From a virus, in IMG/VR virus record IMGVR_UViG_3300032144_000005: a DNA stretch of 64,000 nucleotides. The stretch is one strand, 5' to 3'. The notes below the pieces were generated by a model. That model was not told where the DNA came from, made no database searches, and worked only from the letters and a program-made list of their open reading frames with translations. The position numbers and the translations under genes are program-made. This document shows, in pieces, positions 1 through 64,000 of this stretch (positions within the stretch are counted from its first letter, which is position 1; each line of letters begins with the position of its first letter).

Positions 1-818
1 GTGTTGTTGACCGGGGTGAACTGCGCCGAGTTGGAGGTGACGGAGTACCCGCCCGGCGTCTGCCAAGACGAGTTGGACCCGTCGGTGAAGAGCACCCTGC
101 CTGAGTTGCCCGCCTGCGTGGGGAGAAGCGCGTTCAGGGCGCCGTTGGCCGTGTTCTGGCCCGTGCCGCCGTTGGCGATGGGCAGGATACCCGTGACATC
201 GAGGCCAGCGAGGTTGACGTTGAAAAGGAGCGGCCCGCGCGTCACGCCGTTCACCCGCGCGAAGACACCAAGCGAGGTGAACCAGATGTCGCCATCGACC
301 GGGGTGGTGGGAGCGACACCCGGAGAGAACCGGATGGACGCGGCGCTTGCCGTGGAGGCCGGGGCGATGATCTGGCCAGTCGAGGTGAGCGACACCGCAT
401 TGATCGTCAGGAATCCGCCGACGGTTAGGGTGTTCGACAGATAGAACAGGTTGGACGCGACGAGATTCCCGGCCCCATTGCCGACGAGGATCGCGTCGGT
501 GTTGATCGTGGCGAGGCCGGTGCCGCCCTTGGACACGGGCAGGATTCCGGTGACCTCCGGGTCGGACAGCGTGATCGAGGGGACGCCTGTGAAGACGCCG
601 AAGCCGTCGCTCTTCACGAAGCCCGCGCCGACGCCCGGAAAGGTGATGCCCGTGGCAACACTCAGGGCGCCAAGCAGGACCAAGTTCTGCGTCCCGCTCG
701 GCACGCGCAGGATCGGCAAGCCCGATGGAGTGAACAGGGTGAAGTCGCCATTAGACCCGGTGAATCCGGTGAGGACTGTCCCGTTGACGGGGTCGCTTGA
801 TAGACTGCCGGGGTCCAT
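1..818 (-). CDS. Tail fibre protein, N-terminal part (runs off the window edge; absent from the ORF track)
   Basis: Manual translation from ATG at 818 (MDPGSLSSDPVNGTVLTGF...) is open to position 3. It contains two VTGILP[V/I]xxGGTG fibre repeats and a PGVAPTTPVDGDIW module, and lies directly downstream of another fibre gene. Confidence 0.8.
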   Translation of the reverse strand, partial: MDPGSLSSDPVNGTVLTGFTGSNGDFTLFTPSGLPILRVPSGTQNLVLLGALSVATGITFPGVGAGFVKSDGFGVFTGVPSITLSDPEVTGILPVSKGGTGLATINTDAILVGNGAGNLVASNLFYLSNTLTVGGFLTINAVSLTSTGQIIAPASTASAASIRFSPGVAPTTPVDGDIWFTSLGVFARVNGVTRGPLLFNVNLAGLDVTGILPIANGGTGQNTANGALNALLPTQAGNSGRVLFTDGSNSSWQTPGGYSVTSNSAQFTPVNN

Positions 819-830
819 GGTGAAGAGGGG

Positions 831-3800
831 TTAGGCGGCTTCCAGTTGGGCGACGCGGGCGCGCAGGGACTTGATCTCGGCAACGAGGATCGGGACGAGC
901 GCCTGATCGGAGCGCTGCCACTGGTCGGTGATGTCGGTCGGGTTGCTGTCGCCCACCGTCACCGCACCGATGCGGGCGAGCAGCGGGTCGACCTCGTTCA
1001 GCTCTTGGGCGATGAAGCCGACGTGGTCGGTCTGCCCGCTCTTCCAGTCGTACCGGCGCGGGCGCAGGGCGTCCATGATCGGGCCGGAGTCCTCGCCGGT
1101 GTAGTCGCGGATGTTGGTCTTCAGGCGACCATCCGAGGTCGTGGCATAGACCGTGGAGGTGGTGGTTACCTGAATGCCACCGACACCCGCTAGATCGCGA
1201 TAGAAGACGAACAGGTTGCCGTCGCCGTTGCGGCGGCGGGCGGCGATAACTCCGCCGTTGTCGCGGCTGATGTTGATGAGGCCGCTGCTTTCGCAAGAAA
1301 TGCCATCCTGAGTTCCGGCGCCGACCGAGAACGCGCTTTCGCAGCCGATGAAAAGCCCATTCGACCTTGTCGTGGTGATGTTGACGCCATTTATACGATG
1401 ACGAAGAACGCTGCCAATAAACGTGAGCGGCTGGGGCACGGAGCCTGCTGGGTTAGTGGAATCGAGCAGGGCTCCATAGGTCGAATCGAAGAACGGGATG
1501 ACGGTCAGTCGCCCGCTCGTGGTCTGAATGATGGCCGCCTGAATACCGTCGCCGCCCCCCGTGGCAACAAGCTGGGTTCCAGAGATGGCGCCAACGACCG
1601 ACAACCCGCTGGGCGAGAAGGTGGCGACATTGGCCGAGGCGGCGTCGATATAGACGTTCTCCGAAACACTGCGCAGGACCAAGTCCGTCGCCGAGCCGCC
1701 GTAGATGGCGTCGCGCGTGCCGATGTAGGCTTTGTCCGCGCCGTTGGTGCGGATCACAAGCAGGCTGCCTTGGCCAGAACCATTGAGCCCGTTGAAGGCG
1801 AAGCGCCCCGCCGCGCCGCTGTTGCCAAAGAGTGCGGTGGAGCCCGACACTGTCAGGTTGCTAGAGCAAGCGAGGGCACCGCCCACGCTCAACGTGCCGC
1901 CTGATGGATTGATCGTGTTGAGCGAGGCCGCCGTGACACCCGCAGCAAGGGTGCCCCCGGTCAACGATCCGGCCTGCGACACATCCGCGAAGCCCACGCG
2001 AGCCGGTGCGCCATGGTTCGAGGTGATGCTCCAGTAGGCCCCGTCCCAGTTGTTCACCAGCCAGTACGTGCCATCGTGCGACGTCGACATGAACAACTTG
2101 GTCCAACCAGCCGAGCCGGAGACGCTCGTCTGGTCGCCCGTGTTCGTGCCGGAACTGGTGCCGGAATGAGTACCCGCGAACGTGCCGGAGAAATTGGCGG
2201 CGCTGATGTTGCCGGTCGCCGTGACGGTGGTGAAGATACCAAAGTTCGCCCCGCTGACGCCAATGGGGCCGTTGATGCCGGAGAAGTAGGCCGTGTTCGC
2301 TCCGGCCAAAGTCCACATGACATCGCTGCCATTGAACAACCGCAGCCTTAGCCCGTAAGTCGAGCCAGAGTGGCCGACAATAACGAGGCCGTCTGCCAAG
2401 GAGCCGTAGATTGCCCCGACGCCAAAGCCCGAAGGAGAGTTGTTTCCGATGGCTACACCGTCCGTCGCCACAATTCTGGTTGTAGCGCTAAGGCTAGTAA
2501 ACGCGCCCGTGTTCGGCGTCGTCGCACCGATGGCGCCTTGGAGGCCGGTGGAGGTGATTCGGATTACCTCGGTGCCACTGACATAGAACCGATGGGCCGT
2601 GTTTCCGCCCATGTAATACGCCATGTCCACCGAGCCGCCGCCCGGATTCATGGACTCGATGTAGTTGGAACTCAGGCCCGCCGACCAACCAATCTCAATC
2701 CGGCGCGTGCCGTCACCGATGCGGACCTTGGGCGTGGCTGCACCGACGAAATCAACAAGGCCCGTTGCGGTAAGCGCGGTGAACGACCCTGTGTTCGGAG
2801 TCGTGGCCCCCATAGTTCCGTTGAACGCGCCGGACAGGTATGTGCCGCCCGTGATCGTCTTGCCGGTGAAGATGACAGAGGCCGGGATCGAGAGTGTGAC
2901 TGCGCCAGTCGCGGCACTGGCGGTGATTTCGCCCGCCGTGCCCGTGATCGAGGTGACGCCCGCCGCGACCGCGCCTGAGAGCGGGCCGACCGTCAGGCCG
3001 TTGATGCGGATGAACAGGCCGGTCGTTGTGGTCCACATGTCGCCGTCAGCGGGCGTCGTGGGTGTCACGCCGTGCGGGAGCCGGATCGTGGAGAGGGCGG
3101 CGGTTGGCGCCGGGCCAAGGATAGTAGCAGAGGCTTCGAGCACGCCGGTCACATGGAACCCCGAGGCATCCAGCTTGGCGGCAGCGGCGGAAGAGCTGCA
3201 CTGGATTTCGCCAGCCGCCCTGAGAATGAGATTCTGAATGCTGGCGCGAACCGCGAAGTCGCTCGTTGAGGTTCCGACAACAAAATCCCCGGAGCCGATG
3301 GCACCGATCTGTGTGCCGTTGACGTTGAACCGCTGAATTAGACCGTTCGCCGTGGTCGTGGACCACTCCGCCACGGTGCCAAGGGGGCGGGTAACGAACA
3401 GCTCAGCGCAGTTGATCGTCCCGGCGGTGATGCCACTGGAGTTGATTGTCAGGCGCGTCACCAGCGCGTTGTCGATGTCGCGGAAGGCGAGGGAACCCTT
3501 GAAGTCGAAGACCGTGTTCGGCCCGGCAATGTTGCCGATCTGGCCGGAGGTGCCAGCCGTGTCACTACCCCAGCGCAGGAAGCTCGCCGTGTAGATTGCG
3601 CCAGTGGATGAAACCGAGGTGACGTTCAGTGTACCGATCAGGGCGGACGGCGTCGCGACCTGATTGAACGTGACGTTGCTCGTCGGCGCGATGTCCTGCG
3701 GCAGGGCGAGCGTGACCGGCCCGACCTGCGGCACGCCAACGGTGCCGTTGACGACCACCTGATTTGCGGTGCCGGTGATCTGGTCGACGACTGACCCAGC

Positions 3801-4292
3801 GTAGGCGATGGTGCCACCCGCGCCGAAGTTTACCGAGGCGCCATCGGCGCTCATCAGGGTCATTGAGTTCTGGACATCGAGCGTCTTGCCGCTGGCGATG
3901 GATAGGTTGGCCCCGGAGGTCGGGATGATCGTCAGGCCGTTGAGTTCACCGTTGAGCGTCAGGCCGCCAAAGATTGGCGTAGAAACGGTGTCGATGTCTT
4001 GCGGGAGCGAGATGGTGACAGGGCCGACCTGCGGCGAGTTGTACGACCCGTTGATCGCCACCTGTCCCGGCGTACCGGTGATCTGGGTAACCGACACCGG
4101 GATCGCGATGGCCAGATACCCCGCGTTGTTGTCGAGGTTGGCGAGGTCCCTGACCAGATAGAAGGCGTCGGTCTCTTGGACATGAACGACCTCGCCGATC
4201 TTGACGAGCGACGGATCGAGCGCGAACCGATCAGAATCGTACGGCGCGTCGATGACGTCCGCCATGAGAATCTGGGCAAGGCTTGTGCGCAT
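831..4292 (-). CDS. Long tail fibre with C-terminal intramolecular chaperone (peptidase S74-like)
   Basis: G/S/T-rich repeats (QITGTxxQV..NG..PQVGPVT..LPQDI x2; IGATTPNTG.FT x2). The C-terminus TSDGRLKTNI..GFIAQEL..LVAEIKSLRARVAQLE is the S74 chaperone signature. Confidence 0.9.
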   Translation of the reverse strand: MRTSLAQILMADVIDAPYDSDRFALDPSLVKIGEVVHVQETDAFYLVRDLANLDNNAGYLAIAIPVSVTQITGTPGQVAINGSYNSPQVGPVTISLPQDIDTVSTPIFGGLTLNGELNGLTIIPTSGANLSIASGKTLDVQNSMTLMSADGASVNFGAGGTIAYAGSVVDQITGTANQVVVNGTVGVPQVGPVTLALPQDIAPTSNVTFNQVATPSALIGTLNVTSVSSTGAIYTASFLRWGSDTAGTSGQIGNIAGPNTVFDFKGSLAFRDIDNALVTRLTINSSGITAGTINCAELFVTRPLGTVAEWSTTTANGLIQRFNVNGTQIGAIGSGDFVVGTSTSDFAVRASIQNLILRAAGEIQCSSSAAAAKLDASGFHVTGVLEASATILGPAPTAALSTIRLPHGVTPTTPADGDMWTTTTGLFIRINGLTVGPLSGAVAAGVTSITGTAGEITASAATGAVTLSIPASVIFTGKTITGGTYLSGAFNGTMGATTPNTGSFTALTATGLVDFVGAATPKVRIGDGTRRIEIGWSAGLSSNYIESMNPGGGSVDMAYYMGGNTAHRFYVSGTEVIRITSTGLQGAIGATTPNTGAFTSLSATTRIVATDGVAIGNNSPSGFGVGAIYGSLADGLVIVGHSGSTYGLRLRLFNGSDVMWTLAGANTAYFSGINGPIGVSGANFGIFTTVTATGNISAANFSGTFAGTHSGTSSGTNTGDQTSVSGSAGWTKLFMSTSHDGTYWLVNNWDGAYWSITSNHGAPARVGFADVSQAGSLTGGTLAAGVTAASLNTINPSGGTLSVGGALACSSNLTVSGSTALFGNSGAAGRFAFNGLNGSGQGSLLVIRTNGADKAYIGTRDAIYGGSATDLVLRSVSENVYIDAASANVATFSPSGLSVVGAISGTQLVATGGGDGIQAAIIQTTSGRLTVIPFFDSTYGALLDSTNPAGSVPQPLTFIGSVLRHRINGVNITTTRSNGLFIGCESAFSVGAGTQDGISCESSGLINISRDNGGVIAARRRNGDGNLFVFYRDLAGVGGIQVTTTSTVYATTSDGRLKTNIRDYTGEDSGPIMDALRPRRYDWKSGQTDHVGFIAQELNEVDPLLARIGAVTVGDSNPTDITDQWQRSDQALVPILVAEIKSLRARVAQLEAA

Positions 4293-4351
4293 TGTGGTGA
4301 GCTGTTGGGCAGCGTCGGGTCGGTAGTGGGTGTATCGCGCCGAAGCGCTTA

Positions 4352-7300
4352 TCAGTCAAGGAATGAGGAGGCGTAGGCGGCGTTGGCGGCGTTCAGGCTG
4401 GAGAGACCGAGGTTCAGGTTGAGGCTCTTGAGCTTCGGGCCGGGCTTCTCCTTCTTGCCGGTGGTCGGCTTCGCGCCGAGCTTCAGCAGGTACTTGTTGA
4501 AGAGCTGGACGCTGGAGCTGACGGCCTCGGAGCCGTGCGAGTTCAGGTTCTCAAGGATGGAGCGGTACTCGCGCTCGGTCGGCTGCACGCGGAACACGCG
4601 CTTCAGCGGGTGGCGCGCCTTGAAGGAGGCGATGACGCGCGCCTGCGGGTCTTCCTCGTCCGGGTGCTCCTCCGCGTAGGCAGAGACCGCCTTCGAGAAG
4701 GAGTCCTTGAACTGGCCGAGATTGTCCTGATAGACGGCCAGCTCCATGCGGGCGACGTACGGCGTGTGCTTGCCGGGGATGCCCTGACCGGAGGACTTGG
4801 ACGGGATGACCTGCAGCTTGAGGTCGCGGCCTGTGGCGCGCAGGTAGTTGCCGACGCTCACGCGCTCATTGAAGGCTGACTCGACGTTGTTCGCGCCGGT
4901 CATTTTATTGAACATCTGTGAGTATTGCAGGACGCTGTTGCCACCCATCACCTGCATCAGCGGGCGGAAGAAGGACTGGTAGTCCATCTTGCCGGTATGG
5001 CGGAGCGTCGAGGCGATCTGCTTGATGCTCTGGAACTGCGACAGGATGAAGATGCGCGAGTCGAAGGAGCCGCCACCGCGTGTGTCATCGCCGTTGATAA
5101 TCCCGTTGGCCACCTCGGAAAGCAGACCGGCGGTGCCGTAGCGGGCCAAGCGCTCCATCGTGGCCGCCGGATCAATGAACGGTGCGACACCGGGAATCAG
5201 GGTCTCCACGTCGGCATCGCGGATGTTCTGCTTCTTGCCAAGCAGCTCCTCGTCGCTCCAGTCGACCGCGAAGGAGGCCGCCATGGTGAGCGGGATGATG
5301 CCCGCCATAAGCGCGATGGTGCCATCCGTGATCGCTGTCGCCGTGTACTGGTTCTGCGCGTTCTGGAAGAGCGTCGGGAAGCGCATCATCGCGGAATACG
5401 GCCAAGTGATGAACGTCATGAACGGCTTCATGATGCCGTTGGTGCGCGCTTCCAGCGGCGTGTTGGTTAGCGTGGAACTGAGCTGGAACTCAGAGACAAC
5501 CAAGCTGCGGATGCGCGAGTATTGCTCGTCGGTGATGATCGGCGCCTGCGGGTTGTTGCGCGTGCGATACCACGCATCGGCGATCATGTGCTCGATAGAG
5601 CCGAGCGCCATCTTGTTGCCGACGGCCTCCTTCATGAAGTCCCACGCCGCCTCATCGTTCAGGACGAGGAACTTCCGGTTGTAGCCCAGATCATTGCCTT
5701 CGAGCTGCATCTCGCCCTCGATCAACTTGCGGGCGAACTCCGCCGGGTTGCCCGAGCTGTTGATGTACTCGATGCCCCGCATGACCATGTCCTTGAAGGT
5801 ATAGTATTGGGAGATCGTCGCACCGTTCAGCATCCACAGGTTGATGGAGTTGAACATGCCGAAGAGGCGGAACTTGGCGGCCAGCGCCTGCTCGCCCTGC
5901 AGGCCACTTAGGTTGACGTCCAGCTTGCCGCGACTGGCCTTGTTGACCGCAGCGGCGGCGACATCAGCAGGCTGCAGGTCGGCGATGCTGCGGGTAAAGC
6001 GCAGTTTGTCGGTGAGCCACTTCGTGACGCGCGAAGTACGACGATCAAGCGGGTCATCCGAGGCCAGCGCGTTGTTCGTTCCGAAGTCGTTCATCATGTC
6101 CTGCGCGTTCAGGAAGTTCGCCGGATCGACGCCACCGACGCGGTTTGTGCGGCGCGCCAGCTCGGCCATGAAGTGATGCTTGGCTCCGATCAGTTCGAGC
6201 GTGGAGGAGACCACCTCGGCGCCTGTACCGCGCACGGCGTTTAGCACGGCTTTCAGTCCGGTGGGTGAGAACTTGTACTTCCACAGTGGCGAGAACATCT
6301 CGGTGATCTGCGAGATCGCTTGGCGGAGGCCCTGCAGGGTGAACGTCGCCGCTACGCCAGTCAGCTCCTCGCCCAGCCGAGCGTCTCCCGAGTGGGTCGC
6401 GTGCGGGTCGTTCAGCTTCGCGATGTTCTTGCGCAGCCCCGTGAGCATCTGGATGTGGTTGGCGGCATCGCGCGCAATCTCGTAGCGCCCCTTGCGGCTG
6501 CCGCGCGTGTCACCCGGCAGATCGGCATCCATGCGCGCCTTGGTCTGCTTGGCCGACAAACCCATGACCTTGCGATATTCACGGTACTCCTCGTCCATCC
6601 CCGCCAGCTCGTGCATCAGGGCTTGGTAGTTCACCATGAACTCGGTGCCGCTGAGGCCGCTCGCGCCGAACGCCTTGTTCATCGCGAAGGAGTGGATGAC
6701 GCCCTTGTTCGAGCCACGGTCGAACAGGTCGACGTCCACCCATTCCGGCGGGAAGTCGTTCGCATCGCGCGATTCCATCATCTGCTTCGGGATGACATGG
6801 ACACCCTCATCGGCCTTCTTGGCGCGCTGGTTGAAAAGGTTGTCCGCCTTGCTGTGCATCTTCGCCAGTGCGGCGATGGTCATCCCGGCGACGTCCGCCT
6901 CAGTGGCAGCGGTGCCGCCCTCCAGCCGGTTTAGCTCGGAGATAAAGGTGGCCAAGTCCGCCTCGTTGCCGGTGGACGCAGCCTTGGCGGTCTCCCACGC
7001 CTGCCGCACGTTGGAGTGCGAGGCGTAGATCGTTACGCCCGCCGACATCGTCTTGGGCGACTCGAAGAGCGGGATGTTGTGATAGACCAGCGGCTCGACG
7101 AAATGCCGCTTCGTTTCGTTGGAGAAGAAGGGCTCGAAGTTCTCGGTGAACTTGGCGCGGCTGATCTTCCAAGAGTCGAAGGCGTTCTTCGCCATCGTCG
7201 GGCCGTCCGTGGTCTGCTGCCACGTCTGGTTCATCTTGGCGATCAGGAGAGCGAGGCTCTCAGTGGGCGAGACGCGACCTGTGAAGATGCCTTGACGGAT

Positions 7301-10300
7301 CAGGCCGCGCACGCGCGCCTGCTCCCTGTCGCCCTCGCCGACGGAGCCGAGCGCCTTGTCGCTGACCTTCAGGCCCTCCTTCTCGAAGATGCGCGCCAGC
7401 TCCTCGTCGATGGCGATGCTCTGGCGGGCCAGCTCGCGCATCGCCGTGGCCCCGTCACCCGTGATCTTGTACTTGGCTGGGCGCAGCGCGTTGAAGACGG
7501 AGATTGCCCGGTTGAGCGGGTCGGTCGTGCCGTCGGGAATATCCATCAAAATCAGCATCAGCGGATTGTAGTACCGCTGGCGGAACTCGTCATAGGTGCC
7601 GTCGAACTTGAGCGCCTTGTAAGCGTTCGTGTAGGCGGTCGACCACTTGCCGCCCAAGATGTCCATCGGCTTGATGTACTCGGCCAGCACCGCCTCCAGC
7701 AGGTACACGCGAGAGGCGAGCGCCTTAGCGGAAGGAGTGCCGATGCCGCGCAGCATGTTGCTCATGGCGTCGTAAGCGGACTTCTGGAGGCGCCGCTTCT
7801 GGTCGCTATAGACCGTGTAGAACGCGGCCTCACTCATGCGCCGGTTCTGGTTGAGGATCGTGTCGTACAGGTCGCCCTGCTTCTTGTTGTCCTCGTTGAG
7901 GAGCCACGCCTTCTGCTTGGCGATGGCCTTCTGCATCTTCTCGCTCTCGGCCTGCGAGAACATGAAGCCCTTCGGCACGGTGCCCTTCTGCATGTCGGAC
8001 GCCTTGGCGTTCGGAGTCGGGGGCACGGTGTACTCCGCACCCTCGGTCATCACGAAGACGAACCCGGTGCCCAGCTTGCCCCGCAGGCGCTCGACCTGAG
8101 CGGTGAGACCGACATCCGGGGTGTTGAGGATGCGGTTGAAAAGCAGGATGTCGCTGTTGAGGTTGGCGAGCAGGATCTCCTCGGCGTCGGTCAGCTCGTT
8201 GCCCTTCTCGACCTTCTTGTCCAGCTCGGCCTTCCGCTTCGTCATAAAGCCGATCTCCCGAACGACGTGCGTCTCCATCTTCTGCGCGTCGATGAGCGCA
8301 GAGCTGACGGCCTGCCGCTGGGCGGAACCCTTCGCGCCGCCCGCGAGATCGTTGATCCGCGCGGTCTCGTCGAACGGGAAGGGTTGCTTGGTCACGACAT
8401 CGACCGCGTTGGTGAACTGGGTCTTCAGCGCCTGAATCTTCTTGCTGAAGGTGTTCTCCTCGCCGCGACCGAAGATCAGGTGCTCCGCCGTGTCCTGACC
8501 GTTGCGCAGGTAGCGCGGCGAGATCGTGCGCTGAATATCCGGCTGCATCAGCAGATTGGCGATCATTGTCCGCAGGAAATTGTTGACCGCGAACTGGGTG
8601 TTGGCGCTGACGGTCGGCTGGATGTCCTGCGCGGTGCGCTGCGTGTACTGCATGCGCTCGGTCGGCGTGAACACGCGGTTGGTGACCGTCTTCACGTTCT
8701 CCGGCTTGAAGGCGATATAGGTCTGGGTGCCCGTGTCGTTGGTCTCCGCGACGTTGTCGTACATCGCGCCGTCGAAGCCCTTGTCGAGCAGCGCCTGCTT
8801 GATGATTTCGACGCTCCCGACGAGGGTCTTCTCGGCGAACGCCCGGTCAGCCGTAGCCTCGTCGATGGCGCCCGCGTTGCGCAGCTCGACGATGTTCTTG
8901 GCGTCGCCCCAGAAGCCGTCGGTCATCTTGATCGGCGTCCTGATGTTCAGGAAGGCGGGGACGAAGTTCACGCCGACGGCGTTGTAGTGCGCCTTGTCGC
9001 CATTGAAGTCGGTGGTGTAGGTGGCCTCCTGCCACGATTCACCGGGCGGCGGGGTGAGCGTCTCGCCGAAGTAGCCCCTCGTGAACCGGACGTTGTTGCC
9101 CTCGACGCGCTTGATCGCCTCCATCAGCTCGCCGAAGTGAAAGCCGTAGTCGGCAGTGATCTTGAAGGTGTCGAAGTCCTTGTTGGTGCCGTGCCACACC
9201 ACGCGCGGCTCCCCGGTCTCGGGGTCGATGACCTTCGAGGCTTTGGCCGGGTCGTTCATCCAGTCGCCAAACCAGCGCTGGAACAGCGGGGTGCGGACGA
9301 TCCGCCAGTGCGACTCCCTGAGCTTGGAGACCTGCCCGTTGGGGGCGAGGAGCTGGCCCTCGGCGTTCCGCTTGAGTTCGACGGCGGCGAGCTGGCGGTC
9401 GGCTTCCTCGGCCAGCCCGACCTGCTGCTCGGTCGTCATCTTGTCCCACGGGATGCCGCCCGTCAGGTAGGGAATGACGTCCATCGGAATCTGGCGCATC
9501 GTCAGGGCCTTGATGCGGCTGTCCAAGTTCTTGTGGTCAATGATCTCCTGCATGCTGAGGGTCTGACCCTCGGTCGTGTTGGTCACGGGCAGGATGGGCG
9601 TCTTGGTCCCGGTGGCCGGGTCGTACTGGAAATGCTGGTCCGCGCCGTCGACGTTCTCGAACACGTCCAGCTTCTCGGTCGGGGTCGGCTCGCCGCCGAT
9701 CCACTGGCGCAGGCTGACAGCCAGCGCGCCGTTGGACTGGGCGAAGTCGCGGTTGATGAACTGGAGGAACAGGTTCTCGACGTACGCCCGCGCCAGCGCC
9801 GGGTTCACGTTGTTCGGACCCTTGATGGCCTTCTGCAGCTCAAGGGCGACGCCCAGAAGGGCACCCTTGATGTACCGGATGATCTGGGAAAGCAGGCTGC
9901 GGGACTCGGTGCGGGAGATGCCGAAGGCCGCGAGGTGGTCCACCGCCCGCTCGATGGCCAGCGTGGTCGGGTCCACGGCGCGCAGCTTCACCATCTCCTC
10001 GGGAGTGATGCTGTCGTAGATGCGCTTCTGCGGCTCAGTAAGCTGCTCGTACGGCGTGTTGGCGATCAGGCGGGGGTCTTGCCCCAACCCGGTCGAGATC
10101 CACGCTTGGGACTGCCAAGGAAGGCCGGAAATGGCCTGATGGTAGAGCCGCTGGGTCCACTCGGGCAGGCCGCGCAGGAAGGGGTGGGCGCCCTCATGGA
10201 ACAGGGCCATCACGTCGTCGCTGGTGATCTCGCCCTTCATGTAGTTGCCGGACAGGCCGACGAAGGCCCGGCCATCCCGGTCGGTCAGCGACACGCCGCG

Positions 10301-13255
10301 CGCCTTACCCTCGTTCGTCACCCGCTTGAGCAGGCTGTCGGCGAGGAAGGCGACGTTCACCCCGGCCAGCTTGAGCGAGGTGATGAAATCGTAGAACTTG
10401 GACTGGGCGACCGGCAGCGTGATCGTGAAGGAGGCCGCCGTGCGCAGGGTCAGCTCCTGCACGGTCGGGCTGCCGGGGCTGAAGGACTTGATTAGGCTCT
10501 CGACCGCTGGGATGGATTCAACATCGGACATCTCCTCGACGATGGCCTTGGTATTGGCGCGCGAGTTACCCGTGACAGCGACGCCCTCGTCGGTGAAGGC
10601 GGCAATGTCGGCATCGCTAAGGGTTTCTCCATCCTCCAGCTTGTTCAGGGCCGCGAGAATCCCCTTCAGCCACACGACGTGGTCGGCCATCTTGCGCGCG
10701 GACATCGCGCGTGGGGATTCGCCCTCGTCGGCGATTTCCTCGGTCTCCTCTTCGCCCACGGGTACGCCGCGCGCCGGTCCCCCCGCCGACTCCTCGTCGC
10801 TCGCGGGTATATCAACGCTGGTGTCCTCCTCGACAATGGTGGCCTCGCCGCCGCCCGCGTCCTCGTCGATGTTGGTCTCGGTTTCCTCAGTGACATCCTC
10901 GCCGCCCACGTCCGTCTCGTCAGCCGTCCGCTCCTCGAAGAGCTGGACGGAACCCGACTGGACGGTGCGCTTGGTGCCCTTGACGTTGTCGGCTGCGGCG
11001 AGGCGCGCTTGCATCTCCGGCGACAGCGTCGCGCGGTCCTTGTAGAAGGCGTCGAAATACTGGGCCAGCTCGCGGTTGTTGCGCACGTCATCGACGCTGT
11101 CGAAGTTGATCGACAGGTCCTTCTCGTTGACGCCCTTGCCCGCGTCCCATTCGAGGTAGCCCAGCACGCGGTAGCGACCGTCGCCGCGCTGCTCCATCTT
11201 ATCCCACTCGGCGGTCTCCTTGCCGGTGACATTGAAGTCCGTGGTGCGATTGTTCTTCCCGGTGCGCTCGTGCTCCTTGGCGATGCGCTGCGAGCGGCCC
11301 ACGCGCAGCCCCTTGCCGGGCTTGCCGGGCAAAGCCTGTGAGTTGCGCCGGACGGTGCGCAGGTGGACCTTGCCGGTCTGGGTGTCTTCGATGAAGACCG
11401 CCTTGCGGGTCAGCTTGCCCGCGTTGCCACCATCGGCAGCGATCTCCATCCGGGTGAAGTTGTTGCCGTCCTCGGGCGTGAACATGTAGCCGCGAATCGG
11501 GGCCGGGATGCCTGAGAATACGGGCTCATCCGGCTTGACCGTCACGAGCGACGGCACCGAGTTGTCTGGGAAGTGAGCGAGGAAGACCTTTTCGGCCACC
11601 TTCGAGCTGTGGCCAGCCTCGGTGGCTTCCTTGAGGAAGGCCGTGCGCACCTCCTCGCGGCTGCGCTCCACCGGGCCGGTGAGGTACTTGGCGAGCAGGG
11701 TGCTCAGTGGCGGCTTGTCGCCCGTCGAGGGAGGAACCGAGGGCTTCACGGGGGCCGGGGCGGGCGCTTCACCTTCCGGCGCGAGGACCGGCGGCGGCGC
11801 GGGTGGCGCAACCACCGGGGCATTGCGCGCGGTGACGGCATCCGCCGCCTCGTTGACTTCGACCGGCGTGACGACCTTGGCGACCGGGATCTCCTCGTGG
11901 TCGGCCACAAGGCTGACGGCACCCTTGGTGTCGAGGGTTTGCTGATAGGCCGGGGTCGCAGGCGGAAGCGCGAGGGTCTGACGGGTCGGGCGGGATGCGC
12001 CGAGCTGCACCGGGCTGCCTTCGCCCAAGACGAAATTCGTGCTGCTGTCGCCGAGCTGGCGCGGGGCCGGGCGCGCGGGCCGGGTGACACCGGGCTGCGG
12101 CTCGCCACCCTCGCCCATGATGAAATTGGGATCGGGCGTACCAGCGGGACCGGGCAACGCGAGCTGTTCGGGCGGCGGCGGAAGCGCGAGGGTCTTGGGC
12201 TTGTAGCCCTCCTCGGACTCCTCCTTCTCGTTGCTCGGGGGCTGCGTGTTGATGAAGCCGGAAGCAGCACCGAAGCCCGCGCCAAGGACGCCGCCGCCAA
12301 CCATGGCTTCCGCAATGCGGTCCTTGATGGCGCTCGCCGAGAGCTGGCGCTTGTTGTTGAACTCCTCGGCGGCGATGGCGACGCCTTCCTGAAGTCCTTC
12401 GGTGAGACCCTCGCTAATGCCGCTCGCGGCCATGTTGCTGAGTGATCCCCAGACGCCGCCGCGCGCCAGAACGTCCTTCACCATCGTCGGGACGAACTTC
12501 CGCTCCACCGCCGGGAAGAGCTTATCCATGATCGGCAACTGGCCGATGTTCTCCAGCTTACCCGCGAGGGCGCCGCCACCGATGGCGCTCAGGATTCCGG
12601 TGCCGGATTCCTTGGCCTCCTCGTCCAGTCCGCCGTAGATGTCCGCCGTGTTCTGGACCGCGTTGGCAATGAACGAGGACTTCTCGGCGGCGGCTCGCGC
12701 CGCCGTACGCGCGGCAAGAGCTTCGAGACCTTCGGCGGCGGCGAGCCGTGCGGCTCGCGCGCCCACACCCACGCCAAGGCCCATCGGGATAGCCATCGAC
12801 GGTAGGTTCTCGCCGCCGATGCGCGCCGCATAGTTGAGGAAGTCGGAAGGGCCTTCGATGTCCCTGAAGCTCTGGACGCCGTAGGGGTCGCGCCTCGCCG
12901 CCGCCTCCTGTTCCTCTTGGGCGGCCTTCTTCGCGAACCAGTCACCAAGATCGCTGAAGGCATCAATCGGATAGACGAGCTTGTTGCTGCGCGCAGCCAG
13001 TTCGCCGACCTGATACAGGGTCTTCGGGAGGAAGTCAGCGATGCCGCTGCCAATCGCAGTCAGTCCCGTCTCCCACGGGCTGTCGCGCCGCTCGCGGCGC
13101 AAGCTCTGGTATTCTTCGTAGAACTCGGGGTCCGTGTCGAAGAGCTGCTTCTTGCCCTCGTTGACCACGCGGTCGCCGAGTTCGAGAATCAAAGACTCGT
13201 CGGAGAGATCACTCCCCTGACGAAGGATGCGATACCTGTCGAGGGTGGCGCTCAC
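4352..13255 (-). CDS. Giant internal virion/ejection protein of the polyvalent type, with zincin-like HExxH and ART-PolyVal-like domains
   Basis: 2967 aa at the large ejection-protein position. HEGAH lies at 10184-10198. LFQRWFGDW..SKVID..GEPRVVWHGT..F..F..GFHFG..FLNIRTP..GFDG..YIAFKPENVK at about 8670-9300 matches the ART-PolyVal pattern. Confidence 0.75.
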   Translation of the reverse strand: MSATLDRYRILRQGSDLSDESLILELGDRVVNEGKKQLFDTDPEFYEEYQSLRRERRDSPWETGLTAIGSGIADFLPKTLYQVGELAARSNKLVYPIDAFSDLGDWFAKKAAQEEQEAAARRDPYGVQSFRDIEGPSDFLNYAARIGGENLPSMAIPMGLGVGVGARAARLAAAEGLEALAARTAARAAAEKSSFIANAVQNTADIYGGLDEEAKESGTGILSAIGGGALAGKLENIGQLPIMDKLFPAVERKFVPTMVKDVLARGGVWGSLSNMAASGISEGLTEGLQEGVAIAAEEFNNKRQLSASAIKDRIAEAMVGGGVLGAGFGAASGFINTQPPSNEKEESEEGYKPKTLALPPPPEQLALPGPAGTPDPNFIMGEGGEPQPGVTRPARPAPRQLGDSSTNFVLGEGSPVQLGASRPTRQTLALPPATPAYQQTLDTKGAVSLVADHEEIPVAKVVTPVEVNEAADAVTARNAPVVAPPAPPPVLAPEGEAPAPAPVKPSVPPSTGDKPPLSTLLAKYLTGPVERSREEVRTAFLKEATEAGHSSKVAEKVFLAHFPDNSVPSLVTVKPDEPVFSGIPAPIRGYMFTPEDGNNFTRMEIAADGGNAGKLTRKAVFIEDTQTGKVHLRTVRRNSQALPGKPGKGLRVGRSQRIAKEHERTGKNNRTTDFNVTGKETAEWDKMEQRGDGRYRVLGYLEWDAGKGVNEKDLSINFDSVDDVRNNRELAQYFDAFYKDRATLSPEMQARLAAADNVKGTKRTVQSGSVQLFEERTADETDVGGEDVTEETETNIDEDAGGGEATIVEEDTSVDIPASDEESAGGPARGVPVGEEETEEIADEGESPRAMSARKMADHVVWLKGILAALNKLEDGETLSDADIAAFTDEGVAVTGNSRANTKAIVEEMSDVESIPAVESLIKSFSPGSPTVQELTLRTAASFTITLPVAQSKFYDFITSLKLAGVNVAFLADSLLKRVTNEGKARGVSLTDRDGRAFVGLSGNYMKGEITSDDVMALFHEGAHPFLRGLPEWTQRLYHQAISGLPWQSQAWISTGLGQDPRLIANTPYEQLTEPQKRIYDSITPEEMVKLRAVDPTTLAIERAVDHLAAFGISRTESRSLLSQIIRYIKGALLGVALELQKAIKGPNNVNPALARAYVENLFLQFINRDFAQSNGALAVSLRQWIGGEPTPTEKLDVFENVDGADQHFQYDPATGTKTPILPVTNTTEGQTLSMQEIIDHKNLDSRIKALTMRQIPMDVIPYLTGGIPWDKMTTEQQVGLAEEADRQLAAVELKRNAEGQLLAPNGQVSKLRESHWRIVRTPLFQRWFGDWMNDPAKASKVIDPETGEPRVVWHGTNKDFDTFKITADYGFHFGELMEAIKRVEGNNVRFTRGYFGETLTPPPGESWQEATYTTDFNGDKAHYNAVGVNFVPAFLNIRTPIKMTDGFWGDAKNIVELRNAGAIDEATADRAFAEKTLVGSVEIIKQALLDKGFDGAMYDNVAETNDTGTQTYIAFKPENVKTVTNRVFTPTERMQYTQRTAQDIQPTVSANTQFAVNNFLRTMIANLLMQPDIQRTISPRYLRNGQDTAEHLIFGRGEENTFSKKIQALKTQFTNAVDVVTKQPFPFDETARINDLAGGAKGSAQRQAVSSALIDAQKMETHVVREIGFMTKRKAELDKKVEKGNELTDAEEILLANLNSDILLFNRILNTPDVGLTAQVERLRGKLGTGFVFVMTEGAEYTVPPTPNAKASDMQKGTVPKGFMFSQAESEKMQKAIAKQKAWLLNEDNKKQGDLYDTILNQNRRMSEAAFYTVYSDQKRRLQKSAYDAMSNMLRGIGTPSAKALASRVYLLEAVLAEYIKPMDILGGKWSTAYTNAYKALKFDGTYDEFRQRYYNPLMLILMDIPDGTTDPLNRAISVFNALRPAKYKITGDGATAMRELARQSIAIDEELARIFEKEGLKVSDKALGSVGEGDREQARVRGLIRQGIFTGRVSPTESLALLIAKMNQTWQQTTDGPTMAKNAFDSWKISRAKFTENFEPFFSNETKRHFVEPLVYHNIPLFESPKTMSAGVTIYASHSNVRQAWETAKAASTGNEADLATFISELNRLEGGTAATEADVAGMTIAALAKMHSKADNLFNQRAKKADEGVHVIPKQMMESRDANDFPPEWVDVDLFDRGSNKGVIHSFAMNKAFGASGLSGTEFMVNYQALMHELAGMDEEYREYRKVMGLSAKQTKARMDADLPGDTRGSRKGRYEIARDAANHIQMLTGLRKNIAKLNDPHATHSGDARLGEELTGVAATFTLQGLRQAISQITEMFSPLWKYKFSPTGLKAVLNAVRGTGAEVVSSTLELIGAKHHFMAELARRTNRVGGVDPANFLNAQDMMNDFGTNNALASDDPLDRRTSRVTKWLTDKLRFTRSIADLQPADVAAAAVNKASRGKLDVNLSGLQGEQALAAKFRLFGMFNSINLWMLNGATISQYYTFKDMVMRGIEYINSSGNPAEFARKLIEGEMQLEGNDLGYNRKFLVLNDEAAWDFMKEAVGNKMALGSIEHMIADAWYRTRNNPQAPIITDEQYSRIRSLVVSEFQLSSTLTNTPLEARTNGIMKPFMTFITWPYSAMMRFPTLFQNAQNQYTATAITDGTIALMAGIIPLTMAASFAVDWSDEELLGKKQNIRDADVETLIPGVAPFIDPAATMERLARYGTAGLLSEVANGIINGDDTRGGGSFDSRIFILSQFQSIKQIASTLRHTGKMDYQSFFRPLMQVMGGNSVLQYSQMFNKMTGANNVESAFNERVSVGNYLRATGRDLKLQVIPSKSSGQGIPGKHTPYVARMELAVYQDNLGQFKDSFSKAVSAYAEEHPDEEDPQARVIASFKARHPLKRVFRVQPTEREYRSILENLNSHGSEAVSSSVQLFNKYLLKLGAKPTTGKKEKPGPKLKSLNLNLGLSSLNAANAAYASSFLD

Positions 13256-13261
13256 GGTGAG

Positions 13262-15154
13262 TTAGCGGTACGGCTGGTACATTCCGCTTTGGAAGAGAAG
13301 CTGGAGCAGGTAGTCCTCCTGAGAGGGTGCGCCCTGAGTTGAAACGGTCGGCATGTCGCCCGTGTACACGATGGGCAGGTCTTCCGTGTACACTGTCGGG
13401 GCCTGATAGCCCGGCGGAAGCCCGGCATCCAGATCGGAGGTGTACACCGTGGCGCCCTGCGGAGGCGTCTGCCGGAACACATCGCTCGCCAGCGCAGCGG
13501 CAATCGCAGCGCGCGAATTGGGAGCAGCCGGGAGACCACCGGAAGACCGGGGGAAGGCTTGTGCCGCCAGCATGGCGGCCTCCGCCCGGTTCTGCGGAAC
13601 GCGCGTGGAGACATTCGGCACGAAGCCGCCAGCGGGCAGTCCGGCATCCAGATCGGACGTGTACACGGTGGGCAGGCCGGAAGTCGGGAAGGACTGCCGG
13701 AAGATGTCAGCCGCAGCCGCAGCCGCCTGTCCACGATTGGGGGCGACGAACGGTGGCGTCCGCATCGAGGTGGCGCTCGCCGCCTTCAGCAGGCGCTGCG
13801 CGGCAGCTTGGCCCCGGTTCATCGGCGTGGCAGCAGGTGTGGAATCCTGCGGCAGGAAGTTGCCGGTGCGCATCCGTTCGGCAGCCGCAGCGCGACCACC
13901 AACGCCGGATGCCGGGATGACAGAAGGAGTCCGCTCGACAAGAGGAACGGCCAAGGCTTGCGCGCGGGCAGCGGCCTGCGCGAGACCTCGGTTGCCGGGG
14001 TTGGCCTGCGCCACCAGCGCCGCGATGCGGGCACGCTCGCGGGTCGCGGCAGCTTCCGGGCTCGCGGAGGCGATAGCCTCACGCTCGTTGGCCGCTCGGT
14101 TGAACGCAGCCATGCGCGAGGCTGCACCGGCACGCCCGCCAGCAGCGGGCAGGAAGGCGGAAGTATCCGTGACCTCTCCGCCGGGAACACGGGTGGATAC
14201 GGTCTGCACCACGGCGTTCGGGTCCAGCCCGCTGTCGAGATCCTTGTCAGCGCTGGGGACGCCGAACGCTTGCTCGACGGTTAGCGCCCCGCCGCCTGTG
14301 CGCGGGAGAAGTTCGTCGGCCCGCGCGGTGGCGGCCTTCATCTGGAAGCGCATCGCGCTCGGGCTCTGGCGCACCAGCTCGGTCAGGTCGCTGATGTTGC
14401 GCTGCATGCCCTTGATCTTGTCCTCGTCTGCTTCGTAGCGCTGACGGGAGAGCTGGCCTGCGAGAGTGTTGTAGGTGCCGACGGCCTGCGTTTCGGCAGC
14501 ACCCAGCTTGCGACGCTTCAGCTCGGCCTTCAGGTCTTCGAGCGTGTTGATGCCGGTGACCTCGCCGAGTTCCTCGCGCACATCCTCGGGAAGATTGGCG
14601 ATGGTCTCGGTCACAAGCGACGCCTTGTCGTTGGCGTTAAACTTCGAGTACGAATCGTAGAGCTTGTTCAGCTCGCTCTTCGCATTGTCGAGGCTCGTGG
14701 AAAGGCCCTTGGCGATGTCGTTCTCCAGACCGGCGATCTGGTCCGCATACCAGTCGATGTTCTGGGAAGTCGTATTCTCGACGCCTTCCTTCGCGGCGGG
14801 CGGTGTGCCGGTGCCGCCGAGCTGCGCGTAGATGCGCTTCAGCTCGCTCTGGGACTTGGACTCCAGCTCGGCCTTGCGGGCAGCGGCCTCAGCCTTCTGC
14901 TCGTCGAGGATGCGCGTGGTCTTCTCGCGCTCGATCTCACGGGCGTTCTCAAGGTTCCGCTCGTTCATCTGGTTCCTCATCCCGAACTCAAGGTAGGCGT
15001 CCTCGATCTTCTGCCGACGCGCGATCTCGCGCAGGCGCTCTTGGGCGCGCATCTGCTCGATCTCGACCTTGGGTGCGTTGATCCCGCTGATGAGCCCGGC
15101 GTTCGGCGCGAACAGGCCCTGCAGGAAGGCGGCGTTCTGGAGTGCGGTGGCCAT
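13262..15154 (-). CDS. Probable internal virion/ejection protein with repetitive C-terminal half
   Basis: Sits between the pilot-like and giant ejection genes. N-terminal half is coiled-coil; C-terminal half has Ala/Pro-rich NRGQAAA and TVYTSDLDAGLP repeats. Confidence 0.6.
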   Translation of the reverse strand: MATALQNAAFLQGLFAPNAGLISGINAPKVEIEQMRAQERLREIARRQKIEDAYLEFGMRNQMNERNLENAREIEREKTTRILDEQKAEAAARKAELESKSQSELKRIYAQLGGTGTPPAAKEGVENTTSQNIDWYADQIAGLENDIAKGLSTSLDNAKSELNKLYDSYSKFNANDKASLVTETIANLPEDVREELGEVTGINTLEDLKAELKRRKLGAAETQAVGTYNTLAGQLSRQRYEADEDKIKGMQRNISDLTELVRQSPSAMRFQMKAATARADELLPRTGGGALTVEQAFGVPSADKDLDSGLDPNAVVQTVSTRVPGGEVTDTSAFLPAAGGRAGAASRMAAFNRAANEREAIASASPEAAATRERARIAALVAQANPGNRGLAQAAARAQALAVPLVERTPSVIPASGVGGRAAAAERMRTGNFLPQDSTPAATPMNRGQAAAQRLLKAASATSMRTPPFVAPNRGQAAAAAADIFRQSFPTSGLPTVYTSDLDAGLPAGGFVPNVSTRVPQNRAEAAMLAAQAFPRSSGGLPAAPNSRAAIAAALASDVFRQTPPQGATVYTSDLDAGLPPGYQAPTVYTEDLPIVYTGDMPTVSTQGAPSQEDYLLQLLFQSGMYQPYR

Positions 15155-15157
15155 GGC

Positions 15158-16732
15158 TTAGCTCGTGCCGCGACGGAACGGCAGCGTGGAGGTGTTTGAA
15201 TTACCCAGCGGATTGACGTTGGTGCCGCCGCCGGTGTTCAGGCCCTTGATGGCGTTGATAAGCTGGTTGTTCTGGTAGTAGCTGGAGAGCCCTTGGCCGA
15301 GACTGCCGAGTGCGCTGCCCGCAATCTGGCCGCCGCTGATCGGCTGCTCGTACTGGGCAGCGGTGTAGCCCGGCGTACCGGGCTGGTTCTGCCGGAAGAA
15401 CTGGAGGGTGCCGAGCAGCGCGTTGATGTCGTTGTAGGGCGCCTGCGCGGCGAGCTGGTCGAGCTGGAGCTTCGTCTGGGCGAGGCCGCCACCCGCGTTC
15501 AGATTGGCGAGGCGGGTCTGGACGTCGTTGCTGAACAGCGCGGCGTTGTCCGTGGTGTTCTGGAGGAGGGCACTCGCCTCGGCGGCGCGGGCGTTGGAGT
15601 CCAAGAACCCGGTGAGCGCCTTGAGATACTCGGAGTTCACGCCGAAGCGGCCCGTGGCGTCCGCCTCGTTGATGCCATACAGGCGGTTCGCCTGCTCAAC
15701 CCCGGCCTGCGCCCGCGCGCCGGACGCCTGCTGGTAGCCTTGCGCGAGGGTTCGGGCGCGCATGAGGGCGTCGCCCGAACCAGAACCAACGAAGCCAGCG
15801 AGGGCGCGCTGGGCGCTCTGGCGCTGGAGTTCGTTCTCGGTCGCCTGCTTGGCAGCGTTGGCGAAAGTGTCGGCCTGCAGCATGGCGGCATCGTAGATGC
15901 CTTGGCTGCCCGTGGTGCGCGTCTGCAGGATGCGGTCGAGATCGGACAACTGGCCTTGGTTCAGCTCGCCGTACTTCTTGCGCAGCTCGTCGATCTTCAT
16001 CTGCTCCGTGCCCGCGAGCTGGCTGCGCGCGGCATTGATCTCGTCCTGCTTGGCCTGCTGCTGGGCGAGGAACTGGCCCTGATAGAGGGCGTCGAGCGTC
16101 TGCGGGCCGTAGTCGAGCAGGCGCTGATACTGCGGCGGAAGCACCCAGCTCTCGGTGCTGGTCGTGCCGCCACCGCCGCCACCCGTCGTGCCACCGCCGC
16201 CGTAGGTGTTGGTGACAAAGGTCTGGAAGTCGCCCATCGAGTCGGGATTGGCGGCAAGGTGATCGCGGAGCCACTGAACCGGGGTCCGGTCATCCTCGCC
16301 CGGCGGGCGGTTGGCGTCGCTCCACGCCATGTGGCGGTTGTACTCGGCGGCAAAGCCGGGGTCCGAGTCGAAGTACGCCTGAGCCACGGCGTCATCGGAG
16401 AGCGACATCTGCGGGCTGACGTTGCCCGGACTCATGCTCGGGCTGATCCCAAGGATTCGATTCAGCAGAACCTGCTCAAGGCCCTGACCGTAGGCGGTGA
16501 AGCCGAGCGGCAGGACGGTGTTGACGGCGCTGCCTGCACCACCGGGAACACCAGCGAGTCCACCGGGATTGATGCCGCGAGACAGGAGGTACTGGTTCCA
16601 GTTGGCCTCGTTCGCCGCTGCGGCCTGTTCGGCGTTCGCGGTGTTCTGCGCTTGCTGGGCCTTCTTCGCGGCATTTCCCGCGATGAGCGACCCGCCTATA
16701 CCGATAACTGCGCCTGTGATTGCTGCGGACAT
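15158..16732 (-). CDS. Probable DNA pilot/ejection protein
   Basis: N-terminus MSAAITGAVIGIGGSLIAGNAAKKAQQAQ and C-terminus GGQIAGSALGSLGQGLSSY, with Q/A/G-rich composition typical of podoviral ejection proteins. Confidence 0.65.
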   Translation of the reverse strand: MSAAITGAVIGIGGSLIAGNAAKKAQQAQNTANAEQAAAANEANWNQYLLSRGINPGGLAGVPGGAGSAVNTVLPLGFTAYGQGLEQVLLNRILGISPSMSPGNVSPQMSLSDDAVAQAYFDSDPGFAAEYNRHMAWSDANRPPGEDDRTPVQWLRDHLAANPDSMGDFQTFVTNTYGGGGTTGGGGGGTTSTESWVLPPQYQRLLDYGPQTLDALYQGQFLAQQQAKQDEINAARSQLAGTEQMKIDELRKKYGELNQGQLSDLDRILQTRTTGSQGIYDAAMLQADTFANAAKQATENELQRQSAQRALAGFVGSGSGDALMRARTLAQGYQQASGARAQAGVEQANRLYGINEADATGRFGVNSEYLKALTGFLDSNARAAEASALLQNTTDNAALFSNDVQTRLANLNAGGGLAQTKLQLDQLAAQAPYNDINALLGTLQFFRQNQPGTPGYTAAQYEQPISGGQIAGSALGSLGQGLSSYYQNNQLINAIKGLNTGGGTNVNPLGNSNTSTLPFRRGTS

Positions 16733-17589
16733 TTTGCGTCGTGGGTCAGTAGCGCATCGAGTTCCAGCGCTGATTTTTTTGCAATCCCATAATCAACTGT
16801 GAGTTCCTCTCCCAGTCCGATCTGGCGCAGCGAAAACATGCCGATGCTCAGGTCCTCTGGGATGCAGCGAAATTCGCAATTCGGCGTGGCCGAATGATTC
16901 GTGTAGCGACCGAGAGGCGTGCGGCACATACCGATCCGCGCGGGCGCAATGCTGACTCCGTCATCGAACTCCATCGCGGCAAACATGCCGATGCCATGGA
17001 TGGATGACTTGTCCGGCCTGACGCGCACGTTCCACGGATAGGCGAGCGGGATCAGGTCATCGCTACCGCAGGTCATCTCCTCGACCTGCTGCTCCGTGTA
17101 GCCAAGCAGCGCGACGGTGCGTGAGAAGCTCTCGTGGTCCTTGACGATCTTGAGTGCCACCTCACCGGCTTTCATCCGGCGCTCGAAGTCGAGCTGGGCC
17201 GGGCTCTTGATGAGCAACTGCTCCTCCAGTGTGGCGATGTCGATCTCGTTGGTCGGGTGAATGGTGAGCCAGCGCGAGTCCTCGTGAATATATCCCACCT
17301 TGCGGTCGAACGCCTTGCCGACGAAGACGTCGCCACCTTTCATCTCGCGGACGTGGCCAGCGATCACCACCGACACGCGCCCGCTGAGAACGACGTTCAT
17401 GCAATCGTGCCGATGGGACATGCCGATAGCCAGCGTGCCCTCCTTGAAGCGAGCCTCGCGCATGTAGATACCGGGCGCGAAATGATGCACGACCTCCGGC
17501 AGCGTCTGCTCGTACTCCAGCATCTTCGCCTCCAGCGCCTCGATCTGCTCGGGCGTCACATAGCGGGACAGCATTAGTTCGAGGTCCAT
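16696..17589 (-). CDS. Cupin-like domain fused to SET-domain lysine methyltransferase
   Basis: N-terminal HHFAPGIYMRE..GTLAIGMSHRH..NVVLSG is cupin-like. C-terminal SSIHGIGMFA, RYTNHSATPNC and GEELTVDY are the three canonical SET motifs. Confidence 0.85.
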   Translation of the reverse strand: MDLELMLSRYVTPEQIEALEAKMLEYEQTLPEVVHHFAPGIYMREARFKEGTLAIGMSHRHDCMNVVLSGRVSVVIAGHVREMKGGDVFVGKAFDRKVGYIHEDSRWLTIHPTNEIDIATLEEQLLIKSPAQLDFERRMKAGEVALKIVKDHESFSRTVALLGYTEQQVEEMTCGSDDLIPLAYPWNVRVRPDKSSIHGIGMFAAMEFDDGVSIAPARIGMCRTPLGRYTNHSATPNCEFRCIPEDLSIGMFSLRQIGLGEELTVDYGIAKKSALELDALLTHDAKCPQQSQAQLSV

Positions 17590-19421
17590 TAGAGTACGGT
17601 GATAAATCCGCCGGAAGCCACGCTCGTACCGGCAGCAGACTTAACGCGGATGGAGTAGGTGTGATTGCCAGCAGGAGGCGTGTCGTTGGCCGTCAGCTCA
17701 ATCGGGATGGATTGACCGGATGCAAGGACGACGCCGCCGCCGTTGCCGACAGAAGCGATAGGATCGGGCGAGCCGTCGCGGTGAATACCGAGGTAGCAGG
17801 TGGTCTGGGCACCACTGGCGTTGGCCAGAGACGCGCCCGAGAATCGGATGGTACGGGCAGTTCCATCACAAAATGCCGTCACATTAAGCGGCGGGGAAAG
17901 CTCGTGATAGACGATGTCGGAGTAGGAGCCGCCGCCGCTGTTTTGCGCGATGTACGCCGGGCCGGGCGGCAGGTTCTGAATCCACTGCGTGCCCGTCCAC
18001 CGGATGTACGCGCCGCCCGGATCACCCACGCGGAACTGGTGGTAGCCGCCTTCGTAGCCCAAGAAGATGCCGACGCCGCTCATCACGCCGGTCACGCCGT
18101 TGGAGATGATGGTGCCTGTGTTGCTGATCGTCAGGCTGCCGCCCGAGATGTTGCCCGCGATACTCAGGTTTGATCCGTCGAACGACAGCTTGTTGCCGAG
18201 CGAGAGCTGCCCGGCGCTGTTGACGTAGAACGGGGTGTCGCTGTTGTTGTAGTTGCCCGCTCCGATGAACACCTTGCCCGCCGTGCTGACGGTGAGCGTG
18301 TCGGCCAGCTTCACATTGCCACCCGAGATATTGAACATCACGACACCCGTGGTGCCGTTGTAGATTTTGAAGTTGGCGGCGACGAACGTGACGTCGGAGA
18401 TATTACCGCCGGGGCCGGAAGCCGACGTGATATTCATGCCGGTCACTACGTTGCCAGCAGCGACAGTCAGGGTGTACTTGCCAGCAAGGTTTCCGTCGGC
18501 AGCAGCACGGGTGTTCGACTCCTGTGTCACCGCTGCCGCCAGCACGCCGTCCTGCTGGTACACCCACGATGAACCGTTCCAGAACTTGTACCGATTCTGG
18601 TCGCCGGTATCCAGCCACAGGTCGTTCAGTTGCGGTGTCGCCGGAGCTGTGTTCTGAACAAGGATCTTGGTGCCGATGCTGGACGTGACTGAACTGATCT
18701 GGGTGCCAAGCGCATTGTCCGCGTTCACGCGAGCGGTCTGCTCATTCGTGATGTTCGTCTGCAGCGTGGTATCGGCGGCTTGGTAGTTGGCGTTGACGGT
18801 CGAAATTTGCGTCGTGAGAACCGAGTCAGCGTTCACGCGGGCTGTCTGCTCGTTCGTGATATTACCCTGCAGCACGGCGTCCGCTGCGATGTAGTCGGCT
18901 GTGACTGTCGTGATCTGAGAAGCTAGCGCGGAGTCGGCGTTGGTGCGCGCCGTGGTCTCGGTGGTGATATTCGCCTGCAGCACGGCGTCCGCTGCCTGAT
19001 ACCCGGTCAGCACCGCATTGATCTGGGTGGCCAGCGTGCCGTCCGCGTTGGCGCGCACGATGGCCTCGTTGGTGATCGCAGCCACGACGACGCCATCAGG
19101 GTTCTCCACCCACGCGAGACCGTCCCAGAACTTGTACTTGCCGCCGTCGCTCAGGTCGATCCACAGGTCGTTGATCGACGGGTTGGCCGGTGCCACGCTG
19201 CTGACCGAGATTTTATTCTTAACCCCAATCGTCGCGACGATGGTGCTGACATCGAAGTTCAGCGAGTCACTGATCTGGCCGATGCCGGTCTGCAGGTCGG
19301 TCTGGTAGCGCTTCACGCGCAGCCACCATTCGCGCAGCTCCTTGAGCGGCGGGTCGGCGATGAGCGCTGGCGACGGCAGGACGCCGAAGACACTCGGGCG
19401 TTTGTTCGGGAATGTGGTCAC
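17589..19421 (-). CDS. Tail protein resembling the coiled-coil/C-terminal part of host-specificity protein J
   Basis: 36-aa repeats ITNEQTARVNAD..L.TQI..V, two AP..P..NDLW.D....KY/RY.FW.G..W modules, and a GKYTLTVAAGNVVTGMNI..FVAANFKI segment. GTG start overlaps the upstream TGA. Confidence 0.65.
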   Translation of the reverse strand: MTTFPNKRPSVFGVLPSPALIADPPLKELREWWLRVKRYQTDLQTGIGQISDSLNFDVSTIVATIGVKNKISVSSVAPANPSINDLWIDLSDGGKYKFWDGLAWVENPDGVVVAAITNEAIVRANADGTLATQINAVLTGYQAADAVLQANITTETTARTNADSALASQITTVTADYIAADAVLQGNITNEQTARVNADSVLTTQISTVNANYQAADTTLQTNITNEQTARVNADNALGTQISSVTSSIGTKILVQNTAPATPQLNDLWLDTGDQNRYKFWNGSSWVYQQDGVLAAAVTQESNTRAAADGNLAGKYTLTVAAGNVVTGMNITSASGPGGNISDVTFVAANFKIYNGTTGVVMFNISGGNVKLADTLTVSTAGKVFIGAGNYNNSDTPFYVNSAGQLSLGNKLSFDGSNLSIAGNISGGSLTISNTGTIISNGVTGVMSGVGIFLGYEGGYHQFRVGDPGGAYIRWTGTQWIQNLPPGPAYIAQNSGGGSYSDIVYHELSPPLNVTAFCDGTARTIRFSGASLANASGAQTTCYLGIHRDGSPDPIASVGNGGGVVLASGQSIPIELTANDTPPAGNHTYSIRVKSAAGTSVASGGFITVL

Positions 19422-21301
19422 ACCATGCGGGTCACCGACCGCGTGCCGACGACGTCGTACTCGGCGAGATAGCCGGTGAGTGAAGGTTGCTCAACCGCAG
19501 CGGAGTCGATGTCGACCCGCATCTCGAAACGGTGATAGATGCCGCGCTGCCACATGGGAACAATGGTGTCGCCGCCGGGAGTCGGCACGATCTGGGTGGT
19601 GCCCTGCGTGTCAACAGCAGCGACGTCCTTCTGGTAGAAGGAAGTGACGGTGAGCGGGAACGCGCCGCTCACGGAATTATACAGCGGGACGAAGGTGCGA
19701 ATATCCTTCTCGTTGAATGAGTCGTTCATCCACAGGAGCCCCGTGTGCAGGTCGGCGCTCCAGTTGGCACTGTTGCGCTGCATGATCGTTAGCTCGCGCG
19801 AGGTGCGACCGTACACGTTGATCATCCCGTTCGCCGTGCCCATGATGAACCACGACTCGGACGGGTCGCCGAGCTGGCCAGCGAGCGGCTTGCGCACCGT
19901 GGCGGCGGATCGGAACTGCCAGTCGTTGTTGATCGTCGAGACCGTGTTATAGAGGTACGAGTAGCAGAGGGTCGTGTACTGGCCCACGCCGAACGGCAGC
20001 ACGAAGAAGATCTCCGAGGTCACGCCGTTGTCCACGGCATAGACCGACTTCAGGTCTGTGACATCGTAGTCCTTGCTGAAGAACTCGGTGAACGCGCACT
20101 TGAATAGCGCCTCGTCGATTGATGGCTCCAGTGAGCCCAGCTCGTATTTGTAGAAGGCGGTCGCTCCAGCGTACAGGTGGAACTGGCCGCGCACATTGAC
20201 CAGTGTATGCGGAAACTTGAGGCCGCGCTCGCCTTGGTAGGTGCGGTCGAACTGGAACGGAAACTCGATGTTGCCCGTGTACACGCCGACGAACAGGGAG
20301 AACGGGCGGTACACCACGAGCCGGTTCTGGAGCGGCATCATTGCCATGATGGCGGAGCCGTCATCCTGAATGTCGTAGTAGCCGACCACTGATCCGATGG
20401 CGTCGGTGTCGCTCATCGGCGTATTGGAGACCGTGGCCCCAAGTGGCGAGAGTAGCACGGCGGTCGTGCCCGCGATGGACACAATGTTGGTGACAAGGTT
20501 GCTGCCGAGCGTGCCGCCACCGACGATAGTCACTTCGTCGCCCGGCTGGAACGAGGCCATCGGCCAGTCGAGCGTGACCGACGTTGACCCCGAGGTGCCG
20601 CTGACGTTCACCGTCGCCGCCCAGTCGGTCGGGTCGCTGACGTTCGACCAGATGATGCGGTACTGGGTGCGGCTCGTGTTGGTGGCAGGCGACGGCACGA
20701 GTCCGTACGGGTCGCCGCTGTTCATCAGCGTGGACATGTAGTCCGAGTTCACCTCGGTAATGTCGCCGAACATGATGAAGCCGGAGTATTCGGTCATCAC
20801 GCCCACGCTGGCGACGCCGCGCTCGCGCAGCTCGTAGAGCGGGGTGACGGACGCATCGCCCACGCGCCAAGACACCGGCAGGTCCACACCGTTGTTGAAC
20901 ACCGCGTAACCGTTCAACTGCTCCATGTCCCAGCGCCGGATTCCGGCGGTCTGGAAACCGGAGCCGATCTGCACCCACAGCCCGGTGTCGTAGTCGAAGT
21001 ACCGGATCGTGCTGCCGACGACGGCCACGACCACCGTCTTGCCCGCCGGGCTGTTCACCTCGGCCAGAAGCAGGACCTCCTGACCTAGTCCGGTGAACGA
21101 TTGCAGCGCGGCGGCAAAGCCGGGGTTCGGCTGCCACAGGCCCCAGCCCTCGCGCACCACCATCGAGTCCAGCCGACGGCGCCACCCGCTGGCCACACGG
21201 AAGTCGTGTGGCGCGATGGAGTCGAAGGAGAGGTCGTCGCAGAGCGAGCCTCCCGTGACGTACTTGGCCTCAAGGGCACCAAATGGACGCTTGTAGGGCA
21301 T
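19418..21301 (-). CDS. Probable tail nozzle/head-closure beta-propeller protein (P22 gp10/T7 gp12-like position)
   Basis: 627 aa, beta-rich with WD/YD-like blades. Start reassigned to the ATG overlapping the upstream TGA (TGATG). Assignment is from synteny after the adaptor. Confidence 0.55.
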   Translation of the reverse strand: MPYKRPFGALEAKYVTGGSLCDDLSFDSIAPHDFRVASGWRRRLDSMVVREGWGLWQPNPGFAAALQSFTGLGQEVLLLAEVNSPAGKTVVVAVVGSTIRYFDYDTGLWVQIGSGFQTAGIRRWDMEQLNGYAVFNNGVDLPVSWRVGDASVTPLYELRERGVASVGVMTEYSGFIMFGDITEVNSDYMSTLMNSGDPYGLVPSPATNTSRTQYRIIWSNVSDPTDWAATVNVSGTSGSTSVTLDWPMASFQPGDEVTIVGGGTLGSNLVTNIVSIAGTTAVLLSPLGATVSNTPMSDTDAIGSVVGYYDIQDDGSAIMAMMPLQNRLVVYRPFSLFVGVYTGNIEFPFQFDRTYQGERGLKFPHTLVNVRGQFHLYAGATAFYKYELGSLEPSIDEALFKCAFTEFFSKDYDVTDLKSVYAVDNGVTSEIFFVLPFGVGQYTTLCYSYLYNTVSTINNDWQFRSAATVRKPLAGQLGDPSESWFIMGTANGMINVYGRTSRELTIMQRNSANWSADLHTGLLWMNDSFNEKDIRTFVPLYNSVSGAFPLTVTSFYQKDVAAVDTQGTTQIVPTPGGDTIVPMWQRGIYHRFEMRVDIDSAAVEQPSLTGYLAEYDVVGTRSVTRMV

Positions 21302-22380
21302 CAGGGCGGAGAGACTCGGCCAAGGACTGTGCTCCGGCGGCGAGTGCAATCCACCCACAGCATGCGGACACCGCGCGCATAGAGGGCGAGGTGCTGCGAA
21401 GCGTTGCGCGAGTCGGCGTTGAGGGTTTGTTCGATGTTGCCACGAATGTAGTGCGCCAGCGGCTCATGCGTGGGGAAGTCGAAGGTGACGTCGTCGGCGT
21501 CGAGGAAGTCCTGCTTGAGCCCGTTGTACTGGACGCGGACCTGCAGGTCGGTATCGGTCGGCTTGAGCGCCGGGTACACGTACATCTTCCGACCCGTCGG
21601 ATCGACTGTGTAGCAATGCGAATGACCGGGCACCTTGCGCTCGGTCAGCTCCGGGTTGTTGAGCCAGTTGAGCGCACCGATAGGAGTCCAGCCGACGGTG
21701 TTCAGGAACTTAAACGTCGCCGTGCCGAGCACTTCGTCCTTGCCGTCCATCGACAGGAGTCCGCCACCAACCACCGACACCGTGCCGGGGACTACGCAGT
21801 GATAGATGCGACCGTTCGAGATCACCTTGTCGTTGGCGAGATATGCCTGCGCCGCGAGCGCTGGATAGAAGCGGCCAATCTCCACGCTGAGCAGCTCAGG
21901 GTTCGAGAGCACCGACAGGTCGATGAACGAGGCCATGCCGACATTGGTGACCTGCGCGTTGGTGTAGTACGAGTAGTTGCCGATCTGGTAGCACATCACC
22001 TTGCGCTGGAGGTCCACGCAGCCCGCCTTGAGCAGCGCGTCGAAGATGACCTTCATGGCGTCGAGGTCATCCATTGCCTCCTGAATCCACTTGTCCACGA
22101 CGGCAGCAATGGCGGTGCGCTGTGAGTCCACCGTGATGCGCACGAGCACCTCTGGCTTCATGACGGCGAACGACACCGTGACGAGCGTGCCAGCCAGCCC
22201 GACCTTGTGCTCGTTCCACGAGTTGAAGTACGACTTCGAGCGCTCAAGGTCTTGGTTCACCTCGCGCTCGATCTTGTACTTCACGTAGTTCGCCACGGCG
22301 TCGTACTGCATCTTGAGCATCTCTGCCCCGGCGTCGTAGAACGCCTGCACGCCCAGTCGGAGTTGTGCGAAGGTGGCCAT
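21301..22380 (-). CDS. Probable head-tail adaptor/tail tubular protein A
   Basis: Starts MATFAQLRLGV, has central KMYVYP and C-terminal PLAHYIRG..LYA. Size and position precede the nozzle. Based on synteny only. Confidence 0.5.
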   Translation of the reverse strand: MATFAQLRLGVQAFYDAGAEMLKMQYDAVANYVKYKIEREVNQDLERSKSYFNSWNEHKVGLAGTLVTVSFAVMKPEVLVRITVDSQRTAIAAVVDKWIQEAMDDLDAMKVIFDALLKAGCVDLQRKVMCYQIGNYSYYTNAQVTNVGMASFIDLSVLSNPELLSVEIGRFYPALAAQAYLANDKVISNGRIYHCVVPGTVSVVGGGLLSMDGKDEVLGTATFKFLNTVGWTPIGALNWLNNPELTERKVPGHSHCYTVDPTGRKMYVYPALKPTDTDLQVRVQYNGLKQDFLDADDVTFDFPTHEPLAHYIRGNIEQTLNADSRNASQHLALYARGVRMLWVDCTRRRSTVLGRVSPP

Positions 22381-22383
22381 CGG

Positions 22384-22641
22384 TTAGTCCGTCGCCGGAG
22401 TAGTGGGGCGCTTATCGAGTCCCTTCTCGGCGAGGATGGCCGCGAGGTCGTCGACGTGGAGGCAGTCACACATGCAGGCGCCGCTTTGCTGGGCGGGAAC
22501 TGCGATGCTGCCGTTGCAGTAGTCGTTGCCGGGCGTGGCGTCGTGCAGGATGCCGAACGAGACGATCTTTGCCGGGCCGCTCGACGTTAGCTGGATGATC
22601 TTGTCCCCATTCTGGGCGGGGCGCCCGTTGCGATAGTGCAT
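22384..22641 (-). CDS. Small hypothetical protein (MHYRNGRPAQNGDKI...)
   Basis: Tightly packed ORF with typical codon bias; Cys/His/Asp cluster CMCDCLHVDD. Confidence 0.7.
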   Translation of the reverse strand: MHYRNGRPAQNGDKIIQLTSSGPAKIVSFGILHDATPGNDYCNGSIAVPAQQSGACMCDCLHVDDLAAILAEKGLDKRPTTPATD

Positions 22642-22643
22642 GG

Positions 22644-23108
22644 TTAAGCTGCCTTCCGACGGGGTTTGGTTTTGATCGGGGCCAGCCGGTCCTTCTCGTC
22701 GATGAAGGGTTCGGGGCTCGCGACCGCGCCGAGCGCGACGCAGTCCTTGGGTTCGAGAATCTTAGTCGAGGACGACTCCGGCACCACGGGCCTTTCCGCA
22801 GACACCACACCCACGACCTCGCTCAGGGTCGGCCCCCGCTGAGCGGGCTGGCTTGATGCTTGCGAGGGAGTCGAGCTGGGAATTTTTTTTTTACGCTCCA
22901 GTTCCTTGAGGTACTCGCCCTCCGTGATCTCGGAGACGCCCAGCTTTTTCGCGATGGCAGCGAGCACGAGTTGCAGCTTCGGACCTTCATCGACAGCGAC
23001 TACGCCGAAGAGGCGTCCGCCGAATATCCCAGTGGGCTCGAAGGTGACGGTCGTCGCGCCTGAGATCAGCGGCCTATTGGCCATCTCGCTATGGAAGTAC
23101 CTTGGCAT
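22644..23108 (-). CDS. Hypothetical structural-operon protein; N-terminal domain paralogous to the C-terminus of the GT-like gene; internal A10 run
   Basis: Manual alignment YF-x11-G..T[IV][ST]F[KE]P..GG..[WF]GV..G[IV]..EY; T10 on the plus strand at 22883-22892. Confidence 0.75.
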   Translation of the reverse strand: MPRYFHSEMANRPLISGATTVTFEPTGIFGGRLFGVVAVDEGPKLQLVLAAIAKKLGVSEITEGEYLKELERKKKIPSSTPSQASSQPAQRGPTLSEVVGVVSAERPVVPESSSTKILEPKDCVALGAVASPEPFIDEKDRLAPIKTKPRRKAA

Positions 23109-23109
23109 G

Positions 23110-23433
23110 TTAATTCCTTTTTGCGAAGCCGCTCCGGTGGCGACCCTTCTCTACACAATCGCGCGTGTTTTCAGAGGCCGTTCCTAGCCACAGGTGGTCG
23201 GGGTGGATGCAGAGCGGCGTGTCGCACTCGTGGCAAACCACCATGCCATCAGGTATCGGGCCGTGCAGAAGTTCATATACCACGCGGTGGCAAAGATGGG
23301 TGCGGCCTTCGTGGCGAATCTGACCGTAGCCCCTTTTTGAGCGCAGTCCGGTCCAGATCAAGCACTCGCCATCGACCTGACATTCATCGGCAAGTCGATG
23401 ACCAACAGGCTCAGTTAGTCGTGGCATCACCAT
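23110..23433 (-). mobile_element. Free-standing HNH homing endonuclease
   Basis: CLIWTG..GYGQI..HRVVYEL.HGPIPDGMVVCHECDTPLCIHPDHLWLGTASEN; lower GC3 than neighbours. Confidence 0.9.
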
Positions 23434-23470
23434 GCGGACCTTCTGGGGCCTTCACCAAAAAATGCAACCC

Positions 23471-24490
23471 TCAAGCCTGCGCGAGCAGGGCGTTGTACTC
23501 CTCCTGCGGCACGCGCTTGATGCCAAACCTGCCCTCGTGGTCGGTGAGAAGGTACTCCTCGAACAGGCTCTTCGGTCGGTACACTCCCCATGCGGAGCCG
23601 CCCGGCCCGAGGGCGCAGGGCTTGAAGCTGATCGTGACGTGCCCGAGACGGAACTGGTGCTGGCTGCCAAGGACGGCGAAGTAGGCGGATGGCGAGACAG
23701 ACTCGGCGAGGAAGCGCGGGTACTTCAGCTTGGCCAGCGTGTTCATGAACGTGCTGTCCTTGTTCTGGTGGAACAGCGCGGTCTCCGGCTTCAGGATCGT
23801 CAGCAGGTTTTTCTCGTCGAAGACTGGCGGGCGCCATACGTGCTGGATGGAAGTGCACCGCGACATCTGCGGGATGATCTGCGGGCCTGCCCAGATGTCC
23901 CATGGCTGGCCCATCATGCCCGCGCTGGGTCCGGTCTTCGGGCCGGGAGCGGTCACGCTGTCGACGATTGCCGGAGCCAGCTTGCGCCAGTTGTGCGGGT
24001 ACACCGCATTGCCGGACATGTGTGGTGAACTCTTCTCGACATACACCCCCATGAAGGGCTTGCCCAAGGTGACGTACTCGTCGGCGATCTGGTCGAACCA
24101 GCCGGGCTTCGTCGGGATGGCATCGGGCTCGATCCACAGGACGGAGCGACCGGGGAACTCCCGCTCGCAGAACTCCAGCGAGCGCTCGAACAGGTGCGAG
24201 GCGCTGCGCGGGTAGCCGTCCTCACACTCATCCGGGCAGGTGGTGACGGTCAGCTCGAAGAACTCCGCCGACCACTGCGCGATCTGTCGCAGCTTCTCGC
24301 GCTGCGCGTCCGTCACGCGGCGGCTGGTGAAGATCACCAAGTGGTCGCCCGCGCACATGCCGCCTTCCTGCCGCGCGAGGAACACAGCCCACGTCATCCA
24401 TATTCGCGCCAGCCCAAAGTCGCGGTGAGATACTCCAAGAACGGCAACAGGGCGGGGCAGCGGCTTCGGCTTTTTCACGTAGTGCAACAT
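23471..24490 (-). CDS. Putative GT-A-fold glycosyltransferase-like protein with extra C-terminal domain
   Basis: beta-strand LWIEPDAIP (DxD-like, EPD), followed by GWFDQIADEY..GKPFMG..HMSGNAVYP. Lies immediately downstream of the capsid gene. Confidence 0.55.
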   Translation of the reverse strand: MLHYVKKPKPLPRPVAVLGVSHRDFGLARIWMTWAVFLARQEGGMCAGDHLVIFTSRRVTDAQREKLRQIAQWSAEFFELTVTTCPDECEDGYPRSASHLFERSLEFCEREFPGRSVLWIEPDAIPTKPGWFDQIADEYVTLGKPFMGVYVEKSSPHMSGNAVYPHNWRKLAPAIVDSVTAPGPKTGPSAGMMGQPWDIWAGPQIIPQMSRCTSIQHVWRPPVFDEKNLLTILKPETALFHQNKDSTFMNTLAKLKYPRFLAESVSPSAYFAVLGSQHQFRLGHVTISFKPCALGPGGSAWGVYRPKSLFEEYLLTDHEGRFGIKRVPQEEYNALLAQA

Positions 24491-24510
24491 GTGCAACGTG
24501 CTGCATTTCG

Positions 24511-24546
24511 GTCAAAACAAAACCCCAGCCCTTTCGAGCTGGGGTT
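24511..24546 (-). terminator. Intrinsic terminator after major capsid gene
   Basis: Minus strand AACCCCAGC-TCGAAAGG-GCTGGGGTT followed by TTGTTTT. Confidence 0.85.
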
Positions 24547-24597
24547 CTATGCCGAGACCGACGCAGCCGTGACACTGCGTAAGTATCGAAGGTTGGT

Positions 24598-26259
24598 TTA
24601 GCTCTCGTACACCGGGCAAGGACCGGCGCTGAGGATCGGGCACTCGGAGCTGAAGTTCTTGGCGATGAGGTGGCGCTCAGGGCGGTACACCGCAGCGGTC
24701 CAAGTGGTGGACTCCAGCTTGTACGTCTTCTCGTTCATCGCGATGACGCAGCGGTAGTCGCTCGGGATGACCTTCGGGTCAGGGAAGTTCCGGGTGACCG
24801 AGGCCGTCTTGGCGATGCCGATGTCGATGTCCGAGTAGTCGAGGAACCACATGTAGCGGTTCGCCGACTTGTGGGCATCGGGCGTGGCGAGGAGCAGGTC
24901 GTTGAAGAACGGGTCCGACACGACGTCCAGCTCGACACCGGCTTCGTCGAAGTCGTACGTGTTCACCGACAGGCCGGAGGTCTGGGAGAACTTCTCCGCC
25001 GGACCCTTGCCGATTTCCTGCGTGTAGGTGATGCCGTACTTGTCCTTGTAGTAGGCCGCGAAGATCTTCTTCACGCCGTTGGCGGTCGCGCGATCCGTCT
25101 GGGCCGGGATGACCTCGACGGCGTCCGACTGGCCGGACGTGGACTCGCGGTTGCGCTTGAGGTTGTACAGCGACTCGGAGAGCGAGTCGAAGTTCAACGG
25201 GGCGCCCGCGAAATCCGTGATGCGCGAGCACTTGGCGAGCTGGTACTCGATGCCCTCGGCGTTCGCCTTGTACTCCAGCACGCAGGTCGGGTCGTCGATG
25301 TCAGTGACCTCGGGCAGCTTGCCCGGCCCCTGCCAGTTGTTGACGTCCTGATACTCGTTGATCGGCTGGCCCTTGAAGATCGAGGTCCACCACTCGTCGT
25401 AGTAGATCTTGGTCTGCTGCACGAGCTGCTCCGAGTACGGCAGCATGTTGAAGACCTTGAAGAACTCGTTCATGTTCGGAGCCTGAATCGCCTTCAGGTA
25501 CTCCGAGGAAACAACGTGCGCCTTGCGGCTGGTCTGCAGCCAGAAGAAGATCAGGTTGTTCGGGTTGTTGATCGCGTTGTTATTGCACCACTGCTCGAAG
25601 TCCGAGATCGAGTTGGCGCCGGTCATGATCATGCCGCCCGTCGGCTGCCACGCTTCCTTCTGCGTGGGCGTGTAGCCCGCGAAGGTGGCGGAGGTGACGT
25701 TCGGCTCGACGACGACCGTGGCCTTCGGGTAGGTGACCGTGGAATCCACGGCGGAGATCACCTTGAAGGCGGAGTTCACCGCGACGCCCGTGCCGGAGAG
25801 GAACGTGACGAAGATGTACTTGCCCGCGATGAAGTAGCGGTCGATGCGGGGGAGCACGTTCTGCCACGGCGACGCCGTGTTCACGACTTCGAGATTCCAG
25901 CGGTAGCCGTTGTTGTCGGAGCCGGACTCGATGGTGAAGTAGCCGGAGTTGACCACCGTCTTCTGCCGGTACGGGACGTACGGCGCGATGATGGACTTGG
26001 GCTGGCCGATGTTGATCTGGGAGATCTTCTGCTTAAAATCGCGGAGGCGACCCTGCAGAATCATCGAAATGGGACGCTGGACAACGCCACGCATCCCGGC
26101 CTCGGCAGCCTGAGCATAGACCCGCTGAAGGTCTTCTTGGTCGCCGAGTGCCGCGAACTCGTCGGGGGTCATCGCGATGGCGGATGCACGGGTGAACGAG
26201 CAGCCGGAACCGTCACGAATGTTGACCACCTTCGGGAGACACTGGTTGAAATAAGCCAT
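24598..26259 (-). CDS. Major capsid protein
   Basis: 553 aa from MAYFNQCLPK. Follows portal and scaffold, has very strong codon bias and is flanked by terminators. No family match could be confirmed by eye. Confidence 0.7.
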   Translation of the reverse strand: MAYFNQCLPKVVNIRDGSGCSFTRASAIAMTPDEFAALGDQEDLQRVYAQAAEAGMRGVVQRPISMILQGRLRDFKQKISQINIGQPKSIIAPYVPYRQKTVVNSGYFTIESGSDNNGYRWNLEVVNTASPWQNVLPRIDRYFIAGKYIFVTFLSGTGVAVNSAFKVISAVDSTVTYPKATVVVEPNVTSATFAGYTPTQKEAWQPTGGMIMTGANSISDFEQWCNNNAINNPNNLIFFWLQTSRKAHVVSSEYLKAIQAPNMNEFFKVFNMLPYSEQLVQQTKIYYDEWWTSIFKGQPINEYQDVNNWQGPGKLPEVTDIDDPTCVLEYKANAEGIEYQLAKCSRITDFAGAPLNFDSLSESLYNLKRNRESTSGQSDAVEVIPAQTDRATANGVKKIFAAYYKDKYGITYTQEIGKGPAEKFSQTSGLSVNTYDFDEAGVELDVVSDPFFNDLLLATPDAHKSANRYMWFLDYSDIDIGIAKTASVTRNFPDPKVIPSDYRCVIAMNEKTYKLESTTWTAAVYRPERHLIAKNFSSECPILSAGPCPVYES

Positions 26260-26311
26260 GGGGATTAACCTTGTTGAGGTTGGCAGCAGTATGCCAGAGA
26301 CCATGGCTCCC

Positions 26312-26349
26312 AAAAAGAAAACACCCTCAACGATTTACCGTTGAGGGTG
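26312..26349 (-). terminator. Intrinsic terminator between scaffold and capsid genes
   Basis: 11-bp stem CACCCTCAACG/CGTTGAGGGTG followed on the minus strand by TTTTCTTTTT. Confidence 0.8.
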
Positions 26350-26388
26350 CCTTTCCGTTATGAGCTAACACTGACGAACAGGTGTTCG

Positions 26389-27864
26389 TCAAACTTTGTC
26401 GTATCCGAGGGCGGCGAGGACTGGGTTGGCGGGCGGCTTGGCAGCGCCCTTCGCGCCGACCGTCGCGCCCGGTGCGGGTTGCGATCCGCCCTTCGGCGGC
26501 GGGGGTGTGGCGGCCTTCGGTGCAGCGGCAGCAGCGGGCTTCGCGGGCGCGGCGGCGGGAGAGGTTGCAGCGGCAGCGGGCTTCGCCGCTGGTGCCGCCT
26601 GCGTGGCAGCCACCTTTTTGTAGCCGGAGGCTTCGAGCTTCGCGTGCTCGGCCTTGATCGTGGCCGTCAGGTAGTTTTTCCCTGACGCGGCGAGCATGTC
26701 CACGACGTCCATGGTGGTGAACGTGCGGATGCCGGTGCGCTTGTGCTCGGGCGTCTCGTTGAACTTCTTCACCGAGACGAGCAGCTTGCCGTCGCGCATG
26801 CGCTTGTCCTCGGGCATTGCATCGAGCAGCTCGCCCTGACGCTTCACGAAGTTGGCGACCGTCTTGTGGATGCCGTTGTCGGGGTTGAACTCGATGACGC
26901 CGTTGGCGATCAGCATGTACTGGCGCACGTTTTCCTTCGTGTCCTCCATGATGATCGTGGCAACCGGGGCCTCCACACCGTACGACTTGAGGGCGGCGCT
27001 CGGGTTGGCCTTCATCGCCTCGGCGATGGGTTTGTCCAGCGCGCTGAGCACGTCGTCCTCGACGGCCTTCAGGGTGTCGCGCACGAGCGGCGTGACCTGC
27101 ACCTCGTTCAGCTTGCGGCGGTAGGCTTCGAGCTGGGGCATCAGTTTCTCCTGCGCCTTCTGCGCGCCACGCTCTTCGGCGCGCGTGAGCATCAGCTCCT
27201 CGCGGTCGCCGGGCCGGTAGGTCGGGCGGTTCTTCCGCAGGAAGTCCTGATACTCCTCGGTCGTGTGGTCGAACTTGCCGTCGGTGTCCGTGTTCTCGGC
27301 GATGAACGTCCGGTGCTTGGCGATGAAGTCGATCTCGCGCTTCTCCATGTCGGCGTACACGTCCGGCAGTGCCTTGGCCGCGAACTGGGCCAGCTCCAGC
27401 GAGCGGCGTTCCTGCGGGAGGAGCTTGCCGTACTTGGCCAGCGGGTCGTCGGCGGTGCCGGGGTCGGGCTTCTTGGTGGTGGCCTCCCTGATGGCCTCGT
27501 CCAGCTCCTCGCGGGTAACCGCCTTGGGCTCGTCCGGGCGCACCTTCTTGGCGCGCTCGGTCGGCGGCGTGGTTACAGGGGGCGCTTCAGCAGCGGGTTC
27601 AGCAGGTGGAGCCGCCTCACCCTCTGGCGTCGCAGGTTCCGCTTCGGCGGCAGGGGCTGCGGCTTCGGGATCAGGTTCCGCTCCCGGCGCCGGATCAGCA
27701 GGTGTAGTGGCTTCCCCAGCATCGGGATCAGGTACTTCGGTTTGGGCCTTCTTGTCGACGTAGTAGCCGAGTATTTTCAGCATGTTGTCCGGCGAGGCTT
27801 CCGCCTTCGCGGGAGCTGCGGGCGCCTCTGCGGGCGCGGGGGTGGTCGGTTCATCGGGTGGCAT
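26389..27864 (-). CDS. Probable capsid scaffolding protein
   Basis: Pro/Ala/Glu-rich termini and helical core; lies between portal and capsid. Confidence 0.65.
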   Translation of the reverse strand: MPPDEPTTPAPAEAPAAPAKAEASPDNMLKILGYYVDKKAQTEVPDPDAGEATTPADPAPGAEPDPEAAAPAAEAEPATPEGEAAPPAEPAAEAPPVTTPPTERAKKVRPDEPKAVTREELDEAIREATTKKPDPGTADDPLAKYGKLLPQERRSLELAQFAAKALPDVYADMEKREIDFIAKHRTFIAENTDTDGKFDHTTEEYQDFLRKNRPTYRPGDREELMLTRAEERGAQKAQEKLMPQLEAYRRKLNEVQVTPLVRDTLKAVEDDVLSALDKPIAEAMKANPSAALKSYGVEAPVATIIMEDTKENVRQYMLIANGVIEFNPDNGIHKTVANFVKRQGELLDAMPEDKRMRDGKLLVSVKKFNETPEHKRTGIRTFTTMDVVDMLAASGKNYLTATIKAEHAKLEASGYKKVAATQAAPAAKPAAAATSPAAAPAKPAAAAAPKAATPPPPKGGSQPAPGATVGAKGAAKPPANPVLAALGYDKV

Positions 27865-27867
27865 AAG

Positions 27868-30351
27868 TTACATCGAGGGCACGCCCACTGGCTCCTGCAT
27901 GGCCTGCGGCGGAGGCGGCAGTCCGCCGCGTCCCATGCCGCCCTGCATCATCATCTGCATGAGCTGTTGGATAGTCTGCTTCAGTTCTCCGATGGTGCCG
28001 GAGTCCGCCTGCTGCTTCTGGGTGAGCTGCTGCACGGCCTGACCGATCTGCTGCATCGCGCCCTGCATCTCCTCGTTCGGAGCGCCCATCGGCTGCGAGC
28101 CGTCCGTGCCGGGCGGCAGGGCGATGCGCAGGTCGAAGCCCGCGCCCATGTTGCGGGACGCCTCGTTGATCAGCTCCACCACCTTCTCCTTCGGGATCAC
28201 GCTGGCCATCGGGCCGGAGCTGATGACCTGCAGGAGCTGGATCATGTTGTTCGCCGTGGCCTGCGAGGACGGGCGCTCAAGGCCGTCGCGTGTGGTGAAG
28301 AGGTACTCGGCGACGAGCTGCGTCTTGTTGCCCGTTACCGTGAAACGACCGCTGTCGAGTGGCTTGAACTCGGTGGTTGTCGGATCTCCGTCGGACTCGA
28401 CGATGACGAACCCGGCATCCGTGATGGTCTTCGCGGTGTAGCGGTCCTGCACGGACAGGTTGATCTCGTCCGAGCCGAAGGCCATCGACGCCTCGTACAG
28501 GATGCGCTTCTTCGCAGCCAGTCCCTCCTCGATGCCGATGGTGTGGAAGTCGCGGACGCCAAGGGTGGTGTTGTTCACCATGTTCGCCTCGGTCGCGGTG
28601 ATCTCGCGGGGCGCAACCTGACCGAGTTCCTGCGGGGAGAAGAACAGGAGGCGCTCGCAGAAGGCCAGAAGTTGAACGATGGTCCGCAGAATCTCGGCGG
28701 TCTTCTCGGCGGTCTGAACCTCGACAGCCCGCACGCGCTGCACGGTGCGCGGGTCCACGCCCATGTCCTTCAGGTTCTCGGCGGAGTATTTGACGATGAT
28801 GTTCGACGCCGCGTAGTAGTTGCGGTTGCGCATCGAGTCCTCGAAGGACTTGATGTCGCCCTCCTCCATGCCGTCGATGTTCAGCTCGTAGATCTTTGTC
28901 AGCCCTTGGAGCTGGATCTCCAGCATCTGCGAGAGGAGGTTGGAAACTTGATCCTGCGTGGGCAGCACGGCATGCGCGAACGAGGTCGAGTACATCCGAC
29001 TGTCATTCTCGTTGTAGCTGTACACCACGGCAGGATTGGAAGGCATCGGTTCCGCGTACATGATGGTGCGCGTCCCGCCCACCATGAATCGCAGCCACAC
29101 GTCGGCGTCGTACTTGCAGATCCCGTACTTCTTCGGGTTCAGCTTCATGAAGACCTCGGCCTTCGTGCACGACACGTCGTCGCTTTGCTGCGCCCAGTAC
29201 CCGACGTTCGCCAGCCGGTCGTTGCCCATCGAGTAGGCGTTCCCGAGATTGTCCTTGGTCGGGAAGACGATGGCGTCCGGGTAGTAGATGCGGAAGTACG
29301 CATCGTTCGAGGCAAGGAACTCGTAGGCTGCCGGGTTCAGCTCAATCGCATCGCGGTTCCAGTAGTCGGTATTGGTGCGGATTTCGCGCAGCCGAACGAT
29401 GTCCCAGTACCCGACGTACTCCGGCCCGCAGTTGTTGTTCAGCTTGGAGAGGGGCTTCGAGATGTCCCAGAAGGTGCGGCTCGGGTGCGGCGCGGTGAAC
29501 TCGACACCCTCGCGGGCGATCCGGTCCTCGACCACGTAGTCCGTCTCCTCCGGCCCGATCCCTGTCGCGTCGTCCTTGGGCTTGGCCACGTAGGCTGGCT
29601 CCATGTCGCGGGTCCATGAGCTGCGACAGAACTCGATCTGGTGGGCGTAGCACGAGGAGTCGCGGACGGACTGGACGATGTCGTGCTTGTACCCGAACGC
29701 CTCACTCATCTTCTCGACGTACTGGGTCACCAAGTCGGCGCGGAACTTCGAGGTCTGACTGGTGCCCGCCGGGTCGTAGCGCAGGAAGGGGAAGCGGGTG
29801 GCTATCGGTGTCGCCACACTGGCGACGCGGCGACTGACCATCGAGTGCGTGATGTTGTACGACACCTCGAAGAAGCGCGGCCAGTTCACCTTGAACGGCC
29901 TGCCATCCTTGCTCTCGATGATGCGGCCCCGCAATTCCGGCGAGAGCTGGTCGAGCTGCTTGGCGCAGGTGTCGAGGTTGATTAGACCTTGGCCGAGCAT
30001 GACCAGCGGGAAGGTGGTCTTGTTGTACGGCGTCGAATCCATCGCGATGTCAACCGGCGCGTACAGGCGGAACGAATCGAAGCTGCGTTGCCATCCTTCC
30101 GTGAGCCGGGCCTCGATCAATCCTTCGAGATAGCACCGCAGCTCGTAGTCGGTCGGATTCTCCGGCAACCGGAAGACCTCAGAGGTGGGCTCGACCCACT
30201 GCATGCTGTACTTGTCGCCCGATTTCAGGAACGCGCTCATCTTGACGCGCGAGGGCGCCTGATCCTTGGTCGGTGGCTCAGCGGTGGCGATTGCCTTGAG
30301 ACGCTCCACCGTTAGTCCGAGCGATGACGCAATATCCGGGTCGAAGGCCAT
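27868..30351 (-). CDS. Portal protein
   Basis: 827 aa, helical, with Q/M/P-rich C-terminal tail. Downstream of terminase and upstream of scaffold/capsid. Confidence 0.7.
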   Translation of the reverse strand: MAFDPDIASSLGLTVERLKAIATAEPPTKDQAPSRVKMSAFLKSGDKYSMQWVEPTSEVFRLPENPTDYELRCYLEGLIEARLTEGWQRSFDSFRLYAPVDIAMDSTPYNKTTFPLVMLGQGLINLDTCAKQLDQLSPELRGRIIESKDGRPFKVNWPRFFEVSYNITHSMVSRRVASVATPIATRFPFLRYDPAGTSQTSKFRADLVTQYVEKMSEAFGYKHDIVQSVRDSSCYAHQIEFCRSSWTRDMEPAYVAKPKDDATGIGPEETDYVVEDRIAREGVEFTAPHPSRTFWDISKPLSKLNNNCGPEYVGYWDIVRLREIRTNTDYWNRDAIELNPAAYEFLASNDAYFRIYYPDAIVFPTKDNLGNAYSMGNDRLANVGYWAQQSDDVSCTKAEVFMKLNPKKYGICKYDADVWLRFMVGGTRTIMYAEPMPSNPAVVYSYNENDSRMYSTSFAHAVLPTQDQVSNLLSQMLEIQLQGLTKIYELNIDGMEEGDIKSFEDSMRNRNYYAASNIIVKYSAENLKDMGVDPRTVQRVRAVEVQTAEKTAEILRTIVQLLAFCERLLFFSPQELGQVAPREITATEANMVNNTTLGVRDFHTIGIEEGLAAKKRILYEASMAFGSDEINLSVQDRYTAKTITDAGFVIVESDGDPTTTEFKPLDSGRFTVTGNKTQLVAEYLFTTRDGLERPSSQATANNMIQLLQVISSGPMASVIPKEKVVELINEASRNMGAGFDLRIALPPGTDGSQPMGAPNEEMQGAMQQIGQAVQQLTQKQQADSGTIGELKQTIQQLMQMMMQGGMGRGGLPPPPQAMQEPVGVPSM

Positions 30352-30387
30352 GGCCGTATCTCTCGCGCTGCTGACGGGGAGTCAATC

Positions 30388-31029
30388 TCAATGCCCGCTG
30401 GGCGTGACGGCGGCGGCCCGCTTCTTGGCCTCGAAGGCGAGGCGGGTGGCACTGATGGTGGCTGCGTTCGCGGTCTGCGTGGCGCGAATCTTTTCGCGGC
30501 GCTCCATCTCTTTCTGTCGTACCAGCTCGGGGTTGGCTGCCATCCACGCCAGCTTCTCCGCGCGCTTCTTGGCGAGCAGGATGGCGCTGCTCTTTTTCTG
30601 GAGCGCCAAGGAGTGACCTACCGTACTGGTGTTCGGCTCGTCCACGCGCAGGTGGTCGTCGGGATTGATCCCGGCCAGCGAGCCGCAGATATAGTTCCAG
30701 AGCTGCTGGAGCAGGATGCCCTCGGACAGCATGAAGCTGTTTTCTTTCAGACGCCGCTTGACGGTGTACGGCGGCATCCCGCATCGCAGCCCGACTTCCT
30801 CGATGGTTTCGTTCAGCGCAACACACAGCTTGTAGAACCGCTCGCGGTTCCACTTCTTGGCACCGGACAGGTTCTGGTGCTGCTCGATCAGCGCGTAGGT
30901 GGGTGTCCGATGAAGGTGCCTCGGCATCTCAACCGTCACCTTGTCGGCCTTCCTCCGGCCTGAACCAAGCTGGATCTCGGAGTCGAACTCTCGGTCCCGG
31001 TCTTCCGGCTTAGTATTCGTCGTCGTCAC
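30388..31029 (-). CDS. Hypothetical protein with HTH-like segment (start uncertain; alternative ATG at 30927)
   Basis: LNETIEEVGLRCGMPPYTVKRRL resembles a helix-turn-helix; coiled-coil C-terminus. Confidence 0.55.
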   Translation of the reverse strand: MTTTNTKPEDRDREFDSEIQLGSGRRKADKVTVEMPRHLHRTPTYALIEQHQNLSGAKKWNRERFYKLCVALNETIEEVGLRCGMPPYTVKRRLKENSFMLSEGILLQQLWNYICGSLAGINPDDHLRVDEPNTSTVGHSLALQKKSSAILLAKKRAEKLAWMAANPELVRQKEMERREKIRATQTANAATISATRLAFEAKKRAAAVTPSGH

Positions 31030-31465
31030 CTTCAACGAGGAGCATGCTCACGGGCTCGTTGGAGACATCGACTTCCTCATCGTCGGGCTTGCCGTCGATG
31101 TTCTTGTCCTCGCCCTTGTCGAGCAGGTCGGAAGTCTTGCAGATCTCGAAGTCGATGCAGATGTCGCGGGTGACCTTGTCGCCGGAGCGACGGGAATCAT
31201 CGCGCTTTCCCTTGACGCGCAGGAGCATCGTGACCTCAACGAGGTCATCGACCTGCAGGTCCTCAGCACCCATCAGCTCGGCATGCTTGCCGCTGACCGT
31301 GAAGCACGGGTAGTTGAGCGTGCGCTCCCACTTGCGCTTCTCGGAGGCGGAGTCGCTGCCGCAGGGCTCACACGGCGAGGGCGCGCAGCCGTAGTAAGAA
31401 GAATCTTTCATCTCCTTATTCGTCACACCCATGCTGACAGTGGCGTCCATGGGCAGATCCTTCAA
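31010..31465 (-). CDS. Acidic hypothetical protein, possibly minor head protein
   Basis: Good codon bias; between terminase and portal; beta-rich core YPCFTV..VEVTMLLRV..ICIDFEI. Confidence 0.6.
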   Translation of the reverse strand: MKDLPMDATVSMGVTNKEMKDSSYYGCAPSPCEPCGSDSASEKRKWERTLNYPCFTVSGKHAELMGAEDLQVDDLVEVTMLLRVKGKRDDSRRSGDKVTRDICIDFEICKTSDLLDKGEDKNIDGKPDDEEVDVSNEPVSMLLVEGDDDEY

Positions 31466-31499
31466 ACGACTAAGGCCGTGGAGTCAACGAGATAACTGG

Positions 31500-33173
31500 T
31501 CACGCCACGACGGTCACCGCCTTGTTCGAGGTCTCGGCGAACCCGGACAGCGCGACGTGCTTGCGGTAGAATACGGGGTAGGTGCTCGCGTCGAAGACGT
31601 GCAGGTACTTCTGGGGCTTCTTCGGTTCGAGCACCGTCTTGTCGTCCTGTGTCAGGTGCAGCAACATCGAGCGAGTCCACGGGCAGGCGGCGGAGACCAT
31701 GATCTGCGCGTCGCGCAGCAGGTCGATCATGATGCTGGCGCGCTCCTCGACGGAGCCGGGCGGCTTCGGGCACTCGATCAACCGGATCGGCACAAGCCCC
31801 TCGAAGCGCACCTTGTTCTCGCGGATCAGTTTCGCGCTCCAGTTCTGGACCTCCTGCGCGTGCACGCTGCCGGTGGCGCCGACGAACTGGTTGAACGCCG
31901 AGTTGTCCGAGATGTGCTTGAACTGGAACTTGTACTTCATGCGCCGGTTCCAGTACGCCATCTTCTCCAGCAGCGCGCGGACGACGCGACCGTAGGGGAT
32001 CTTCTCGTGGTAGTAGCACAGCTCGTCGAAGATGATCCAGTACGGGCCGAACTCGGTCTCGAAGCACTGCATGAACACGATGCCCGTGTTCACGTTGCCC
32101 AAGTCGTAGCCGATGATGATCGGGTGGCCCTCCTTCGGGAGGATGCCACGGTTGGTCTCCGCGTTCCCGGCGATGTGTTTCTTCTCGGAGAAGTAGTGCT
32201 TGAACAGCGCGATGCCGGAGGGGCGGGCGAGCCACTTCCCCTCGATCATGCGCGCCCACAGGATCGGATCGGAGCGGAAGGTGGACTCAAGGTTCTGCCG
32301 GTAAGCAAGGCCGAGCCGGTGCACGTTCTCGCTGTATGGGACGTAGTGCACGGCGACCAGTGGGTCGCGCCTGATGCCCGGCTCGTGCTTGTCGCGCGGC
32401 CACGGGACACCGTTCGGGTCCTTCATGTCCTTGTACAGTAGCTCGAAGGTCCAGTCGGTGTCCGGGTCGCCGGGGTTGCACGACGACAGGAACTGCTGCG
32501 GACCCTTGATGTAGCGGCGGCGACCGAGCTGGGCGCGCGGGAACGTGAAGTATTCCTTCCCTTCGCAGACCGTGGACTCCTCAAGGTACACGAGTGACGG
32601 CGCGGGGCCGCGCACGCGGGCGTCCACCTGTGAGGGGAACAGGATGGACTTGAGCATGACCTTGGACCACAGGCCGTACACGTTCTGAATCCAGAGGTGG
32701 CGGTCCTTGGTGACCGGGTCGAGCCGCCACTGGGTGTACTCCAGCCCGATGCCGTGATCGAGCAGTTCTCCTGACCGGGGGTTGGGGATCATGACCCCGT
32801 CCTTGTAGAGGAACGGCGCTTCACGATTCCCGTCTTTCCATGTCGGCAGCGCGAGGTTCACGAGATCATGGCCCGCTCCCTCGTAGCCCGACGATTGCGT
32901 CGGCGCGATGATGTACGCCAGCGCGTTGAAATTCTCATAGCAGTGCCGGATCACCCGGTGCAGGAACCCGAGCGTCTTGCCCGAGCCCTTCTCCCCGATG
33001 CCCCACACGACGTCATGCTCGTCGTTAAAGATGTCGAGCTGGGTCGGGTTGAGGTCCGGCCACCATTTGCCATCGCCCGCCTCGCCACGGGGCTTGCCGG
33101 GGTTCTCCGGGGGAAGCTCCGTGTCGTCGTCGGCAGCGACCGCCTGTGCCAGCCTGTCGAGGTCCTTGCTCAC
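31500..33173 (-). CDS. terL: Terminase large subunit
   Basis: Walker A GEKGSGKT, YIIAPT, Walker B LVYLEE, coupling motif SCNP, and RNase H-like nuclease motifs IIIGYDLG, IFDEL and HVFDASTY. Confidence 0.92.
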   Translation of the reverse strand: MSKDLDRLAQAVAADDDTELPPENPGKPRGEAGDGKWWPDLNPTQLDIFNDEHDVVWGIGEKGSGKTLGFLHRVIRHCYENFNALAYIIAPTQSSGYEGAGHDLVNLALPTWKDGNREAPFLYKDGVMIPNPRSGELLDHGIGLEYTQWRLDPVTKDRHLWIQNVYGLWSKVMLKSILFPSQVDARVRGPAPSLVYLEESTVCEGKEYFTFPRAQLGRRRYIKGPQQFLSSCNPGDPDTDWTFELLYKDMKDPNGVPWPRDKHEPGIRRDPLVAVHYVPYSENVHRLGLAYRQNLESTFRSDPILWARMIEGKWLARPSGIALFKHYFSEKKHIAGNAETNRGILPKEGHPIIIGYDLGNVNTGIVFMQCFETEFGPYWIIFDELCYYHEKIPYGRVVRALLEKMAYWNRRMKYKFQFKHISDNSAFNQFVGATGSVHAQEVQNWSAKLIRENKVRFEGLVPIRLIECPKPPGSVEERASIMIDLLRDAQIMVSAACPWTRSMLLHLTQDDKTVLEPKKPQKYLHVFDASTYPVFYRKHVALSGFAETSNKAVTVVA

Positions 33174-34060
33174 TCGCTGGCCTCGGAGACCTTGACCTCA
33201 GCCGGGCCGGTGGAGTTGACCTGCACCAAGACAGGCGGCGGTCCATCAGTGAAGCCGGGTTTCGCCTTCTTGGTCGCAGCCCGCTTCGTGGTCCCGCGCT
33301 TCTGCATCTCAAGCTCCTCGACCTTCAGCTTGAGCAGGTTGGAGCGCTGGACCTGCAGGTTGATGTTGCGGATCTCAGCGGAGAGCGACGCCAGCACGTA
33401 GGAGTATTCCTTCTTGGAATCCTTGGGGCCGAACTCGCCCTCCTCGATGGGCAGCGCGTCTGAGTCGTACATCTGCTTCGTAGTAACGAAGAGATCGAGC
33501 ATCTCGGCGAAGCATCGGAGCATGCCGCCGTGCGTGAGGTCGAGCGAGGAGCGCAGGCTTCCGCGCGCAAACTCCTCGATCTCCATCAGTCTCGCAGCCC
33601 GCTCCGGGGATAGCCCCAGCTTCTCCCATTGCAGGGAGGAAAGTGCTTTATCCGTCTTGATCAGCGCCCGCATCTCCGTGAGTTCGCCTTCGGTGAGCGC
33701 CTCGCGCTCAAGGGCCTCTTCGGAGTCAGGGATCTTCTTGGCCGGATCGGTCGCGCCGTTCACCGTGCGCAGGTATCCATTCGATTGAATGAGATTCCAG
33801 ACGGTCTTGTAGCTGAGGTTCATCTCGGCGGCGCACCCCGAGATATTGCCGTTAATGTGAGGCTGGGTGATCACCCGCGCGATCTCGCGGTGGATCAATG
33901 CAACCGCACGCTTGCGGTCTATGCCTGCCACATCGGCAGCCAGTGCTGGTGTCGCATCTGGCTGCCGAAGGGCGGTGAGAAGTTCCTCGATCTCGTCTTC
34001 ACGGGCGAACCGAGGATTTTTATACTGCTTGGCTACGAGGTCAGACGGCGGCTCGGACAT
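33170..34060 (-). CDS. Probable terminase small subunit
   Basis: Overlaps the terL start; HTH-like ISGCAAEMNLSYKTVWNLI followed by oligomerisation-type helices. Confidence 0.5.
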   Translation of the reverse strand: MSEPPSDLVAKQYKNPRFAREDEIEELLTALRQPDATPALAADVAGIDRKRAVALIHREIARVITQPHINGNISGCAAEMNLSYKTVWNLIQSNGYLRTVNGATDPAKKIPDSEEALEREALTEGELTEMRALIKTDKALSSLQWEKLGLSPERAARLMEIEEFARGSLRSSLDLTHGGMLRCFAEMLDLFVTTKQMYDSDALPIEEGEFGPKDSKKEYSYVLASLSAEIRNINLQVQRSNLLKLKVEELEMQKRGTTKRAATKKAKPGFTDGPPPVLVQVNSTGPAEVKVSEASE

Positions 34061-34078
34061 GAGCCAGCCGGTATCACA

Positions 34079-34375
34079 TCAGGTGGCGCTTGTCCACTGC
34101 GCGGGCTCCGTCACGAAGTACCCGCCCGCTCGGTGCACATGTAGGCTATAAGGCTTACCGTCAGGGCCGACCATGATGCACGAGCCCCGGCTGTTGTCGT
34201 GCCGCCACGACCACCGCTCAGGGAACTTGAAGCCGAGCTTCGCAAGGTCAGCCTTCGCGCGCTCAAGGCTCTCCTTCAGCTCTTCGTGCGCCTTCTTCTC
34301 CTCTGCCTCCTTGGCGCTGGCTGCAGCGACCGCGAGTTCGCGCCTGCGTTGCAGCCAGTTCTTGATGGCGTTCAT
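34079..34375 (-). CDS. Hypothetical protein
   Basis: Compact ORF in operon with ATG start. Confidence 0.6.
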   Translation of the reverse strand: MNAIKNWLQRRRELAVAAASAKEAEEKKAHEELKESLERAKADLAKLGFKFPERWSWRHDNSRGSCIMVGPDGKPYSLHVHRAGGYFVTEPAQWTSAT

Positions 34376-34376
34376 A

Positions 34377-35438
34377 TCACTCCGAGTTCATCGGCACGAT
34401 GCACGACATGAGCAGCAGCTTGGCGAGGTACATCGTCTGCTGCTTCGTCAGCTTGTTGCCGGTCAGGTCCACCTTCACAGCGGAGGACGTGGGCGATCCG
34501 TTCACCATGATGTCCTTGTACTTCATGGCACCGATCAGGCCGGGCGCACCACCACCCGAATCGAAGAACGAGGCTTCGTCCGCCGCGCCGTCGAACACCG
34601 CCGACTCATTCGGCGGCGGCTCGTTCACGCGGATGTCGAACTGGTACTCGCCCTCGCCGCTGAGCTTGCGGTTCGGCGACTCCACCCAGCGGATGTTGCC
34701 GGTCAGCTTGTCCTCAAGCTGCTTGCCGTCCACGGCGTAGCGCACGGTGATGTTCTGCAGATACCACGCCGAGCGGTCGTAGTCGTACAGCATGACGCCG
34801 TCGACCGTGACCTCCGGGTATATCTGCACCGGGCCTGCGGACAGGACGTGGCGCTGGAACTCCATCTTGTCGTAGTTGGTGACCTTGATGCCCACGGTCT
34901 TCCCGCTCGACGCGGTGCGGGTCAGGCTCACCACCTCCTTCTTGATGGACTCGAACATGCCGACCGACTGCGCAGGCGGCTTGCCCAGCGCGAGGCCACC
35001 GGCCTTGCTGTCGAATCCCTTGGCGGTTCCGGCACCGAAGACGCCGATCTTTAGGTTGCCATCTTGGAAGCGGTACACGTTCTTGCCGTCGATGGGCACG
35101 ATGCCGCTCAGGCGTCCGACGTTGCGCGTCTGCGCCGGGTTCTTCGGGTTCACCACATCGCACTCGATGGAGTGGATGAGCTGGCCCATCTTGTCAGACG
35201 AGAACGTCCCGCCCTTGGCGAAGGGGCGGTGCTCGATGGTCCCGTAGAACAGGGCGCTATTCGAGACGTTGAGCTTGAGCGTGTACTTGTCGGTGACGCC
35301 CTCGGTCCCAGATTGGGTGCGGGTGTCGAAGCGGATGTTCAGGTCTCCGCGAATGAATGGCTGCTCGGGCGTCTGTCCGAAGGCGGACAGGACGACCACG
35401 GCGCCAGCGATGAGGGCTGTCACGGTCTTGAGGTTCAT
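34377..35438 (-). CDS. Exported beta-rich protein with signal peptide
   Basis: MNLKTVTALIAGAVVVLSAFG/Q is Sec-type; very strong codon bias. Confidence 0.75.
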   Translation of the reverse strand: MNLKTVTALIAGAVVVLSAFGQTPEQPFIRGDLNIRFDTRTQSGTEGVTDKYTLKLNVSNSALFYGTIEHRPFAKGGTFSSDKMGQLIHSIECDVVNPKNPAQTRNVGRLSGIVPIDGKNVYRFQDGNLKIGVFGAGTAKGFDSKAGGLALGKPPAQSVGMFESIKKEVVSLTRTASSGKTVGIKVTNYDKMEFQRHVLSAGPVQIYPEVTVDGVMLYDYDRSAWYLQNITVRYAVDGKQLEDKLTGNIRWVESPNRKLSGEGEYQFDIRVNEPPPNESAVFDGAADEASFFDSGGGAPGLIGAMKYKDIMVNGSPTSSAVKVDLTGNKLTKQQTMYLAKLLLMSCIVPMNSE

Positions 35439-35444
35439 GTATTT

Positions 35445-35564
35445 TTAGGCTGAGGTTTCGTATTGGGTGGTCTCGCTCTCCGTGTCGGAGCAGGAGTGGG
35501 CGAGGAACAGGAGGATGAGCAACGTGGCAATCGTCGCCCAGATGCGGAACGTGAGGTTCTTCAT
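35445..35564 (-). CDS. 39-aa membrane peptide/possible lipoprotein (not in ORF track)
   Basis: MKNLTFRIWATIATLLILLFLAHSCSDTESETTQYETSA exactly fills the gap between neighbours. Confidence 0.65.
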   Translation of the reverse strand: MKNLTFRIWATIATLLILLFLAHSCSDTESETTQYETSA

Positions 35565-35567
35565 GGC

Positions 35568-36338
35568 TTACTTTTGTTGGAGGATTGGTGAGACCTCGAT
35601 GTCGAGGTCGAGGGACGGCTTGCCATCGGGGGACGGCAGCGCCTGTTGCGCGGACACGGCCAGCTTGGCGGCAGGCTGACCCGACTCGTCGAGGAGCGAG
35701 GTTTCGAGATCGGCGAAGGCCATGCCCAGCGCCTTCTGCACGGCGTCCAGTGCGGTGTCGCGCTGGATCTTAGCGACGATGGACTCGTTGTCCACGGACG
35801 CCGCCTTGTTCATCTCGGCAGTGGCGAGCGCCATTTCCCAGATTGCAGACGCGCGCTCGATCTCGGCCTCGTACAGCGCCAGCTTCTCCCGGCCTTCCTT
35901 GTAGCGCTGCTTGCGCCGGTCCAGAAGCTCCACCGCCTGCGCGTACTGCTTGTCGTAGTTCGCAGCGTCAGCCGGGAACTTCTTCTTGAAGCCCTCCAGC
36001 TTGCCCCGGAACTTGAACAGCTCGCCGACGGTGGACTCGATGCGCTGCTTGAACTCGATCAGGGCTTGTCGCTTCTGAGCGTAGTCATTCTGTAGCGTCT
36101 CGATGGGGTTCTTCGATGCCTCGTACTTGATGGCCTTGAGGCGCCAGTTCGCCAGTGCGGAGGCGAACCATGGCACGAAGTTGATTACGATCACTCCGAT
36201 GATCCCGGCGGTGAGGATGCCCAAGGCACCCCCGATGGTCGCCCAGATGAAGGGCGACACGAGGAAGGCGACAACGAGGAACCCGCCAATCTTGGCGAAC
36301 TTCTCGATGCGCTCACGTTTCAGTTCGAGGTCTTGCAT
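35568..36338 (-). CDS. Two-TM membrane protein with long coiled coil
   Basis: Start at MQDLELK; two hydrophobic helices, then NWRLKAIKYEASKNPIETLQ and a heptad coil. Confidence 0.75.
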   Translation of the reverse strand: MQDLELKRERIEKFAKIGGFLVVAFLVSPFIWATIGGALGILTAGIIGVIVINFVPWFASALANWRLKAIKYEASKNPIETLQNDYAQKRQALIEFKQRIESTVGELFKFRGKLEGFKKKFPADAANYDKQYAQAVELLDRRKQRYKEGREKLALYEAEIERASAIWEMALATAEMNKAASVDNESIVAKIQRDTALDAVQKALGMAFADLETSLLDESGQPAAKLAVSAQQALPSPDGKPSLDLDIEVSPILQQK

Positions 36339-36592
36339 TTTGTTTTTGGTTTTCTCCGAAGGAGAATTGTTGGGATCTGGGCGAGTGCTTTGGCGAGCAT
36401 GTCCCGCATCCATTCCACCTCGCGCTTTGTATCGCAGATCGGGTTGAACGGATTCAGATCGAAGTATTGATGGGCGACCTTGAGTACCGCCCGGTGTCTA
36501 TCGCCGATGTCTCCGATGCGTTCGCGCTGGGTGAACAGGCGACGGCACTTACGCTCAAGCGGAGTGAGCTTAACTCTCTGATAGTCTTTCAT
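36320..36592 (-). CDS. Hypothetical protein
   Basis: MKDYQRVKL start overlaps the upstream TGA. Confidence 0.55.
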   Translation of the reverse strand: MKDYQRVKLTPLERKCRRLFTQRERIGDIGDRHRAVLKVAHQYFDLNPFNPICDTKREVEWMRDMLAKALAQIPTILLRRKPKTKCKTSN

Positions 36593-37056
36593 CAGAAGTT
36601 CCCCTCCGCGACTTGGTAGCAGATGATCCCGTTCTTGCGCCACATGTCGACGACCCGCTTGCGGTCCTCGAAGGCGGCGACGATCTGGCGGCGGGCGAGC
36701 GGGTCGAGTTCGTCGAGCCACTCCTGCTTGACGACGACGTCCTCGCGGTGGTCTCCGTCCTTGCGCATGCGCAGGCGGCAGCGGTCGACGATGTTCTGCG
36801 GGATGCAACTGTACAGCCAGTCGCGCGTCTGCGGCAGCACCTTGTCACCGCGCCCGGTCCAGATCAGGCAGGTGGCGCCAGATTCGTGCAGGCTGGTGAG
36901 CGTGTCGATGGTTCCCCAGATCGGCTTGTCGTGGACGCACTGTTCGTAGAACAGGTCCCAGTCCTTGCGCCCGTTTTGGATGAGATGAAGACGATGCGTG
37001 GCGTCAGCCAGCGTGCCGTCGAGGTCGAAGATATAGATGCGTTCAAGTACACTCAT
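36592..37056 (-). CDS. HAD-family polynucleotide 3'-phosphatase-like protein (PseT C-terminal-like)
   Basis: IFDLDGTLAD, WTGR, MR..GDHRED..VK and FEDR..VV.MWR..G..C.QV motifs. Confidence 0.88.
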   Translation of the reverse strand: MSVLERIYIFDLDGTLADATHRLHLIQNGRKDWDLFYEQCVHDKPIWGTIDTLTSLHESGATCLIWTGRGDKVLPQTRDWLYSCIPQNIVDRCRLRMRKDGDHREDVVVKQEWLDELDPLARRQIVAAFEDRKRVVDMWRKNGIICYQVAEGNF

Positions 37057-37334
37057 GGTTGTTCCTCCTCGTCGATGATCTCTGGGTTGATGAGCGATAC
37101 CGTGACGAGTAGCTGGTAGCGCTTGTTGCCGTAATAGACGTGGTCCATGCCGACGTGCTTGAGGTACTCCATGATATGGACCCGGAGGTCATACTCGGAT
37201 TCCTTCTTGTCCTCGCTGCGGTATTTGCCGCAGCGATAGAGGCGGCAGGGACGCACCTTGTAGTTGCGCTTGGGCTCTTCCGCCGGGGCGGGAGCGGTTG
37301 GCTGTTCGGGAGCGGGGTTCTCGGTGGTGCTCAT
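37053..37334 (-). CDS. Hypothetical protein
   Basis: Overlapping start/stop with both neighbours. Confidence 0.6.
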   Translation of the reverse strand: MSTTENPAPEQPTAPAPAEEPKRNYKVRPCRLYRCGKYRSEDKKESEYDLRVHIMEYLKHVGMDHVYYGNKRYQLLVTVSLINPEIIDEEEQP

Positions 37335-38311
37335 TCAGTCATCCGTGCTTCCACGGCCTCCATTTTCTCGAAGCTCACCGGGCGTTGGTCCTCAGCCGCC
37401 ATGAAGATCTGCGGCTCGTAGAAGGTCTTCGGCATGCGACCGCCATAGACCTCACGCACCACGGGCTCGATGCGCTTGGCCGTCGCCTCGCGCTGCCACT
37501 TCAGGCCCTCCGTCGTGATCTTCAGGATCTTCAGCGGATCGCCGCGCAGCTTGCAGCACAGGGCGTGGCAGGTCTTGTAGTGCAGCGCGTCCTTGGAGTC
37601 ACGACGACCGCCGATCTGGAGCTGCTCATTCAGGTAGAAGTGCAGCGCCCGCATCGGGTCGCGCTCCGTGAAGCCGACCGCCTCGCGCAGCGACGTGACC
37701 ATGAGGTCGGTCATGCCGGGGTTGATGAGGCGGCACAGGAACAACGACGACACCACCGGGCGCTGCGCCAGCTTGCGCAGCTTCTTCTTGTCCTCGGTGG
37801 CGGCGATCAACTCGGGCGTGAACGCATCGAATATCACGCGCACCTGCCACGCGGAGATGGGATCGGTGTGGCTGAAGCCGTAGCGGAGGAGCGACGTAAT
37901 GACCGAGGTGGTCGTGGTCGGGTCCTTCAGCTCCGGGTGATTGACCGCCATGATGTCGCCCTGCGTGCGGGTGGCGCCCTGACCGATCACCTCGAACTCG
38001 TCCTTCTCGCAGCCGAACCACACGGTCATCTGCACCGTGACGCCCGAGTTGACGACAGCCCACAGCCGGTGCTGACCTTCGATCAGCGTCTCCTTGTGGT
38101 GAACCCCTGCCGTGTCGATGAACGGCTTCGAGAAGGCGATGGGCTCGGCGGTCAGCCGCCACTCACCAGCCTTCATCGCCTTGACATACTTCTCCACCAG
38201 CAGGTCGCGGAGCGGTCGGTTGTGCGTGTTCGCGTTCAGCCACTTCTCGGCAACCGCCGGAGTGACGTCCATGATTTTGACCTTTCGGCCACCTTCGAGT
38301 TTGGTACTCAT
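37331..38311 (-). CDS. ParB/Srx-fold (DGQHR-like) protein
   Basis: VTP..AEKWL..NTHNR.L..V..Y..AM.AGEW.L..EPIAF..LIEGQHRL.AVV.SG. Confidence 0.8.
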   Translation of the reverse strand: MSTKLEGGRKVKIMDVTPAVAEKWLNANTHNRPLRDLLVEKYVKAMKAGEWRLTAEPIAFSKPFIDTAGVHHKETLIEGQHRLWAVVNSGVTVQMTVWFGCEKDEFEVIGQGATRTQGDIMAVNHPELKDPTTTTSVITSLLRYGFSHTDPISAWQVRVIFDAFTPELIAATEDKKKLRKLAQRPVVSSLFLCRLINPGMTDLMVTSLREAVGFTERDPMRALHFYLNEQLQIGGRRDSKDALHYKTCHALCCKLRGDPLKILKITTEGLKWQREATAKRIEPVVREVYGGRMPKTFYEPQIFMAAEDQRPVSFEKMEAVEARMTE

Positions 38312-38323
38312 TTCGTTTTTTGT

Positions 38324-39391
38324 TTATGGTTTGGGTTCATTGCCCAGCTCCAGATAGTGGCGCTGGGTTGTAGCTGGGGTCGTATGCCCCAGTAATTCTT
38401 GGGAGCTGCGGATCGCGCGCTCCTTCATCATCTCTTCGAGCTGGTCATAGGTGCGCTTGTAGTTGTGCTGGCTCGCGGTCTTGCGCATGCTGCGCATCGT
38501 TCCGACGCTGATCCCGGCCTTGGCCCTGATCTCGCGGAAGGTGATGCTGACGATGCTGCGACTGTAGCGTTTCCACTCGGGAAATAGGTAGCGCTCACCG
38601 GGCTGGAGTGGGGCCATCGCCTCATAGAGGATGGCTCGCATCTCCGGCGTGATCTCGAATGACAATTCGCGTTTCGTCTTTCCGGTGGAAATGCGAATGT
38701 CCTTCTCGTGGATGCACGACCGCTCCATCCGACTGAGGTCACTCAGGCGCAGGCCCGTTTGATAGGAGAAGAGGATCAGGTAGCGCCAGAACAGGGCGTA
38801 GGATTTCGATGCCGCGATGATCTTCTGCACCTCCTCGACGGAGTAGTGAGCCGTCTTCACTGGCACGAGCTGGGCCTGAGTCATGCCATCGCGCTTCACA
38901 TTCACATCGAGCGATGGGTCGATCAGGATCGAGCGCTTGGCATGGTGGTATTTGAAGAACGACCGATAGTATTTCAGTTTCCGAATCTTCGTGGACACGG
39001 CGAGTCCATCCATCGCATTGATCGCGACGTCGATGTGGCATGCCTTGGTGTCACTCACACGGCTGAGCCGGTTCGCCGTGGCGAAACTCTGCATCTCGTC
39101 GCAGGTGGCGGAAACAGTTCGCTCCGATACACCGCGTGCGGTTGCTGCGTTCATCCACTCGTAGATCGCATCCTTGAATAGCACCTCGCGAAGTGCGCCC
39201 AGCTTGACGATGGCATCGAGCGCCACGGGTCCGGCCAGTGCAGCGTATTCCTTTTGCTGGAGCCCTGCGGCCTCCGCAATTTTCTCCGCCGACTTCATGT
39301 CGGTGGCGCCACGGAGCGGGACCTTAGCTCTGCGTCCGCTCTCCGTCTGCAGGAGAGCGTAGTACACTCCCCGGATTTGTTTTATTTCCAT
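38324..39391 (-). CDS. int: Tyrosine recombinase/integrase
   Basis: TGLRLSDL (R), TGKTK (K), MRSMRKT (HxxR equivalent with H>R), LLGH and RHY (catalytic Y). Confidence 0.85.
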   Translation of the reverse strand: MEIKQIRGVYYALLQTESGRRAKVPLRGATDMKSAEKIAEAAGLQQKEYAALAGPVALDAIVKLGALREVLFKDAIYEWMNAATARGVSERTVSATCDEMQSFATANRLSRVSDTKACHIDVAINAMDGLAVSTKIRKLKYYRSFFKYHHAKRSILIDPSLDVNVKRDGMTQAQLVPVKTAHYSVEEVQKIIAASKSYALFWRYLILFSYQTGLRLSDLSRMERSCIHEKDIRISTGKTKRELSFEITPEMRAILYEAMAPLQPGERYLFPEWKRYSRSIVSITFREIRAKAGISVGTMRSMRKTASQHNYKRTYDQLEEMMKERAIRSSQELLGHTTPATTQRHYLELGNEPKP

Positions 39392-39638
39392 ACATTTTTG
39401 GTCTCAGAAGTTTGCGTTTAATTCTCTCTGCTGCTCTCGACTTGATAATGACAACGCGAGCGCGGATCGCCCGCTCCAGCTCGGAGACGTCGTCGTGAGC
39501 TTTCTGTCTTTCTACATCGAGCCGGTCCTTCCGCTTCTTGATCCGCTGCTTGAGCTGAATGATTATGCCATCGGAGGCGGACATCTCTTCGATCAGCCGC
39601 TCGTATTCATCCACCAGTTTCTCCGGCTGCTCACTCAT
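39324..39638 (-). CDS. Coiled-coil hypothetical protein
   Basis: Helical basic ORF overlapping both neighbours. Confidence 0.55.
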   Translation of the reverse strand: MSEQPEKLVDEYERLIEEMSASDGIIIQLKQRIKKRKDRLDVERQKAHDDVSELERAIRARVVIIKSRAAERIKRKLLRPKMYGNKTNPGSVLRSPADGERTQS

Positions 39639-39999
39639 GGTGCAGTCCCCTCCAGTAGGCGATCATGGGCTTGAACTGTGAGTCCCACAGGTCGTGCTTG
39701 CGCAGGTAGAGGAAGCCGCCCGACTTCATCATCTCGGTGTTGTACTTCACGGAGAGGCGATCATCGAAGTCGATGCCGCATCCCTTGAGGTAGGCGAACA
39801 TCACGTCGACACGGATCGGCTTCCAGTCCAGCGACCACGCGCAGAACTTCACGTCGCTGAGGGCGAGGCCACCATCACGCGCAATGTCCACGTCGGTCTT
39901 CGCTGTCACGTTGTTGCCCCCGTGCTGGTAGCGGGCCAGCAGGCGGCAGGCGATGGGCGGGAACCGCTCAGTCTTCTTTTGGAACGTCAGCAGTTTCAC
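39631..39999 (-). CDS. Hypothetical protein, possible HTH
   Basis: TDVDIARDGGLALSDVK segment; GTG start. Confidence 0.55.
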   Translation of the reverse strand: MKLLTFQKKTERFPPIACRLLARYQHGGNNVTAKTDVDIARDGGLALSDVKFCAWSLDWKPIRVDVMFAYLKGCGIDFDDRLSVKYNTEMMKSGGFLYLRKHDLWDSQFKPMIAYWRGLHHE

Positions 40000-40333
40000 G
40001 TTTCAGGCTTTTCTTGAGGTTGGCGATGGCGTCGAACTTGATCAGGAGCGCGGCCTTGCAGAGGGCCAGCGCGGGTGAGGCAGTGACCACCATCAGCAGG
40101 TTCTCGTCACCCGCCCAGTAGGGACGGCCCGCCTTGTAGCGGCTGTCGCTTGGGTGCATCTGGCCGACGCTGATCGGCATCAGGGTCACGATGTTGATGG
40201 CGTGCTCGATGTCGGTGGAGTAGGGCGGGATTCGCCCCTTCTCCTGACCGAAGAGCTGTTCATGGACGAGCGTGTCCAGCTCCTTACCGGCTGGCATGGC
40301 GACGACTCTTTCGCGGGGTGGTAGTGGTGTCAT
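39968..40333 (-). CDS. Phage ABA-sandwich domain protein
   Basis: AGKELDTLVHE..PPYSTDIEHA..V..TASPALALCKAAL matches the family pattern. Confidence 0.7.
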   Translation of the reverse strand: MTPLPPRERVVAMPAGKELDTLVHEQLFGQEKGRIPPYSTDIEHAINIVTLMPISVGQMHPSDSRYKAGRPYWAGDENLLMVVTASPALALCKAALLIKFDAIANLKKSLKRETADVPKED

Positions 40334-40351
40334 ATGGTATGATGGTTCTTA

Positions 40352-40376
40352 ACCCACGGGTGGTTAGCCCGTGGGT
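40352..40376. other. Intergenic hairpin without U-tract
   Basis: ACCCACGGG-TGGTTAG-CCCGTGGGT, 9-bp perfect stem. Confidence 0.7.
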
Positions 40377-40403
40377 CAAGACCATTCACAGAACTACCGT
40401 TCG

Positions 40404-40775
40404 TCAGTTCTCGTCGTATATCATCCGCGCCTCAGCCAACACGCGCTCGGTGTTGTAGTGGTCGGGCAGGCTCTCCTCGGTCATCGACGACACGAGATAA
40501 ACCCCCTTCCCCTTCCTCGTTAGGACCATGTAGAGCGTGTGCTCCGGGTAGCGGGCAGCCTTGGTTCCAAAGCAGAGCGCGGTGAACGTATGCGACTTCA
40601 ACTTCTGGAAGAAGTCGACGTTCGCATAGTGCTCCTCGAACTTGGCAATGGATTCCTCGATGCGCTGCCGGTACAGATCGCTCTCCACGTCCGTCCTTGG
40701 CCTCCTGTACAGCTTCTTGTGGTAGGCGTTGATCTCACTCAACGCCGTAGCTGTTAGCTCCACCTTCGTTTTCAT
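40404..40775 (-). CDS. Hypothetical protein
   Basis: AGGAGG 4 nt before ATG, a rare SD in this genome; overlaps the JAB gene end. Confidence 0.65.
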   Translation of the reverse strand: MKTKVELTATALSEINAYHKKLYRRPRTDVESDLYRQRIEESIAKFEEHYANVDFFQKLKSHTFTALCFGTKAARYPEHTLYMVLTRKGKGVYLVSSMTEESLPDHYNTERVLAEARMIYDEN

Positions 40776-42012
40776 ATGCCTCCTGTATTGCCTGTTGGTT
40801 GGCGTGTCCCTTGAACACCTTCTGGGCGTCGTAGGCCGCGTTGATCTTGGCGACTGACTCGGTGGTGCACCACGTCCCTTCCTTGGTGGTGGTGTACCCG
40901 TGCTTGGCGAGGAACGTGGCCGCAGCGGTGAAGCTCTCGAACTCGATCCATTGCCACAGGTACTTCAGGTCGAAGTCGTAGCCGCAGATGCCTTCGCTCG
41001 GGTGGATCACCGGCTCGCTGCGAGCGGTGATGTTGTCGAGGGTCCACTGCTCGTCGGCAGCGATCTCTAGCTGTCCTGCAACGTCCCCTGCAGGACCTTG
41101 CGTGCCTCCCCCTTGCTGATTCGCATGGCCTTGCGCAGCGTGGAAACTGCCCGGCGGAAGCTCGTGGTCCCAGCGCGCACCTCCTTGGCCAGCAAGCCCG
41201 CCGCCAGCATGCAGCCGATGGTTGCTCGGGGCATAGACGGTTCGCGGGAACTGCTCCCACTCCTCTCCGCCCTGCCGTGGCCATGTCGTCGGTGTGTATG
41301 TTGGCTGCTGAAATCGGATGAGGTTCTCCGACCATCTGGCCGGGAACCCCACCTCGTTGCTGACGGGCGCCTTCAGCAGGGCCATCAAGATTTCATTGTG
41401 GGTGGATACGGGCAGCATCGTCGCGAGCGCACTCGGAATCTCGAACCAGTCGGAGGCCACCACGTTCTCGAAGAAGTGTTGGATGCCGGGACGGATGACG
41501 TTACCGGCGCTGTCCAGCTCGCCGGGGAACTTCATCGACACGCGGCTGTGCAGGTCGAGCTTCGCCTGACCGAGGTGACCGACCGTCATGTGCAGGCCGA
41601 CGATGGTCTCCTCGTTGCTCTTGTCCGTGCCGGACTGGAAGGCGCCCGCCGAACAGTGGTGGTGCACGGTGCCCATGTACAGCCACGGGTCGCCGAAGAT
41701 GGCGAGGTCGATGGCCATGTGGGCGTGGTCGGGCAGCTCACGGGTGGTCATGCCCGTCCCGTATTGCTGCGGGAAGGCATGCGGCATCCACTCGCGGGTG
41801 ACCGGGTTGTAGTACAGGCGCACCTGCACCTCGTGTTCCTTGTGGGCAAGGAAGAACGCGATGATGGTGTGCCATGTGGTGACGGGGATCTTGGCCCCGC
41901 GCCAACGGACGCCGGGCACTCCTTCCTTCGCTTCGACAAAGGGCGAGAAGCCCTCGAATAGGTCGCTCTGGAATGGCTTCCAGATCTTCCCTGAGTTGAT
42001 GATATATGTCAT
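40735..42012 (-). CDS. JAB/MPN metalloprotease (prokaryotic deubiquitinase-like) with C-terminal extension
   Basis: Upstream Glu (HEVQ), GTVHHHC (HxH), AFQSGTD..E (S-x2-D) and GLHMTVG. Confidence 0.85.
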   Translation of the reverse strand: MTYIINSGKIWKPFQSDLFEGFSPFVEAKEGVPGVRWRGAKIPVTTWHTIIAFFLAHKEHEVQVRLYYNPVTREWMPHAFPQQYGTGMTTRELPDHAHMAIDLAIFGDPWLYMGTVHHHCSAGAFQSGTDKSNEETIVGLHMTVGHLGQAKLDLHSRVSMKFPGELDSAGNVIRPGIQHFFENVVASDWFEIPSALATMLPVSTHNEILMALLKAPVSNEVGFPARWSENLIRFQQPTYTPTTWPRQGGEEWEQFPRTVYAPSNHRLHAGGGLAGQGGARWDHELPPGSFHAAQGHANQQGGGTQGPAGDVAGQLEIAADEQWTLDNITARSEPVIHPSEGICGYDFDLKYLWQWIEFESFTAAATFLAKHGYTTTKEGTWCTTESVAKINAAYDAQKVFKGHANQQAIQEAYENEGGANSYGVE

Positions 42013-42030
42013 GGGATTGTTGGTTGGGGG

Positions 42031-43500
42031 TTAGAGAACCTCGATGCGTTGGATGTGGGTGCCCGTGCACTCGCTGTCGGTCACGTCGCTGTCGCGCAAC
42101 TCACTATCCATCTCGCTGAAGTAATCCATCTTGTCGTTGTCTCGCAGCCACTGCAGGACAGCTTCGGTGCCCTCCTCGTAGATGCTGCGCGGGATGTCGA
42201 ACTCGCCCTCCTCGAACACGCGGTGGTATTCGGTAACGAACTTGGTGACGTCCTTCTTGATCTTGATGGTGACCTCGACCGTGTCTTCGTCGCTGTCGGT
42301 GCCGGATTCCTGCTCCGGCAGCAGCTCGATGATGCGCAGGTGGTGCACACCGATGGCCGCGTTGATCAGGTCCTCGCTCAGCACCTTCTCGCGCCTCGGC
42401 GCCAACTGGCCGGGATTGGCCATCAAGTGCGCCATCACCTTCTCGGTGGTGTCGCACTCGACGGGGAGCTGGACGCCCGTGATCTGGAAGCACCGGCCAC
42501 GGCAGAACGTGGTGGCCGGATACTGGCGGATGATGTCAACCATCTGCTCACCGAGCCAGTCATGCAGCATCTGCTCTGTGATCTCGGGCGGTGCGTCCGG
42601 CGCGTTCAGAATCTCCTGCCACTCGCGCGGGCACTCGATCAGGCAGCTCTTGGCGATCAGCATGGGGATGCTGTCATCCCGTGTGCCCAAGTAATAGCCG
42701 GGGCTACTCACCTCGACCTTGACCGGCTGCCTGCTGCCGAGCGCCGTGAGGACAGGCAGCATCCACTCCTGCATGGCGTGCAGCTCCTCCGGCACCTCGA
42801 CGTAGTGGCAATAGCGGAGCTGCAGCCAGTAGTCGGACGACCCGTTGTGGGTGACGTGGATGGCGGCGTGCTGGTTGGCATCGTCGTTCACCCGCATGTC
42901 GATCACCGAGAACTCAAGGTAGCCGTTGCTGCGCAGGCGCTGTTCGAGGTGCTCGGGCAGGTCGCCGTTGTCCTCCTCGTGGAGCGCGATTACCTTGCCG
43001 ACGAGCGACGCCGCTTGGACGGCTTCGATCACGCACTCGTGGTCGAGCAGGTTCGGCTCGGCGTCAGCGTCGGGGATGATGTCCCACGGATTCACCCGGT
43101 CGAACTGGATGCGGGTGTCGAGGATCTCCGCCGTGACGTAGATCTCGTTCCGGTCTTCCGTGGTGTTGTTCACCCCGTCGAAGATGATGCGCACCAGTGC
43201 CTCGCCATCGAGGTTGTCGTACGCCTCCTCGTACTCGCCGAGATATTCCTCGGAGAAGCCAAGGTTCTTGACCCTGACCCTGCCGTCGTGGAACGGGTTG
43301 CGGCACAGTGAGAGGTGCTCACGGGCCACCTGATAGAAGTCCTCGTCGCCCTCGCCATAGCGGAGGATGACTTGGCCGTTGATGTCGACGTACGGTGAGT
43401 ACCACACGTCGGTCAGGGGACCGTTCTCACCGCTGTACTGGTGAAGAAAGTCCGGTTGGATTCGGGCGAATAGAAACCCGATGCGGGTTGGCTTATTCAT
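42031..43500 (-). CDS. Acidic 489-aa hypothetical protein inside the Ubl operon
   Basis: Strong codon bias; between E1 and JAB genes; no recognised motif. Confidence 0.75.
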   Translation of the reverse strand: MNKPTRIGFLFARIQPDFLHQYSGENGPLTDVWYSPYVDINGQVILRYGEGDEDFYQVAREHLSLCRNPFHDGRVRVKNLGFSEEYLGEYEEAYDNLDGEALVRIIFDGVNNTTEDRNEIYVTAEILDTRIQFDRVNPWDIIPDADAEPNLLDHECVIEAVQAASLVGKVIALHEEDNGDLPEHLEQRLRSNGYLEFSVIDMRVNDDANQHAAIHVTHNGSSDYWLQLRYCHYVEVPEELHAMQEWMLPVLTALGSRQPVKVEVSSPGYYLGTRDDSIPMLIAKSCLIECPREWQEILNAPDAPPEITEQMLHDWLGEQMVDIIRQYPATTFCRGRCFQITGVQLPVECDTTEKVMAHLMANPGQLAPRREKVLSEDLINAAIGVHHLRIIELLPEQESGTDSDEDTVEVTIKIKKDVTKFVTEYHRVFEEGEFDIPRSIYEEGTEAVLQWLRDNDKMDYFSEMDSELRDSDVTDSECTGTHIQRIEVL

Positions 43501-44230
43501 TACTGGGGTCCTTTTTCTTGAGGGTTGTGATGCGACTGAAGTTCGAGGCGTGACGAATCGGCGAGTAATCGAGCGCCTCCTGCTCGATGTCCGATGCCAT
43601 CTGGTAGTGATACCACATGAGATGAAGTCCGTAGGTGGCGGCGCACAGGTTCGCGATGGCGAGCTGCGGCGTCTGCTCCTGCGCCTGCCCCGTGCACCCC
43701 GCCTGTGCGGCGAAGGGATCGTCCTCCTTGTTGGTGAGGATCTCGGGGAACATGACGCGCGGGTCGAGCTTGGTGCCCTTCCATTGCGGCGTGTAGAACT
43801 GGGCCTCGGCGTCGGTGTAGCCGTTGCCCGTCATGATGACGTCGCAGCCCTTGCGGTCGGCGGCGTCGAGGATGCGCACGCGACCCGGATGGTTGTCAAC
43901 GCAGGCGAACACCAGCGCGCCCGCCTTCAACCACGGCTCGTCGCCGCTGAAGAAGCTGGTGATCGCACTGAAGCGGCCCTTGTAGTAGTCGTCGCTCGCA
44001 TCGAAGAGGGCGATGGACTTGTACTGCCCGAGGTTGGACTCACTGAAGAGCTGCCGGTCCATGTTCTTTTCTTCGAGCGTGTCGCCGTCGACCAAGACGA
44101 TCTCGGGAGAACGGCTCGGGTTGCGGTGGTTGCGAACGGAGCGGAGGAGCGGCGGAATGAGATAGCTGCCGACCCCACCGCAGCCGACGATGACGATCTG
44201 GTCGGGCCAAGGTTTGAGTTCTGATTTCAT
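43493..44230 (-). CDS. E1-like (ThiF/MoeB family) Ubl-activating enzyme
   Basis: IVIVGCGGVGS, VDGDTLEEKNMDRQLF, K, FACVDN, R, TGN and candidate catalytic Cys in AGCTG..QLAIAN. Start reassigned to MKSELKPW. Confidence 0.92.
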   Translation of the reverse strand: MKSELKPWPDQIVIVGCGGVGSYLIPPLLRSVRNHRNPSRSPEIVLVDGDTLEEKNMDRQLFSESNLGQYKSIALFDASDDYYKGRFSAITSFFSGDEPWLKAGALVFACVDNHPGRVRILDAADRKGCDVIMTGNGYTDAEAQFYTPQWKGTKLDPRVMFPEILTNKEDDPFAAQAGCTGQAQEQTPQLAIANLCAATYGLHLMWYHYQMASDIEQEALDYSPIRHASNFSRITTLKKKDPSNE

Positions 44231-44481
44231 GATTTGATGAGGAGCTGGAAGAGCCGTTGGGTTTTGGCTCGGTTGAAGATTTCGTTGTGGATGGCGACGA
44301 ACTCGGCGGCCTTGGTGGCGGCCTCCCGATACTTGGTGGGCGACAGGAGGTACGCCATCGTCGATGGATTGAGCGCCATCTCCTCGATGGTGGAGCCGAT
44401 CTTGCCTTGCGTGACCAAGTCGACTGGCACCGGGTAGGTGCGGAGCTGGTCGCTCAACAGGGTGTGGAGGAGCTTGCTCAT
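44227..44481 (-). CDS. 84-aa hypothetical protein between E2 and E1
   Basis: Translationally coupled by overlaps on both sides. Confidence 0.7.
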   Translation of the reverse strand: MSKLLHTLLSDQLRTYPVPVDLVTQGKIGSTIEEMALNPSTMAYLLSPTKYREAATKAAEFVAIHNEIFNRAKTQRLFQLLIKS

Positions 44482-45191
44482 AGCATGGCCACCCAGTTGA
44501 AGGACTCACCCGAGATGACCGGGCTGTAGTTGTGCCACTCCTGCCGGGGCGGGAGCGGCTGTCCGTTCATGTCGAAGCGCATGAACTCGGCGAGGTACGA
44601 CCGCCGCTCCTTGCCGCTCAGGTCGGTGTTCCAGATCGAGGAGCTGAAGTGAACAAGCGCCTCCCGCAGGAACATGACCGAGTTGAAGTAGGGGCTGCGG
44701 TCCTTCTCGTCCTTGAAGTTGCCCATGCAGATCTCCGCGTGGTCGTAGATGTTCGGCATGGGCAGACGATGGATCGTGGTGCGATCCGTCTGCTTGCGCA
44801 GGGCCACGAGGTAGCACTTCATCTGGTGCGCCACGAAGAACAGGCGGCAGTCCTTGGGGACCGGCCAGTCGTTGGCGTACTCGATGGCGTCGAGCGACTC
44901 GAACCACGGCACGAGGCACAGTTCCTTGCCGGTGCCGCGCGCCATGTAGTAGGTGCGCACCCGGAGATACGGCAGCTCGACCGCCATCTTCATCTCCTTG
45001 CCCTGAAGGCAGAGATGCACGGGCAGGCCGTCGATGGTGGTGAAGCTCGGGAACGTGTGCGGCACCTGCTCCGCCATCATGGAGACGATGTCCGAGCGCG
45101 GGCCGAGCGGGTCCACTTGGAGGCTCAGCCGATGGAAGTTGCCCTGCTGATCGAGCAGGATCAACGGGGTCTTTTGATTGAATGGAATCAT
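44478..45191 (-). CDS. Prokaryotic E2-like protein (family D/PRTRC protein B-like)
   Basis: RLPMPNIYDHAEICMG (PN..G/A.IC.G with Cys) followed by F.SSIWNTDL; operon context. Confidence 0.75.
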   Translation of the reverse strand: MIPFNQKTPLILLDQQGNFHRLSLQVDPLGPRSDIVSMMAEQVPHTFPSFTTIDGLPVHLCLQGKEMKMAVELPYLRVRTYYMARGTGKELCLVPWFESLDAIEYANDWPVPKDCRLFFVAHQMKCYLVALRKQTDRTTIHRLPMPNIYDHAEICMGNFKDEKDRSPYFNSVMFLREALVHFSSSIWNTDLSGKERRSYLAEFMRFDMNGQPLPPRQEWHNYSPVISGESFNWVAML

Positions 45192-45206
45192 GATTTATGA
45201 GGGGTG

Positions 45207-45243
45207 AAAAATAAGGCGGGCGCCCCCTTTCGAGGGCGCCCGC
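45207..45243 (-). terminator. Intrinsic terminator between Ubl and E2 genes
   Basis: GCGGGCGCCC-TCGAAAGG-GGGCGCCCGC followed by CTTATTTTT. Confidence 0.85.
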
Positions 45244-45275
45244 ACAGTGCACTGATACGATCAGCTCGTTGCTGA

Positions 45276-45734
45276 TTACGACGCCTTGGACGCCTTGGTG
45301 TTGGCCTGCGTCTCGATGGAGATCACCATGCCATGACGAATCACGACATCATCGGTGATCTGCGCACCGTCGATGCGGCACACGGAGTTGCGACCGAAGC
45401 CCAGCACCTGCTGATACGAGACATTGGTGAGAATGTCGCGGATCGTGGTGCCCTCCGGCAGCTCACGGGTGATGCTGTTGCCCGGCCCGTGGCTCAGCGT
45501 GACGGAGACGTTCGCCGCCTTTCGGTTGGCGACCGTCTCGACATCCACGACGTCACCCGGCTGGATAACATACGTCGACGGCTGGACCTGACCACGGACA
45601 CGCGCCTGAACATTGTCGCCAATGCCGAGCGCCATCTTGATCGAGGTGTTGGACAGAAGGTCGGCGATGGTACGTCCAGCCCAGTTCTGGGTGATGGAGT
45701 TGCCGTAGCCGAACTTGATGGTTGTGGAGGACAT
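45276..45734 (-). CDS. Tandem di-ubiquitin-like (beta-grasp) protein
   Basis: Two ~74-aa units alignable by eye (GNSIT, G.TI.D.L.N, LG.G.N, VI..G.V..ET.AN.KA); directly upstream of E2/E1/JAB. Confidence 0.82.
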   Translation of the reverse strand: MSSTTIKFGYGNSITQNWAGRTIADLLSNTSIKMALGIGDNVQARVRGQVQPSTYVIQPGDVVDVETVANRKAANVSVTLSHGPGNSITRELPEGTTIRDILTNVSYQQVLGFGRNSVCRIDGAQITDDVVIRHGMVISIETQANTKASKAS

Positions 45735-45748
45735 GTTGTATCTTTTCT

Positions 45749-46405
45749 TTAACTATCGTTGTTTGTTTTGTGCGTAGTTTCCTGATGACCCTGTTGCACA
45801 TTCAGGGACGGTGTTACCCGCTCAGAAAGTAGGTGCGCTGTGTTCTTGCGAACACGGTGGCGCAAAGTGTTTCGGTTGATCCCGAGCAAGCGGGCTGCTT
45901 CAGAGCAGCACACCCGCTTGCCGTCGACAATAACCCACACCGTTCTCGTGGTGTTGGCGTTCTGCTTGTCTCTCGGAATCCAGATGCAGTTTTCCTTGGT
46001 GTAGTCTCCAGTGACCTCTTGCCTTTCTAGCGACATTCCGGGCGGACATTCGCCCATGTCCTCAAGGAAGTTCTCGAAGCTCATCCATCTGGCGCAAACC
46101 TTGATTCGAGAATAGGTCTTGTACTTCGGGTTCTTGCTGTCGGGCCTGCACCTTTGGATCATGGCGTCCCAAACATGATAGGTCTTGGAATAGCTATGGC
46201 CGTGGGTGGTCTTCGCCTTTCTCGACAGATCAATCTTCAGGCAGCCGCACGACTTAGAGTCGCCGTATATCAGGTTGAAGGCGTCGCACGCTTTCTCTTT
46301 GCCGCAGTCACATCGGCAGAGGTACTTGATCCTTCGCGCTCCGCCTCTCGACACCTGCCTGACAACAAGAAGCCTTCCGAATCTTTCACCAGTTAGATCT
46401 TTCAT
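45749..46405 (-). mobile_element. Free-standing HNH homing endonuclease (Zn-ribbon + HNH + HTH type)
   Basis: DLTGERFGRL, CRCDCG, SCGC, W.AMIQRC, IKVCARW.SFENFLEDMG, SLER..GDY..ENC.W; markedly lower GC than flanks. Confidence 0.88.
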
Positions 46406-46407
46406 GG

Positions 46408-46635
46408 TCAGTTCCTGTGTCTCCCGTAGTAGTGCTGAACCTTGCGCTGAAAGTCCTCAGCCTGCTCACGGGAAGAGAACAGGTGCTGGGTGTACGGAAT
46501 GTCACCAAGCAGGCCGGGACCGTAGAGCATCCCGAGGAACACGACTCCCTTGGAGCCGTGCCCTAGGATGTACCTCAAGTCATCCCCATCCAGAGTGATC
46601 GCGACAACTTCGCCTCGTTCATTCTTTTCGAGCAT
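46408..46635 (-). CDS. Hypothetical protein
   Basis: Packed ORF with C/A-rich leader. Confidence 0.6.
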   Translation of the reverse strand: MLEKNERGEVVAITLDGDDLRYILGHGSKGVVFLGMLYGPGLLGDIPYTQHLFSSREQAEDFQRKVQHYYGRHRN

Positions 46636-46671
46636 GACTGGTTTTGTTTTGGGGTTGGGGTGAAGGCGAGA

Positions 46672-47028
46672 TCAGTCCTCCCGTCCGGGCAGCGTGGTGC
46701 TGTCCGCCTGCCGCTGGAGCTTCTCGTCGATCTCACGCTCCGCATCGACGCGCTGCATGTGGCGCTCGATGATTTCCATGACGACCTTCTCGATCTCGAC
46801 GAGACGCGCGGGCGTCAGCTTCGAGGGATGGTCGGCATAGACAGCGAGGCTGACGGTGCCACGAAAGTCATTGATGCTGTCAATGAATGGCAGGTCCATC
46901 AGCTCCATGTGGCACTGGTCGTCGTCGTGCCCGTACTGGGGCAGCTCGAAGATCTCGCCGTCGGGGCCGGTGATGTTGAGGTCGATGGTGGTGTAGGCGG
47001 GGGTGAACTTCAGATGTGGCTGTGTCAT
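46672..47028 (-). CDS. Hypothetical protein
   Basis: ATGA overlap with upstream gene (MTQPHLKF). Confidence 0.6.
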   Translation of the reverse strand: MTQPHLKFTPAYTTIDLNITGPDGEIFELPQYGHDDDQCHMELMDLPFIDSINDFRGTVSLAVYADHPSKLTPARLVEIEKVVMEIIERHMQRVDAEREIDEKLQRQADSTTLPGRED

Positions 47029-47462
47029 GTCGGTTGTTGGGTGGAGAGGTTTTGCTTGAACATGGCGTCGTGGGTCTCCGGCGACATCACGCTGGTCAGG
47101 AGGTACACCTCGCACCACAGGTGCGGGATCGGTCCCTTGCAGCGCATGTCGCGGGTGGCCACGAGATCATTGACGGTTTCGATTTCACTGAGGAATTCGA
47201 CGCCGTGCTGGCAGTAGGGGCAGCGCGTGCCGCCCTGCTTGATGAAGCGGCGCTGCACCGGCTTGGTGAGGAAGGTCGATGGCACGCCTTCAAGGGCGAT
47301 GACCGGCTCGACTGGCGGCACGGTCCGGTGCAGGGCTGGTCGCAGGTTGGCGAAAGAGTGGGGACATGCCTGCTTGCGGCACATCTTCCACTCGAAGTTG
47401 TTCACCGCGCAGTGGCAGTTGGTGCACTCGCGCAGTTCCAGTTCGGATGGATCAGGGTTCAT
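47025..47462 (-). CDS. Cys-rich Zn-finger-like protein
   Basis: CTNC..C.KQACPH and CPYC..C..C clusters. Confidence 0.6.
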   Translation of the reverse strand: MNPDPSELELRECTNCHCAVNNFEWKMCRKQACPHSFANLRPALHRTVPPVEPVIALEGVPSTFLTKPVQRRFIKQGGTRCPYCQHGVEFLSEIETVNDLVATRDMRCKGPIPHLWCEVYLLTSVMSPETHDAMFKQNLSTQQPT

Positions 47463-47800
47463 GTCGATGGGATGTATTCGGTGTCGATGATATGGCGGGC
47501 ATAGATTCGGAGCACGTCACCCTTCTTCAGGGTGTGGATGTAGGTGCCCTTGAGTTCGTTCATGATCTCCGCGTCGATCCAATCGAGCGGGGAGGAGGCG
47601 ATGAAGAGAACCTTGCACCAGAACGCTTCGGAGTTGTCGTCCGGCGGATACGCCCAGACGGCAGCGACCTTGATGAAGTCCGGCGACAGGAAGCGCACGT
47701 CGTCGATCTTCATCTCCGGGCTTTGCATCTGATTGCGTAGCCAGAACGGCTGCGTCGTGGCGTTCATGTTCCTCGGGTTGGGATAGCATGGATTACTCAC
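47459..47800 (-). CDS. Hypothetical protein (start uncertain)
   Basis: Overlap-coupled ORF. Confidence 0.5.
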   Translation of the reverse strand: MSNPCYPNPRNMNATTQPFWLRNQMQSPEMKIDDVRFLSPDFIKVAAVWAYPPDDNSEAFWCKVLFIASSPLDWIDAEIMNELKGTYIHTLKKGDVLRIYARHIIDTEYIPST

Positions 47801-48035
47801 CTACCACCTCCTTCCGGTTCTGGTTCAGGGCGTGCTCCAGAACGTAGGCGAAGTAGGTGAGGAGGAGCTGGCGCTCGTTCATCGTCTTCAGGATCTCCGG
47901 CTGGGTGCCAAGCCAGTCGATGATACTGTCGCGGACGTACGAGTTCGGATGCGCGTTCACATAATCGACCAGCTCGTTGAGCTTCTCGATGGGGACGATC
48001 TCGGTGAGCGGGATCGTCCGGGGTTTATCTTTCAT
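47793..48035 (-). CDS. Hypothetical protein
   Basis: Overlap-coupled ORF. Confidence 0.6.
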   Translation of the reverse strand: MKDKPRTIPLTEIVPIEKLNELVDYVNAHPNSYVRDSIIDWLGTQPEILKTMNERQLLLTYFAYVLEHALNQNRKEVVGE

Positions 48036-48246
48036 TGCGGGGGTCCTTTTTGGTGGTGATGTACCAGCCCATGATGCAGGGCCAGAAGATGGCGTGGACG
48101 CACAGAGAGACCGGGACGGCGATGAGGATCACGATTCCCTGATACTTCTTGTGCCTCTCGTAGGTGAAGAAGGCGGTGATGTTCCCGACCGAGAACAGCA
48201 GGCCGACGATGATGTAGAACCAGATGAAGTCGGTCAGGTCATTCAT
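48025..48246 (-). CDS. Small two-TM membrane protein
   Basis: Two hydrophobic helices. Confidence 0.6.
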   Translation of the reverse strand: MNDLTDFIWFYIIVGLLFSVGNITAFFTYERHKKYQGIVILIAVPVSLCVHAIFWPCIMGWYITTKKDPRNER

Positions 48247-48664
48247 CGGCGGCGTACTCCAGTTCGTTGCCCTCGTCGTCGCCGATGGGGTTGGGCAGGT
48301 TGTACTTCAGGGCGACGGCCTTGAAGAAGGGCAGCCCATATTGGGCGTAGTCGTTGAACTCGTGGAGCGGATCGTCGAGGACCCACATCCACATCTTGAC
48401 GACGGAGTGCATGAGCGAGGCGGAGATGCCGCGCTTGTTGAGCGCCTTCTCGAAACCGAAGGCCACGTCCAAGGCGAGCTGCGCCTTGATCGCTTCCTCG
48501 GTCCACGGTCGGGGTGTGTAGGTGCTGACATCGAAGCCGTCAGCGGGCTTCAGTCCCAGCTTCTCCCACTCCTCCGGCTTGAAGTACATGCCAAGGCGAC
48601 CGGCATCACGCCCGTCGAGGCAGTCGATCTTGAACGTATCCAATACTACTTGTTGTGTTTTCAT
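48239..48664 (-). CDS. Phage hypothetical protein
   Basis: LDGRD..RL..DVAFGFEKALNKRGISASLM..YGLP.FKA.A.KY..NPIG; I recall this pattern from other phages. ATGA overlap. Confidence 0.7.
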   Translation of the reverse strand: MKTQQVVLDTFKIDCLDGRDAGRLGMYFKPEEWEKLGLKPADGFDVSTYTPRPWTEEAIKAQLALDVAFGFEKALNKRGISASLMHSVVKMWMWVLDDPLHEFNDYAQYGLPFFKAVALKYNLPNPIGDDEGNELEYAADE

Positions 48665-49149
48665 AGGGAAAGTTTGGCGAGGATGGCGCGCAGCTCGGCG
48701 GCGAACTTCTCGTGGGCAATGCGCGCCCACTGGTTCCAGTGGCTGGCGGCGTTGCTGTCGTTGATGACGGCGAGCACCTTCAGCTCGTCGACGAGGCGGC
48801 GCCTCTCGTCGAGCAGACGACGGGAGATCTCGTCGTCGGCAGCCATCATGTCGTCGGCCATGGCGCAGCCGGGGAATCCAGACGGGCACTCCGACATCGT
48901 CTGCTTGCCGCAGTACACGCAGGGCGTCGGCAGCTTGGCGATGATACCGCGCAGGATGGTGTTCTCCTTCAGCTTCTGGGCATAGTGCGCCTCGATGGTG
49001 CGCAGCAGTTCGAGGCAGGCCGTGTCGCTGTGCCCGTGGTAGTGGCGCATGATCACGGGGCGGATCGCCTCGAACAGGGCGTCCACGTCTTGGCGTTTCA
49101 GGTAGGCGAGGTCCTTCTGGAATTGTTCGTCGTTGGTTTCTTCACTCAT
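48661..49149 (-). CDS. Hypothetical protein with Cys cluster
   Basis: PCVYCG..ECPSGFPGC; start MSEETND. Confidence 0.6.
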   Translation of the reverse strand: MSEETNDEQFQKDLAYLKRQDVDALFEAIRPVIMRHYHGHSDTACLELLRTIEAHYAQKLKENTILRGIIAKLPTPCVYCGKQTMSECPSGFPGCAMADDMMAADDEISRRLLDERRRLVDELKVLAVINDSNAASHWNQWARIAHEKFAAELRAILAKLSL

Positions 49150-49420
49150 GATCGGACTCCATGATGGCCTTGCGCAGGGCGTCGTGCAGCGCAGCGTACT
49201 GTCCCTTGCTGCGGTTGAGGTCGCCCTGCACGGTGCGGCACAGGTTGGTGGCGATGACGGCACGGGTCTCTGCGCTTTGAACACGCGCCTCGCATATGTG
49301 GATGAAGTTCTCCAGCTCCTTGCGGACGAGCGGCCACTCCGAGAACTTGCCGGAGATGGTGCCTTGCAGGATGGCTTCGAGGTTGGGGTGGTTCTTTAGT
49401 ATCTCTTCGATGTCTTTCAT
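49142..49420 (-). CDS. Hypothetical protein
   Basis: MKDIEEIL; overlap-coupled. Confidence 0.55.
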   Translation of the reverse strand: MKDIEEILKNHPNLEAILQGTISGKFSEWPLVRKELENFIHICEARVQSAETRAVIATNLCRTVQGDLNRSKGQYAALHDALRKAIMESDHE

Positions 49421-49545
49421 TTCGATTTGAGTTCGATGAGCAGCATCTTCTCCAGCGCTTTCGCGGTGGCGTTGTATCCCTTGAGTCGCATGACCTGCGC
49501 TGCTCCATGCAGGGTGCGGATGTACTCGGTGATCTTGATCTTCAT
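49417..49545 (-). CDS. 42-aa hypothetical protein
   Basis: MKIKITEYIR; ATGA overlaps. Confidence 0.45.
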   Translation of the reverse strand: MKIKITEYIRTLHGAAQVMRLKGYNATAKALEKMLLIELKSK

Positions 49546-49994
49546 GGCAGGTGGAGGATGGTTTGGGTGGGTGGGCATGGCAGCAGTCCCTCTTTGCGCA
49601 GGGCCTTGGCAAACTGCCATGCGTGCAGCGCGTTCTCCCGCTGCTTGCGCACACGGGAGAACACGCCGTGCATCTTGGTCCAGCGCTGGCGCCAGTTGTC
49701 GACGAGCGTGCTCCATTCCCGCCGGATCTCGTACGGCATTTCGAGATCACGAGTGGCGAGGACGAAGTCATCGCACTCCTGCATCGCCTTGCGTGCAGCG
49801 GCAGACTTGCTCACGCGAAGCTGCGCATCGGTGGCAGCGAAGACCGCCTTGTTATCGAGGCTGGACGAGCTGATGTAGTGGAAGCAACGGGCGCAGCCGT
49901 GGACGTAGAGCGATACCGCCTTGCGGTAGTCACCCTTCACGCCAGCGGCGACGGCCTTGGGATTGCAGACGGCGAAGTCATCGAGCGGCTTCAC
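49542..49994 (-). CDS. Hypothetical protein
   Basis: GTG start overlapping the upstream stop. Confidence 0.55.
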   Translation of the reverse strand: MKPLDDFAVCNPKAVAAGVKGDYRKAVSLYVHGCARCFHYISSSSLDNKAVFAATDAQLRVSKSAAARKAMQECDDFVLATRDLEMPYEIRREWSTLVDNWRQRWTKMHGVFSRVRKQRENALHAWQFAKALRKEGLLPCPPTQTILHLP

Positions 49995-50242
49995 GGTCCC
50001 TCCTCCTTCTTGCCCTTGAAGGCTTCACTCTCCTCCCGCTTCTTGCGGAACTCGTTCAGCTCCTCTTGAATCAGGTCGATGGTGATGGGCTTGGCGCCGC
50101 CTGCGAGGATGCGCCGCATGCAGGCGGTGCCGATGATGGACAGGCTTTCCTTGAGGGCGAGGAGATGGAGCATGGTCTCTCCATCCACCTCGTGCACTTC
50201 CATCCTTGGTTTATCTTCGTGGTCTCGGGTGTTGTCTTTCAT
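49991..50242 (-). CDS. Hypothetical protein
   Basis: Packed ORF. Confidence 0.55.
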   Translation of the reverse strand: MKDNTRDHEDKPRMEVHEVDGETMLHLLALKESLSIIGTACMRRILAGGAKPITIDLIQEELNEFRKKREESEAFKGKKEEGP

Positions 50243-50244
50243 GG

Positions 50245-50439
50245 TTAGTCTTCGATGACGGTTGGATATTTCTTGAGGTCAGCCTCGGTGGCCGGGCCTT
50301 CATCAACCCAGCCGATGCCGACCCAGCGGTGACGGTGCAATACCTGTGGAGGCATGAGCACGCACTTGATGCGCTTCTCCTTGCCAGCGACCATTGAGAT
50401 CGTGCTGAGTTCGGAGCGCTTAATGGTACGCTTCTTCAT
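50245..50439 (-). CDS. Hypothetical protein
   Basis: Packed ORF. Confidence 0.55.
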   Translation of the reverse strand: MKKRTIKRSELSTISMVAGKEKRIKCVLMPPQVLHRHRWVGIGWVDEGPATEADLKKYPTVIED

Positions 50440-50627
50440 GGCAGGATGGCGGTGAAGGTTTCGCCCGTGCCGAGTATCTCGACACGGGAACAGAGGCGGT
50501 CTGGCTCATCGCCGAATAGTTTGTAGGCTGGCTTCGGGTCTTCGAGCAGGCGGCACGGACGGGTGTCGTCCATGCCGTTGTACCCGCAGTCGAGGTCGAC
50601 CTCGTCGCCTTTCTTGTAGGTCCTCAT
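50436..50627 (-). CDS. Hypothetical protein
   Basis: MRTYKKGDEV; ATGA overlap. Confidence 0.5.
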   Translation of the reverse strand: MRTYKKGDEVDLDCGYNGMDDTRPCRLLEDPKPAYKLFGDEPDRLCSRVEILGTGETFTAILP

Positions 50628-50824
50628 TCGATGTTGGCCATGTATGCCACGGCGGCATGCAGCAGTTGCCTGCGGCGGGTGATGAGCCGGTTGCGGGCGG
50701 TGCTCCTTCTCTTCGGGCAGCCGTCCTTGCAACTGGCCTTGTGGTGGTACGCCGCCGCATGGAAATTACCGGCGGCCTTGACGAGCGCCTTGTGCTGGCG
50801 CTCCCAGTCTTGCATGGTTTTCAT
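50624..50824 (-). CDS. Basic hypothetical protein
   Basis: MKTMQDWERQ; ATGA overlap. Confidence 0.5.
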   Translation of the reverse strand: MKTMQDWERQHKALVKAAGNFHAAAYHHKASCKDGCPKRRSTARNRLITRRRQLLHAAVAYMANIE

Positions 50825-51249
50825 TTGCGGGGGAGTCGGTTGTGGGCGTGGGTCGCAGCCTGTCCGGCGGCGAGCAGTTCCTGTAGCTTGCTGGCGATGA
50901 TGTCCAAGCCCTGACGCAGGGCGGTGCGCAGCTTCTTGTGCTGCGTGTAGAACACACCGCCCGTGCTCTCGGGTGATAGCCAGAAGACGGTGAAGGTGTC
51001 GATGGCCCGGTCGTAGTGCACCTTCACGTTGTTGCACTCGGAGTTGACGGCATAGAACCACCCGCAGTTCTCCCACACGCGCGGCTTGAAGTCGGGGCCG
51101 AGCGCAAGGGCGAGGGCTTCGGCGTTTGCCGTCGCCTCGTTGAACATGTCGATGGTGCAGCCGTGGCCACAGGCGGGTGAGCAGTATCGCTTGCCCTTGC
51201 GGACAGGTGTCCACGACAGGGCTTCAGGTTTCTTTTTCTTGGTCTTCAT
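50821..51249 (-). CDS. Hypothetical protein with C/H cluster
   Basis: YCSPACGHGC..WEN.GWFY. Confidence 0.6.
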   Translation of the reverse strand: MKTKKKKPEALSWTPVRKGKRYCSPACGHGCTIDMFNEATANAEALALALGPDFKPRVWENCGWFYAVNSECNNVKVHYDRAIDTFTVFWLSPESTGGVFYTQHKKLRTALRQGLDIIASKLQELLAAGQAATHAHNRLPRK

Positions 51250-51665
51250 GAGGATTGTTTGTTGGCGAGTTCGAGGGCGTCTCGAACCTGCTTTGTATTC
51301 TGGCGCACGCTCTCGGGGAGGAAGTCCTCGATGACGGCGACGAGCGCCGCGATCTTGTCGGCATCGGTCACCGGCTTATCGACCAGCTCGAAGTAGGTGT
51401 GTCCACGCCGACCGCACACGTCACGCCTGCGCTTGACCTTACCGAGCTTGATCAGATGCAGGATGATGGGTCGGGCATCGAAGCGGTCGGGCCAGTAGCT
51501 ATGGGCGCGGCGACGCAGCTCGCGCGCCTTGGTATCCAGCTTGCTAGTGCGGTCGGGCTCGACAGGGATGGCGATGAGGACGGGACCGCCGTCATCCATC
51601 AGCCCGTGCTTGGCGAGGGCCTCAAGCACGAGGGCTTTCTTTTGTTTGGATGTGGGATGTTTCAT
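51246..51665 (-). CDS. Hypothetical protein
   Basis: MKHPTSK; ATGA overlap. Confidence 0.55.
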   Translation of the reverse strand: MKHPTSKQKKALVLEALAKHGLMDDGGPVLIAIPVEPDRTSKLDTKARELRRRAHSYWPDRFDARPIILHLIKLGKVKRRRDVCGRRGHTYFELVDKPVTDADKIAALVAVIEDFLPESVRQNTKQVRDALELANKQSS

Positions 51666-51859
51666 GACACGCGGAGGACGATGCAGCCGGAGGCGTGCGG
51701 CACGGTGCACACGGTGACGGGGCTGTTGTCCTCGTCATCGGGGTCGTTGGCGACGAGGGCGCTTACGTTGTCCTCGGTGTAGAGGTCGTCGGCCTGCACG
51801 GTCTTGATGTGTTCACCGTTGGAGGCGGTGATATGGTAGGTATGTTTTCCTTGGATCAT
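51662..51859 (-). CDS. Hypothetical protein
   Basis: AACCTCAAC leader motif upstream. Confidence 0.55.
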   Translation of the reverse strand: MIQGKHTYHITASNGEHIKTVQADDLYTEDNVSALVANDPDDEDNSPVTVCTVPHASGCIVLRVS

Positions 51860-51877
51860 TGTCGTGGTGGGTTGAGG

Positions 51878-52252
51878 TTACTTCTTCTTGGTCTTGGTGA
51901 CCTTCTCGAAGGCCGCCATGTATTCGGCGTAGCACTTCTTGAGATTCTTCTCCGTGCGGGCGTGGTCGTACCGCCCGTTCTTCGTGAAGCAGAGCGCACC
52001 CCAGCTATGGTTGGGGTAGAAGCTGAGCGCGTGGTTGGCGAAGACGTACACGTCGGGCGCGATGTTCACGACCCAGATGTTCTCGGAGATGCTCTCGCCG
52101 GGAATCTTGACGGACAGCTTGGTGTGGCGGGGCGTGGGGTTGTCGCCCTTGCCGAAGACGATCTCGACTTCATCGGAGGCGACGTAGCCACGGGCGATGA
52201 TGGCGGCCACGGTTTCAGGGCTGAGGGATTTTTCTTGGACGTTGGATTTCAT
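51878..52252 (-). CDS. Hypothetical protein
   Basis: MKSNVQEK; AACCTCAAC leader after a terminator. Confidence 0.6.
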   Translation of the reverse strand: MKSNVQEKSLSPETVAAIIARGYVASDEVEIVFGKGDNPTPRHTKLSVKIPGESISENIWVVNIAPDVYVFANHALSFYPNHSWGALCFTKNGRYDHARTEKNLKKCYAEYMAAFEKVTKTKKK

Positions 52253-52276
52253 GGGTGGTTGAGGTTGACTGACGGG

Positions 52277-52313
52277 AAAAAGAAACCCCGCCACGCACGA
52301 GGCATGGCGGGGT
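52277..52313 (-). terminator. Intrinsic terminator in early gene cluster
   Basis: ACCCCGCCA...TGGCGGGGT stem followed by TTCTTTTT on the minus strand. Confidence 0.8.
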
Positions 52314-52344
52314 CGGTGCTATGATGACCAAAGCGGACTGAGCA

Positions 52345-52662
52345 TCAGCCCAGTCCGAAGTGAACGACGTTGGCGAGGGCGTCGGGTTTCTCACAGGGAA
52401 TCCAGCCATCGTCGGCTTTGTTGCGGGCGTACCATTCCTCGGACTTGGACATGGCGAGGTATCCGGGTGAGAACGTCTCGATGACGACGTACATGTACCA
52501 GCCTGCCTCAGTGTCGAGGTAGTCGAGGCACCTGACCGCCTCCTCGTGCGTGAAGTAGAAGGCGACGGCGTGTGCGATGGAGCACTTCATGTCGCGCGTC
52601 TGTATCTGGCTGACGATCCAGATCTTTTTGTCGGCGTCAGTGACGGGGTTGGTTGTGGTCAT
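52345..52662 (-). CDS. Hypothetical protein
   Basis: MTTTNPVTDADK. Confidence 0.55.
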   Translation of the reverse strand: MTTTNPVTDADKKIWIVSQIQTRDMKCSIAHAVAFYFTHEEAVRCLDYLDTEAGWYMYVVIETFSPGYLAMSKSEEWYARNKADDGWIPCEKPDALANVVHFGLG

Positions 52663-52883
52663 AGCTGGGTGAGTTTGAGGAGAAGCATGCAGCAGGTGGT
52701 CTCGCACAGCAGGGCGCCGACGAAGTACAGCACCTGCATTGGCGTGCAGTCCCGGCTCACATGCGAGTGGTGCATCATCATGGCGAAGAGCAGGCCCGCT
52801 GCTTGGACGGCGAAGTACGCAGCAGCGAGGATCATGATGAAGATGACCGCGCCGGGCGGGATGGTGATGGTGATGGATTGCAT
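52659..52883 (-). CDS. Small two-TM membrane protein
   Basis: Two hydrophobic segments. Confidence 0.55.
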   Translation of the reverse strand: MQSITITIPPGAVIFIMILAAAYFAVQAAGLLFAMMMHHSHVSRDCTPMQVLYFVGALLCETTCCMLLLKLTQL

Positions 52884-52887
52884 AAGA

Positions 52888-53169
52888 TCAGCGCAGTTGG
52901 CTGCGGTTGAAGACGAGCACGGTGCCGACAACGGTCGAGCCACCGCCGGAGCGCAGCCACAGGTGGGTGGCCTTGGGGTTGGGCTTGAGGCGCAGGCTGA
53001 TGCCGTCCTCGTTCAGTGCCATGCGGCGCAGGCGGTCGCCGTCCCGCACGATGACGGTCTCGACGTAGCCGCCGACGATTCGCTGCATTTCTTCGAGGGT
53101 AAAGGTCTGCCCGTTGGCGGGTTCGACCTCGGTCTCTTCGCCTTCGGGGGTGATGATGCGGGCTTTCAT
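52888..53169 (-). CDS. DUF3846-like protein
   Basis: TLEEMQ.IVGGYVE..NEDG..L.PN..AT..VVG.V pattern. Confidence 0.7.
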   Translation of the reverse strand: MKARIITPEGEETEVEPANGQTFTLEEMQRIVGGYVETVIVRDGDRLRRMALNEDGISLRLKPNPKATHLWLRSGGGSTVVGTVLVFNRSQLR

Positions 53170-53378
53170 GGTGGGGGTTCTGCGGTGGGCTGCTCGGGTT
53201 GGGGTTTCAGTTTGCATGTCAGGAGGAACAGGTGGTTGTGGGCGTCGATCCGCTTCATGCCACGCTCACGGGTGAGCAGGCGCAGGGCGGCGCTGTAGTC
53301 CATCAGCATCCCGTCGAGCCGGAACATCAGCTCGTCGCAGCCGGGCAGGTCGACGGACTCGTCGGGTGGTGAGGTCAT
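53166..53378 (-). CDS. Hypothetical protein
   Basis: Packed ORF. Confidence 0.5.
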   Translation of the reverse strand: MTSPPDESVDLPGCDELMFRLDGMLMDYSAALRLLTRERGMKRIDAHNHLFLLTCKLKPQPEQPTAEPPP

Positions 53379-53379
53379 G

Positions 53380-53799
53380 TCAGTTGTTGTCGGGTTTGGG
53401 CAGCGGCTTGATGTCGCCCGTGCCGTTGGGTTTGCTGTCGGGGATGGTGATGGGTGTGTACTCGTGCAGCTCGGCGCTCCTGATCCAGTCGCGCAGGAGT
53501 CCGAACTTCTGGCCGTTGGAGATCACCTTGATCTCGGGGTCGGTCCAGATGAGCTTCTTCTCCTCGCACCAGACGACGACGGGCCAGCACTCGGGGTGGG
53601 TCTGGAGTTTCGTCGTCACCTTGGCGATGGCCTGCTCTACGGTGAAGTCCTTGTCGGTGAGGCGCAGGCCGAAGTAGTGCGGGTCCATCTCGACGACGCA
53701 CTTGAAGCGCTCGAACATGTCGGCGTTGCGCAGGATCTGGGTGGTCTGCCGGTTGGCGATGAGCACGCCGAGGCTGTACTCGGGTTCGAGGTTGGGCAT
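53380..53799 (-). CDS. Hypothetical protein
   Basis: Packed ORF with strong codon bias. Confidence 0.6.
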   Translation of the reverse strand: MPNLEPEYSLGVLIANRQTTQILRNADMFERFKCVVEMDPHYFGLRLTDKDFTVEQAIAKVTTKLQTHPECWPVVVWCEEKKLIWTDPEIKVISNGQKFGLLRDWIRSAELHEYTPITIPDSKPNGTGDIKPLPKPDNN

Positions 53800-53800
53800 G

Positions 53801-53968
53801 TCAGGATTGGAAGTAGAGATGGACGATGAGGAAGAAGACGGCGGTGAGGATTCCCATCACGATAGGGAATCCGAACTTCTTCGGTGGCCCGTCGGGTTGC
53901 TTGGCGAGGGCGACGAGGAACCCGAAGGCTCCGAGGAGAAGGCAGGTGATGATGTCTTGCGGTGTCAT
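53801..53968 (-). CDS. Small two-TM membrane protein
   Basis: MTPQDIITCLLLGAFGFLVAL...PIVMGILTAVFFLIV. Confidence 0.55.
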   Translation of the reverse strand: MTPQDIITCLLLGAFGFLVALAKQPDGPPKKFGFPIVMGILTAVFFLIVHLYFQS

Positions 53969-53975
53969 GGCTGGG

Positions 53976-54356
53976 TTAGATGAAGGCGATGTTGGCGACG
54001 GCGAGGCCGAAGCGTTCGCCGATCTTGGTGATCTTGGTGCGCCAGTCGGTGGGCGCGTAGTTGTCGTGCATCTGCTGGAGGCTCGACAGCAGGTCGGCGA
54101 TGTCGTCGTCGTGCATGTCGATGCCGCTGTCGAGGAGCGCCTCACGCACGGCGTTGTCGTGCACGTCGTGGCCTTCCAGTCCGGGCGTGTAGAACTGGTC
54201 GGGGATCAGGCAGCCGACGGCGCATTGCAGGCCGTCGTTGCCACGGTAGGCGCAGTGGTTGCTGCTGCTGCCGTCGCCCCGGACCTTGATGGACTGGGCG
54301 TTTTGCTTGAGCAGGTGCGTGGCGACCTGCATGAACACTTCCTGTTTGGTTTTCAT
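53976..54356 (-). CDS. Phage hypothetical protein with conserved-looking Cys motif
   Basis: QEVF.QV.THL.KQ..CAYRG.DG.QCAVGCLIPD..Y..LEG. Confidence 0.7.
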   Translation of the reverse strand: MKTKQEVFMQVATHLLKQNAQSIKVRGDGSSSNHCAYRGNDGLQCAVGCLIPDQFYTPGLEGHDVHDNAVREALLDSGIDMHDDDIADLLSSLQQMHDNYAPTDWRTKITKIGERFGLAVANIAFI

Positions 54357-54658
54357 GGTTCGTTGAGGACGAGGCGGGGTTGCATTTGGAGGGTGGCAAA
54401 TCCGTAGAGCATGTTGGCGAGGTGCCGGACCTCGATCTCGCCTTCCATGATCACGGCGTCCCGCTGGGTGCGGCTGCGCAGCGTGAGGTAGGCGGTCTCG
54501 GCGGACTCGTGCTCCATGCGGACGTGCACGACGAGCTGGTTGCGGGCGCCGGGCGTGTCGTCGTAAGGCAGGTTGAACACGGCCTCGAAGAGGAGGGCGT
54601 TCTCGTCCTCCTCGCGTTCGCCGTGGACCAGCTTGAAGGGTGAGGGGAGTTTGCTCAT
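54353..54658 (-). CDS. Hypothetical protein
   Basis: MSKLPSPF. Confidence 0.55.
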   Translation of the reverse strand: MSKLPSPFKLVHGEREEDENALLFEAVFNLPYDDTPGARNQLVVHVRMEHESAETAYLTLRSRTQRDAVIMEGEIEVRHLANMLYGFATLQMQPRLVLNEP

Positions 54659-54662
54659 GGGA

Positions 54663-54866
54663 TCAGTAGTGGCGGCGGCCATTGGAGAGGGCGAACAGGA
54701 CGGCGAGGAAGCCGATGATCGGAATGAGTATGGCGAAGAAGGCAGCGATCCCCTCCTTGGCGTTGGCCTTCAGCTTGTCGGTCGTCTCCTTGGTCTGGAG
54801 CATGTACCAGTAGCCGCCGAAGAAGACGAAGAGGAATAGGCCGCAGAGGAAGTCATCGAGTTTCAT
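54663..54866 (-). CDS. Small two-TM membrane protein
   Basis: Two hydrophobic helices. Confidence 0.55.
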   Translation of the reverse strand: MKLDDFLCGLFLFVFFGGYWYMLQTKETTDKLKANAKEGIAAFFAILIPIIGFLAVLFALSNGRRHY

Positions 54867-55189
54867 GGTGAGACGGGGATGGAGACTTCGAGGAGGGGGA
54901 GTGCCGCTTGCTCGCGCTCGCGGTTCATGTTGATGAGGAGCCCGCGCAGGCCGGGCTCGTAGTAGCCGGGCTTGGCGACGTGTTCTTCCGCGCGCCGGAT
55001 ATAGCTGAGTGCGGCCAGCGTGTGCGTGTAGTGGTTCATCAGCCGCTGCTTTTCGGACGGCGGCAGGATCTTGGAGCCGGTGGCGAGGCGGACTCGTTCG
55101 CTGGCGTGCTCGCAGTCCAAGCCGGACATGGCGAGCGCCTGTTCCAAGGTGACTTGGATGGGCGAGGTGACTGAGGTTACTGTGTTCAT
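54863..55189 (-). CDS. Hypothetical protein
   Basis: MNTVTSV; ATGA overlap. Confidence 0.55.
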   Translation of the reverse strand: MNTVTSVTSPIQVTLEQALAMSGLDCEHASERVRLATGSKILPPSEKQRLMNHYTHTLAALSYIRRAEEHVAKPGYYEPGLRGLLINMNREREQAALPLLEVSIPVSP

Positions 55190-55416
55190 GGGAGATTGTC
55201 GCCGGGCATGATGACCTTGGGCAGGTTGCGGCCTTGGGCTTTGGTGGCGCAGCAGGTGCACTGGCCGCAGCCGCAGGCGTAGCCGATGGCCATGCGTTCC
55301 TCGGTGGCGTGCGTCATGCGCAGGTAGGTTTCGGGGCGCTCGCTGACCCGCTCGAAGACGATGTAGCGGGCGATGCGGCGGGCGGGTTCGTACTGGATGA
55401 GGTTGGGTGTGCTCAT
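55186..55416 (-). CDS. Hypothetical protein with CGCGQCTCC motif
   Basis: MSTPNLIQY; Cys cluster. Confidence 0.55.
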   Translation of the reverse strand: MSTPNLIQYEPARRIARYIVFERVSERPETYLRMTHATEERMAIGYACGCGQCTCCATKAQGRNLPKVIMPGDNLP

Positions 55417-55547
55417 GGGAAATACTGGTCGAGGAGGCCGAAGAAGCCGGACAGCAGCAGGGCGCCCATGCTGCCGATCAGGGCCATGCACAGGACGTAG
55501 AGGACGGCGTCGATGACGCGGTGCCGGAGTGGGAGTTTGTTTTTCAT
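55413..55547 (-). CDS. Single-TM small protein
   Basis: MKNKLPLRHRVIDAVLYVLCMALIGSMGALLL. Confidence 0.5.
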   Translation of the reverse strand: MKNKLPLRHRVIDAVLYVLCMALIGSMGALLLSGFFGLLDQYFP

Positions 55548-55774
55548 CAGGAAGAGGACGTGCATCGGAAGGAGGCGGGGAAGGTGCGGTGGAGGGCCTG
55601 CATGGTGCGCAGGCGCTCGGGTGTGGACGCGGTGCCGCAGTTGATCTGGAGGCACTGCACGTCGTGCCATGCGCGGCTGGCGGGCAGCCAGTGCAGCCGC
55701 TGGCGGTAGGCGAAGTACGCCTCGCGCAGCAGTCCGCGCTGGGCGAGAGCCTTGATCTGGGAGATGGTGTGCAT
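55547..55774 (-). CDS. Hypothetical protein
   Basis: MHTISQIK; TGATG overlap with the next gene. Confidence 0.5.
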   Translation of the reverse strand: MHTISQIKALAQRGLLREAYFAYRQRLHWLPASRAWHDVQCLQINCGTASTPERLRTMQALHRTFPASFRCTSSS

Positions 55775-55779
55775 GGGGC

Positions 55780-55968
55780 TCAGAGGTTGCCGCCGATAGC
55801 GGCGCAGACGAAGGCGATGGCGATGACACCGAGGGCCAGCATGAGGACGATGGCCACGCCAGCCGCGACGCCATCGCCGATGGTTTTGGCGGCGTGCTTG
55901 ATGCCATCCTTGCCGAGGATGAGGCCGATGATGAGAACGAAGGGTGAGAGGCCGATGATGAGGTCCAT
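55780..55968 (-). CDS. Small two-TM membrane protein
   Basis: MDLIIGLSPFVLIIGLIL...VAIVLMLALGVIAIAF. Confidence 0.6.
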   Translation of the reverse strand: MDLIIGLSPFVLIIGLILGKDGIKHAAKTIGDGVAAGVAIVLMLALGVIAIAFVCAAIGGNL

Positions 55969-55976
55969 GGGAGGGA

Positions 55977-56186
55977 TCAGTTGAAGGTGATGGAGGGCTG
56001 GTCGAGCTGGGCGCGCAGCCGCGCGACGAGATCGGCGGACGCGGGCTGGTGCGGGACACACACCTGCTGCCAGTTGAACTTGGCGTGGGCGAAGCGCTCA
56101 GGGTCGCCGATCTTGAACGCCGAGGCGAGGTCCTCGGAGGCGAGGGCGCGCACGCGCTCCAGCGTGAAGGGGATGAGGGTCTTCAT
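55977..56186 (-). CDS. Hypothetical protein
   Basis: Packed ORF. Confidence 0.55.
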   Translation of the reverse strand: MKTLIPFTLERVRALASEDLASAFKIGDPERFAHAKFNWQQVCVPHQPASADLVARLRAQLDQPSITFN

Positions 56187-56187
56187 G

Positions 56188-56523
56188 TCAGGGCTGGCGG
56201 TAGAGGGTGGTGCCGCGCATGAGGATGGCGTTGAGTCGATTCGAGATGTCGACGACCTCCATCGGGTCCGCGCCCGCCTGCTTCTGCTCGGGCGTGTGCA
56301 CGGGTGCCGTGATGCCGCTGGGTGCGGCGACGATCTCGGGCATGATGATGGGCACGAGCTTGTCGGTGTCGACGGGCGTGAACTTGTGCACGGGCATCTT
56401 CACGTCGCGCGGGCGCTTGGCACCCGTGGTGGCGGTCGACCAAGCCGACACGTCGCCGAAGCGGACTTCTTTCGTGTTGAGCACTTCGTGCTCGGGATAT
56501 TTCCAGCGATGGTTGTGGGCCAT
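56188..56523 (-). CDS. Hypothetical protein, first gene of the early cluster
   Basis: MAHNHRWKY. Confidence 0.55.
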   Translation of the reverse strand: MAHNHRWKYPEHEVLNTKEVRFGDVSAWSTATTGAKRPRDVKMPVHKFTPVDTDKLVPIIMPEIVAAPSGITAPVHTPEQKQAGADPMEVVDISNRLNAILMRGTTLYRQP

Positions 56524-56560
56524 GGGCTCAATGTGGACAGGTGCGGGATTGCACCCGGAC

Positions 56561-56709
56561 ACAACAAAGCCCCGGACCTTGGGAGATCCGGGGCTGGAAT
56601 GATCGCGCGACTAGAAGCCATGTCGTCGCGCTTGGCGCGCGGTTCATCCGTATGAACGCGCGTTCCCCGACGGGCTAGGTCGGGTGAGCAAAGTTAGATA
56701 GCACTTTGC
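56561..56709 (-). ncRNA. Candidate structured ncRNA/leader: five consecutive hairpins ending in a terminator
   Basis: Stems at 56688-56709, 56666-56684, 56636-56662, 56605-56631 and 56568-56595 (followed by TTGTTGT on minus); intergenic. Confidence 0.45.
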
Positions 56710-57115
56710 GGGCTGCGATGCGGTGAATACTCGAAGCTGTCTCCGATTCACTGGCACACGGTTTGGTAAGGCTGTCCGAGAACCTTCTTGCATGGACCCG
56801 CTTGTCTGGGTCCGACGTCAAAATTCTTCACGCGCAAAACTCCTTTTGGGACGTGTTGCGAACGCAAGTTGCCTTCAGCTTTGTCATGCTCCGCGCGACC
56901 TTCATTTCCGTCCCATACAGTCACCGCACTTCGCTTCGCCCAAACAGGACAAAGCTCCGCACGGGAGATATGGTTTTTTACTCGGTTTAATCCACGTCCC
57001 GCTAGGCAGGAATTGCTGTGGCATTATTTGTCGCGCTCGATTTGCGCACACGTCGTTTCAAGTTTTGAACGGAGACCCGCTTTCCGGCGGACTCAAACGG
57101 CACGTTTTTCCCTAT

Positions 57116-57268
57116 GGAGCACAGCTCCGCCTAGCACAGCTAGGACTTGGGCAAACGGGCAGGACACGGCGCAACCTTGCGCCCGAAAACCTGCATCATA
57201 CGGCATCGCCCCCCGTCCGCCTCACAAATCGCACTATGGGACCAGCCCACCGCGCACAGCGCGGACTT
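57116..57268. repeat. Three hairpins sharing a GC-ACA-GC triloop with different stems
   Basis: GGAGC-ACA-GCTCC (57116-57128), CCTAGC-ACA-GCTAGG (57130-57144) and CCGCGC-ACA-GCGCGG (57250-57264); the last two are followed by ACTT. Confidence 0.8.
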
Positions 57269-57330
57269 CGCACGAAACCAAGGGAAAGGACAGGGTGGAA
57301 AAAGACACCGCGAATCAAAGAACAGCGTAG

Positions 57331-57358
57331 GGGAACCCCTCAGAAGAGAGGGGTTCCC
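57331..57358. other. Strong hairpin downstream of the 116-aa gene (terminator-like, weak U-tract)
   Basis: GGGAACCCCTC-AGAAGA-GAGGGGTTCCC, 11-bp stem. Confidence 0.65.
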
Positions 57359-57370
57359 GTGGCGCTGTCC

Positions 57371-57721
57371 TCAGAGGCGCGCGGCAGCGTAGGTGGCCGC
57401 CATCTTCACGCGCTCGGAGTGCGAGAGCGAGACGGCGCCCGACTTGGACACGCTCGCGCCATACGTCTCCGTGACCGCGAGACCGGCGTTGCGCGCAGCG
57501 ATGAAGAAGTGCTTCTTCTGCTTGCGCTCGGAATCCCAGAGGTTCATCGCCTCCTTGTACTCCTCCTTGGTCTCGTAGTCGCCGGACTTGGGCTTGGGTC
57601 CGGTCAGCTCCGCGATTTGGTAAATCGCGTTGCGGATTCCGGCGACGTCCCCGGCGTTAATCGCCTCGATGCCAGAGGCAACGGCGGCTTCGACAGGGGT
57701 CTGGATGGTGGTTGTGGACAT
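57371..57721 (-). CDS. Stand-alone hypothetical protein in the control region
   Basis: MSTTTIQTPV; good codon bias; isolated by hairpins. Confidence 0.7.
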   Translation of the reverse strand: MSTTTIQTPVEAAVASGIEAINAGDVAGIRNAIYQIAELTGPKPKSGDYETKEEYKEAMNLWDSERKQKKHFFIAARNAGLAVTETYGASVSKSGAVSLSHSERVKMAATYAAARL

Positions 57722-58070
57722 GGCATTTGCTGGACTAGTCACCCCCTGAGAGAGGGGGGTCAGAAGCGGTCTGACGGCCTGCCGGAACGTCCGGCATCAT
57801 CAGGCCGTTGCTAGCTTGTGACTTATTCCCCCCTCTAGGGTGGCACCTAAAACCGGGGGGAAAGGACAGCCGGGGGGAGGGGGAAACGCGCAACAGCCTC
57901 GCTGAGAGAGAGATAAGCTGGCTCGCGAAGTTCTGGCCACCGCTGGCGAGGTCTGGACCCGGTTTCCGGGCTCCATTGGGTCTGTCCGGCCCCTATTCTG
58001 GGGTGGCATCTCAAACTGGGGGTGGTTTCCGGCATCTCGTCAAGCCTTCTGGGACGAAACGCGCAACTCT

Positions 58071-58099
58071 AAGGGTATCCTTACCCTTAGCTAAGGGTA
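58071..58099. promoter_or_regulatory. Phased iteron-like array upstream of the replication operon
   Basis: AAGGGTA (58071), TACCCTT (58082) and AAGGGTA (58093) at exact 11-bp spacing. Confidence 0.65.
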
Positions 58100-58203
58100 C
58101 ACGGTACTCTACAGGACAAAGACAAGGAAGAGGATATGGACATTGTATTGGGTGGACCATCTTTTTCCTTGCTTTCGTCTTAGTCCTCGTCTTGCTCTTG
58201 GGT

Positions 58204-58419
58204 ATGGACAGACCACTTATCGAGGATGGGGTGCCGCCCCCGCCTGTTCGGGTGACCAAGCGGCGACTGACGGATGCACACCGGGCCATTGGGCCGGGCC
58301 AGTCCATCCTGTGTGAGCCGAAGACGGCCCTGTGCCTGATGGCGTGGGGGAGAAGCAAGGGCTTCAAGATGCAGCAGCGTCAGGAGGGGGACGCCCTTCG
58401 CGTCTGGAGGCTGACGTGA
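58204..58419 (+). CDS. Small putative DNA-binding protein
   Basis: IGPGQSI..GRSKGFK..RQEG..LRVWRL pattern seen in small phage DNA-binding proteins. Confidence 0.55.
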   Translation: MDRPLIEDGVPPPPVRVTKRRLTDAHRAIGPGQSILCEPKTALCLMAWGRSKGFKMQQRQEGDALRVWRLT

Positions 58420-58772
58420 GCACCTATTTCGAGAAGCTGCAGGACCCGCGTTGGCAGAAGAAGCGGTTGGAGGTGTTCAAGCGGGACAACTTCACCTGCC
58501 GGGACTGCGGCAACGCCGAGTCCACCCTGCACGTCCACCACTGCGCCTACTGCGGGAACCCTTGGGAGGCGCCGCTCTCGGTGCTGCTGACCCTGTGCGC
58601 CGAGTGCCACGAGTTCCGTCAGGTGGTCGAGAACGAAGCCCACGTCCTTCTGGGGACGCTGATGGCCAAGCGCAGCGCGATGGGGAATCTCCAAAGCCCG
58701 CTCGCTGATTTCGTCTATCTGGAACTCCTGCCTGCCGCTGCGGGCAAGCGCGCGGCGGAGGTGCCGTCATGA
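58416..58772 (+). CDS. HNH endonuclease-like protein
   Basis: KLQDPRWQKKRLE..RD.FTC..CG..TLHVHH..PWE..L.TLC..CH; GTGA overlap. Confidence 0.85.
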   Translation: MSTYFEKLQDPRWQKKRLEVFKRDNFTCRDCGNAESTLHVHHCAYCGNPWEAPLSVLLTLCAECHEFRQVVENEAHVLLGTLMAKRSAMGNLQSPLADFVYLELLPAAAGKRAAEVPS

Positions 58773-59476
58773 AGCGCTTCACCGAGGCCAACAAGTGGCG
58801 GGACGCATGGTTCCGACAGCTTCCGCCGCCCGTGAAACTGGCGTTCCTGTACCTCGTGGACAACTGCGACTCGTCCGGGGTGTGGGACAACGACTTTGGG
58901 ATGGCTGACTTCAGCATCGGGCAGAAGATCGACTGGGAGTTGGTGCTGCGGGAGTTGGGTGGTCGCGTGCAGGTGATGCCCAACGGCAAGTGGTGGCTCA
59001 CCCGCTTCTGCGAGTTCCAGTACGGCGTGCTGTCCGTCGAGTGCCGCCCGCACGTCGGGATCATCAAGGTCGCACAGGCCAACGGGCTCAAGGTCGAGAA
59101 CGGTATCGTTACCCTTGGGCTACCCTTGGCCAACGGTAACGCCCACCCTATCGCCATCCCTACGCTGCCTGTCCGCGCCCGCAAGGTGGTGGCCGCCGCG
59201 ACCCCCGAGGAAGAGACGGTGTACGCCGCCTATCCGCACAAGATCGCCCGCGCTGACGCCGTGAAGGCCATCCGCAAGGCCCTCCCGGTCGCCGGGTACG
59301 AGCGGCTCCTTGAGCGCACCAAGGCTTTCGCCGCCGCCGTCGCGCTGTGGCCCGAGCACGACAAGAAATACATCCCTCACCCCGCGACGTGGTACAACGG
59401 CGGCAGGTACGACGACGACCCCGCGACATGGGTCAAAGGCCGCCCCCAACTCCAAATCGACTACTCCAAAATCTGA
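58769..59476 (+). CDS. Replication initiator/replisome organiser
   Basis: N-terminal KRFT..KW.D.WFR.L..KL.FLYL.DNCD..G.W wHTH-like; C-terminal YPHKI....A..YIPHPATWYNGGRYDD; precedes a DnaC-like ATPase. Confidence 0.8.
   Translation: MKRFTEANKWRDAWFRQLPPPVKLAFLYLVDNCDSSGVWDNDFGMADFSIGQKIDWELVLRELGGRVQVMPNGKWWLTRFCEFQYGVLSVECRPHVGIIKVAQANGLKVENGIVTLGLPLANGNAHPIAIPTLPVRARKVVAAATPEEETVYAAYPHKIARADAVKAIRKALPVAGYERLLERTKAFAAAVALWPEHDKKYIPHPATWYNGGRYDDDPATWVKGRPQLQIDYSKI
59099..59138. promoter_or_regulatory. Iteron array inside the initiator gene (candidate ori)
   Basis: AACGGTA (59099), TACCCTT (59110), TACCCTT (59121) and AACGGTA (59132) at 11-bp spacing; 17/20 identity with 58071-58090. Confidence 0.65.
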
Positions 59477-60255
59477 TGGCCTCCCAAATCCAGTTCATCC
59501 CGATGGGTCCGCTCATGGCGGACATGACCTTGAACCAGCTCTCCGACCTCACCGACCCCAAAGCCCACCCCGAACTGCAGGAGTGGATCAAGTTCGAGTG
59601 CCGCTTCTGTGGCCGCGAGATGGAAGCCACCCGGCTCGCCCAAGCCTTCGGCACCTGCTGCGACTCCTGCCGCGAGGCCCGCGAGACCAAGGAAAAACGC
59701 GAGCTGTGCGGCGCCGCGTGGCAGGACATCTGCCCGGCCTCCTACCGCGACCGCGACATGAAGGACCCGCGCTTCCCGGCTGCCGCATGGGACAAGGTCA
59801 AGCTGTGGTCCCGCCAGAAGAGCCTCTTCCTCCTTGGCCCGTCCGGCGTCGGCAAAACGTGGGTGGCCCTCGAAACCCTCAAACGCTGCCTGTGGAAGGG
59901 CCTGTCGGTCGGCGTCGTGTGGCCCGAACAGATGGAAGCCGTCAAGTTCAGCCGCGACCCGATGCGCTTCATCACCGACAACAACCAGTACGTCCTCATG
60001 CTCGACGACTGCGTCATGGCCGCCGCCCGCTCGGAAGCGTCACTCGACGCCCTGCGCAACCTGATCGACGTCCGCATGAGGAACCGGATGCCCTTCATCA
60101 TCACCTCCCAAGTCGGCGGCGCGGCCCTTGAGGAACACATCGACAAGTACGACCGGGGGACCGGCGTCGACCGCGCCAAGCTCGAAGCCCTGCTCCGCCG
60201 CCTCCGCCAAGAGTGCGAGGTCGTAGAATTTCAACCCCAACCCGTGACCCCATGA
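59476..60255 (+). CDS. DnaC/IstB-like AAA+ helicase loader
   Basis: CRFC..CCDSC Zn motif, Walker A GPSGVGKT, Walker B LMLDD, IITSQ and RL.Q.CEVV; TGATG overlap. Confidence 0.85.
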   Translation: MASQIQFIPMGPLMADMTLNQLSDLTDPKAHPELQEWIKFECRFCGREMEATRLAQAFGTCCDSCREARETKEKRELCGAAWQDICPASYRDRDMKDPRFPAAAWDKVKLWSRQKSLFLLGPSGVGKTWVALETLKRCLWKGLSVGVVWPEQMEAVKFSRDPMRFITDNNQYVLMLDDCVMAAARSEASLDALRNLIDVRMRNRMPFIITSQVGGAALEEHIDKYDRGTGVDRAKLEALLRRLRQECEVVEFQPQPVTP

Positions 60256-60434
60256 AAACCCCCGACCCCACCTCCCTCGTCAGCCCCAAGATGGAGCGCC
60301 TGATCCACCTCGCCGCCACCGTGCGGCTGCCCGCCAACGCCGCCAAGGCCGTCCTCAACTCGTGGCTCGACGAAAAAGCCCGCTACCTCGACGACCTTGC
60401 CGTCGGCCACTTCCCCCGGAGGACCCGCGCATGA
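60252..60434 (+). CDS. Hypothetical protein
   Basis: MKTPDPTS; overlap-coupled. Confidence 0.5.
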   Translation: MKTPDPTSLVSPKMERLIHLAATVRLPANAAKAVLNSWLDEKARYLDDLAVGHFPRRTRA

Positions 60435-61174
60435 CCACCACCCCGAGAACCGACGCCGAGGAACAGCTCTGCGTACGCGACGGCATGCAGGTCTTCGCCG
60501 TCCGCTCCCACTTCGCCCGCAAACTCGAAGAGGAACTCGACGAGGCCAAGCGCCTCTTCGCCGCCGAACGCTTCAACTACATCGAGCAGCGCAAGGACCT
60601 CGTCCACCTCCAGAAAAACTACCACGAACTCGGCGAGGCCATCGTCGGCGAGGGCGTCTTCGTCGGCCACCCGCTGCCCTACGCCGCCGCGAAGCAACTC
60701 CACGAACTGCTCAAGGAATCCGAGGCCGGGAACGTCCAGTACCGCGCGAAGATCGACAAACTCGAAGCCGACATCGCCGACCTGCACGCCGAGCGCGAGA
60801 ACTGGCGCGTGTCCAGCGTGTGCCGCGAACTGCAGCACAGCATCGAACTGCTGCGCGACGACCTGATCACGCAGGCCAAGGAACTCGAAGAAGCCAAGCG
60901 CGAGAGGGACTGCGCCATCGCCTCCGAGGAAGCCATGGCCGTTACCTTCAACGAGGGCTGCGCGAAGATGGCCGACCTCGAACGCTGGAAAACCGAACAG
61001 CTCGCCGTCGAGGCGCAGTGGGATGCGCAGAAGGTCGGTGCCCTCCTCGGCGTGCCCCTTGGCGCCGACATCCGCCCGCAGATCGAGCCCCGCGTGCAGG
61101 AACTGCTGAACGAAATCCACGACAACTACATCCTGATCGACCAACTGCGGGCCGCGCTCGCGAACTACCAATGA
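60431..61174 (+). CDS. Coiled-coil protein (TPRTDA start, Ead/Ea22-like position)
   Basis: MTTTPRTDA followed by long heptad coils. Confidence 0.6.
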   Translation: MTTTPRTDAEEQLCVRDGMQVFAVRSHFARKLEEELDEAKRLFAAERFNYIEQRKDLVHLQKNYHELGEAIVGEGVFVGHPLPYAAAKQLHELLKESEAGNVQYRAKIDKLEADIADLHAERENWRVSSVCRELQHSIELLRDDLITQAKELEEAKRERDCAIASEEAMAVTFNEGCAKMADLERWKTEQLAVEAQWDAQKVGALLGVPLGADIRPQIEPRVQELLNEIHDNYILIDQLRAALANYQ

Positions 61175-61425
61175 CAACCCACGCCCCTTGGTTCCGCTGC
61201 CGCTTCCAAACGGACGCGAATGATCCGCGTCCGGTAAAATTCCCGCCGCCCGGTCCGTGGTGGCACTCCGGCAGTGGCGACGATTTCGCCGTCGTCATCG
61301 CCTACCTGAAGACCGAGAAGCAGATCAAGGAATACTGGCCCGATGCCACGCACATCGACGTCTTCCCGGTCGACGAGATCGTGTACACCGACCGCTTCCC
61401 GAAGCCCGACTGGTACAAGCCATGA
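61171..61425 (+). CDS. Phage hypothetical protein
   Basis: D.RPV.FP..PWW.SG..AY..EYWP.A..TDRFPKP.W. Confidence 0.65.
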   Translation: MTTHAPWFRCRFQTDANDPRPVKFPPPGPWWHSGSGDDFAVVIAYLKTEKQIKEYWPDATHIDVFPVDEIVYTDRFPKPDWYKP

Positions 61426-61688
61426 AACCCAAGTGTTCTGTCCGCGTGCAGGTCAACAAGAAGTGGCGCAACTGCCCGCAGCCCGTCGCCCTCACCATCG
61501 ACCTCAAGGGCCAGCCCACCCCCCTGTGCATGCGCTGCGCCCACAACGTCCGCGACGGCAGCTACGGCTCCGACATGCGACTCCAGATCCTCCGCCAATG
61601 GCCCATCCTTGACCAGCCAGAGGCCCCACGAATGATCAAACTGCCCCGGTACGGCATCGAGTACCCCTTTCAAACCGGAACGCTATAA
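61422..61688 (+). CDS. Hypothetical protein with Cys motif
   Basis: MKPKC..NC..LCMRCAH; ATGA overlap. Confidence 0.55.
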   Translation: MKPKCSVRVQVNKKWRNCPQPVALTIDLKGQPTPLCMRCAHNVRDGSYGSDMRLQILRQWPILDQPEAPRMIKLPRYGIEYPFQTGTL

Positions 61689-61701
61689 ATCAATTCCCAC
61701 C

Positions 61702-62031
61702 ATGCCTGACATCATCCGCTGTAAAATCGACGTCCTCAAGATCCAGAAAGAGTACCTGTACGCCGCCAAGTCAGGCGCCAAGTACCTCGACATCACGCTG
61801 CTGCCATCGAAGAACAGCCCATACGGGGACGACTACATGATCATCCAAGACCTCGGCAAGGACGCGCGGGCGCGCGGCGAGCGCGGCAAGATCCTCGGCA
61901 ACGGCAAATTCTTCTTCCCGAAAGGTAAGCCGAATCCGCCCGCCGCCGACCGCGAGCCGGAGCAGACCCGCTTCCCGACCCGGCCACCAGCTCAGAGCCC
62001 GATGGACGACACGGACGAGCCGCCCTTCTGA
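61702..62031 (+). CDS. Single-stranded DNA-binding protein (small OB type)
   Basis: KIDV.KI.KE.L..G.KYLDITL..YGDDY.I.Q..KD.R..G..G.ILGNGK with acidic ..DEPPF tail. Confidence 0.8.
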   Translation: MPDIIRCKIDVLKIQKEYLYAAKSGAKYLDITLLPSKNSPYGDDYMIIQDLGKDARARGERGKILGNGKFFFPKGKPNPPAADREPEQTRFPTRPPAQSPMDDTDEPPF

Positions 62032-62121
62032 TCGGCAAAGGATCTCATATCGCAAACAAACGATCTCATTTACCTGCGTCCACAGCACCGCTAAAATCGA
62101 GGCCACAGGCCGAGTACAGTT

Positions 62122-62148
62122 GAAGCCGACCAACGGAAGGCTTCTTTT
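62122..62148 (+). terminator. Terminator of the replication operon
   Basis: GAAGCC...GGCTTC followed by TTTT at the convergence of operons. Confidence 0.55.
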
Positions 62149-62241
62149 GGGTTTTCGATGTGCATAGGGTGCGACCGTGTTATCACTTTCGTACCTGTAC
62201 GGAACAGGCTCCCAAGGGAGGAATTTGTGCTGGGCGCGCCC

Positions 62242-62445
62242 CTATTCCTCCACCTGCACGATCCTGACATTGTCGCGGGACCGCGCCGCCTTGGGCAACC
62301 CCCGCTCCGCCTCGTCCAGCGTGTCGAACAGCAGCGGCTTGAACAGGTCGCCGGGCTCCGGCCTGAGCGACCCCCACGCCATCTCGCCGCCGCCACCCCA
62401 GTAGAAGCGGTCGTAAACGGCGTTCCACTCGATGGCGTACTTCAT
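62242..62445 (-). CDS. Hypothetical protein
   Basis: Packed ORF. Confidence 0.55.
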   Translation of the reverse strand: MKYAIEWNAVYDRFYWGGGGEMAWGSLRPEPGDLFKPLLFDTLDEAERGLPKAARSRDNVRIVQVEE

Positions 62446-62451
62446 GGCGGA

Positions 62452-62727
62452 TCACTGATCGTAGGGTAAATCCAGCTCCAGCTCAGCCCGCCACGAGATC
62501 ACAACATCCGGTGAATCCTTGTTGGGCTTTGCGACCACCTCGACAAAGGTGTCGCCCGCAGTGAAACTCAGCACCTCGGGGTCGGTATTAACGTCTAGCT
62601 GGGCGTCACGGGCCAGTTCTGCCATGCGCCGCGCCGCCTTGCTCGCGTCATTGAAGATCATCACCTTCTCGGGTAAACCCGGAACGTAGAGCGCGATCCG
62701 ATGGTAGCGCGGGGTCATGTCGATCAT
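62452..62727 (-). CDS. Hypothetical protein
   Basis: Packed ORF. Confidence 0.55.
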   Translation of the reverse strand: MIDMTPRYHRIALYVPGLPEKVMIFNDASKAARRMAELARDAQLDVNTDPEVLSFTAGDTFVEVVAKPNKDSPDVVISWRAELELDLPYDQ

Positions 62728-62730
62728 AGG

Positions 62731-63036
62731 CTACAAACTTGTGACCTTGTAGGCGTTCGGGTGCTTCTCCAGCCACTCCTTGACGTCCGGCGCGTCGGAG
62801 GCGCGGATGCCTTCGGGCTCCATCAGGCAGGCGATCATGTCGTACTTGAAGACCATCTCGCAGTCAACAGCGACGGTCTCGGCGGCGGTCACGGTGCGCG
62901 TCGCCTGCGCTTTCTCGATGGCCTCCCGCGCCGCCCGGCCCCACTCGGCGTCAACTACCTTGGTGAAACGCAGGACCGCGCCGGGGGTTTCCCAGCGGTA
63001 GTCCGGCGACTTGGGAATTTCGGGCAGCTCGCTCAT
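62731..63036 (-). CDS. Hypothetical protein
   Basis: Packed ORF; ATGA overlap. Confidence 0.55.
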   Translation of the reverse strand: MSELPEIPKSPDYRWETPGAVLRFTKVVDAEWGRAAREAIEKAQATRTVTAAETVAVDCEMVFKYDMIACLMEPEGIRASDAPDVKEWLEKHPNAYKVTSL

Positions 63037-63299
63037 GCGGGGCTCTGGTGGTGTTCGACGCTCAGCTTGCGCACCGGGCGGTCGGGTTGCAGGAGCCGCC
63101 CGTAGCGGATTAGGCGGCAGACGCTGGAAAACTCAACATCCGTCGTCTCGTCCGTGAAGGGCGGCACGTTGTACAGGCTCATGGCCGCGCGCAGCACGGG
63201 CCAGTCGCCCAAGGTCCCGCGCATCAGGCCGTGGGCTGCGAGCGTGAGCTGGGTCTTGGCCCAGCCGGGTGCGGTGGCAGCGGTGTTCTTGCGGCTCAT
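63033..63299 (-). CDS. Hypothetical protein
   Basis: Packed ORF; ATGA overlap. Confidence 0.55.
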   Translation of the reverse strand: MSRKNTAATAPGWAKTQLTLAAHGLMRGTLGDWPVLRAAMSLYNVPPFTDETTDVEFSSVCRLIRYGRLLQPDRPVRKLSVEHHQSPA

Positions 63300-63601
63300 G
63301 GCTCACGCATGATTTCGCGGCAGCGTTGCAGCTTGTTCATCATGCCGTGGTAGTAGAGCGACGCCTTGGCGGACAGGTTGTCCAGCGTGGCGCGCGTGTT
63401 CCAGCGCTTGATCGCCGCCTCCTTGTAGGCGTCGGAGCCGCGCTCGTCGGAGACCCCGACGCCGTCGCGCACCGAGGGCTTGGCGACGCACTGGGAAGAG
63501 ACGCAGCGCACCTCGCCCCAAGCGTTGCCCTCCTTGGTGGGATCGGTCGGGATGATGACCGGCTGGAGCCCGCAGAACGGGCAGGGGAGTGGTTCAGTCA
63601 T
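63296..63601 (-). CDS. Lar-like (restriction alleviation family) Zn-finger protein
   Basis: PLPCPFCG..V.C..C..EAAIKRWNTRA pattern. Confidence 0.7.
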   Translation of the reverse strand: MTEPLPCPFCGLQPVIIPTDPTKEGNAWGEVRCVSSQCVAKPSVRDGVGVSDERGSDAYKEAAIKRWNTRATLDNLSAKASLYYHGMMNKLQRCREIMREP

Positions 63602-63698
63602 GGTAGTCGGTGGGATCTTTCTTGTCGCAGAACACGCCGCAGGCGAAGCCGACGATGAACACGACGACGCACAGGACGAAGATGGAGACGGGGCTCAT
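63594..63698 (-). CDS. 34-aa single-TM peptide (not in ORF track)
   Basis: MSPVSIFVLCVVVFIVGFACGVFCDKKDPTDYHD; overlaps both neighbours. Confidence 0.5.
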   Translation of the reverse strand: MSPVSIFVLCVVVFIVGFACGVFCDKKDPTDYHD

Positions 63699-64000
63699 GG
63701 GGTGAGTTGCCCGAGGACACCGCGCCCGTGGCGCTCGATGGTGCGCCGGTTCATGCGGAGCATGGCGTCCTCAAGGTGCGTGATGATGATGGCGTTGTCC
63801 CGGCACTTGAAGGGGCCGGACTGGAAGCCCGCCATGCGGTGCAGGAGCACGGCAAGGAGGGCTTCGTTGGAGAGGCCGTTGATCTCGGCGGCAGGATCTC
63901 CCTGCTGGAACTTCAGGCACGCGACCGCGTCACCGCTGGGTGACTTGTGGCCGAGCGTGTACATGAAGTGCGCGCCGCCGTTGCCCGGCGCGCCGCAGGC
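63695..64000 (-). CDS. tad1: Tad1-family anti-defence sponge protein (N-terminus beyond the window)
   Basis: Frame is open to the window edge. PGNGGAHFMY..LKFQQG..NGLSNEALLAVLLHRMAGFQSGPFKCRDN...THLEDAMLRMNRRT.ER..RGVLG parallels the Tad1 pattern as I recall it (GPGGAYH..IKFQKG..RL.SFQAGPF.SREN..LTHVEEAL.WMNRR..R.VLG). Confidence 0.85.
   Translation of the reverse strand, partial: ACGAPGNGGAHFMYTLGHKSPSGDAVACLKFQQGDPAAEINGLSNEALLAVLLHRMAGFQSGPFKCRDNAIIITHLEDAMLRMNRRTIERHGRGVLGQLTP

What the first reader, a model, noticed from the sequence alone, without database searches (positions are those of the whole stretch)
16696..17589. Cupin-SET methyltransferase fusion inside the virion ejection module
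Seen: complete SET motifs (GxG, RYTNHS..PNC, ELTVDY) fused to a His-containing cupin, with stop/start overlaps to the tail and pilot genes. Known: SET domains are SAM-dependent lysine methyltransferases and are uncommon in phages; this slot in T7-like phages holds a small modifying or assembly protein. Inference: it may methylate virion or ejection proteins during assembly, or be injected to modify host proteins.
Basis: partly seen in the sequence, partly recalled or inferred. Interest (0 to 1): 0.7.

Follow-up and report, generated by a model that had tools for sequence, protein, structure and literature searches.

The report
Phage cupin plus mini-SET methyltransferase
A short-tailed soil phage encodes, just ahead of the proteins it injects with its DNA, a small barrel (cupin) domain fused to a stripped-down but intact-looking SET-type protein-lysine methyltransferase; the family is large, annotated in databases but unstudied, and its target is unknown.

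Summary
ORF 16696-17589 encodes a 297-aa protein: a cupin barrel (res 28-124), a helical linker, and a SET domain (res 182-270). The GIG, RYTNHS..PNC and ELTVDY motifs are present. Pfam SET scores E 5e-10. The fold matches are Z 13.5 (MLL1 SET) and about 11.8 (cupins).

The SET is unusually short. It lacks the roughly 35-residue SET-I insert, yet N231, H232, N237, E262 and Y267 are invariant in 71 homologues sharing 29-47% identity.

Hundreds of fusion clusters exist, including Acinetobacter prophages that NCBI labels "SET domain-containing protein-lysine N-methyltransferase". Six clusters have the reversed order, SET-cupin. Cupin-only relatives are about as common and interleave with fusions on the cupin tree. 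So the SET half is often absent but never degenerate.

The gene always sits directly upstream of the first ejection or internal-virion protein, which is the T7 gp13 / P22 gp14 slot. A T7 gp13 model made here has a GNAT acetyltransferase fold.

My best reading is an active lysine methyltransferase acting on co-expressed ejection proteins. Activity and target are untested. I found no paper on it. This scan has described the same family in at least 19 other genomes.

The parts
16696..17589 (-). Cupin-mini-SET gene, 297 aa (P0001)
   Evidence: ORF list and translation. Full-length match to phrog_34170, E 8e-52. AF2 model with pLDDT 91.6.
17509..17589 (-). N-terminal helix (res 1-27) that travels with the cupin; conserved IExLE..ML motif
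   Evidence: Alignments A1/A2. Helix 13-23 in the model. In the reversed-order proteins this helix precedes the cupin.
17218..17508 (-). Cupin (double-stranded beta-helix) domain, res 28-124
   Evidence: Foldseek and VIA matches to Cupin_2 / KdgF / ppnP / CENP-C cupins, Z about 11-11.8. Homologous to stand-alone phage proteins phrog_24280 and phrog_12032 and to RSB3 ORF39 (hhalign 99.6%).
17047..17217 (-). Helical linker / pre-SET region, res 125-181 (DRxDF...GxTEE..V...D178 motif)
   Evidence: Helices 130-140, 147-161 and 166-174 in the model. In SET-cupin permutants this segment stays N-terminal of the SET domain.
16780..17046 (-). Minimal SET domain, res 182-270: GIG 199-201, RYTNHS..PN 228-237, ELTVDY 262-267; no SET-I insert
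   Evidence: Pfam SET E 5e-10. PDB profile hits. Fold Z 13.5 to the MLL1 SET domain. Invariant S195, G201, R223, G227, N231, H232, N237, E262 and Y267 in 71 sequences.
16696..16779 (-). C-terminal helix and low-confidence tail (res 271-297) plus stop; overlaps the start of the next gene
   Evidence: Helix 267-285 and pLDDT <50 for 289-297. Sequence.
15158..16732 (-). First ejection/internal-virion protein candidate (524 aa, P0074): Gly/Ala-rich hydrophobic N-terminus, then a conserved Lys motif (NAAKKA)
   Evidence: Translation. The N-terminus aligns with downstream genes of five other cupin-SET loci. It also resembles P22_gp7-type and T7 gp14-type proteins.
13262..15154 (-). Second large protein of the ejection block (630 aa), no family hit
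   Evidence: ORF list. No Pfam, PHROG or NCBIfam hit. A gene of 420-650 aa sits at the same position in L008-L011.
4352..13255 (-). Giant 2967-aa polyvalent protein (ART-PolyVal domain), presumed ejected
   Evidence: Pfam PF18760, E 9e-10. The equivalent giant gene follows cupin-SET in L008 (InPase + ART-PolyVal), L010 and L011. In VvAW1 the equivalent is the 'DarB-like' gp01.
17589..19421 (-). Upstream 610-aa tail-associated protein, translationally coupled (TAATG)
   Evidence: phrog_37064 tail fiber protein, E 6e-13. Junction sequence.
19418..21358 (-). 646-aa virion structural protein
   Evidence: phrog_3287, E 3e-24.

Best explanation
The gene encodes a late, morphogenesis-operon enzyme with two modules.

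The cupin, with its N-terminal helix, is the conserved occupant of the slot just upstream of the ejection/internal-core genes in many short-tailed phages. That slot holds gp13 in T7 and gp14 in P22. I infer that it docks the protein onto the ejection proteins or the assembling particle.

The helical linker plus mini-SET is an optional catalytic add-on: a SAM-dependent protein-lysine methyltransferase. I infer that it methylates one or more of the co-translated ejection/internal virion proteins before they are packaged. The first candidate is the conserved Lys just after the hydrophobic N-terminus of the first ejection protein.

Shown here: the folds, intact and invariant SET cofactor and catalytic motifs, conserved synteny, translational coupling, and co-divergence of the two domains.

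Inferred: catalytic activity, the docking role of the cupin, and the identity of the substrate.
For: Fold and motifs:
- Pfam SET scores E 5e-10.
- Fold matches are Z 13.5 to the MLL1 SET domain and Z about 11.8 to cupins.
- N231, H232, N237, E262, Y267, G201 and S195 are invariant in 71 homologues with 29-47% identity.

Selection and coupling of the two domains:
- The SET half is as conserved as the cupin half (mean pairwise identity 0.48 against 0.49).
- The two halves co-diverge: r 0.69, with 0 of 500 permutations reaching that value.
- The domains occur fused in both orders. Of the top 150 SET hits, 104 are cupin-SET and 6 are SET-cupin. This argues that they work together.

Synteny:
- In this window, in five metagenomic loci and in phages P26218, PH1 and MW202744, the gene directly precedes a protein with a hydrophobic N-terminus, then 1-2 large proteins, and often a giant polyvalent protein.
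- A truncated SET-only derivative still directly precedes a PF25688 P22_gp7 gene.
- Cupin-only homologues sit in the T7 gp13 slot (RSB3) and the P22 gp14 slot (VvAW1, VPMS1).

Operon structure:
- The start and stop overlap the neighbouring genes.
- No promoter or terminator signal above the shuffled expectation lies inside the block.

Parallel with T7:
- The T7 gp13 family, modelled here at pLDDT 93, has a GNAT fold. All top-50 hits are GNATs, and the joint-best is the protein lysine acetyltransferase PAT, Z 12.1.
- An ESM Atlas cluster of 317-aa viral proteins combines this cupin (TM 0.78 over 120 residues) with PF11090 in 20% of its members.
Against: - No biochemical, proteomic or expression data exist for any member. 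I found no paper.
- The SET lacks the SET-I insert, which forms one wall of the substrate-lysine channel in every characterised SET enzyme. Nine residues stand where MLL1 has 44. Activity therefore cannot be assumed from motifs alone.
- Cupin-only phages are at least as common and carry the same conserved Lys motif in their first ejection protein. Methylation is therefore dispensable for the basic slot function, and the Lys motif does not track SET presence.
- The cupin shows no detectable sequence homology to T7 gp13 or P22 gp14, so the slot analogy is positional only.
- The T7 gp13 family lacks a canonical GNAT R/Q-x-x-G-x-G/A motif in its consensus, so the 'modifying enzyme slot' parallel may be fold-deep only.
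Confidence: 0.4

Rival explanations
1. The protein is itself packaged and ejected with the ejection proteins. It then methylates host proteins early in infection, for example nucleoid-associated proteins, the translation apparatus or defence proteins. This would resemble how chlorovirus vSET or bacterial SET effectors act on host chromatin. The cupin would be the packaging or delivery handle.
For: - The gene is embedded in a block whose other products are presumed to be ejected, including a giant polyvalent protein with an ART domain.
- The closest characterised minimal viral SET, vSET, is packaged and acts on host proteins (established knowledge; sequence match E 1.2e-8).
- The bacterial SET effector LegAS4 is among the fold matches (8swi_A, Z 10.1).
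Against: - There is no evidence that any cupin or cupin-SET protein is in virions. The 'short tail fiber' and 'tail fiber adhesin' labels are propagated annotations with no data behind them.
- To my knowledge T7 gp13 and P22 gp14, the positional analogues, are described as assembly factors rather than major virion components. I did not check this here.
- Cupin-only phages manage without the enzyme.
Confidence: 0.25
2. The mini-SET is a pseudoenzyme or binding module. Having lost SET-I, it no longer methylates. It instead serves as a lysine/peptide- or SAM-binding chaperone domain that helps the cupin handle the ejection proteins.
For: - The SET-I wall of the lysine channel is missing, and no post-SET Zn cluster is present in the sequence.
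- The domain is dispensable in many lineages.
Against: - The residues that bind SAM and perform catalysis (N231, H232, Y267) are strictly invariant across 71 sequences with 29-47% identity, along with the GxG and PN motifs. This is hard to explain without cofactor chemistry.
- New family-specific invariants (S195, R223, T224, G227, R228) lie where SET-I is missing and could replace it.
Confidence: 0.15
3. The enzyme methylates lysines of outer virion proteins (tail, nozzle, fibres) or of many phage proteins. This would shield them from host attack on lysines, such as proteases or ubiquitin-like tagging defences, rather than acting on the ejection proteins specifically.
For: - The gene is translationally coupled to the upstream tail-associated gene as well.
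- Phage structural proteins can be methylated during infection (PMC13288928).
Against: - The conserved neighbour across very different phages is the downstream ejection protein. The upstream tail genes vary.
- There is no direct evidence.
Confidence: 0.1

Closest known systems
PBCV-1 vSET (A612L; PDB 1n3j, 3kma), the 119-aa chlorovirus H3K27 methyltransferase
   Same: It is a viral, minimal SET domain without pre- or post-SET Zn modules. The NHS..PN and E..Y motifs align (profile E 1.2e-8). One GenBank record already annotates a homologue by this structure (MW202744).
   Different: The phage SET core (about 89 aa, res 182-270) is shorter still and lacks the SET-I segment that vSET keeps. It is fused to a cupin, sits in a bacteriophage ejection operon, and has no histone substrate available. 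Whether it dimerises like vSET was not tested.
MLL1/KMT2A SET domain (PDB 7w6a_C, 5f5e)
   Same: It is the best sequence and fold match: E 5e-12, Z 13.5, rmsd 2.1, 34% identity over 87 residues. Y267 aligns with the catalytic Tyr of the ELTYDY motif.
   Different: MLL1 has 44 residues (SET-I) between the two conserved blocks where the phage protein has 9. MLL1 also has a post-SET and needs WRAD partners.
Stand-alone phage cupins annotated 'short tail fiber' or 'tail fiber adhesin' (phrog_12032, phrog_24280; Ralstonia RSB3 ORF39, RSK1, Vibrio VvAW1 gp04, VPMS1 MS_018; CDD PHA00672)
   Same: They are homologous to res 10-135 (E 1e-27; hhalign 99.6%). They occupy the same slot directly upstream of the first ejection/internal virion protein.
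   Different: They have no SET domain. Their tail-fibre names rest on no experiment that I could find.
T7 gp13 (PF11090, 'probable scaffold protein')
   Same: It occupies the same gene slot, between tail tubular protein B and internal virion proteins gp14-16. It is small. A model made here has a protein-modifying-enzyme fold, GNAT. An Atlas cluster joins this cupin to PF11090.
   Different: There is no sequence homology to either half (hhalign probability 0.2). The fold is GNAT, not cupin or SET. The chemistry, if any, would be acyl transfer rather than methyl transfer.
P22 gp14 (PF11039/DUF2824, 'head morphogenesis')
   Same: It occupies the same slot, directly upstream of ejection proteins gp7, gp20 and gp16.
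   Different: There is no detectable homology. Its fold was not determined here.
Bacterial SET effectors (Legionella LegAS4/RomA, PDB 8swi)
   Same: They are prokaryote-encoded SET enzymes delivered into another cell. LegAS4 is a fold match at Z 10.1.
   Different: They are much larger, carry full SET-I and post-SET regions, target eukaryotic histones, and are delivered by a secretion system rather than a virion.

Membership tests
SET-domain protein lysine methyltransferases (PF00856) | Match to the family HMM above the curated cutoff | tested here: met
   40.2 bits against a cutoff of 22.4, E 5e-10. Only profile positions 62-105 align.
SET-domain protein lysine methyltransferases (PF00856) | SET beta-fold | tested here: met
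   The AF2 model (pLDDT about 97 over the domain) matches MLL1, EZH2, SMYD1, SET8 and SET7/9 at Z 11.7-13.5. This is a predicted structure, not a solved one.
SET-domain protein lysine methyltransferases (PF00856) | N-SET GxG motif and the NHS..PN cofactor-binding motif | tested here: met
   G199-I-G201 and R228-YTNHSATPN-237 are present. G201, N231, H232 and N237 are invariant in 71 of 71 sequences.
SET-domain protein lysine methyltransferases (PF00856) | Catalytic Tyr of the ELxxDY motif | tested here: met
   E262 and Y267 are invariant in 71 of 71 sequences. Y267 aligns with the last Tyr of MLL1 ELTYDY.
SET-domain protein lysine methyltransferases (PF00856) | SET-I insert forming one wall of the substrate-lysine channel | tested here: not met
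   There are 9 residues between the conserved blocks, against 44 in MLL1. Only 87 of 125 MLL1 residues are alignable.
SET-domain protein lysine methyltransferases (PF00856) | SAM binding and methyl transfer to lysine | not testable with these tools
   This needs biochemistry.
Cupin superfamily (Cupin_2-like) | Double-stranded beta-helix barrel | tested here: met
   Res 28-124 match many small cupins: Foldseek E about 5e-7, VIA Z 11-11.8.
Cupin superfamily (Cupin_2-like) | Pfam cupin HMM match | tested here: inconclusive
   P0001 has no cupin Pfam hit at E<=0.01. Two cupin-only homologues carry PF07883, and related Atlas clusters carry it in 15-68% of members.
Cupin superfamily (Cupin_2-like) | Metal-binding motif 1, G(X)5HXH(X)3-4E(X)6G | tested here: inconclusive
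   The spacing is preserved: G51-(X)5-57-X-59-(X)3-63-(X)6-G70. The family consensus is H57, Q/H59 and H/C63. This protein has M57, H59 and C63. Position 57 is K or A in 46 of 120 cupin-only relatives.
T7 gp13 family (PF11090) | Sequence homology to gp13 | tested here: not met
   hhalign probability 0.2%. P0001 has no PF11090 hit.
T7 gp13 family (PF11090) | Gene position between tail tube genes and internal virion protein genes | tested here: met
   The cupin homologue RSB3 ORF39 occupies it in an autographivirus. The window gene lies between tail-associated and ejection-type genes.
P22 gp14 family (PF11039) | Sequence homology to gp14 | tested here: not met
   hhalign probability 0.5%.
Phage tail fibre / adhesin (the PHROG names of the cupin half) | Fibrous or receptor-binding architecture, or experimental location in the tail | tested here: not met
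   The fold is a compact cupin barrel, not a fibre. The one paper I checked models the cupin-only homologue of Alteromonas phage R8W as a 'putative short tail fibre' without virion data.

The most novel reading that the evidence does not exclude
The gene slot just upstream of the ejection/internal-core genes of short-tailed phages may be a general 'protein-lysine modification' slot. It holds a GNAT-fold gp13 in T7, cupin-SET here, and cupin-Gp13 fusions elsewhere. Under this reading the first ejection protein is covalently modified, by methylation or acylation, on a conserved Lys next to its hydrophobic N-terminus before packaging. The modification would tune its packaging, membrane insertion, or resistance to host proteases and lysine-tagging defences.
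Probability: 0.15. Interest if true: 0.8.

Novelty: new variant of a known kind. Interest (0 to 1): 0.5.

Why it matters
Protein-lysine methylation by SET enzymes is a hallmark of eukaryotic chromatin. It is barely explored in bacteriophages.

This family would be the smallest SET scaffold known, because it has no SET-I insert. That makes it useful for understanding the minimal requirements of SET catalysis.

Its fixed position in front of the ejection proteins points to covalent modification of the injected proteins, an unstudied step of podophage assembly or entry. Its fusion to a conserved 'gp13-slot' cupin in both domain orders points the same way.

The GNAT fold predicted here for T7 gp13 suggests the idea could be tested even in the best-studied podophage.

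Cultured systems exist: Rhodoferax phage P26218, Pseudoalteromonas phage PH1 and Acinetobacter prophages.

Tried and rejected
- Complex prediction of cupin-SET (alignment A2) + SAM + the downstream 524-aa protein (A5): score 0.01, 'no answer'. This is neither support nor evidence against binding.
- hhalign of the family against T7 gp13 and P22 gp14: no homology. hhalign of T7 gp13 against P22 gp14: none.
- NCBIfam: no hit for the protein or its neighbours beyond noise.
- The search for related loci with the cupin alignment A3 failed, because no stretch was conserved enough. The same tool with the gp13 alignment A6 returned only close T7-like phages. The cupin-Gp13 fusion seen at Atlas cluster level could therefore not be confirmed on a sequence.
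- Stand-alone mini-SET contexts: P0323 is not on record. P0312 turned out to be a truncated derivative that keeps the end of the cupin and the linker. Some of the 34 'SET-only' representatives may therefore be fragments.
- Literature searches for a phage SET/cupin protein, for Acinetobacter prophage SET, and within the polyvalent-protein paper found nothing relevant. Searches for virion proteomics of cupin-only homologues found no data.
- A JmjC-type demethylase reading of the cupin was considered and dropped. All fold matches are small Cupin_2-type barrels or CENP-C-type dimerisation cupins, and none is JmjC.
- Monophyly of the fusions on the cupin tree: disfavoured but not rejected (AU p 0.067).
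Full report
**What is there.** Coordinates 16696-17589 are one minus-strand ORF of 297 aa (P0001).
- Its ATG shares one base with the TAA of the upstream 610-aa gene (TAATG).
- Its last 37 nt overlap the start of the downstream 524-aa gene.
- No promoter or terminator signal above the shuffled expectation lies inside the 4-23.5 kb minus-strand block. The gene is therefore part of one tightly packed late operon.

**Domains.** Pfam finds a SET domain (E 5e-10, 40.2 bits against a cutoff of 22.4), but only for the C-terminal half of the profile.
- PHROGs gives a full-length family of unknown function (phrog_34170, E 8e-52).
- For residues 14-135 alone it gives two families of about 160-aa proteins, named 'tail fiber adhesin' and 'short tail fiber protein'.
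- An AlphaFold2 model built on 71 homologues is confident (pLDDT 91.6). Its pTM of 0.58 indicates two independently placed domains.
- Residues 28-124 match small cupins: KdgF, Cupin_2 proteins, ppnP and CENP-C cupins (Foldseek E about 5e-7; VIA Z 11-11.8).
- Residues 182-269 match SET domains. The best is MLL1 (7w6a_C): Z 13.5, rmsd 2.1 Å, 87 residues, 34% identity.
- Residues 130-175 are helices.

**State of the SET domain.** In 71 fusion homologues sharing 29-47% identity with the query, these residues are invariant: S195, G201, R223, G227, N231, H232, N237, E262 and Y267. G199, T224, R228 and P236 are nearly invariant.
- These cover the GxG, NHS..PN and E..Y motifs that bind SAM and line the lysine channel in characterised SET enzymes (established knowledge).
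- Y267 aligns with the last Tyr of MLL1 ELTYDY.
- The domain is truncated compared with every solved SET. The two conserved blocks are 9 residues apart where MLL1 has 44, so the SET-I insert is missing.
- There is no Cys-rich post-SET.
- The SET half evolves no faster than the cupin half (mean pairwise identity 0.48 against 0.49). The two halves co-diverge: r 0.69, with 0 of 500 permutations as high.
- I read this as an enzyme under purifying selection. The missing SET-I means activity must be shown, not assumed.

**State of the cupin.** The canonical motif-1 spacing is kept: G51-(X)5-57-X-59-(X)3-63-(X)6-G70.
- In the family these positions are H, H/Q and H/C.
- Position 57 is Lys or Ala in 46 of 120 cupin-only relatives.
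- The window protein has M57, H59 and C63.
- Metal binding is therefore undecided. Many of the fold matches are non-enzymatic dimerisation cupins.

**Distribution and architecture.** Word-indexed searches found at least 191 cupin-only clusters of 66-235 aa and at least 194 longer clusters.
- The top 120 of the longer clusters are all 275-310-aa cupin-SET proteins.
- They include prophage genes of Acinetobacter indicus, A. pseudolwoffii and A. wanghuae. NCBI names these 'SET domain-containing protein-lysine N-methyltransferase'.
- An exhaustive HMM search with the SET half gave 78 representatives at E<1e-30.
- The top 150 break down as follows:
  - 104 cupin-SET.
  - 6 with the reverse order: linker-SET, then helix-cupin.
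  - 34 small SET-only proteins.
  - 1 tandem SET-SET.
  - 1 Peptidase_S24-SET.
- One SET-only case is a truncated derivative that still keeps the end of the cupin, so some small forms may be remnants or fragments.
- Among isolated phages, about 66 records carry the cupin. Only Rhodoferax P26218, Pseudoalteromonas PH1, zth2-2 and three Manatee Spring genomes carry the fusion.
- On trees of the cupin domain, the fusion label needs 18 changes (191 rows, FastTree; 6 forced by well-supported branches) or 11 changes (80 rows, IQ-TREE; 3 forced).
- Holding all fusions together costs 65.5 lnL units, AU p 0.067.
- The SET half is therefore repeatedly present or absent among relatives, although a single origin is not formally rejected.

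**Context.** The order in the window (minus strand) is:
- an adaptor-like 359-aa gene,
- a 646-aa virion protein,
- a 610-aa tail-associated protein,
- cupin-SET,
- a 524-aa protein with a Gly/Ala-rich hydrophobic N-terminus,
- a 630-aa protein,
- a 2967-aa polyvalent protein with an ART-PolyVal domain,
- a 1153-aa fibre with an S74 chaperone domain.

The same core order recurs in five metagenomic loci and in P26218, PH1 and MW202744: cupin(-SET), then a protein with a hydrophobic N-terminus, then 1-2 large proteins, then often a giant protein.
- Cupin-only homologues occupy the P22 gp14 slot in VvAW1 and VPMS1 (P22 map).
- In the autographivirus RSB3 the cupin-only homologue occupies the T7 gp13 slot.
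- The first downstream protein has the same kind of N-terminus everywhere, including T7 gp14: MS-x-(I/V)A-x-A..., followed by a short Lys-containing motif.
- That Lys is a concrete candidate target. However, it is equally conserved in cupin-only phages, so it does not discriminate.

**The slot in T7.** The cupin has no sequence homology to T7 gp13 or P22 gp14.
- Every one of the top 50 hits in both fold searches is a GNAT acyltransferase.
- The joint-best are the protein lysine acetyltransferase PAT GNAT domain (4u5y_A: Z 12.1, rmsd 2.5, 127 of 138 residues) and PA4794.
- The only two, sub-significant, sequence hits of T7 gp13 in the PDB are also GNATs (E 0.39).
- The family consensus does not show a canonical acetyl-CoA motif, so this is a fold statement only.
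- Separately, an ESM Atlas cluster of 317-aa viral proteins contains this cupin (TM 0.78 over 120 residues), and 20% of its members carry PF11090.
- I could not retrieve a sequence to confirm that fusion.

**Interpretation.** The best-supported reading is that the cupin is the conserved slot protein, and the linker plus mini-SET is an optional catalytic add-on that methylates lysines of co-expressed proteins. The most likely targets are the ejection or internal virion proteins it is always encoded next to. Rivals are:
- an injected effector acting on host proteins,
- a non-catalytic SET remnant,
- a broader shielding of virion lysines.

A predicted-complex test with the downstream protein gave no verdict (see Tried and rejected).

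**Novelty.** The protein family is present and named in public databases, but I found no study of it.
- This scan has already described the same family in at least 19 other genomes with similar conclusions.
- This window adds another, rather divergent, member: nearest relative 48% identity by BLASTP, Met at cupin position 57, and Gly instead of Arg after the catalytic Tyr.
- I rate it as a new variant of a known kind (a SET lysine methyltransferase) and of moderate interest.

Noticed in passing
L018:1501-1914 (T7 gene 13; also L007:3308-3724): The T7 gp13 family, which Pfam calls a 'probable scaffold protein', gives a confident model (pLDDT 93). Its top 50 structural matches are all GNAT acyltransferases, and the joint-best is a protein lysine acetyltransferase (Z 12.1). 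The consensus lacks a canonical acetyl-CoA motif.
   Followed up: partly
P0388, P0407, P0419, P0444, P0447, P0449 (L014:329-1177 for P0407): Six representative clusters carry the same two modules in the reverse order: linker-SET first, then helix-cupin. In L014 the gene is still followed by a gene for a protein with a hydrophobic N-terminus, of the ejection type.
   Followed up: partly
window 15158-16732 (-), first about 30 codons; compare L003, L005, L007, L008-L014, L016, L017: The first ejection/internal protein of very different podophages, including T7 gp14, shares an N-terminus: MS-x-(I/V)A-x-A, a Gly/Ala-rich hydrophobic stretch, then a Lys-containing motif (A/S-x-K). This holds whether or not the upstream gene has a SET domain.
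   Followed up: partly
ESM Atlas cluster, 317 aa (row 6): A viral protein cluster whose representative contains this cupin (TM 0.78 over 120 residues), and 20% of whose members hit PF11090 Phage_T7_Gp13. This is a possible cupin-GNAT fusion in the same slot. No sequence was retrieved.
   Followed up: partly
P0321 (210 aa), P0311 (271 aa), P0371 (545 aa): Other architectures of the mini-SET exist: Peptidase_S24 + SET, tandem SET-SET, and a 270-aa N-terminal extension in front of cupin-SET.
   Followed up: partly
window 4352-13255 (-): A 2967-aa polyvalent protein with an ART-PolyVal domain (res 1346-1529, E 9e-10) lies downstream in the same operon. Equivalent giants in related loci carry InPase + ART-PolyVal.
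   Followed up: partly
window 23110-23433 (-): An HNH endonuclease gene (PF13392, E 3e-13) is inserted among the head/structural genes.
   Followed up: no
window 17413-17421 (-), residues 57-59 of P0001: This protein has Met at the first canonical cupin metal-ligand position, where 64 of 71 fusion relatives have His. The putative site then reads M57, H59, C63 and H102. I cannot say whether this is meaningful.
   Followed up: no

Follow-up and report, generated by a model that had tools for sequence, protein, structure and literature searches.

The last ~70 residues of a predicted glycosyltransferase encoded by an uncultured soil phage are an old, separately evolving copy of the N-terminal domain of a small head-module protein, whose gene lies close downstream. 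This relationship suggests that the shared domain may direct the enzyme to the virion. Both genes are found on the minus strand, as is every feature described here, in a 64,000-nucleotide stretch of viral DNA (IMG/VR record IMGVR_UViG_3300032144_000005; hereafter the window). The transferase-like gene, P0001, occupies 23471-24490 from its ATG start, with an alternative TTG at 24496 from which residues are numbered, and P0002 (22644-23108) encodes the small protein of 154 aa. Within P0001, a GT-A-fold catalytic domain delineated with AF2, Foldseek and VIA-align covers residues 15-262 (23711..24454) and is followed by the C-terminal domain at residues 271-341 (23474..23686). The paralogous N-domain of P0002, from the donor family of the shared domain, spans residues 3-74 (22887..23102), and the remainder of that protein, residues 75-154 (22647..22886), forms a tail.

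An earlier note on this DNA had aligned the C-terminus of P0001 with the N-terminus of P0002, over peptides corresponding to residues 272-334 and 4-66, respectively. As judged by sequence comparison, the similarity of the two segments is beyond chance only with family profiles. Pairwise BLASTP gave E 0.064 (14/54 identities), hhalign of the first small-family alignments gave P 0.007, a reciprocal small-family HMM between the two domains was not significant, and a profile of more distant C-domains alone lost both P0001 and P0002. Since pairwise BLASTP and small-family profiles were too weak to decide, deeper families were needed. An N-domain HMM built from 124 stand-alone family members, with P0002 and any transferase left out, matched the P0001 C-terminus over model positions 4-72 of 76, at E 6.8e-6 in a search of 13,670 ORFs and proteins, as well as the P0001 homologues P0005 (E 7.4e-7) and P0009 (E 4.9e-5). 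Comparison of the 77-sequence and 127-sequence alignments with hhalign likewise upheld the original alignment, with a probability of 94.9% and E 4.5e-8 over 71 columns, placing P0001 271-341 against P0002 3-74. The two homologous segments also share a predicted fold, as judged by comparing secondary-structure order between AlphaFold2 models in the alignment register: both run through five strands, a helix, a strand and a helix, and 8/8 elements coincide (P0001 pLDDT 94, pTM 0.90; P0002 N-domain pLDDT ~97). The short copies attached to transferases, that of P0001 among them, form one clade (support 0.98), and the corresponding enzymes are each accompanied by a separate P0002 gene in 5/5 contigs extending far enough downstream (the window, L091, L089/90, L087 and L003). 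The shared domain was found only in loci with the type of capsid-like gene present in the window.

The first ~260 residues of P0001 are modelled with a GT-A glycosyltransferase fold, in line with the enzymatic assignment of the earlier note. Foldseek against the PDB matched B3GalT5, glycogenin and COLGALT1 with E ~1e-7 (1.4e-7) and a probability of 1.0, and VIA-align returned Z 13-14.6 (top 14.6, 14.1, 14.0 and 13.9) over about 205-216 aligned residues; the fold match, which includes glycogenin, B3GalT5/6 and LARGE1, extends over residues ~13-267. Across 77 sequences, E123, D125, W133 and H243 are invariant, with E123-P-D125 as a candidate ExD variant of the DxD-type motif. P0001 is modelled like the GT8 (glycogenin, LgtC, GlyE) and GT31 (B3GalT5/6) enzymes, with a predicted GT-A fold, a putative acidic-x-acidic motif on the central strand and an invariant distal His whose spacing we take to be that of the metal ligands of glycogenin. 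Unlike those families, it has ExD rather than DxD and is matched by no Pfam, NCBIfam or PDB sequence model, and since many GT-A families tie, no CAZy family can be named. P0001 is most likely an accessory, phage-specific GT-A glycosyltransferase, which would use a nucleotide sugar and a metal through the ExD motif and the His. Searches with P0001 and its 13- and 77-member alignments yielded no Pfam or NCBIfam family beyond stray matches, PDB profile searches with the family returned nothing relevant, and neither P0001 nor P0002 could be named from Pfam, PHROGs, NCBIfam or PDB sequences. The family is phage-restricted, being present in at least 91 stretches of IMG/VR but on only 3 MAG contigs in a set of 185,579 species genomes. 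In other phages its catalytic domain is fused to GT2, GT9, FkbM methyltransferase and Stealth/DUF6492 regions, partners that are themselves glycan enzymes.

P0002 belongs to an unnamed family of 390 representative clusters (E <= 1e-3), with the consensus M.RYF...NA.RP...GG..F.F.P....GG.W.GV and, later, GV.EI....Y....KKK. Among lineage loci gathered through the capsid-like protein, all those with enough sequence have a family member 0.1-3 kb behind the capsid-like gene, including 6 loci that have no transferase domain within 17-22 kb of sequence. P0002 is therefore a lineage-core gene, placed between the capsid-like and adaptor genes with or without a transferase nearby. A related-locus search of IMG/VR with alignment A2 found nothing. 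Structural searches with the small domain returned generic alpha+beta, RRM/ACT-like matches in the PDB (best Z 5.2), an unnamed 101-aa protein in BFVD (E 1.8e-4) and nothing usable in the Atlas. The tail is a mostly disordered Pro/Ala/Ser/Val-rich linker with a conserved V-x-S/P-P-x-P-F/L motif and a basic C-terminus, predicted by AF2 almost without secondary structure (pLDDT 61-85).

P0001 and P0002 are separated by an HNH gene, as the earlier note had recognised, located at 23110-23433 and matching PF13392 (E 3.3e-13, 49.5 bits vs a cut-off of 24.8) and phrog_1872 (E 3e-29). Its score above the PF13392 cut-off and its variable presence among relatives identify it as a free-standing HNH_3 endonuclease. 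In L091 the site lacks it, leaving 40 nt between the transferase stop and the start of the P0002 homologue, and in L002 an HNH gene lies on the opposite side of the transferase gene; the HNH gene of the window is an unrelated mobile insertion. Downstream of P0002, an 85-aa ORF (22384..22641) without Pfam or PHROG match precedes a 359-aa adaptor-like gene (21301..22380), whose match to PF24175 SU10_adaptor (E 3.5e-5, 24.8 bits) is slightly below the cut-off of 27. The 85-aa ORF is missing in L091, where the P0002 homologue abuts a 353-aa adaptor-sized gene. Next after the adaptor-like gene of the window comes a 646-aa ORF whose PHROG match, phrog_3287, is to a virion structural protein (E 3e-24).

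Upstream of P0001, the 571-aa ORF at 24598..26313 is presumed to encode the major capsid protein, an assignment made from its position in the order terminase, 827-aa portal-sized ORF, 491-aa low-complexity scaffold-like ORF, 571-aa ORF, terminator, and adaptor-like and nozzle-like genes. The earlier description of the transferase gene as coming right after the capsid gene is thus correct in position, whereas the capsid identity is drawn from gene order only. Searches of Pfam, PHROGs, PDB sequences and INPHARED returned nothing for this protein, HK97-type capsid families included, and none of its 66 homologues carries a name; the one in L091 is 76% identical. A tail sheath identity weakly suggested by an Atlas feature search (0.88, 120 shared features) was rejected as noise, being below the tool's threshold and contradicting the gene order. 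Between the presumed capsid and transferase genes, an intrinsic-terminator-like hairpin (24511..24550) combines a 12-bp GC-rich stem, a GAAA-type loop and a U tract. The surrounding minus-strand segment 24495-24600 has a folding energy of -52.8 kcal/mol (z -7.4), matched by 0/200 shuffles; a simple consensus terminator scan did not pick up the hairpin. Equivalent hairpins lie behind the homologous capsid-like gene in L095, L096 and L091, with a weaker one in L084 (z -2.1). Since the transferase and P0002 genes are behind this strong post-capsid terminator and in the same block as the tail genes, P0002 is probably not made in capsid-shell amounts, and it could be located at the neck or tail as readily as on the capsid shell. 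The capsid-like proteins themselves have the same C-termini in loci with and without the transferase, and therefore carry no obvious acceptor extension.

Natural fusions provide a second link between enzyme and head-module protein. About 18 representative proteins, each some 400 aa long, consist of the transferase domain (E 1e-29 to 1e-54) and, behind it, a whole P0002-like protein. In L084 and L085 such a fusion is the only P0002 copy, and it heads an island of GT2, FkbM, Methyltransf_24 and Metallophos genes immediately downstream of the capsid-like gene. Fusions of neighbouring genes can also arise and persist without a targeting role, which counts against reading them as a sign of targeting. 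A further protein of L084 (13763-14908) carries the shared N-domain (E 5.6e-16) ahead of a weak GT2-like region, so a second, GT2-like type of enzyme appears to carry the domain, and because the domain precedes the GT2-like region, this arrangement is not explained by read-through into a downstream neighbour.

Neither of the outcomes that the earlier note had named as refuting its idea, two segments of different fold or an N-terminal part other than GT-A, was observed. The suggestion that the shared domain serves capsid docking or hetero-oligomerisation gains indirect support from three of these results: the lineage-core status of P0002 beside the presumed capsid gene with or without a transferase, the fusion of the transferase domain to the whole of P0002 in ~18 representative clusters, and the presence of the same domain in a GT2-like enzyme. 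A docking or co-assembly role would fit these facts. In the explanation that we consider best overall, and to which we give about an even chance of being right, an accessory GT-A enzyme is addressed by its copied P0002 N-domain to the head or neck, where it could glycosylate a virion protein. The copied domain would take the enzyme to the destination of the P0002 N-domain, through co-assembly with P0002 itself or through attachment to the partner that P0002 binds in the head or neck, and the enzyme could then glycosylate its target during assembly; sister lineages would reach the same outcome by fusing the enzyme to a whole P0002. A complex prediction for P0001 and P0002, run without controls, scored 0.00 and speaks neither for nor against binding. 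More speculatively, the ~70-residue domain might be a dedicated address tag of the whole uncultured phage lineage, delivering any carrier enzyme to the P0002 site, a generalisation that we find possible but doubtful. The carriers apparent so far from sequence are the GT-A enzyme (as short copy or full fusion), the GT2-like enzyme and other N-terminal modules. With such a tag, phages other than actinobacteriophages would have a modular means of coating their virions with sugar, and in lineages with the fusion the enzyme itself would be part of the virion.

A somewhat unlikely alternative is that the enzyme acts away from the virion, on a host envelope glycopolymer (for superinfection exclusion or lysogenic conversion) or on phage DNA, and that its C-domain is a recombination by-product kept as a stabiliser. 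Most glycosyltransferases known from phages do act on DNA or on polymers of the host surface (PMC12619734; bioRxiv 10.1101/2023.12.21.572611), and in L002 and L003 the transferase gene directly borders an integrase island on the opposite strand, as a moron would. The catalytic domain has 80 relatives in IMG/VR, most of which are without the shared domain and occur in other contexts, and AF2 packs the C-domain of P0001 against the catalytic domain with high confidence. A by-product, however, would sit uneasily with the maintenance of the shared domain as a distinct clade, with its N-terminal position in the GT2-like enzyme, and with the replacement of the core P0002 gene by full fusions in L084 and L085. 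Nor do the 58 scanned ORFs of the window include a match to DNA methylase, TET/JBP or hydroxymethylase families or to a Gtr-type membrane partner; the scan of the window, outside which ~9 kb of the contig lies, revealed no other recognisable glycan gene.

Improbable, in our assessment, is that P0002 is itself the acceptor, with the domain pairing like with like so that the enzyme glycosylates the Ser/Thr/Pro-rich tail of P0002, in cis in the fusions and in the style of glycogenin. The enzyme-P0002 fusions would accommodate this arrangement, the tail is disordered with a high content of Pro, Ala and Ser, and glycogenin ties with others for the best structural match to P0001. That match, however, reflects the general GT-A fold, with many families tying within 1 Z, and P0002 is retained in loci without a transferase nearby. 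Moreover, the Ser+Thr share of P0002 tails averages 0.16, which is not mucin-like, and is only marginally higher with the enzyme (~0.165, 8 loci) than without (~0.12, 6 loci), no clear difference. Finally, chance resemblance between unrelated domains is very improbable: the weak BLASTP, reciprocal small-family and distant-C-domain results leave room for it, but the HMM made without P0002 or transferases (E 7e-6 to 7e-7), the hhalign score, the identical predicted secondary-structure order and the natural fusions, which place the full P0002 after the catalytic domain at the same position, all contradict it.

To our knowledge, glycosylation of the phage particle has been demonstrated only for some actinobacteriophages. 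Freeman et al., in Cell Host Microbe in 2023, reportedly described the glycosylation of mycobacteriophage virions by phage-encoded glycosyltransferases. As summarised in three accounts, mycobacteriophage virions are glycosylated by enzymes encoded by the phages themselves, and those summaries do not describe how transferases find their virion targets (PMC11256854, PMC12619734, PMC13313380). In the phages studied here, a lineage-core protein of the head module has a defined 70-residue domain in common with at least two kinds of glycosyltransferase, and natural fused and split forms can be compared. Should this domain act as a docking tag, it would account for the targeting of these enzymes, provide a marker for virion-glycosylating phages in metagenomes, and give names to two sizeable unnamed families, that of P0002 and the phage-restricted GT-A family.

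As in the mycobacteriophage systems, the glycosyltransferase genes are the phage's own and a virion protein would be the expected target; L084 and L085 further resemble mycobacteriophage cassettes in adding methyltransferases and further transferases. Unlike in those systems, P0001 shows no sequence relation to their enzymes: tblastn searches of 50,697 phage records with P0001 and with the fusion P0049 returned no match, Che8-like phage transferases included, and INPHARED yielded nothing for P0001, P0002, the fusion or the capsid-like protein. The gene order here is podovirus-like and the lineage is an uncultured one from soil, with no cultured member found. P0001 also carries a domain copied from a head-module protein, a feature that does not appear in the summaries of the mycobacteriophage work (PMC11256854, PMC12619734, PMC13313380). 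With the phage transferases that hypermodify DNA (Pyle et al., bioRxiv 10.1101/2023.12.21.572611) or modify surface polymers, P0001 has in common that it is phage-encoded and accessory, such genes often being mobile between genomes. It differs from the DNA-hypermodifying enzymes in that the window shows no partner genes for DNA-base modification, and from both groups in that its gene lies within the structural block, joined physically or genetically to a structural-module protein.

The C-terminus of the transferase-like protein P0001 shares a domain of about 70 residues with the N-terminus of the small protein P0002 (154 aa, gene at 22644-23108). Because a BLASTP E-value of 0.064 for the pair alone was insufficient, protein families were built: for P0001, a word-indexed protein collection yielded 12 relatives and IMG/VR at least 91; for P0002, the former yielded 3 and an exhaustive profile search a family of 390 representative clusters. 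An HMM of the P0002 N-domain, built from 124 stand-alone members with P0002 left out and no transferases included, matched the P0001 C-terminus over model positions 4-72 of 76 (E 6.8e-6 among 13,670 ORFs and proteins) along with two homologues of P0001, P0005 (E 7.4e-7) and P0009 (E 4.9e-5). Profile-profile alignment with hhalign, the check proposed in the earlier note, paired P0001 residues 271-341 with P0002 residues 3-74 (probability 94.9%, E 4.5e-8, 71 columns), bearing out the similarity first seen in the sequence. AlphaFold2 models of P0001 (pLDDT 94.2, pTM 0.90) and of the P0002 N-domain (pLDDT ~97, the remainder of P0002 being mostly disordered) predict the same order of five strands, helix, strand, and helix, with elements coinciding pairwise in the hhalign register, consistent with a shared fold.

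As far as prediction can tell, the N-terminal part of P0001 has the GT-A fold assigned to it in the earlier note. The best PDB matches of its model in Foldseek were all GT-A enzymes (B3GalT5, glycogenin, COLGALT1, B3GNT2, and XylT1; E 1e-7 to 1e-5, probability 1.0), and VIA-align superposed ~205-216 residues within model residues 13-267 (Z 13-14.6). Since many GT-A families tie structurally, no single family can be named, and no sequence-family model in Pfam, NCBIfam, or PDB sequences matched P0001. Residues E123, D125, W133, and H243 are invariant in 77/77 family sequences, and the E-x-D motif and distal histidine appear similar to the GT8 metal site. Glycan chemistry fits the fusions of this 245-residue catalytic domain in other phage contigs, where its partners are GT2, GT9, FkbM methyltransferase, and Stealth/DUF6492-like regions. 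Across 185,579 species genomes scanned, the domain occurred in three MAG contigs, making the family close to phage-restricted.

Every gene in this region is encoded on the minus strand, beginning with a portal-sized ORF (827 aa, 27868-30351), a low-complexity scaffold-like ORF (491 aa, 26389-27864), and the capsid-like ORF (571 aa, 24598-26313). These are followed by the P0001 gene (23471-24490, or from a TTG at 24496), an HNH gene (23110-23433), P0002, an 85-aa ORF, an adaptor-like ORF (359 aa; PF24175, E 3.5e-5, slightly below cut-off), a 646-aa ORF matching phrog_3287, and finally fibre genes and a giant protein of 2967 aa. This order resembles that of T7-like podoviruses, and the 571-aa ORF is termed the putative major capsid protein solely on that ground: searches of Pfam, PHROGs, PDB sequences, and 50,697 records of cultured phages gave no match for it, and all 66 of its homologues are unnamed. 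The earlier placement of the transferase-like gene right after the capsid gene thus stands as to position, the capsid identity being a reading of gene order. No acceptor-like extension was found on the capsid-like protein. In 14/14 sequences compared, capsid-like proteins end in an NFS-x-x-C-(P/A)-...-C motif (window 24598-24640 and homologues), whose two invariant cysteines could form a disulfide or metal site.

The intervening gene, also as previously described, genuinely encodes an HNH_3 endonuclease. The closest relative, L091, lacks it here, and L002, another related locus, has it at a different position; we regard it as a mobile insertion that does not bear on the P0001/P0002 pair. The structural block is interrupted in L002 (10944-13562) and L003 (10914-13296), where an island on the opposite strand, carrying three small ORFs and a gene for a tyrosine integrase, separates the transferase gene from the P0002 homologue. 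Between the window and L091, the capsid-like proteins are 76% identical (24598-26313 vs. L091:10001-11665), P0001 40% (L091:14396-15397), and P0002 33% (L091:15438-15944), indicating that the post-capsid slot either changes far more rapidly than the capsid-like gene or undergoes exchange among phages.

P0002 is a core gene of this lineage with a role independent of the enzyme. Across lineage loci fetched via the capsid-like protein and scanned with our HMMs, a P0002-family gene was kept 0.1-3 kb downstream of the capsid-like gene wherever sufficient downstream sequence was available, including six loci without a transferase domain in the 17-22 kb fetched for each (L094, L095, L096, L100, L102, and L105), whose genomes may yet encode one elsewhere. 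In L095 and L096 the P0002-family gene immediately follows the capsid-like gene, and in L091 it adjoins an adaptor-sized gene; among 86 loci the N-domain was confined to those with this type of capsid-like gene. Beyond the folded N-domain, P0002 comprises a basic KKK patch, a disordered tail rich in Pro, Ala, Ser, and Val with a short conserved V-x-S/P-P-x-P-F/L motif, and a basic C-terminal end; fold searches gave no informative relative.

The N-domain of this core protein recurs on glycan enzymes in three architectures. An enzyme carrying the N-domain copy alone, with a separate P0002 gene downstream, occurs in L089/90 and L091 (directly after the enzyme) and in the window, L087, and L003 (after inserted genes). 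About 18 of the best 150 representatives are instead ~400-aa fusions of the catalytic domain (E 1e-29 to 1e-54) to a whole P0002-like protein. In L084 and L085 such a fusion is the sole P0002 copy and heads an island directly behind the capsid-like gene. Both islands are large (L084:11209-20400; L085:11236-19400), and alongside numerous unknown ORFs they encode GT2, FkbM (Methyltransf_21), several Methyltransf_24, and a Metallophos protein of 759 aa; they are candidate loci for glycan synthesis in multiple steps. In L084:13763-14908, the N-domain (E 5.6e-16) precedes a weak GT2-like region (Pfam E 0.0027, below cut-off), and a weak N-terminal copy (E 0.06) may be present in the 795-aa transferase of L031/L097. 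One clade (support 0.98) unites the short copies on enzymes and the copy in P0009, a protein of 542 aa whose C-terminal extension differs, while copies in full fusions group among stand-alone ones; the P0001 copy is thus old rather than a recent duplicate of its neighbour. The N-domain also lies behind an unknown 215-aa part in P0118 (415 aa), behind an unknown 277-aa part and a transferase domain in P0081 (679 aa), and possibly twice in P0101 (212 aa), three proteins without Pfam family matches.

This recurrence is probably best explained by an address role, in which the N-domain would carry the enzyme to the site where P0002 acts, either by co-assembling with P0002 or by binding its partner. 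Such a role is a broader form of the docking or hetero-oligomerisation idea of the earlier note, which is partly supported. In mycobacteriophages, virion glycosylation by phage-encoded transferases has been reported, the glycans sitting at the C-terminal ends of the capsid and tail-tube subunits (PMC11256854, PMC12619734, PMC13313380). The enzyme may instead target the host envelope or phage DNA; no partner genes for either modification were found in the window. We found no support for the P0002 tail as sugar acceptor, its Ser+Thr share averaging 0.16. A strong, GC-rich hairpin with a U tract lies directly 3' of the capsid-like gene in the window (~24511-24550, minus strand) and four relatives (L095:11639-11735; L096:10713-10840; L091:11663-11760; L084:9867-10003, the weakest of those checked, z -2.1). 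As a conserved post-capsid terminator, this hairpin would lower the expression of the transferase, P0002, and tail genes relative to that of the capsid-like protein, so that the shell is no likelier a site than the neck or a vertex. A limited literature search returned no description of a shared addressing domain, which does not prove its absence; the N-domain offers a precise, testable module.

A transferase with a degenerate C-domain (P0006, L001:10001-11032) belongs to a different phage type: its neighbours are Methyltransf_24, GIY-YIG, and DegT-type aminotransferase genes, and the 21 kb of L001 contains no capsid-like gene of the type described above. Other Pfam domains among the 58 window ORFs are SET, ThiF, ThiS, tyrosine integrase, PNKP phosphatase, IstB-like, and Peptidase_S74 (16696-17589, 40735-45734, and the integrase gene).

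Follow-up and report, generated by a model that had tools for sequence, protein, structure and literature searches.

The window, i.e. the whole 64,000-nucleotide stretch of DNA analysed here, comes from an uncultured soil phage and carries a complete, intact-looking set of genes for both attaching and removing a small ubiquitin-like protein (Ubl). Hundreds of uncultured phages share this set. We consider it probable, at roughly 70%, that this cassette encodes a working phage-borne pathway of Ubl conjugation and deconjugation, which shares a common stock with the PRTRC cassettes and is transcribed together with early and replication genes. PRTRC (ParB-Related, ThiF-Related Cassette) is the group represented by the NCBIfam models TIGR03736, TIGR03737 and related models. 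We treat it as identical to operon type 6d, described by Iyer, Burroughs and Aravind in 2006 (PMC1779556); it occurs on plasmids, on ICEs and in some phages, e.g. Ralstonia phage Dina. Folds, conservation of catalytic residues, gene order, distribution among phages and homology to PRTRC were all observed in this analysis, and the combination of conserved residues with a fixed gene order in about 80 independent loci rules out chance.

The six open reading frames run on the minus strand from 45734 to 40735, as co-oriented and as generally coupled by overlaps as the preliminary description had it. ATGA overlaps join the E2 gene to a small ORF and the latter to the E1 gene, the E1 gene and the following 489-aa ORF overlap by 8 nt, and a gap of 18 nt leads on to the JAB gene. 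A wider gap of 84 nt separates the Ubl gene from the E2 gene. In this gap a consensus scan found a terminator-like hairpin (45206–45243, minus strand) with a 12-bp stem containing 11 G-C pairs and a tetraloop, followed by CTTATTTTTC. Of 62 distinct related loci, 42 have a similar hairpin with a T-rich tail 3' of the Ubl gene, and hairpin density after the Ubl gene is about fourfold that elsewhere on the same strand; a terminator-like hairpin usually separating Ubl and enzyme genes is a distinctive feature of the cassette. The window phage also has an integrase gene, situated some 1.3 kb downstream of these genes. The contig is assigned to a phage on the strength of this integrase, two PHROG structural matches, the gene organisation and relatives in IMG/VR; the large structural genes of the window have no match among GenBank phages. 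No RNA run contained this DNA.

The Ubl (45276–45734, minus strand, 152 aa) is a tandem of two units that are 44% identical, i.e. residues 1–73, ending in ...ETVANRKA, and residues 75–148, ending in ...ETQANTKA. The beta-grasp tandem postulated earlier is borne out by an AlphaFold model based on a 29-sequence alignment, which contains two beta-grasp units (mean pLDDT 90.3) and whose best structural matches in a Foldseek search of the PDB are linear di-ubiquitin, ISG15 and FAT10 (E 3e-9 to 1e-6, and 3e-9 to 1e-7 for the first two). In Pfam the window Ubl has no significant match, the only one being ThiS at 21.8 bits, below the cut-off of 22.5. All aligned members of the family have Lys147, next to which stands Ala, or in a minority Gly, and then a stop or a variable tail: many Ubl genes stop exactly after Lys-Ala/Gly, others add tails of 1–35 residues, and six tandem Ubls keep the motif in both units. 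The four-residue tail of the window Ubl, SKAS, arose by a 9-bp tandem duplication (the SKA tail repeat), which is missing in one strain contig and is thus an indel polymorphism between strains. Such a pattern fits an activated C-terminus combined with trimming by a peptidase, and an end formed by an invariant Lys and then Ala, rather than by Gly-Gly, is another distinctive feature. To our knowledge, activation of a C-terminal Ala by an E1 of this kind has not been demonstrated to date. Eukaryotic polyubiquitin precursors and ISG15 likewise consist of head-to-tail beta-grasp units that each end in an activation motif, and likewise carry a short extra C-terminal tail for peptidase removal; their ends, however, are Gly-Gly instead of Lys-Ala, and the enzymes encoded here, next to Ubl units of 44% identity, are prokaryotic and minimal.

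For the E2-like protein (44478–45191, minus strand, 237 aa) a UBC fold is indicated by Pfam Prok-E2_D (27.4 bits; cut-off 25) and by a structural model (pLDDT 89.7), for which E2/UEV folds made up about 20 of the 22 top rows in a wide VIA-align search (Z 3.9–4.9) and which matched the AFDB clusters 'UBC core domain' (6e-5) and 'PRTRC system protein B' (2.9e-4). Foldseek against the PDB gave no match at E ≤ 0.001 for this model, and individual E2 fold matches are weak (Z < 5). Structure searches for the two folds assumed at the outset thus led to UBC and PRTRC_B for the E2 and to di-ubiquitin for the Ubl. Asn147 and Cys155, the predicted catalytic residues, are invariant in 63 sequences and stand eight residues apart, the same spacing as in the HPN...C of classical E2s. 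Strains differ in this gene by 11 synonymous and 2 non-synonymous changes, which indicates purifying selection.

The ThiF-type E1 (43493–44230, minus strand) is a single adenylation domain of 245 aa, counted from the ATG of MKSELK; a longer ORF with a GTG start reaching 44509 was rejected, as the starts of homologues do not support it. It matches Pfam ThiF with 49 bits, its profile finds UBA6, UBA5, UBA3, SAE2, ThiF and MccB in the PDB at about 1e-13, and GxGG, DGD, NxDRQ, K71 and D112-N113 are invariant in alignments of homologues. Cys179 is nearly invariant in a 30-sequence alignment and present in 71 of 71 sequences in a local one. In complex predictions E1 with Ubl unit 2 scored 0.38 compared with 0.00 for the best control (the mark used in this procedure is reached by 58 of 80 solved complexes and by 2 of 110 mismatched pairs), with contacts at least 93% alike between runs and a partner pLDDT of at least 88; this predicted complex lends weak backing to conjugation.

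A single-domain, ThiF-like E1 would also suit a sulfur-carrier pathway, or one for another small molecule, as in ThiS/ThiF or CysO/Mec+. There the E1 would adenylate the Ubl, the resulting thiocarboxylate or other acyl intermediate would serve to modify a nucleotide, a cofactor or DNA without conjugation to proteins, and the JAB would expose the Ubl C-terminus. The weak ThiS hit as the sole Pfam match of the Ubl, the DNA-metabolism genes adjoining the cassette and the use of JAB-Ubl-E1 trios in sulfur transfer (Iyer 2006, PMC1779556) agree with such a pathway. It is nevertheless highly unlikely, since an E2-fold protein with an invariant Asn-x7-Cys, for which a sulfur carrier has no role, is encoded in 72 of 82 loci, no genes for a rhodanese, cysteine desulfurase or sulfurtransferase were found in the cassette with Pfam and NCBIfam, and the Ubl ends in Lys-Ala rather than Gly-Gly and can be a tandem precursor.

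The last gene (40735–42012, minus strand) encodes a JAMM/JAB metallopeptidase of 425 aa with a catalytic domain at about residues 1–235 and a variable C-terminal half with Gly-rich stretches. E61, H117-x-H119, S127 and D130 are invariant and form the canonical JAMM motif E..HxHx7Sx2D. The window JAB itself has no significant match in Pfam; 16 of 30 family members weakly match Prok-JAB (best E 1.2e-5), and the family comprises at least 840 clusters at 50% identity (E ≤ 1e-30). Taken together, the Ubl model with its Foldseek matches, Prok-E2_D, ThiF and the JAMM motif uphold the assignment of di-Ubl, E2, E1 and JAB made in the preliminary description, its phage setting is supported as well, and the catalytic motifs it had called intact-looking vary hardly or not at all across alignments of 30–71 homologues.

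The description had also presented the cassette as the best candidate for an undescribed system, and this is only partly right, because the E1 is distantly but clearly homologous to PRTRC ThiF and the E2 to PRTRC B (type 6d). In hhalign, the E1 and the PRTRC ThiF of Dina align across 188 columns, with the Cys motif among them (98.7%, E 4e-16), and the E2 aligns with PRTRC_B of Dina on the shared active-site motif PxxNvYxxGxICxG, i.e. PxxN...GxICxG (89%, E 2e-6). Both systems have a separate small Ubl ending in x-Lys-small residue (...GRKG followed by a tail in PRTRC_C of Dina), an E2-like protein with a conserved Cys, a single-domain ThiF-like E1, a JAB and a fast-evolving extra protein, and both reside on mobile DNA. 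Yet the best NCBIfam match of the E1, PRTRC_ThiF, reaches 52 bits with a cut-off of 145, and PRTRC_B matches the E2 with 20.3 bits, far under its cut-off of 131. The gene order E-C-F-B-A-ThiF of Dina differs from Ubl-E2-small-E1-(accessory)-JAB found here, homologues of PRTRC E or F were not found, the conserved His after the E2 Cys is replaced by conserved Asn188 and Asp190, the Ubl mostly ends in Ala instead of Gly, and linkage to ParB is not general among the 82 loci; tandem Ubl forms and restriction to phages also set the present family apart. With scores far below the NCBIfam cut-offs and several 6d hallmarks missing, yet clear homology, the cassette is a very divergent form of a known kind rather than a category of its own. 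Cultured phages such as Dina already have annotated canonical PRTRC cassettes; the novelty lies in a large phage-restricted branch, so far unannotated, that has a gene order and accessory genes of its own and a Ubl ending in Ala.

Other relatives are more remote. Bil types I and II (BilABCD) also have Ubl, E2, JAB and E1 as four individual proteins and no E3 (10.1101/2023.09.26.559546), their Ubl can have two beta-grasp domains as in ISG15, and their JAB trims C-terminal extensions. However, they are host-encoded, their large E1 has IAD, AAD and CYS parts with a mobile Cys domain instead of one adenylation domain of 245 aa (10.1101/2023.09.26.559546), and in the phage Ubl a C-terminal motif is present in each of the two tandem units. 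CBASS type II Cap2/Cap3 (type 6B) combines E1 and E2 chemistry with a JAB peptidase, and Cap2 shows weak sequence similarity in the E1 nucleotide-binding region, but Cap2, in which E2 and E1 are fused, conjugates the CD-NTase and has no Ubl, whereas separate genes and a dedicated Ubl are present here. Bub (type 6E/DUF6527) is matched by the E1 profile (BubCD, 3e-9) and the E2 model (BubB, Z 4.1); its enzymes, in contrast, lack catalytic cysteines, both of which are conserved here, and form Ser/Tyr oxyesters, and its proteins are fused (Ubl-E2, JAB-E1 or E2-E1) and accompanied by a DUF6527 serine protease, while those of the phage family are separate and without DUF6527.

An important question is whether the phage cassette, too, serves defence, as do the characterised bacterial systems with Ubl, E1, E2 and JAB, i.e. 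Bil types I and II and CBASS type II (PMC11601596; 10.1101/2023.09.26.559546). In a lysogen or during infection, a Bil-like superinfection exclusion would place the Ubl on structural proteins of competing phages and block their assembly. Defence genes are common cargo of temperate phages, and the integrase in the neighbourhood of the cassette is in line with this. Several findings nevertheless make it a rather unlikely function. PADLOC models have no match apart from the weak similarity of the E1 nucleotide-binding region to Cap2. The order Ubl-E2-small-E1-(accessory)-JAB was found in about 80 IMG/VR phage contigs and, in the neighbourhood survey suggested earlier, held in every sufficiently long locus of the 82 examined. 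In these related phages, whose contigs are divergent (GC 37 to 61%), the cassette lies directly upstream of genes for DNA polymerase A, primase, helicase and nuclease on the same strand, and this fixed, co-oriented place beside the replication module looks like a core function in the infection cycle rather than a moron. An integrase related to that of the window occurs in only 5 of the 82 loci in the stretches fetched. Finally, the family, with 104 matches in IMG/VR, is almost missing from cellular genomes (25 of 185,579 species genomes have a match, all of them MAG contigs), and none was found in GenBank phage or plasmid records.

For the conjugation pathway that we favour, we infer chemical steps, cleavage sites, Ubl excess and targets as follows. 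With its gene in first position and the terminator-like hairpin behind it, the Ubl would probably be produced in excess over the enzymes. The JAB would cleave after the conserved Lys-Ala, taking off the SKAS tail, and probably also release the two units of the precursor as distinct monomers, in the manner of polyubiquitin. E1 would then adenylate the C-terminal Ala, take over the Ubl as a thioester on Cys179 and hand it to Cys155 of the E2, from which it would pass to lysines of target proteins, with the JAB also able to reverse the mark. As targets during infection, our best guess is proteins of the host or else early or replication proteins of the phage itself, in preference to those of competing phages. 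An excess of Ubl would also suit a decoy that saturates host machinery, and Bil and CBASS conjugation is reversed by JAB in the characterised systems (10.1101/2023.09.26.559546), so that the phage JAB might strip such host conjugates, with the phage E1 and E2 being secondary. We regard such stripping or decoying, an idea of the preliminary description, as very improbable: conservation of E1 and E2 is as strict as that of JAB in all loci, which is unexpected if stripping alone mattered, the Lys-Ala end is unlike the Gly ends of Bil Ubls (10.1101/2023.09.26.559546), and nothing in the data favours decoy or stripping over plain conjugation.

Specificity or regulation of the proposed conjugation may involve the two remaining proteins, one small and fast-evolving, the other acidic and optional. 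Both had been called orphans, but they are unequal in their occurrence. The small gene (44227–44481, minus strand, 84 aa) has a constant position in nearly all loci; the ORF between E2 and E1 encodes 67–370 aa, mostly 80–160 aa, in 61 loci, with sequence divergence so high that most clusters remain unlinked. Within this set, 29 proteins forming a marine subgroup share the motif CGRKRGAILRYIK. Pfam, NCBIfam, PHROGs and PADLOC yielded no match for the window protein. The acidic protein (42031–43500, minus strand, 489 aa, pI 4.5) is without a match in Pfam, NCBIfam, PHROGs, PADLOC and the Atlas, does not resemble PRTRC E or F, and has its gene missing from about half of the loci. The N-terminal 300 or so residues are unassigned. 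Its C-terminal approximately 170 residues (309–478) match a local HMM (E 3e-9) of a family of about 190 aa, which is located between E1 and JAB in 31 loci, at times as two tandem copies, and which, from an alignment read by eye, seems to be fused to the N-terminus of the JAB in P0017.

Our data suggest, with a probability of roughly 0.7, that the six genes at 45734-40735 form a functional conjugation and deconjugation cascade. All six lie on the minus strand, which carries nearly all likely genes of the window between 57.7 kb and 4.4 kb, and in gene order they encode a tandem ubiquitin-like protein (Ubl; 45276-45734, 152 aa), an E2-like protein (44478-45191, 237 aa), a small protein (44227-44481, 84 aa), an E1 (43493-44230, 245 aa, starting with the ATG of MKSELK), an accessory protein (42031-43500, 489 aa) and a JAB peptidase (40735-42012, 425 aa). 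ATGA stop/start overlaps couple the E2 gene to the small gene and the small gene to the E1 gene, the E1 and 489-aa reading frames overlap by 8 nt, and gaps of 18 nt and 84 nt separate the 489-aa frame from the JAB gene and the Ubl gene from the E2 gene, respectively. Read directly, these junctions bear out the coordinates and the mostly overlap-coupled arrangement of six co-oriented genes reported in the preliminary description. No sigma-70-like promoter was found between 39500 and 47000, and no tRNA in the window. Decay of the cassette was considered and rejected, because every catalytic residue is conserved.

The Ubl is modelled with a mean pLDDT of 90.3 as two beta-grasp units, and this model matches linear di-ubiquitin, ISG15 and FAT10 with E values of 3e-9 to 1e-6. 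It thus has the fold of a beta-grasp modifier together with an exposed and conserved Lys-Ala/Gly C-terminus. Across about 60 distinct Ubls from related loci the C-terminal motif reads [E/Q]-x-x-[A/S]-[N/Q/S/H]-[S/T/E]-K-[A/G], with the Lys being invariant and the residue past it being Ala in most members, Gly in about five and Asn or Gln in three. Many of the Ubl genes stop right at Lys-Ala, and others extend by 1-35 unrelated residues. This is the pattern to be expected if the residue past the Lys serves as activated C-terminus, with tails being trimmed by a peptidase. In the window, the tail SKAS (45276-45290) arose from a 9-bp tandem duplication (CCAAGGCGT twice); the extra 9 bp are absent from one near-identical strain contig (metagenome run X6), so tail length is polymorphic, which fits an unconstrained, removable tail. 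Among low-depth strain contigs, the Ubl gene shows 11 synonymous and 11 non-synonymous variants. Six tandem Ubls, including that of the window, carry the motif at the end of both units, which are joined by linkers of 1-3 residues. With this repeated motif and units only 44% identical to each other, the window Ubl looks like a short poly-Ubl precursor that would release two different monomers. In 17 of the 44 single-domain Ubls of related loci, the invariant penultimate Lys is also the only lysine, and Lys-linked chains of these proteins would therefore be unlikely. With an invariant Lys at the penultimate position, the modifier should be reduced by trypsin to one Ala remnant (+71.04 Da) on each modified lysine, which offers a direct route to the targets.

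The interval from the Ubl stop to the E2 start contains a GC-rich stem-loop with a 12-bp stem and, after it, CTTATTTTTC. In 42 of 62 distinct related loci, a strong hairpin and a T-rich tail occur 3' of the Ubl gene, i.e. at about four times their density elsewhere on the same strand, and several further loci have a hairpin without a T run at this place. The structure recurs while the sequences differ. We infer that the hairpin acts as an attenuating terminator or as a 3' stabiliser, either of which would set a high ratio of Ubl to enzymes.

The E1 matches Pfam ThiF (PF00899) with 49 bits, and its best NCBIfam match is PRTRC_ThiF (TIGR03736) from the ParB-Related, ThiF-Related Cassette, with 52.1 bits and thus below the trusted cut-off of 144.75. 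Searched against the PDB, a profile of 30 homologues finds the active adenylation domains of UBA6, UBA5, UBA3 and SAE2 at about 1e-13 and also matches ThiF, MccB, BubCD and Cap2. G16/G18/G19, D48/D50, N56, R59, K71 and D112/N113 are invariant and Cys179 is conserved, so that the Rossmann GxGxxG, the ATP-binding Arg and Lys, the Mg-binding Asp and a Cys after the core, which together characterize an E1/ThiF adenylation domain, are all in place. Despite the score below cut-off, homology to PRTRC ThiF is clear from the profile alignment with the protein of Ralstonia phage Dina (hhalign, 98.7%, E 4e-16, 188 columns including the Cys motif). Complex prediction for the E1 with Ubl unit 2 gave a score of 0.38 against 0.00 for the best control, with contact agreement between runs of at least 93% and a partner pLDDT of at least 88; the mark used for such predictions is reached by 58 of 80 solved complexes and by 2 of 110 mismatched pairs. 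The model lends weak support to this pairing, and the score may reflect likeness only, because E1-Ubl complexes are among those already solved. Among GenBank phage records, the best tblastn match to the window E1 is MT835919.1, a human-faecal 'Bacteriophage sp.' scaffold, with 26% identity over 94% of the protein.

For the E2-like protein, the similarity is more local. It passes Pfam Prok-E2_D (27.4 bits, cut-off 25) with residues 117-164 only, and it stays below the cut-off of 131.45 for NCBIfam PRTRC_B (TIGR03737) with 20.3 bits. Asn147 and Cys155 are invariant in 63 sequences and are spaced by eight residues, just as in the HPN...C of classical E2s. The AlphaFold model, built from 32 sequences, has a mean pLDDT of 89.7; Foldseek against the PDB returned no match at E<=0.001, and an exhaustive VIA-align search of 48,161 chains placed E2/UEV folds, including BubB, in about 20 of the top 22 rows, albeit with low Z scores of 3.9-4.9. 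Among AFDB clusters, the model matches an unnamed one (2e-12), 'UBC core domain' (6e-5) and 'PRTRC system protein B' (2.9e-4). As sequence profiles against the PDB, neither the E2 nor the JAB alignment gave anything significant, with a UBC chain at E 1.1 for the E2 only. Taken together, the protein has a UBC-like fold with a predicted catalytic Cys about eight residues past a conserved Asn. That structure searches should recover an E2 and a beta-grasp fold had been set out beforehand as a check; they did so clearly for the Ubl, with its di-ubiquitin and ISG15 matches, and adequately for the E2, by several lines that are each weak alone. Low-depth strain contigs show 11 synonymous and two non-synonymous variants in the E2 gene. 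The presence of this conserved E2 makes a sulfur-carrier role of the cassette unlikely.

In the JAB protein, E61, H117, H119, S127 and D130 are invariant in 30 sequences and form the JAMM motif E-x(n)-H-x-H-x7-S-x2-D. The window protein itself has no Pfam match, and 16 of its 30 relatives weakly match Prok-JAB (PF14464). About 45 residues precede the JAMM Glu and contain the invariant Trp47, and Arg65 is nearly invariant. A role of the cassette in counter-defence through the peptidase or a decoy seems improbable. The C-terminal half (window 40735-41290, and likewise in the relatives P0044, P0048, P0064 and P0086) is variable and Gly-rich, and many members end in aromatic-Gly tails such as ...EGGANSYGVE or ...YPGYGAGFGIGG, which may be a docking motif.

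How widespread is this cassette? The JAB has 120 word-indexed homologues, many of them on contigs of 50-73 kb (the window's own contig measures 73,211 bp). A single E2 sequence used as query in IMG/VR found no loci, but a profile scan with the JAB alignment succeeded and gave 104 relatives, 80 of which were fetched as locus set; counts refer to 82 loci. By local iterative HMM searches, 66 of these have the Ubl, 72 the E2, 76 the E1 and 80 the JAB, and loci that lack one part are contigs that end early. The order Ubl, E2, small gene, E1, JAB is constant. E1 and JAB are separated by one or two further genes in about half of the loci and directly overlap in the rest, which are largely a subgroup with a small protein containing CGRKRGAILRYIK that we take to be marine. 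GC content of the loci ranges from 37 to 61%. Scanned in full with HMMER, a set of 1.84 billion cluster representatives yields 840 members of the JAB family at E<=1e-30 and 1,987 at E<=1e-10. The family is very rare outside phages, with matches in 25 of 185,579 species genomes, all 25 being MAG contigs and mostly from Verrucomicrobiota bins. Three divergent JAB queries found no tblastn match in 50,697 GenBank phage records, nor did one such query in 72,556 plasmids, and blastn of the whole cassette against GenBank phages yielded a 48-bp match to Ralstonia phage Darius only. DNA of the window is present in soil and rhizosphere metagenomes from several studies, and no RNA run contains it.

That the contig is a phage rests on PHROG matches to a tail fibre and a virion structural protein, on the presence of an integrase, on the layout of the genes and on the relatives in IMG/VR. 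The large presumed structural or packaging genes at 24598-26313 and 27868-30351 (minus strand) have no Pfam or PHROG match and no tblastn match in the 50,697 GenBank phage records; the virus is very distant from cultured phages. Downstream of the cassette, related loci carry replication genes, i.e. DNA polymerase A (39 loci), an AEP primase, UvrD and DEAD helicases, a DUF2800 nuclease and proteins like Pam3 gp33/gp34. A role in lambda-type tail assembly, in which the JAB/NlpC protein K works with the Ubl-like protein I, was ruled out by this early/replication location and by the presence of E1 and E2. In the window, the downstream genes, all on the minus strand, include a tyrosine integrase (38324-39391), a PNKP-type HAD phosphatase (36592-37056) and a possible ParB/DGQHR-like protein (37331-38311; PHROG 5931, GQHR motif). 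The ParB identity of the last was not confirmed by any Pfam or PDB match, and relatives of it occur in six of the 82 loci. The gene directly upstream of the Ubl gene (45749-46405, minus strand) encodes a protein of 218 aa, with motifs rich in Cys in its N-terminal part (CRCDCG...SCGC) and an HTH of the Fis type at its C-terminus (Pfam HTH_8, E 7e-5). This protein, which may act as a regulator or as a DNA binder resembling homing endonucleases, is not conserved at this position in the other loci.

An important question is whether this cassette belongs to a system that is already known. We treat PRTRC as identical to operon type 6d of Iyer, Burroughs and Aravind 2006 (PMC1779556), which combines an E1, an alpha-helical protein, a Ubl whose C-terminal Gly is conserved, an E2-like protein in which the conserved Cys is followed by an absolutely conserved His, and a JAB with an N-terminal alpha+beta domain (JAB-N) and strictly conserved Arg and Trp. 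Set against the proteins of phage Dina by hhalign, the E2 family aligns with PRTRC_B in the active-site region (89%, E 2e-6), and relatedness is limited to this region and the fold; the JAB aligns with PRTRC_A in the HxH..S..D region alone (17%), and for the Ubl family no alignment with PRTRC_C was found. The beta-grasp domain of Dina PRTRC_C ends in ...GRKG before a 63-residue tail, and an end of Lys plus a small residue is therefore common to PRTRC and cassette Ubls, the latter having mostly Ala. Several features differ: the cassette E1 and E2 fail the PRTRC cut-offs, the Ubls end mostly in Ala instead of a conserved Gly, no mainly-His column follows Cys155 in 63 E2 sequences (Asn188, Asp190 and Leu191 are conserved instead), gene order and accessory genes differ, and the loci show no general linkage to ParB. 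We therefore file the cassette as a separate, phage-restricted variant of the 6d/PRTRC kind, which falls outside that family by its own criteria. The component assignments of the preliminary description stand, and its proposal of an undescribed system holds in part. The cassette would work in the way that PRTRC presumably does; a functional study of PRTRC/6d, or a paper on phage Ubl cassettes, was not found in the searchable literature, which is not proof that none exists.

Of the prokaryotic E1-E2-JAB classes in Iyer 2006 (PMC1779556), the others have already been followed up in the field (CBASS type II, Bil and Bub). Bil has a multidomain E1 (IAD-AAD-CYS), whereas the cassette E1 is a single adenylation domain of 245 aa, and PADLOC gave no match for the cassette E2, JAB or Ubl; on these grounds the cassette is not Bil. 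Neither is it Bub (6E), in which E1 and E2 lack the catalytic Cys (oxyester chemistry) and a DUF6527 protease and gene fusions occur, since the cassette keeps both Cys on separate genes and has no Pfam match to DUF6527. CBASS type II can be set aside because its Cap2 is an E2-E1 fusion and its substrate a CD-NTase, whereas the cassette has separate E2 and E1 genes and no CD-NTase gene; Cap2 models are matched by the E1 only, and weakly.

Characterised prokaryotic E1-E2-JAB systems act for the host against phages, and NCBIfam holds an anti-phage '6A-MBL' model. Here, the same type of machinery is phage-borne and has a fixed position beside replication genes. That it targets competing phages in a kind of defence seems unlikely. 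Host proteins are possible targets, in the course of takeover or anti-defence, and the phage's own early or replication proteins are a somewhat more doubtful choice. Put together as a tentative scenario, a large phage-restricted lineage might, at an early stage of infection, use its own Ubl writer and eraser for the tagging of host or defence proteins, with an Ala-terminated modifier derived from a poly-Ubl precursor. If true, these phages would take over the host, or counter its defences, through covalent tags on proteins, a bacterial-virus counterpart of the manipulation of ubiquitin by eukaryotic viruses. If the cassette is active at all, bacterial viruses carry a protein-tagging pathway of their own, and a C-terminal Ala is usable by an E1/E2 cascade. 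Current annotation overlooks at least 840 sequence clusters of the family.

Two parts remain, the small and the accessory protein. An open reading frame occupies the E2-E1 interval in 61 loci, diverging too fast for most clusters to be linked. CGRKRGAILRYIK is common to 29 small proteins of one subgroup. In the E1/JAB-overlap subgroup (L031-L082), the small protein has, in 29 loci, a strongly conserved basic motif LRIL-KILAK-LPDCGRKRGAILRYIK, which the small protein of the window lacks. The 489-aa protein is acidic (pI 4.5), and its last approximately 170 residues belong to a family of domains of about 190 aa with the motif AP-x-[N/S]-P-x-x-R...P-x-P-D...T-F-E-x-I-x-x-W, found between E1 and JAB in 31 loci and in two copies in some. 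Neither the 489-aa nor the small proteins have a match in Pfam, NCBIfam, PHROGs, PADLOC or the ESM Atlas, or similarity to Dina PRTRC E or F. Both change quickly while the enzymes next to them change slowly, from which we guess that they are specificity or regulatory factors. In P0017, a metagenomic JAB homologue of 666 aa, the approximately 190-aa domain is apparently fused to the JAB N-terminus, as seen by eye in the alignment; if real, this fusion would tie the domain functionally to the JAB.
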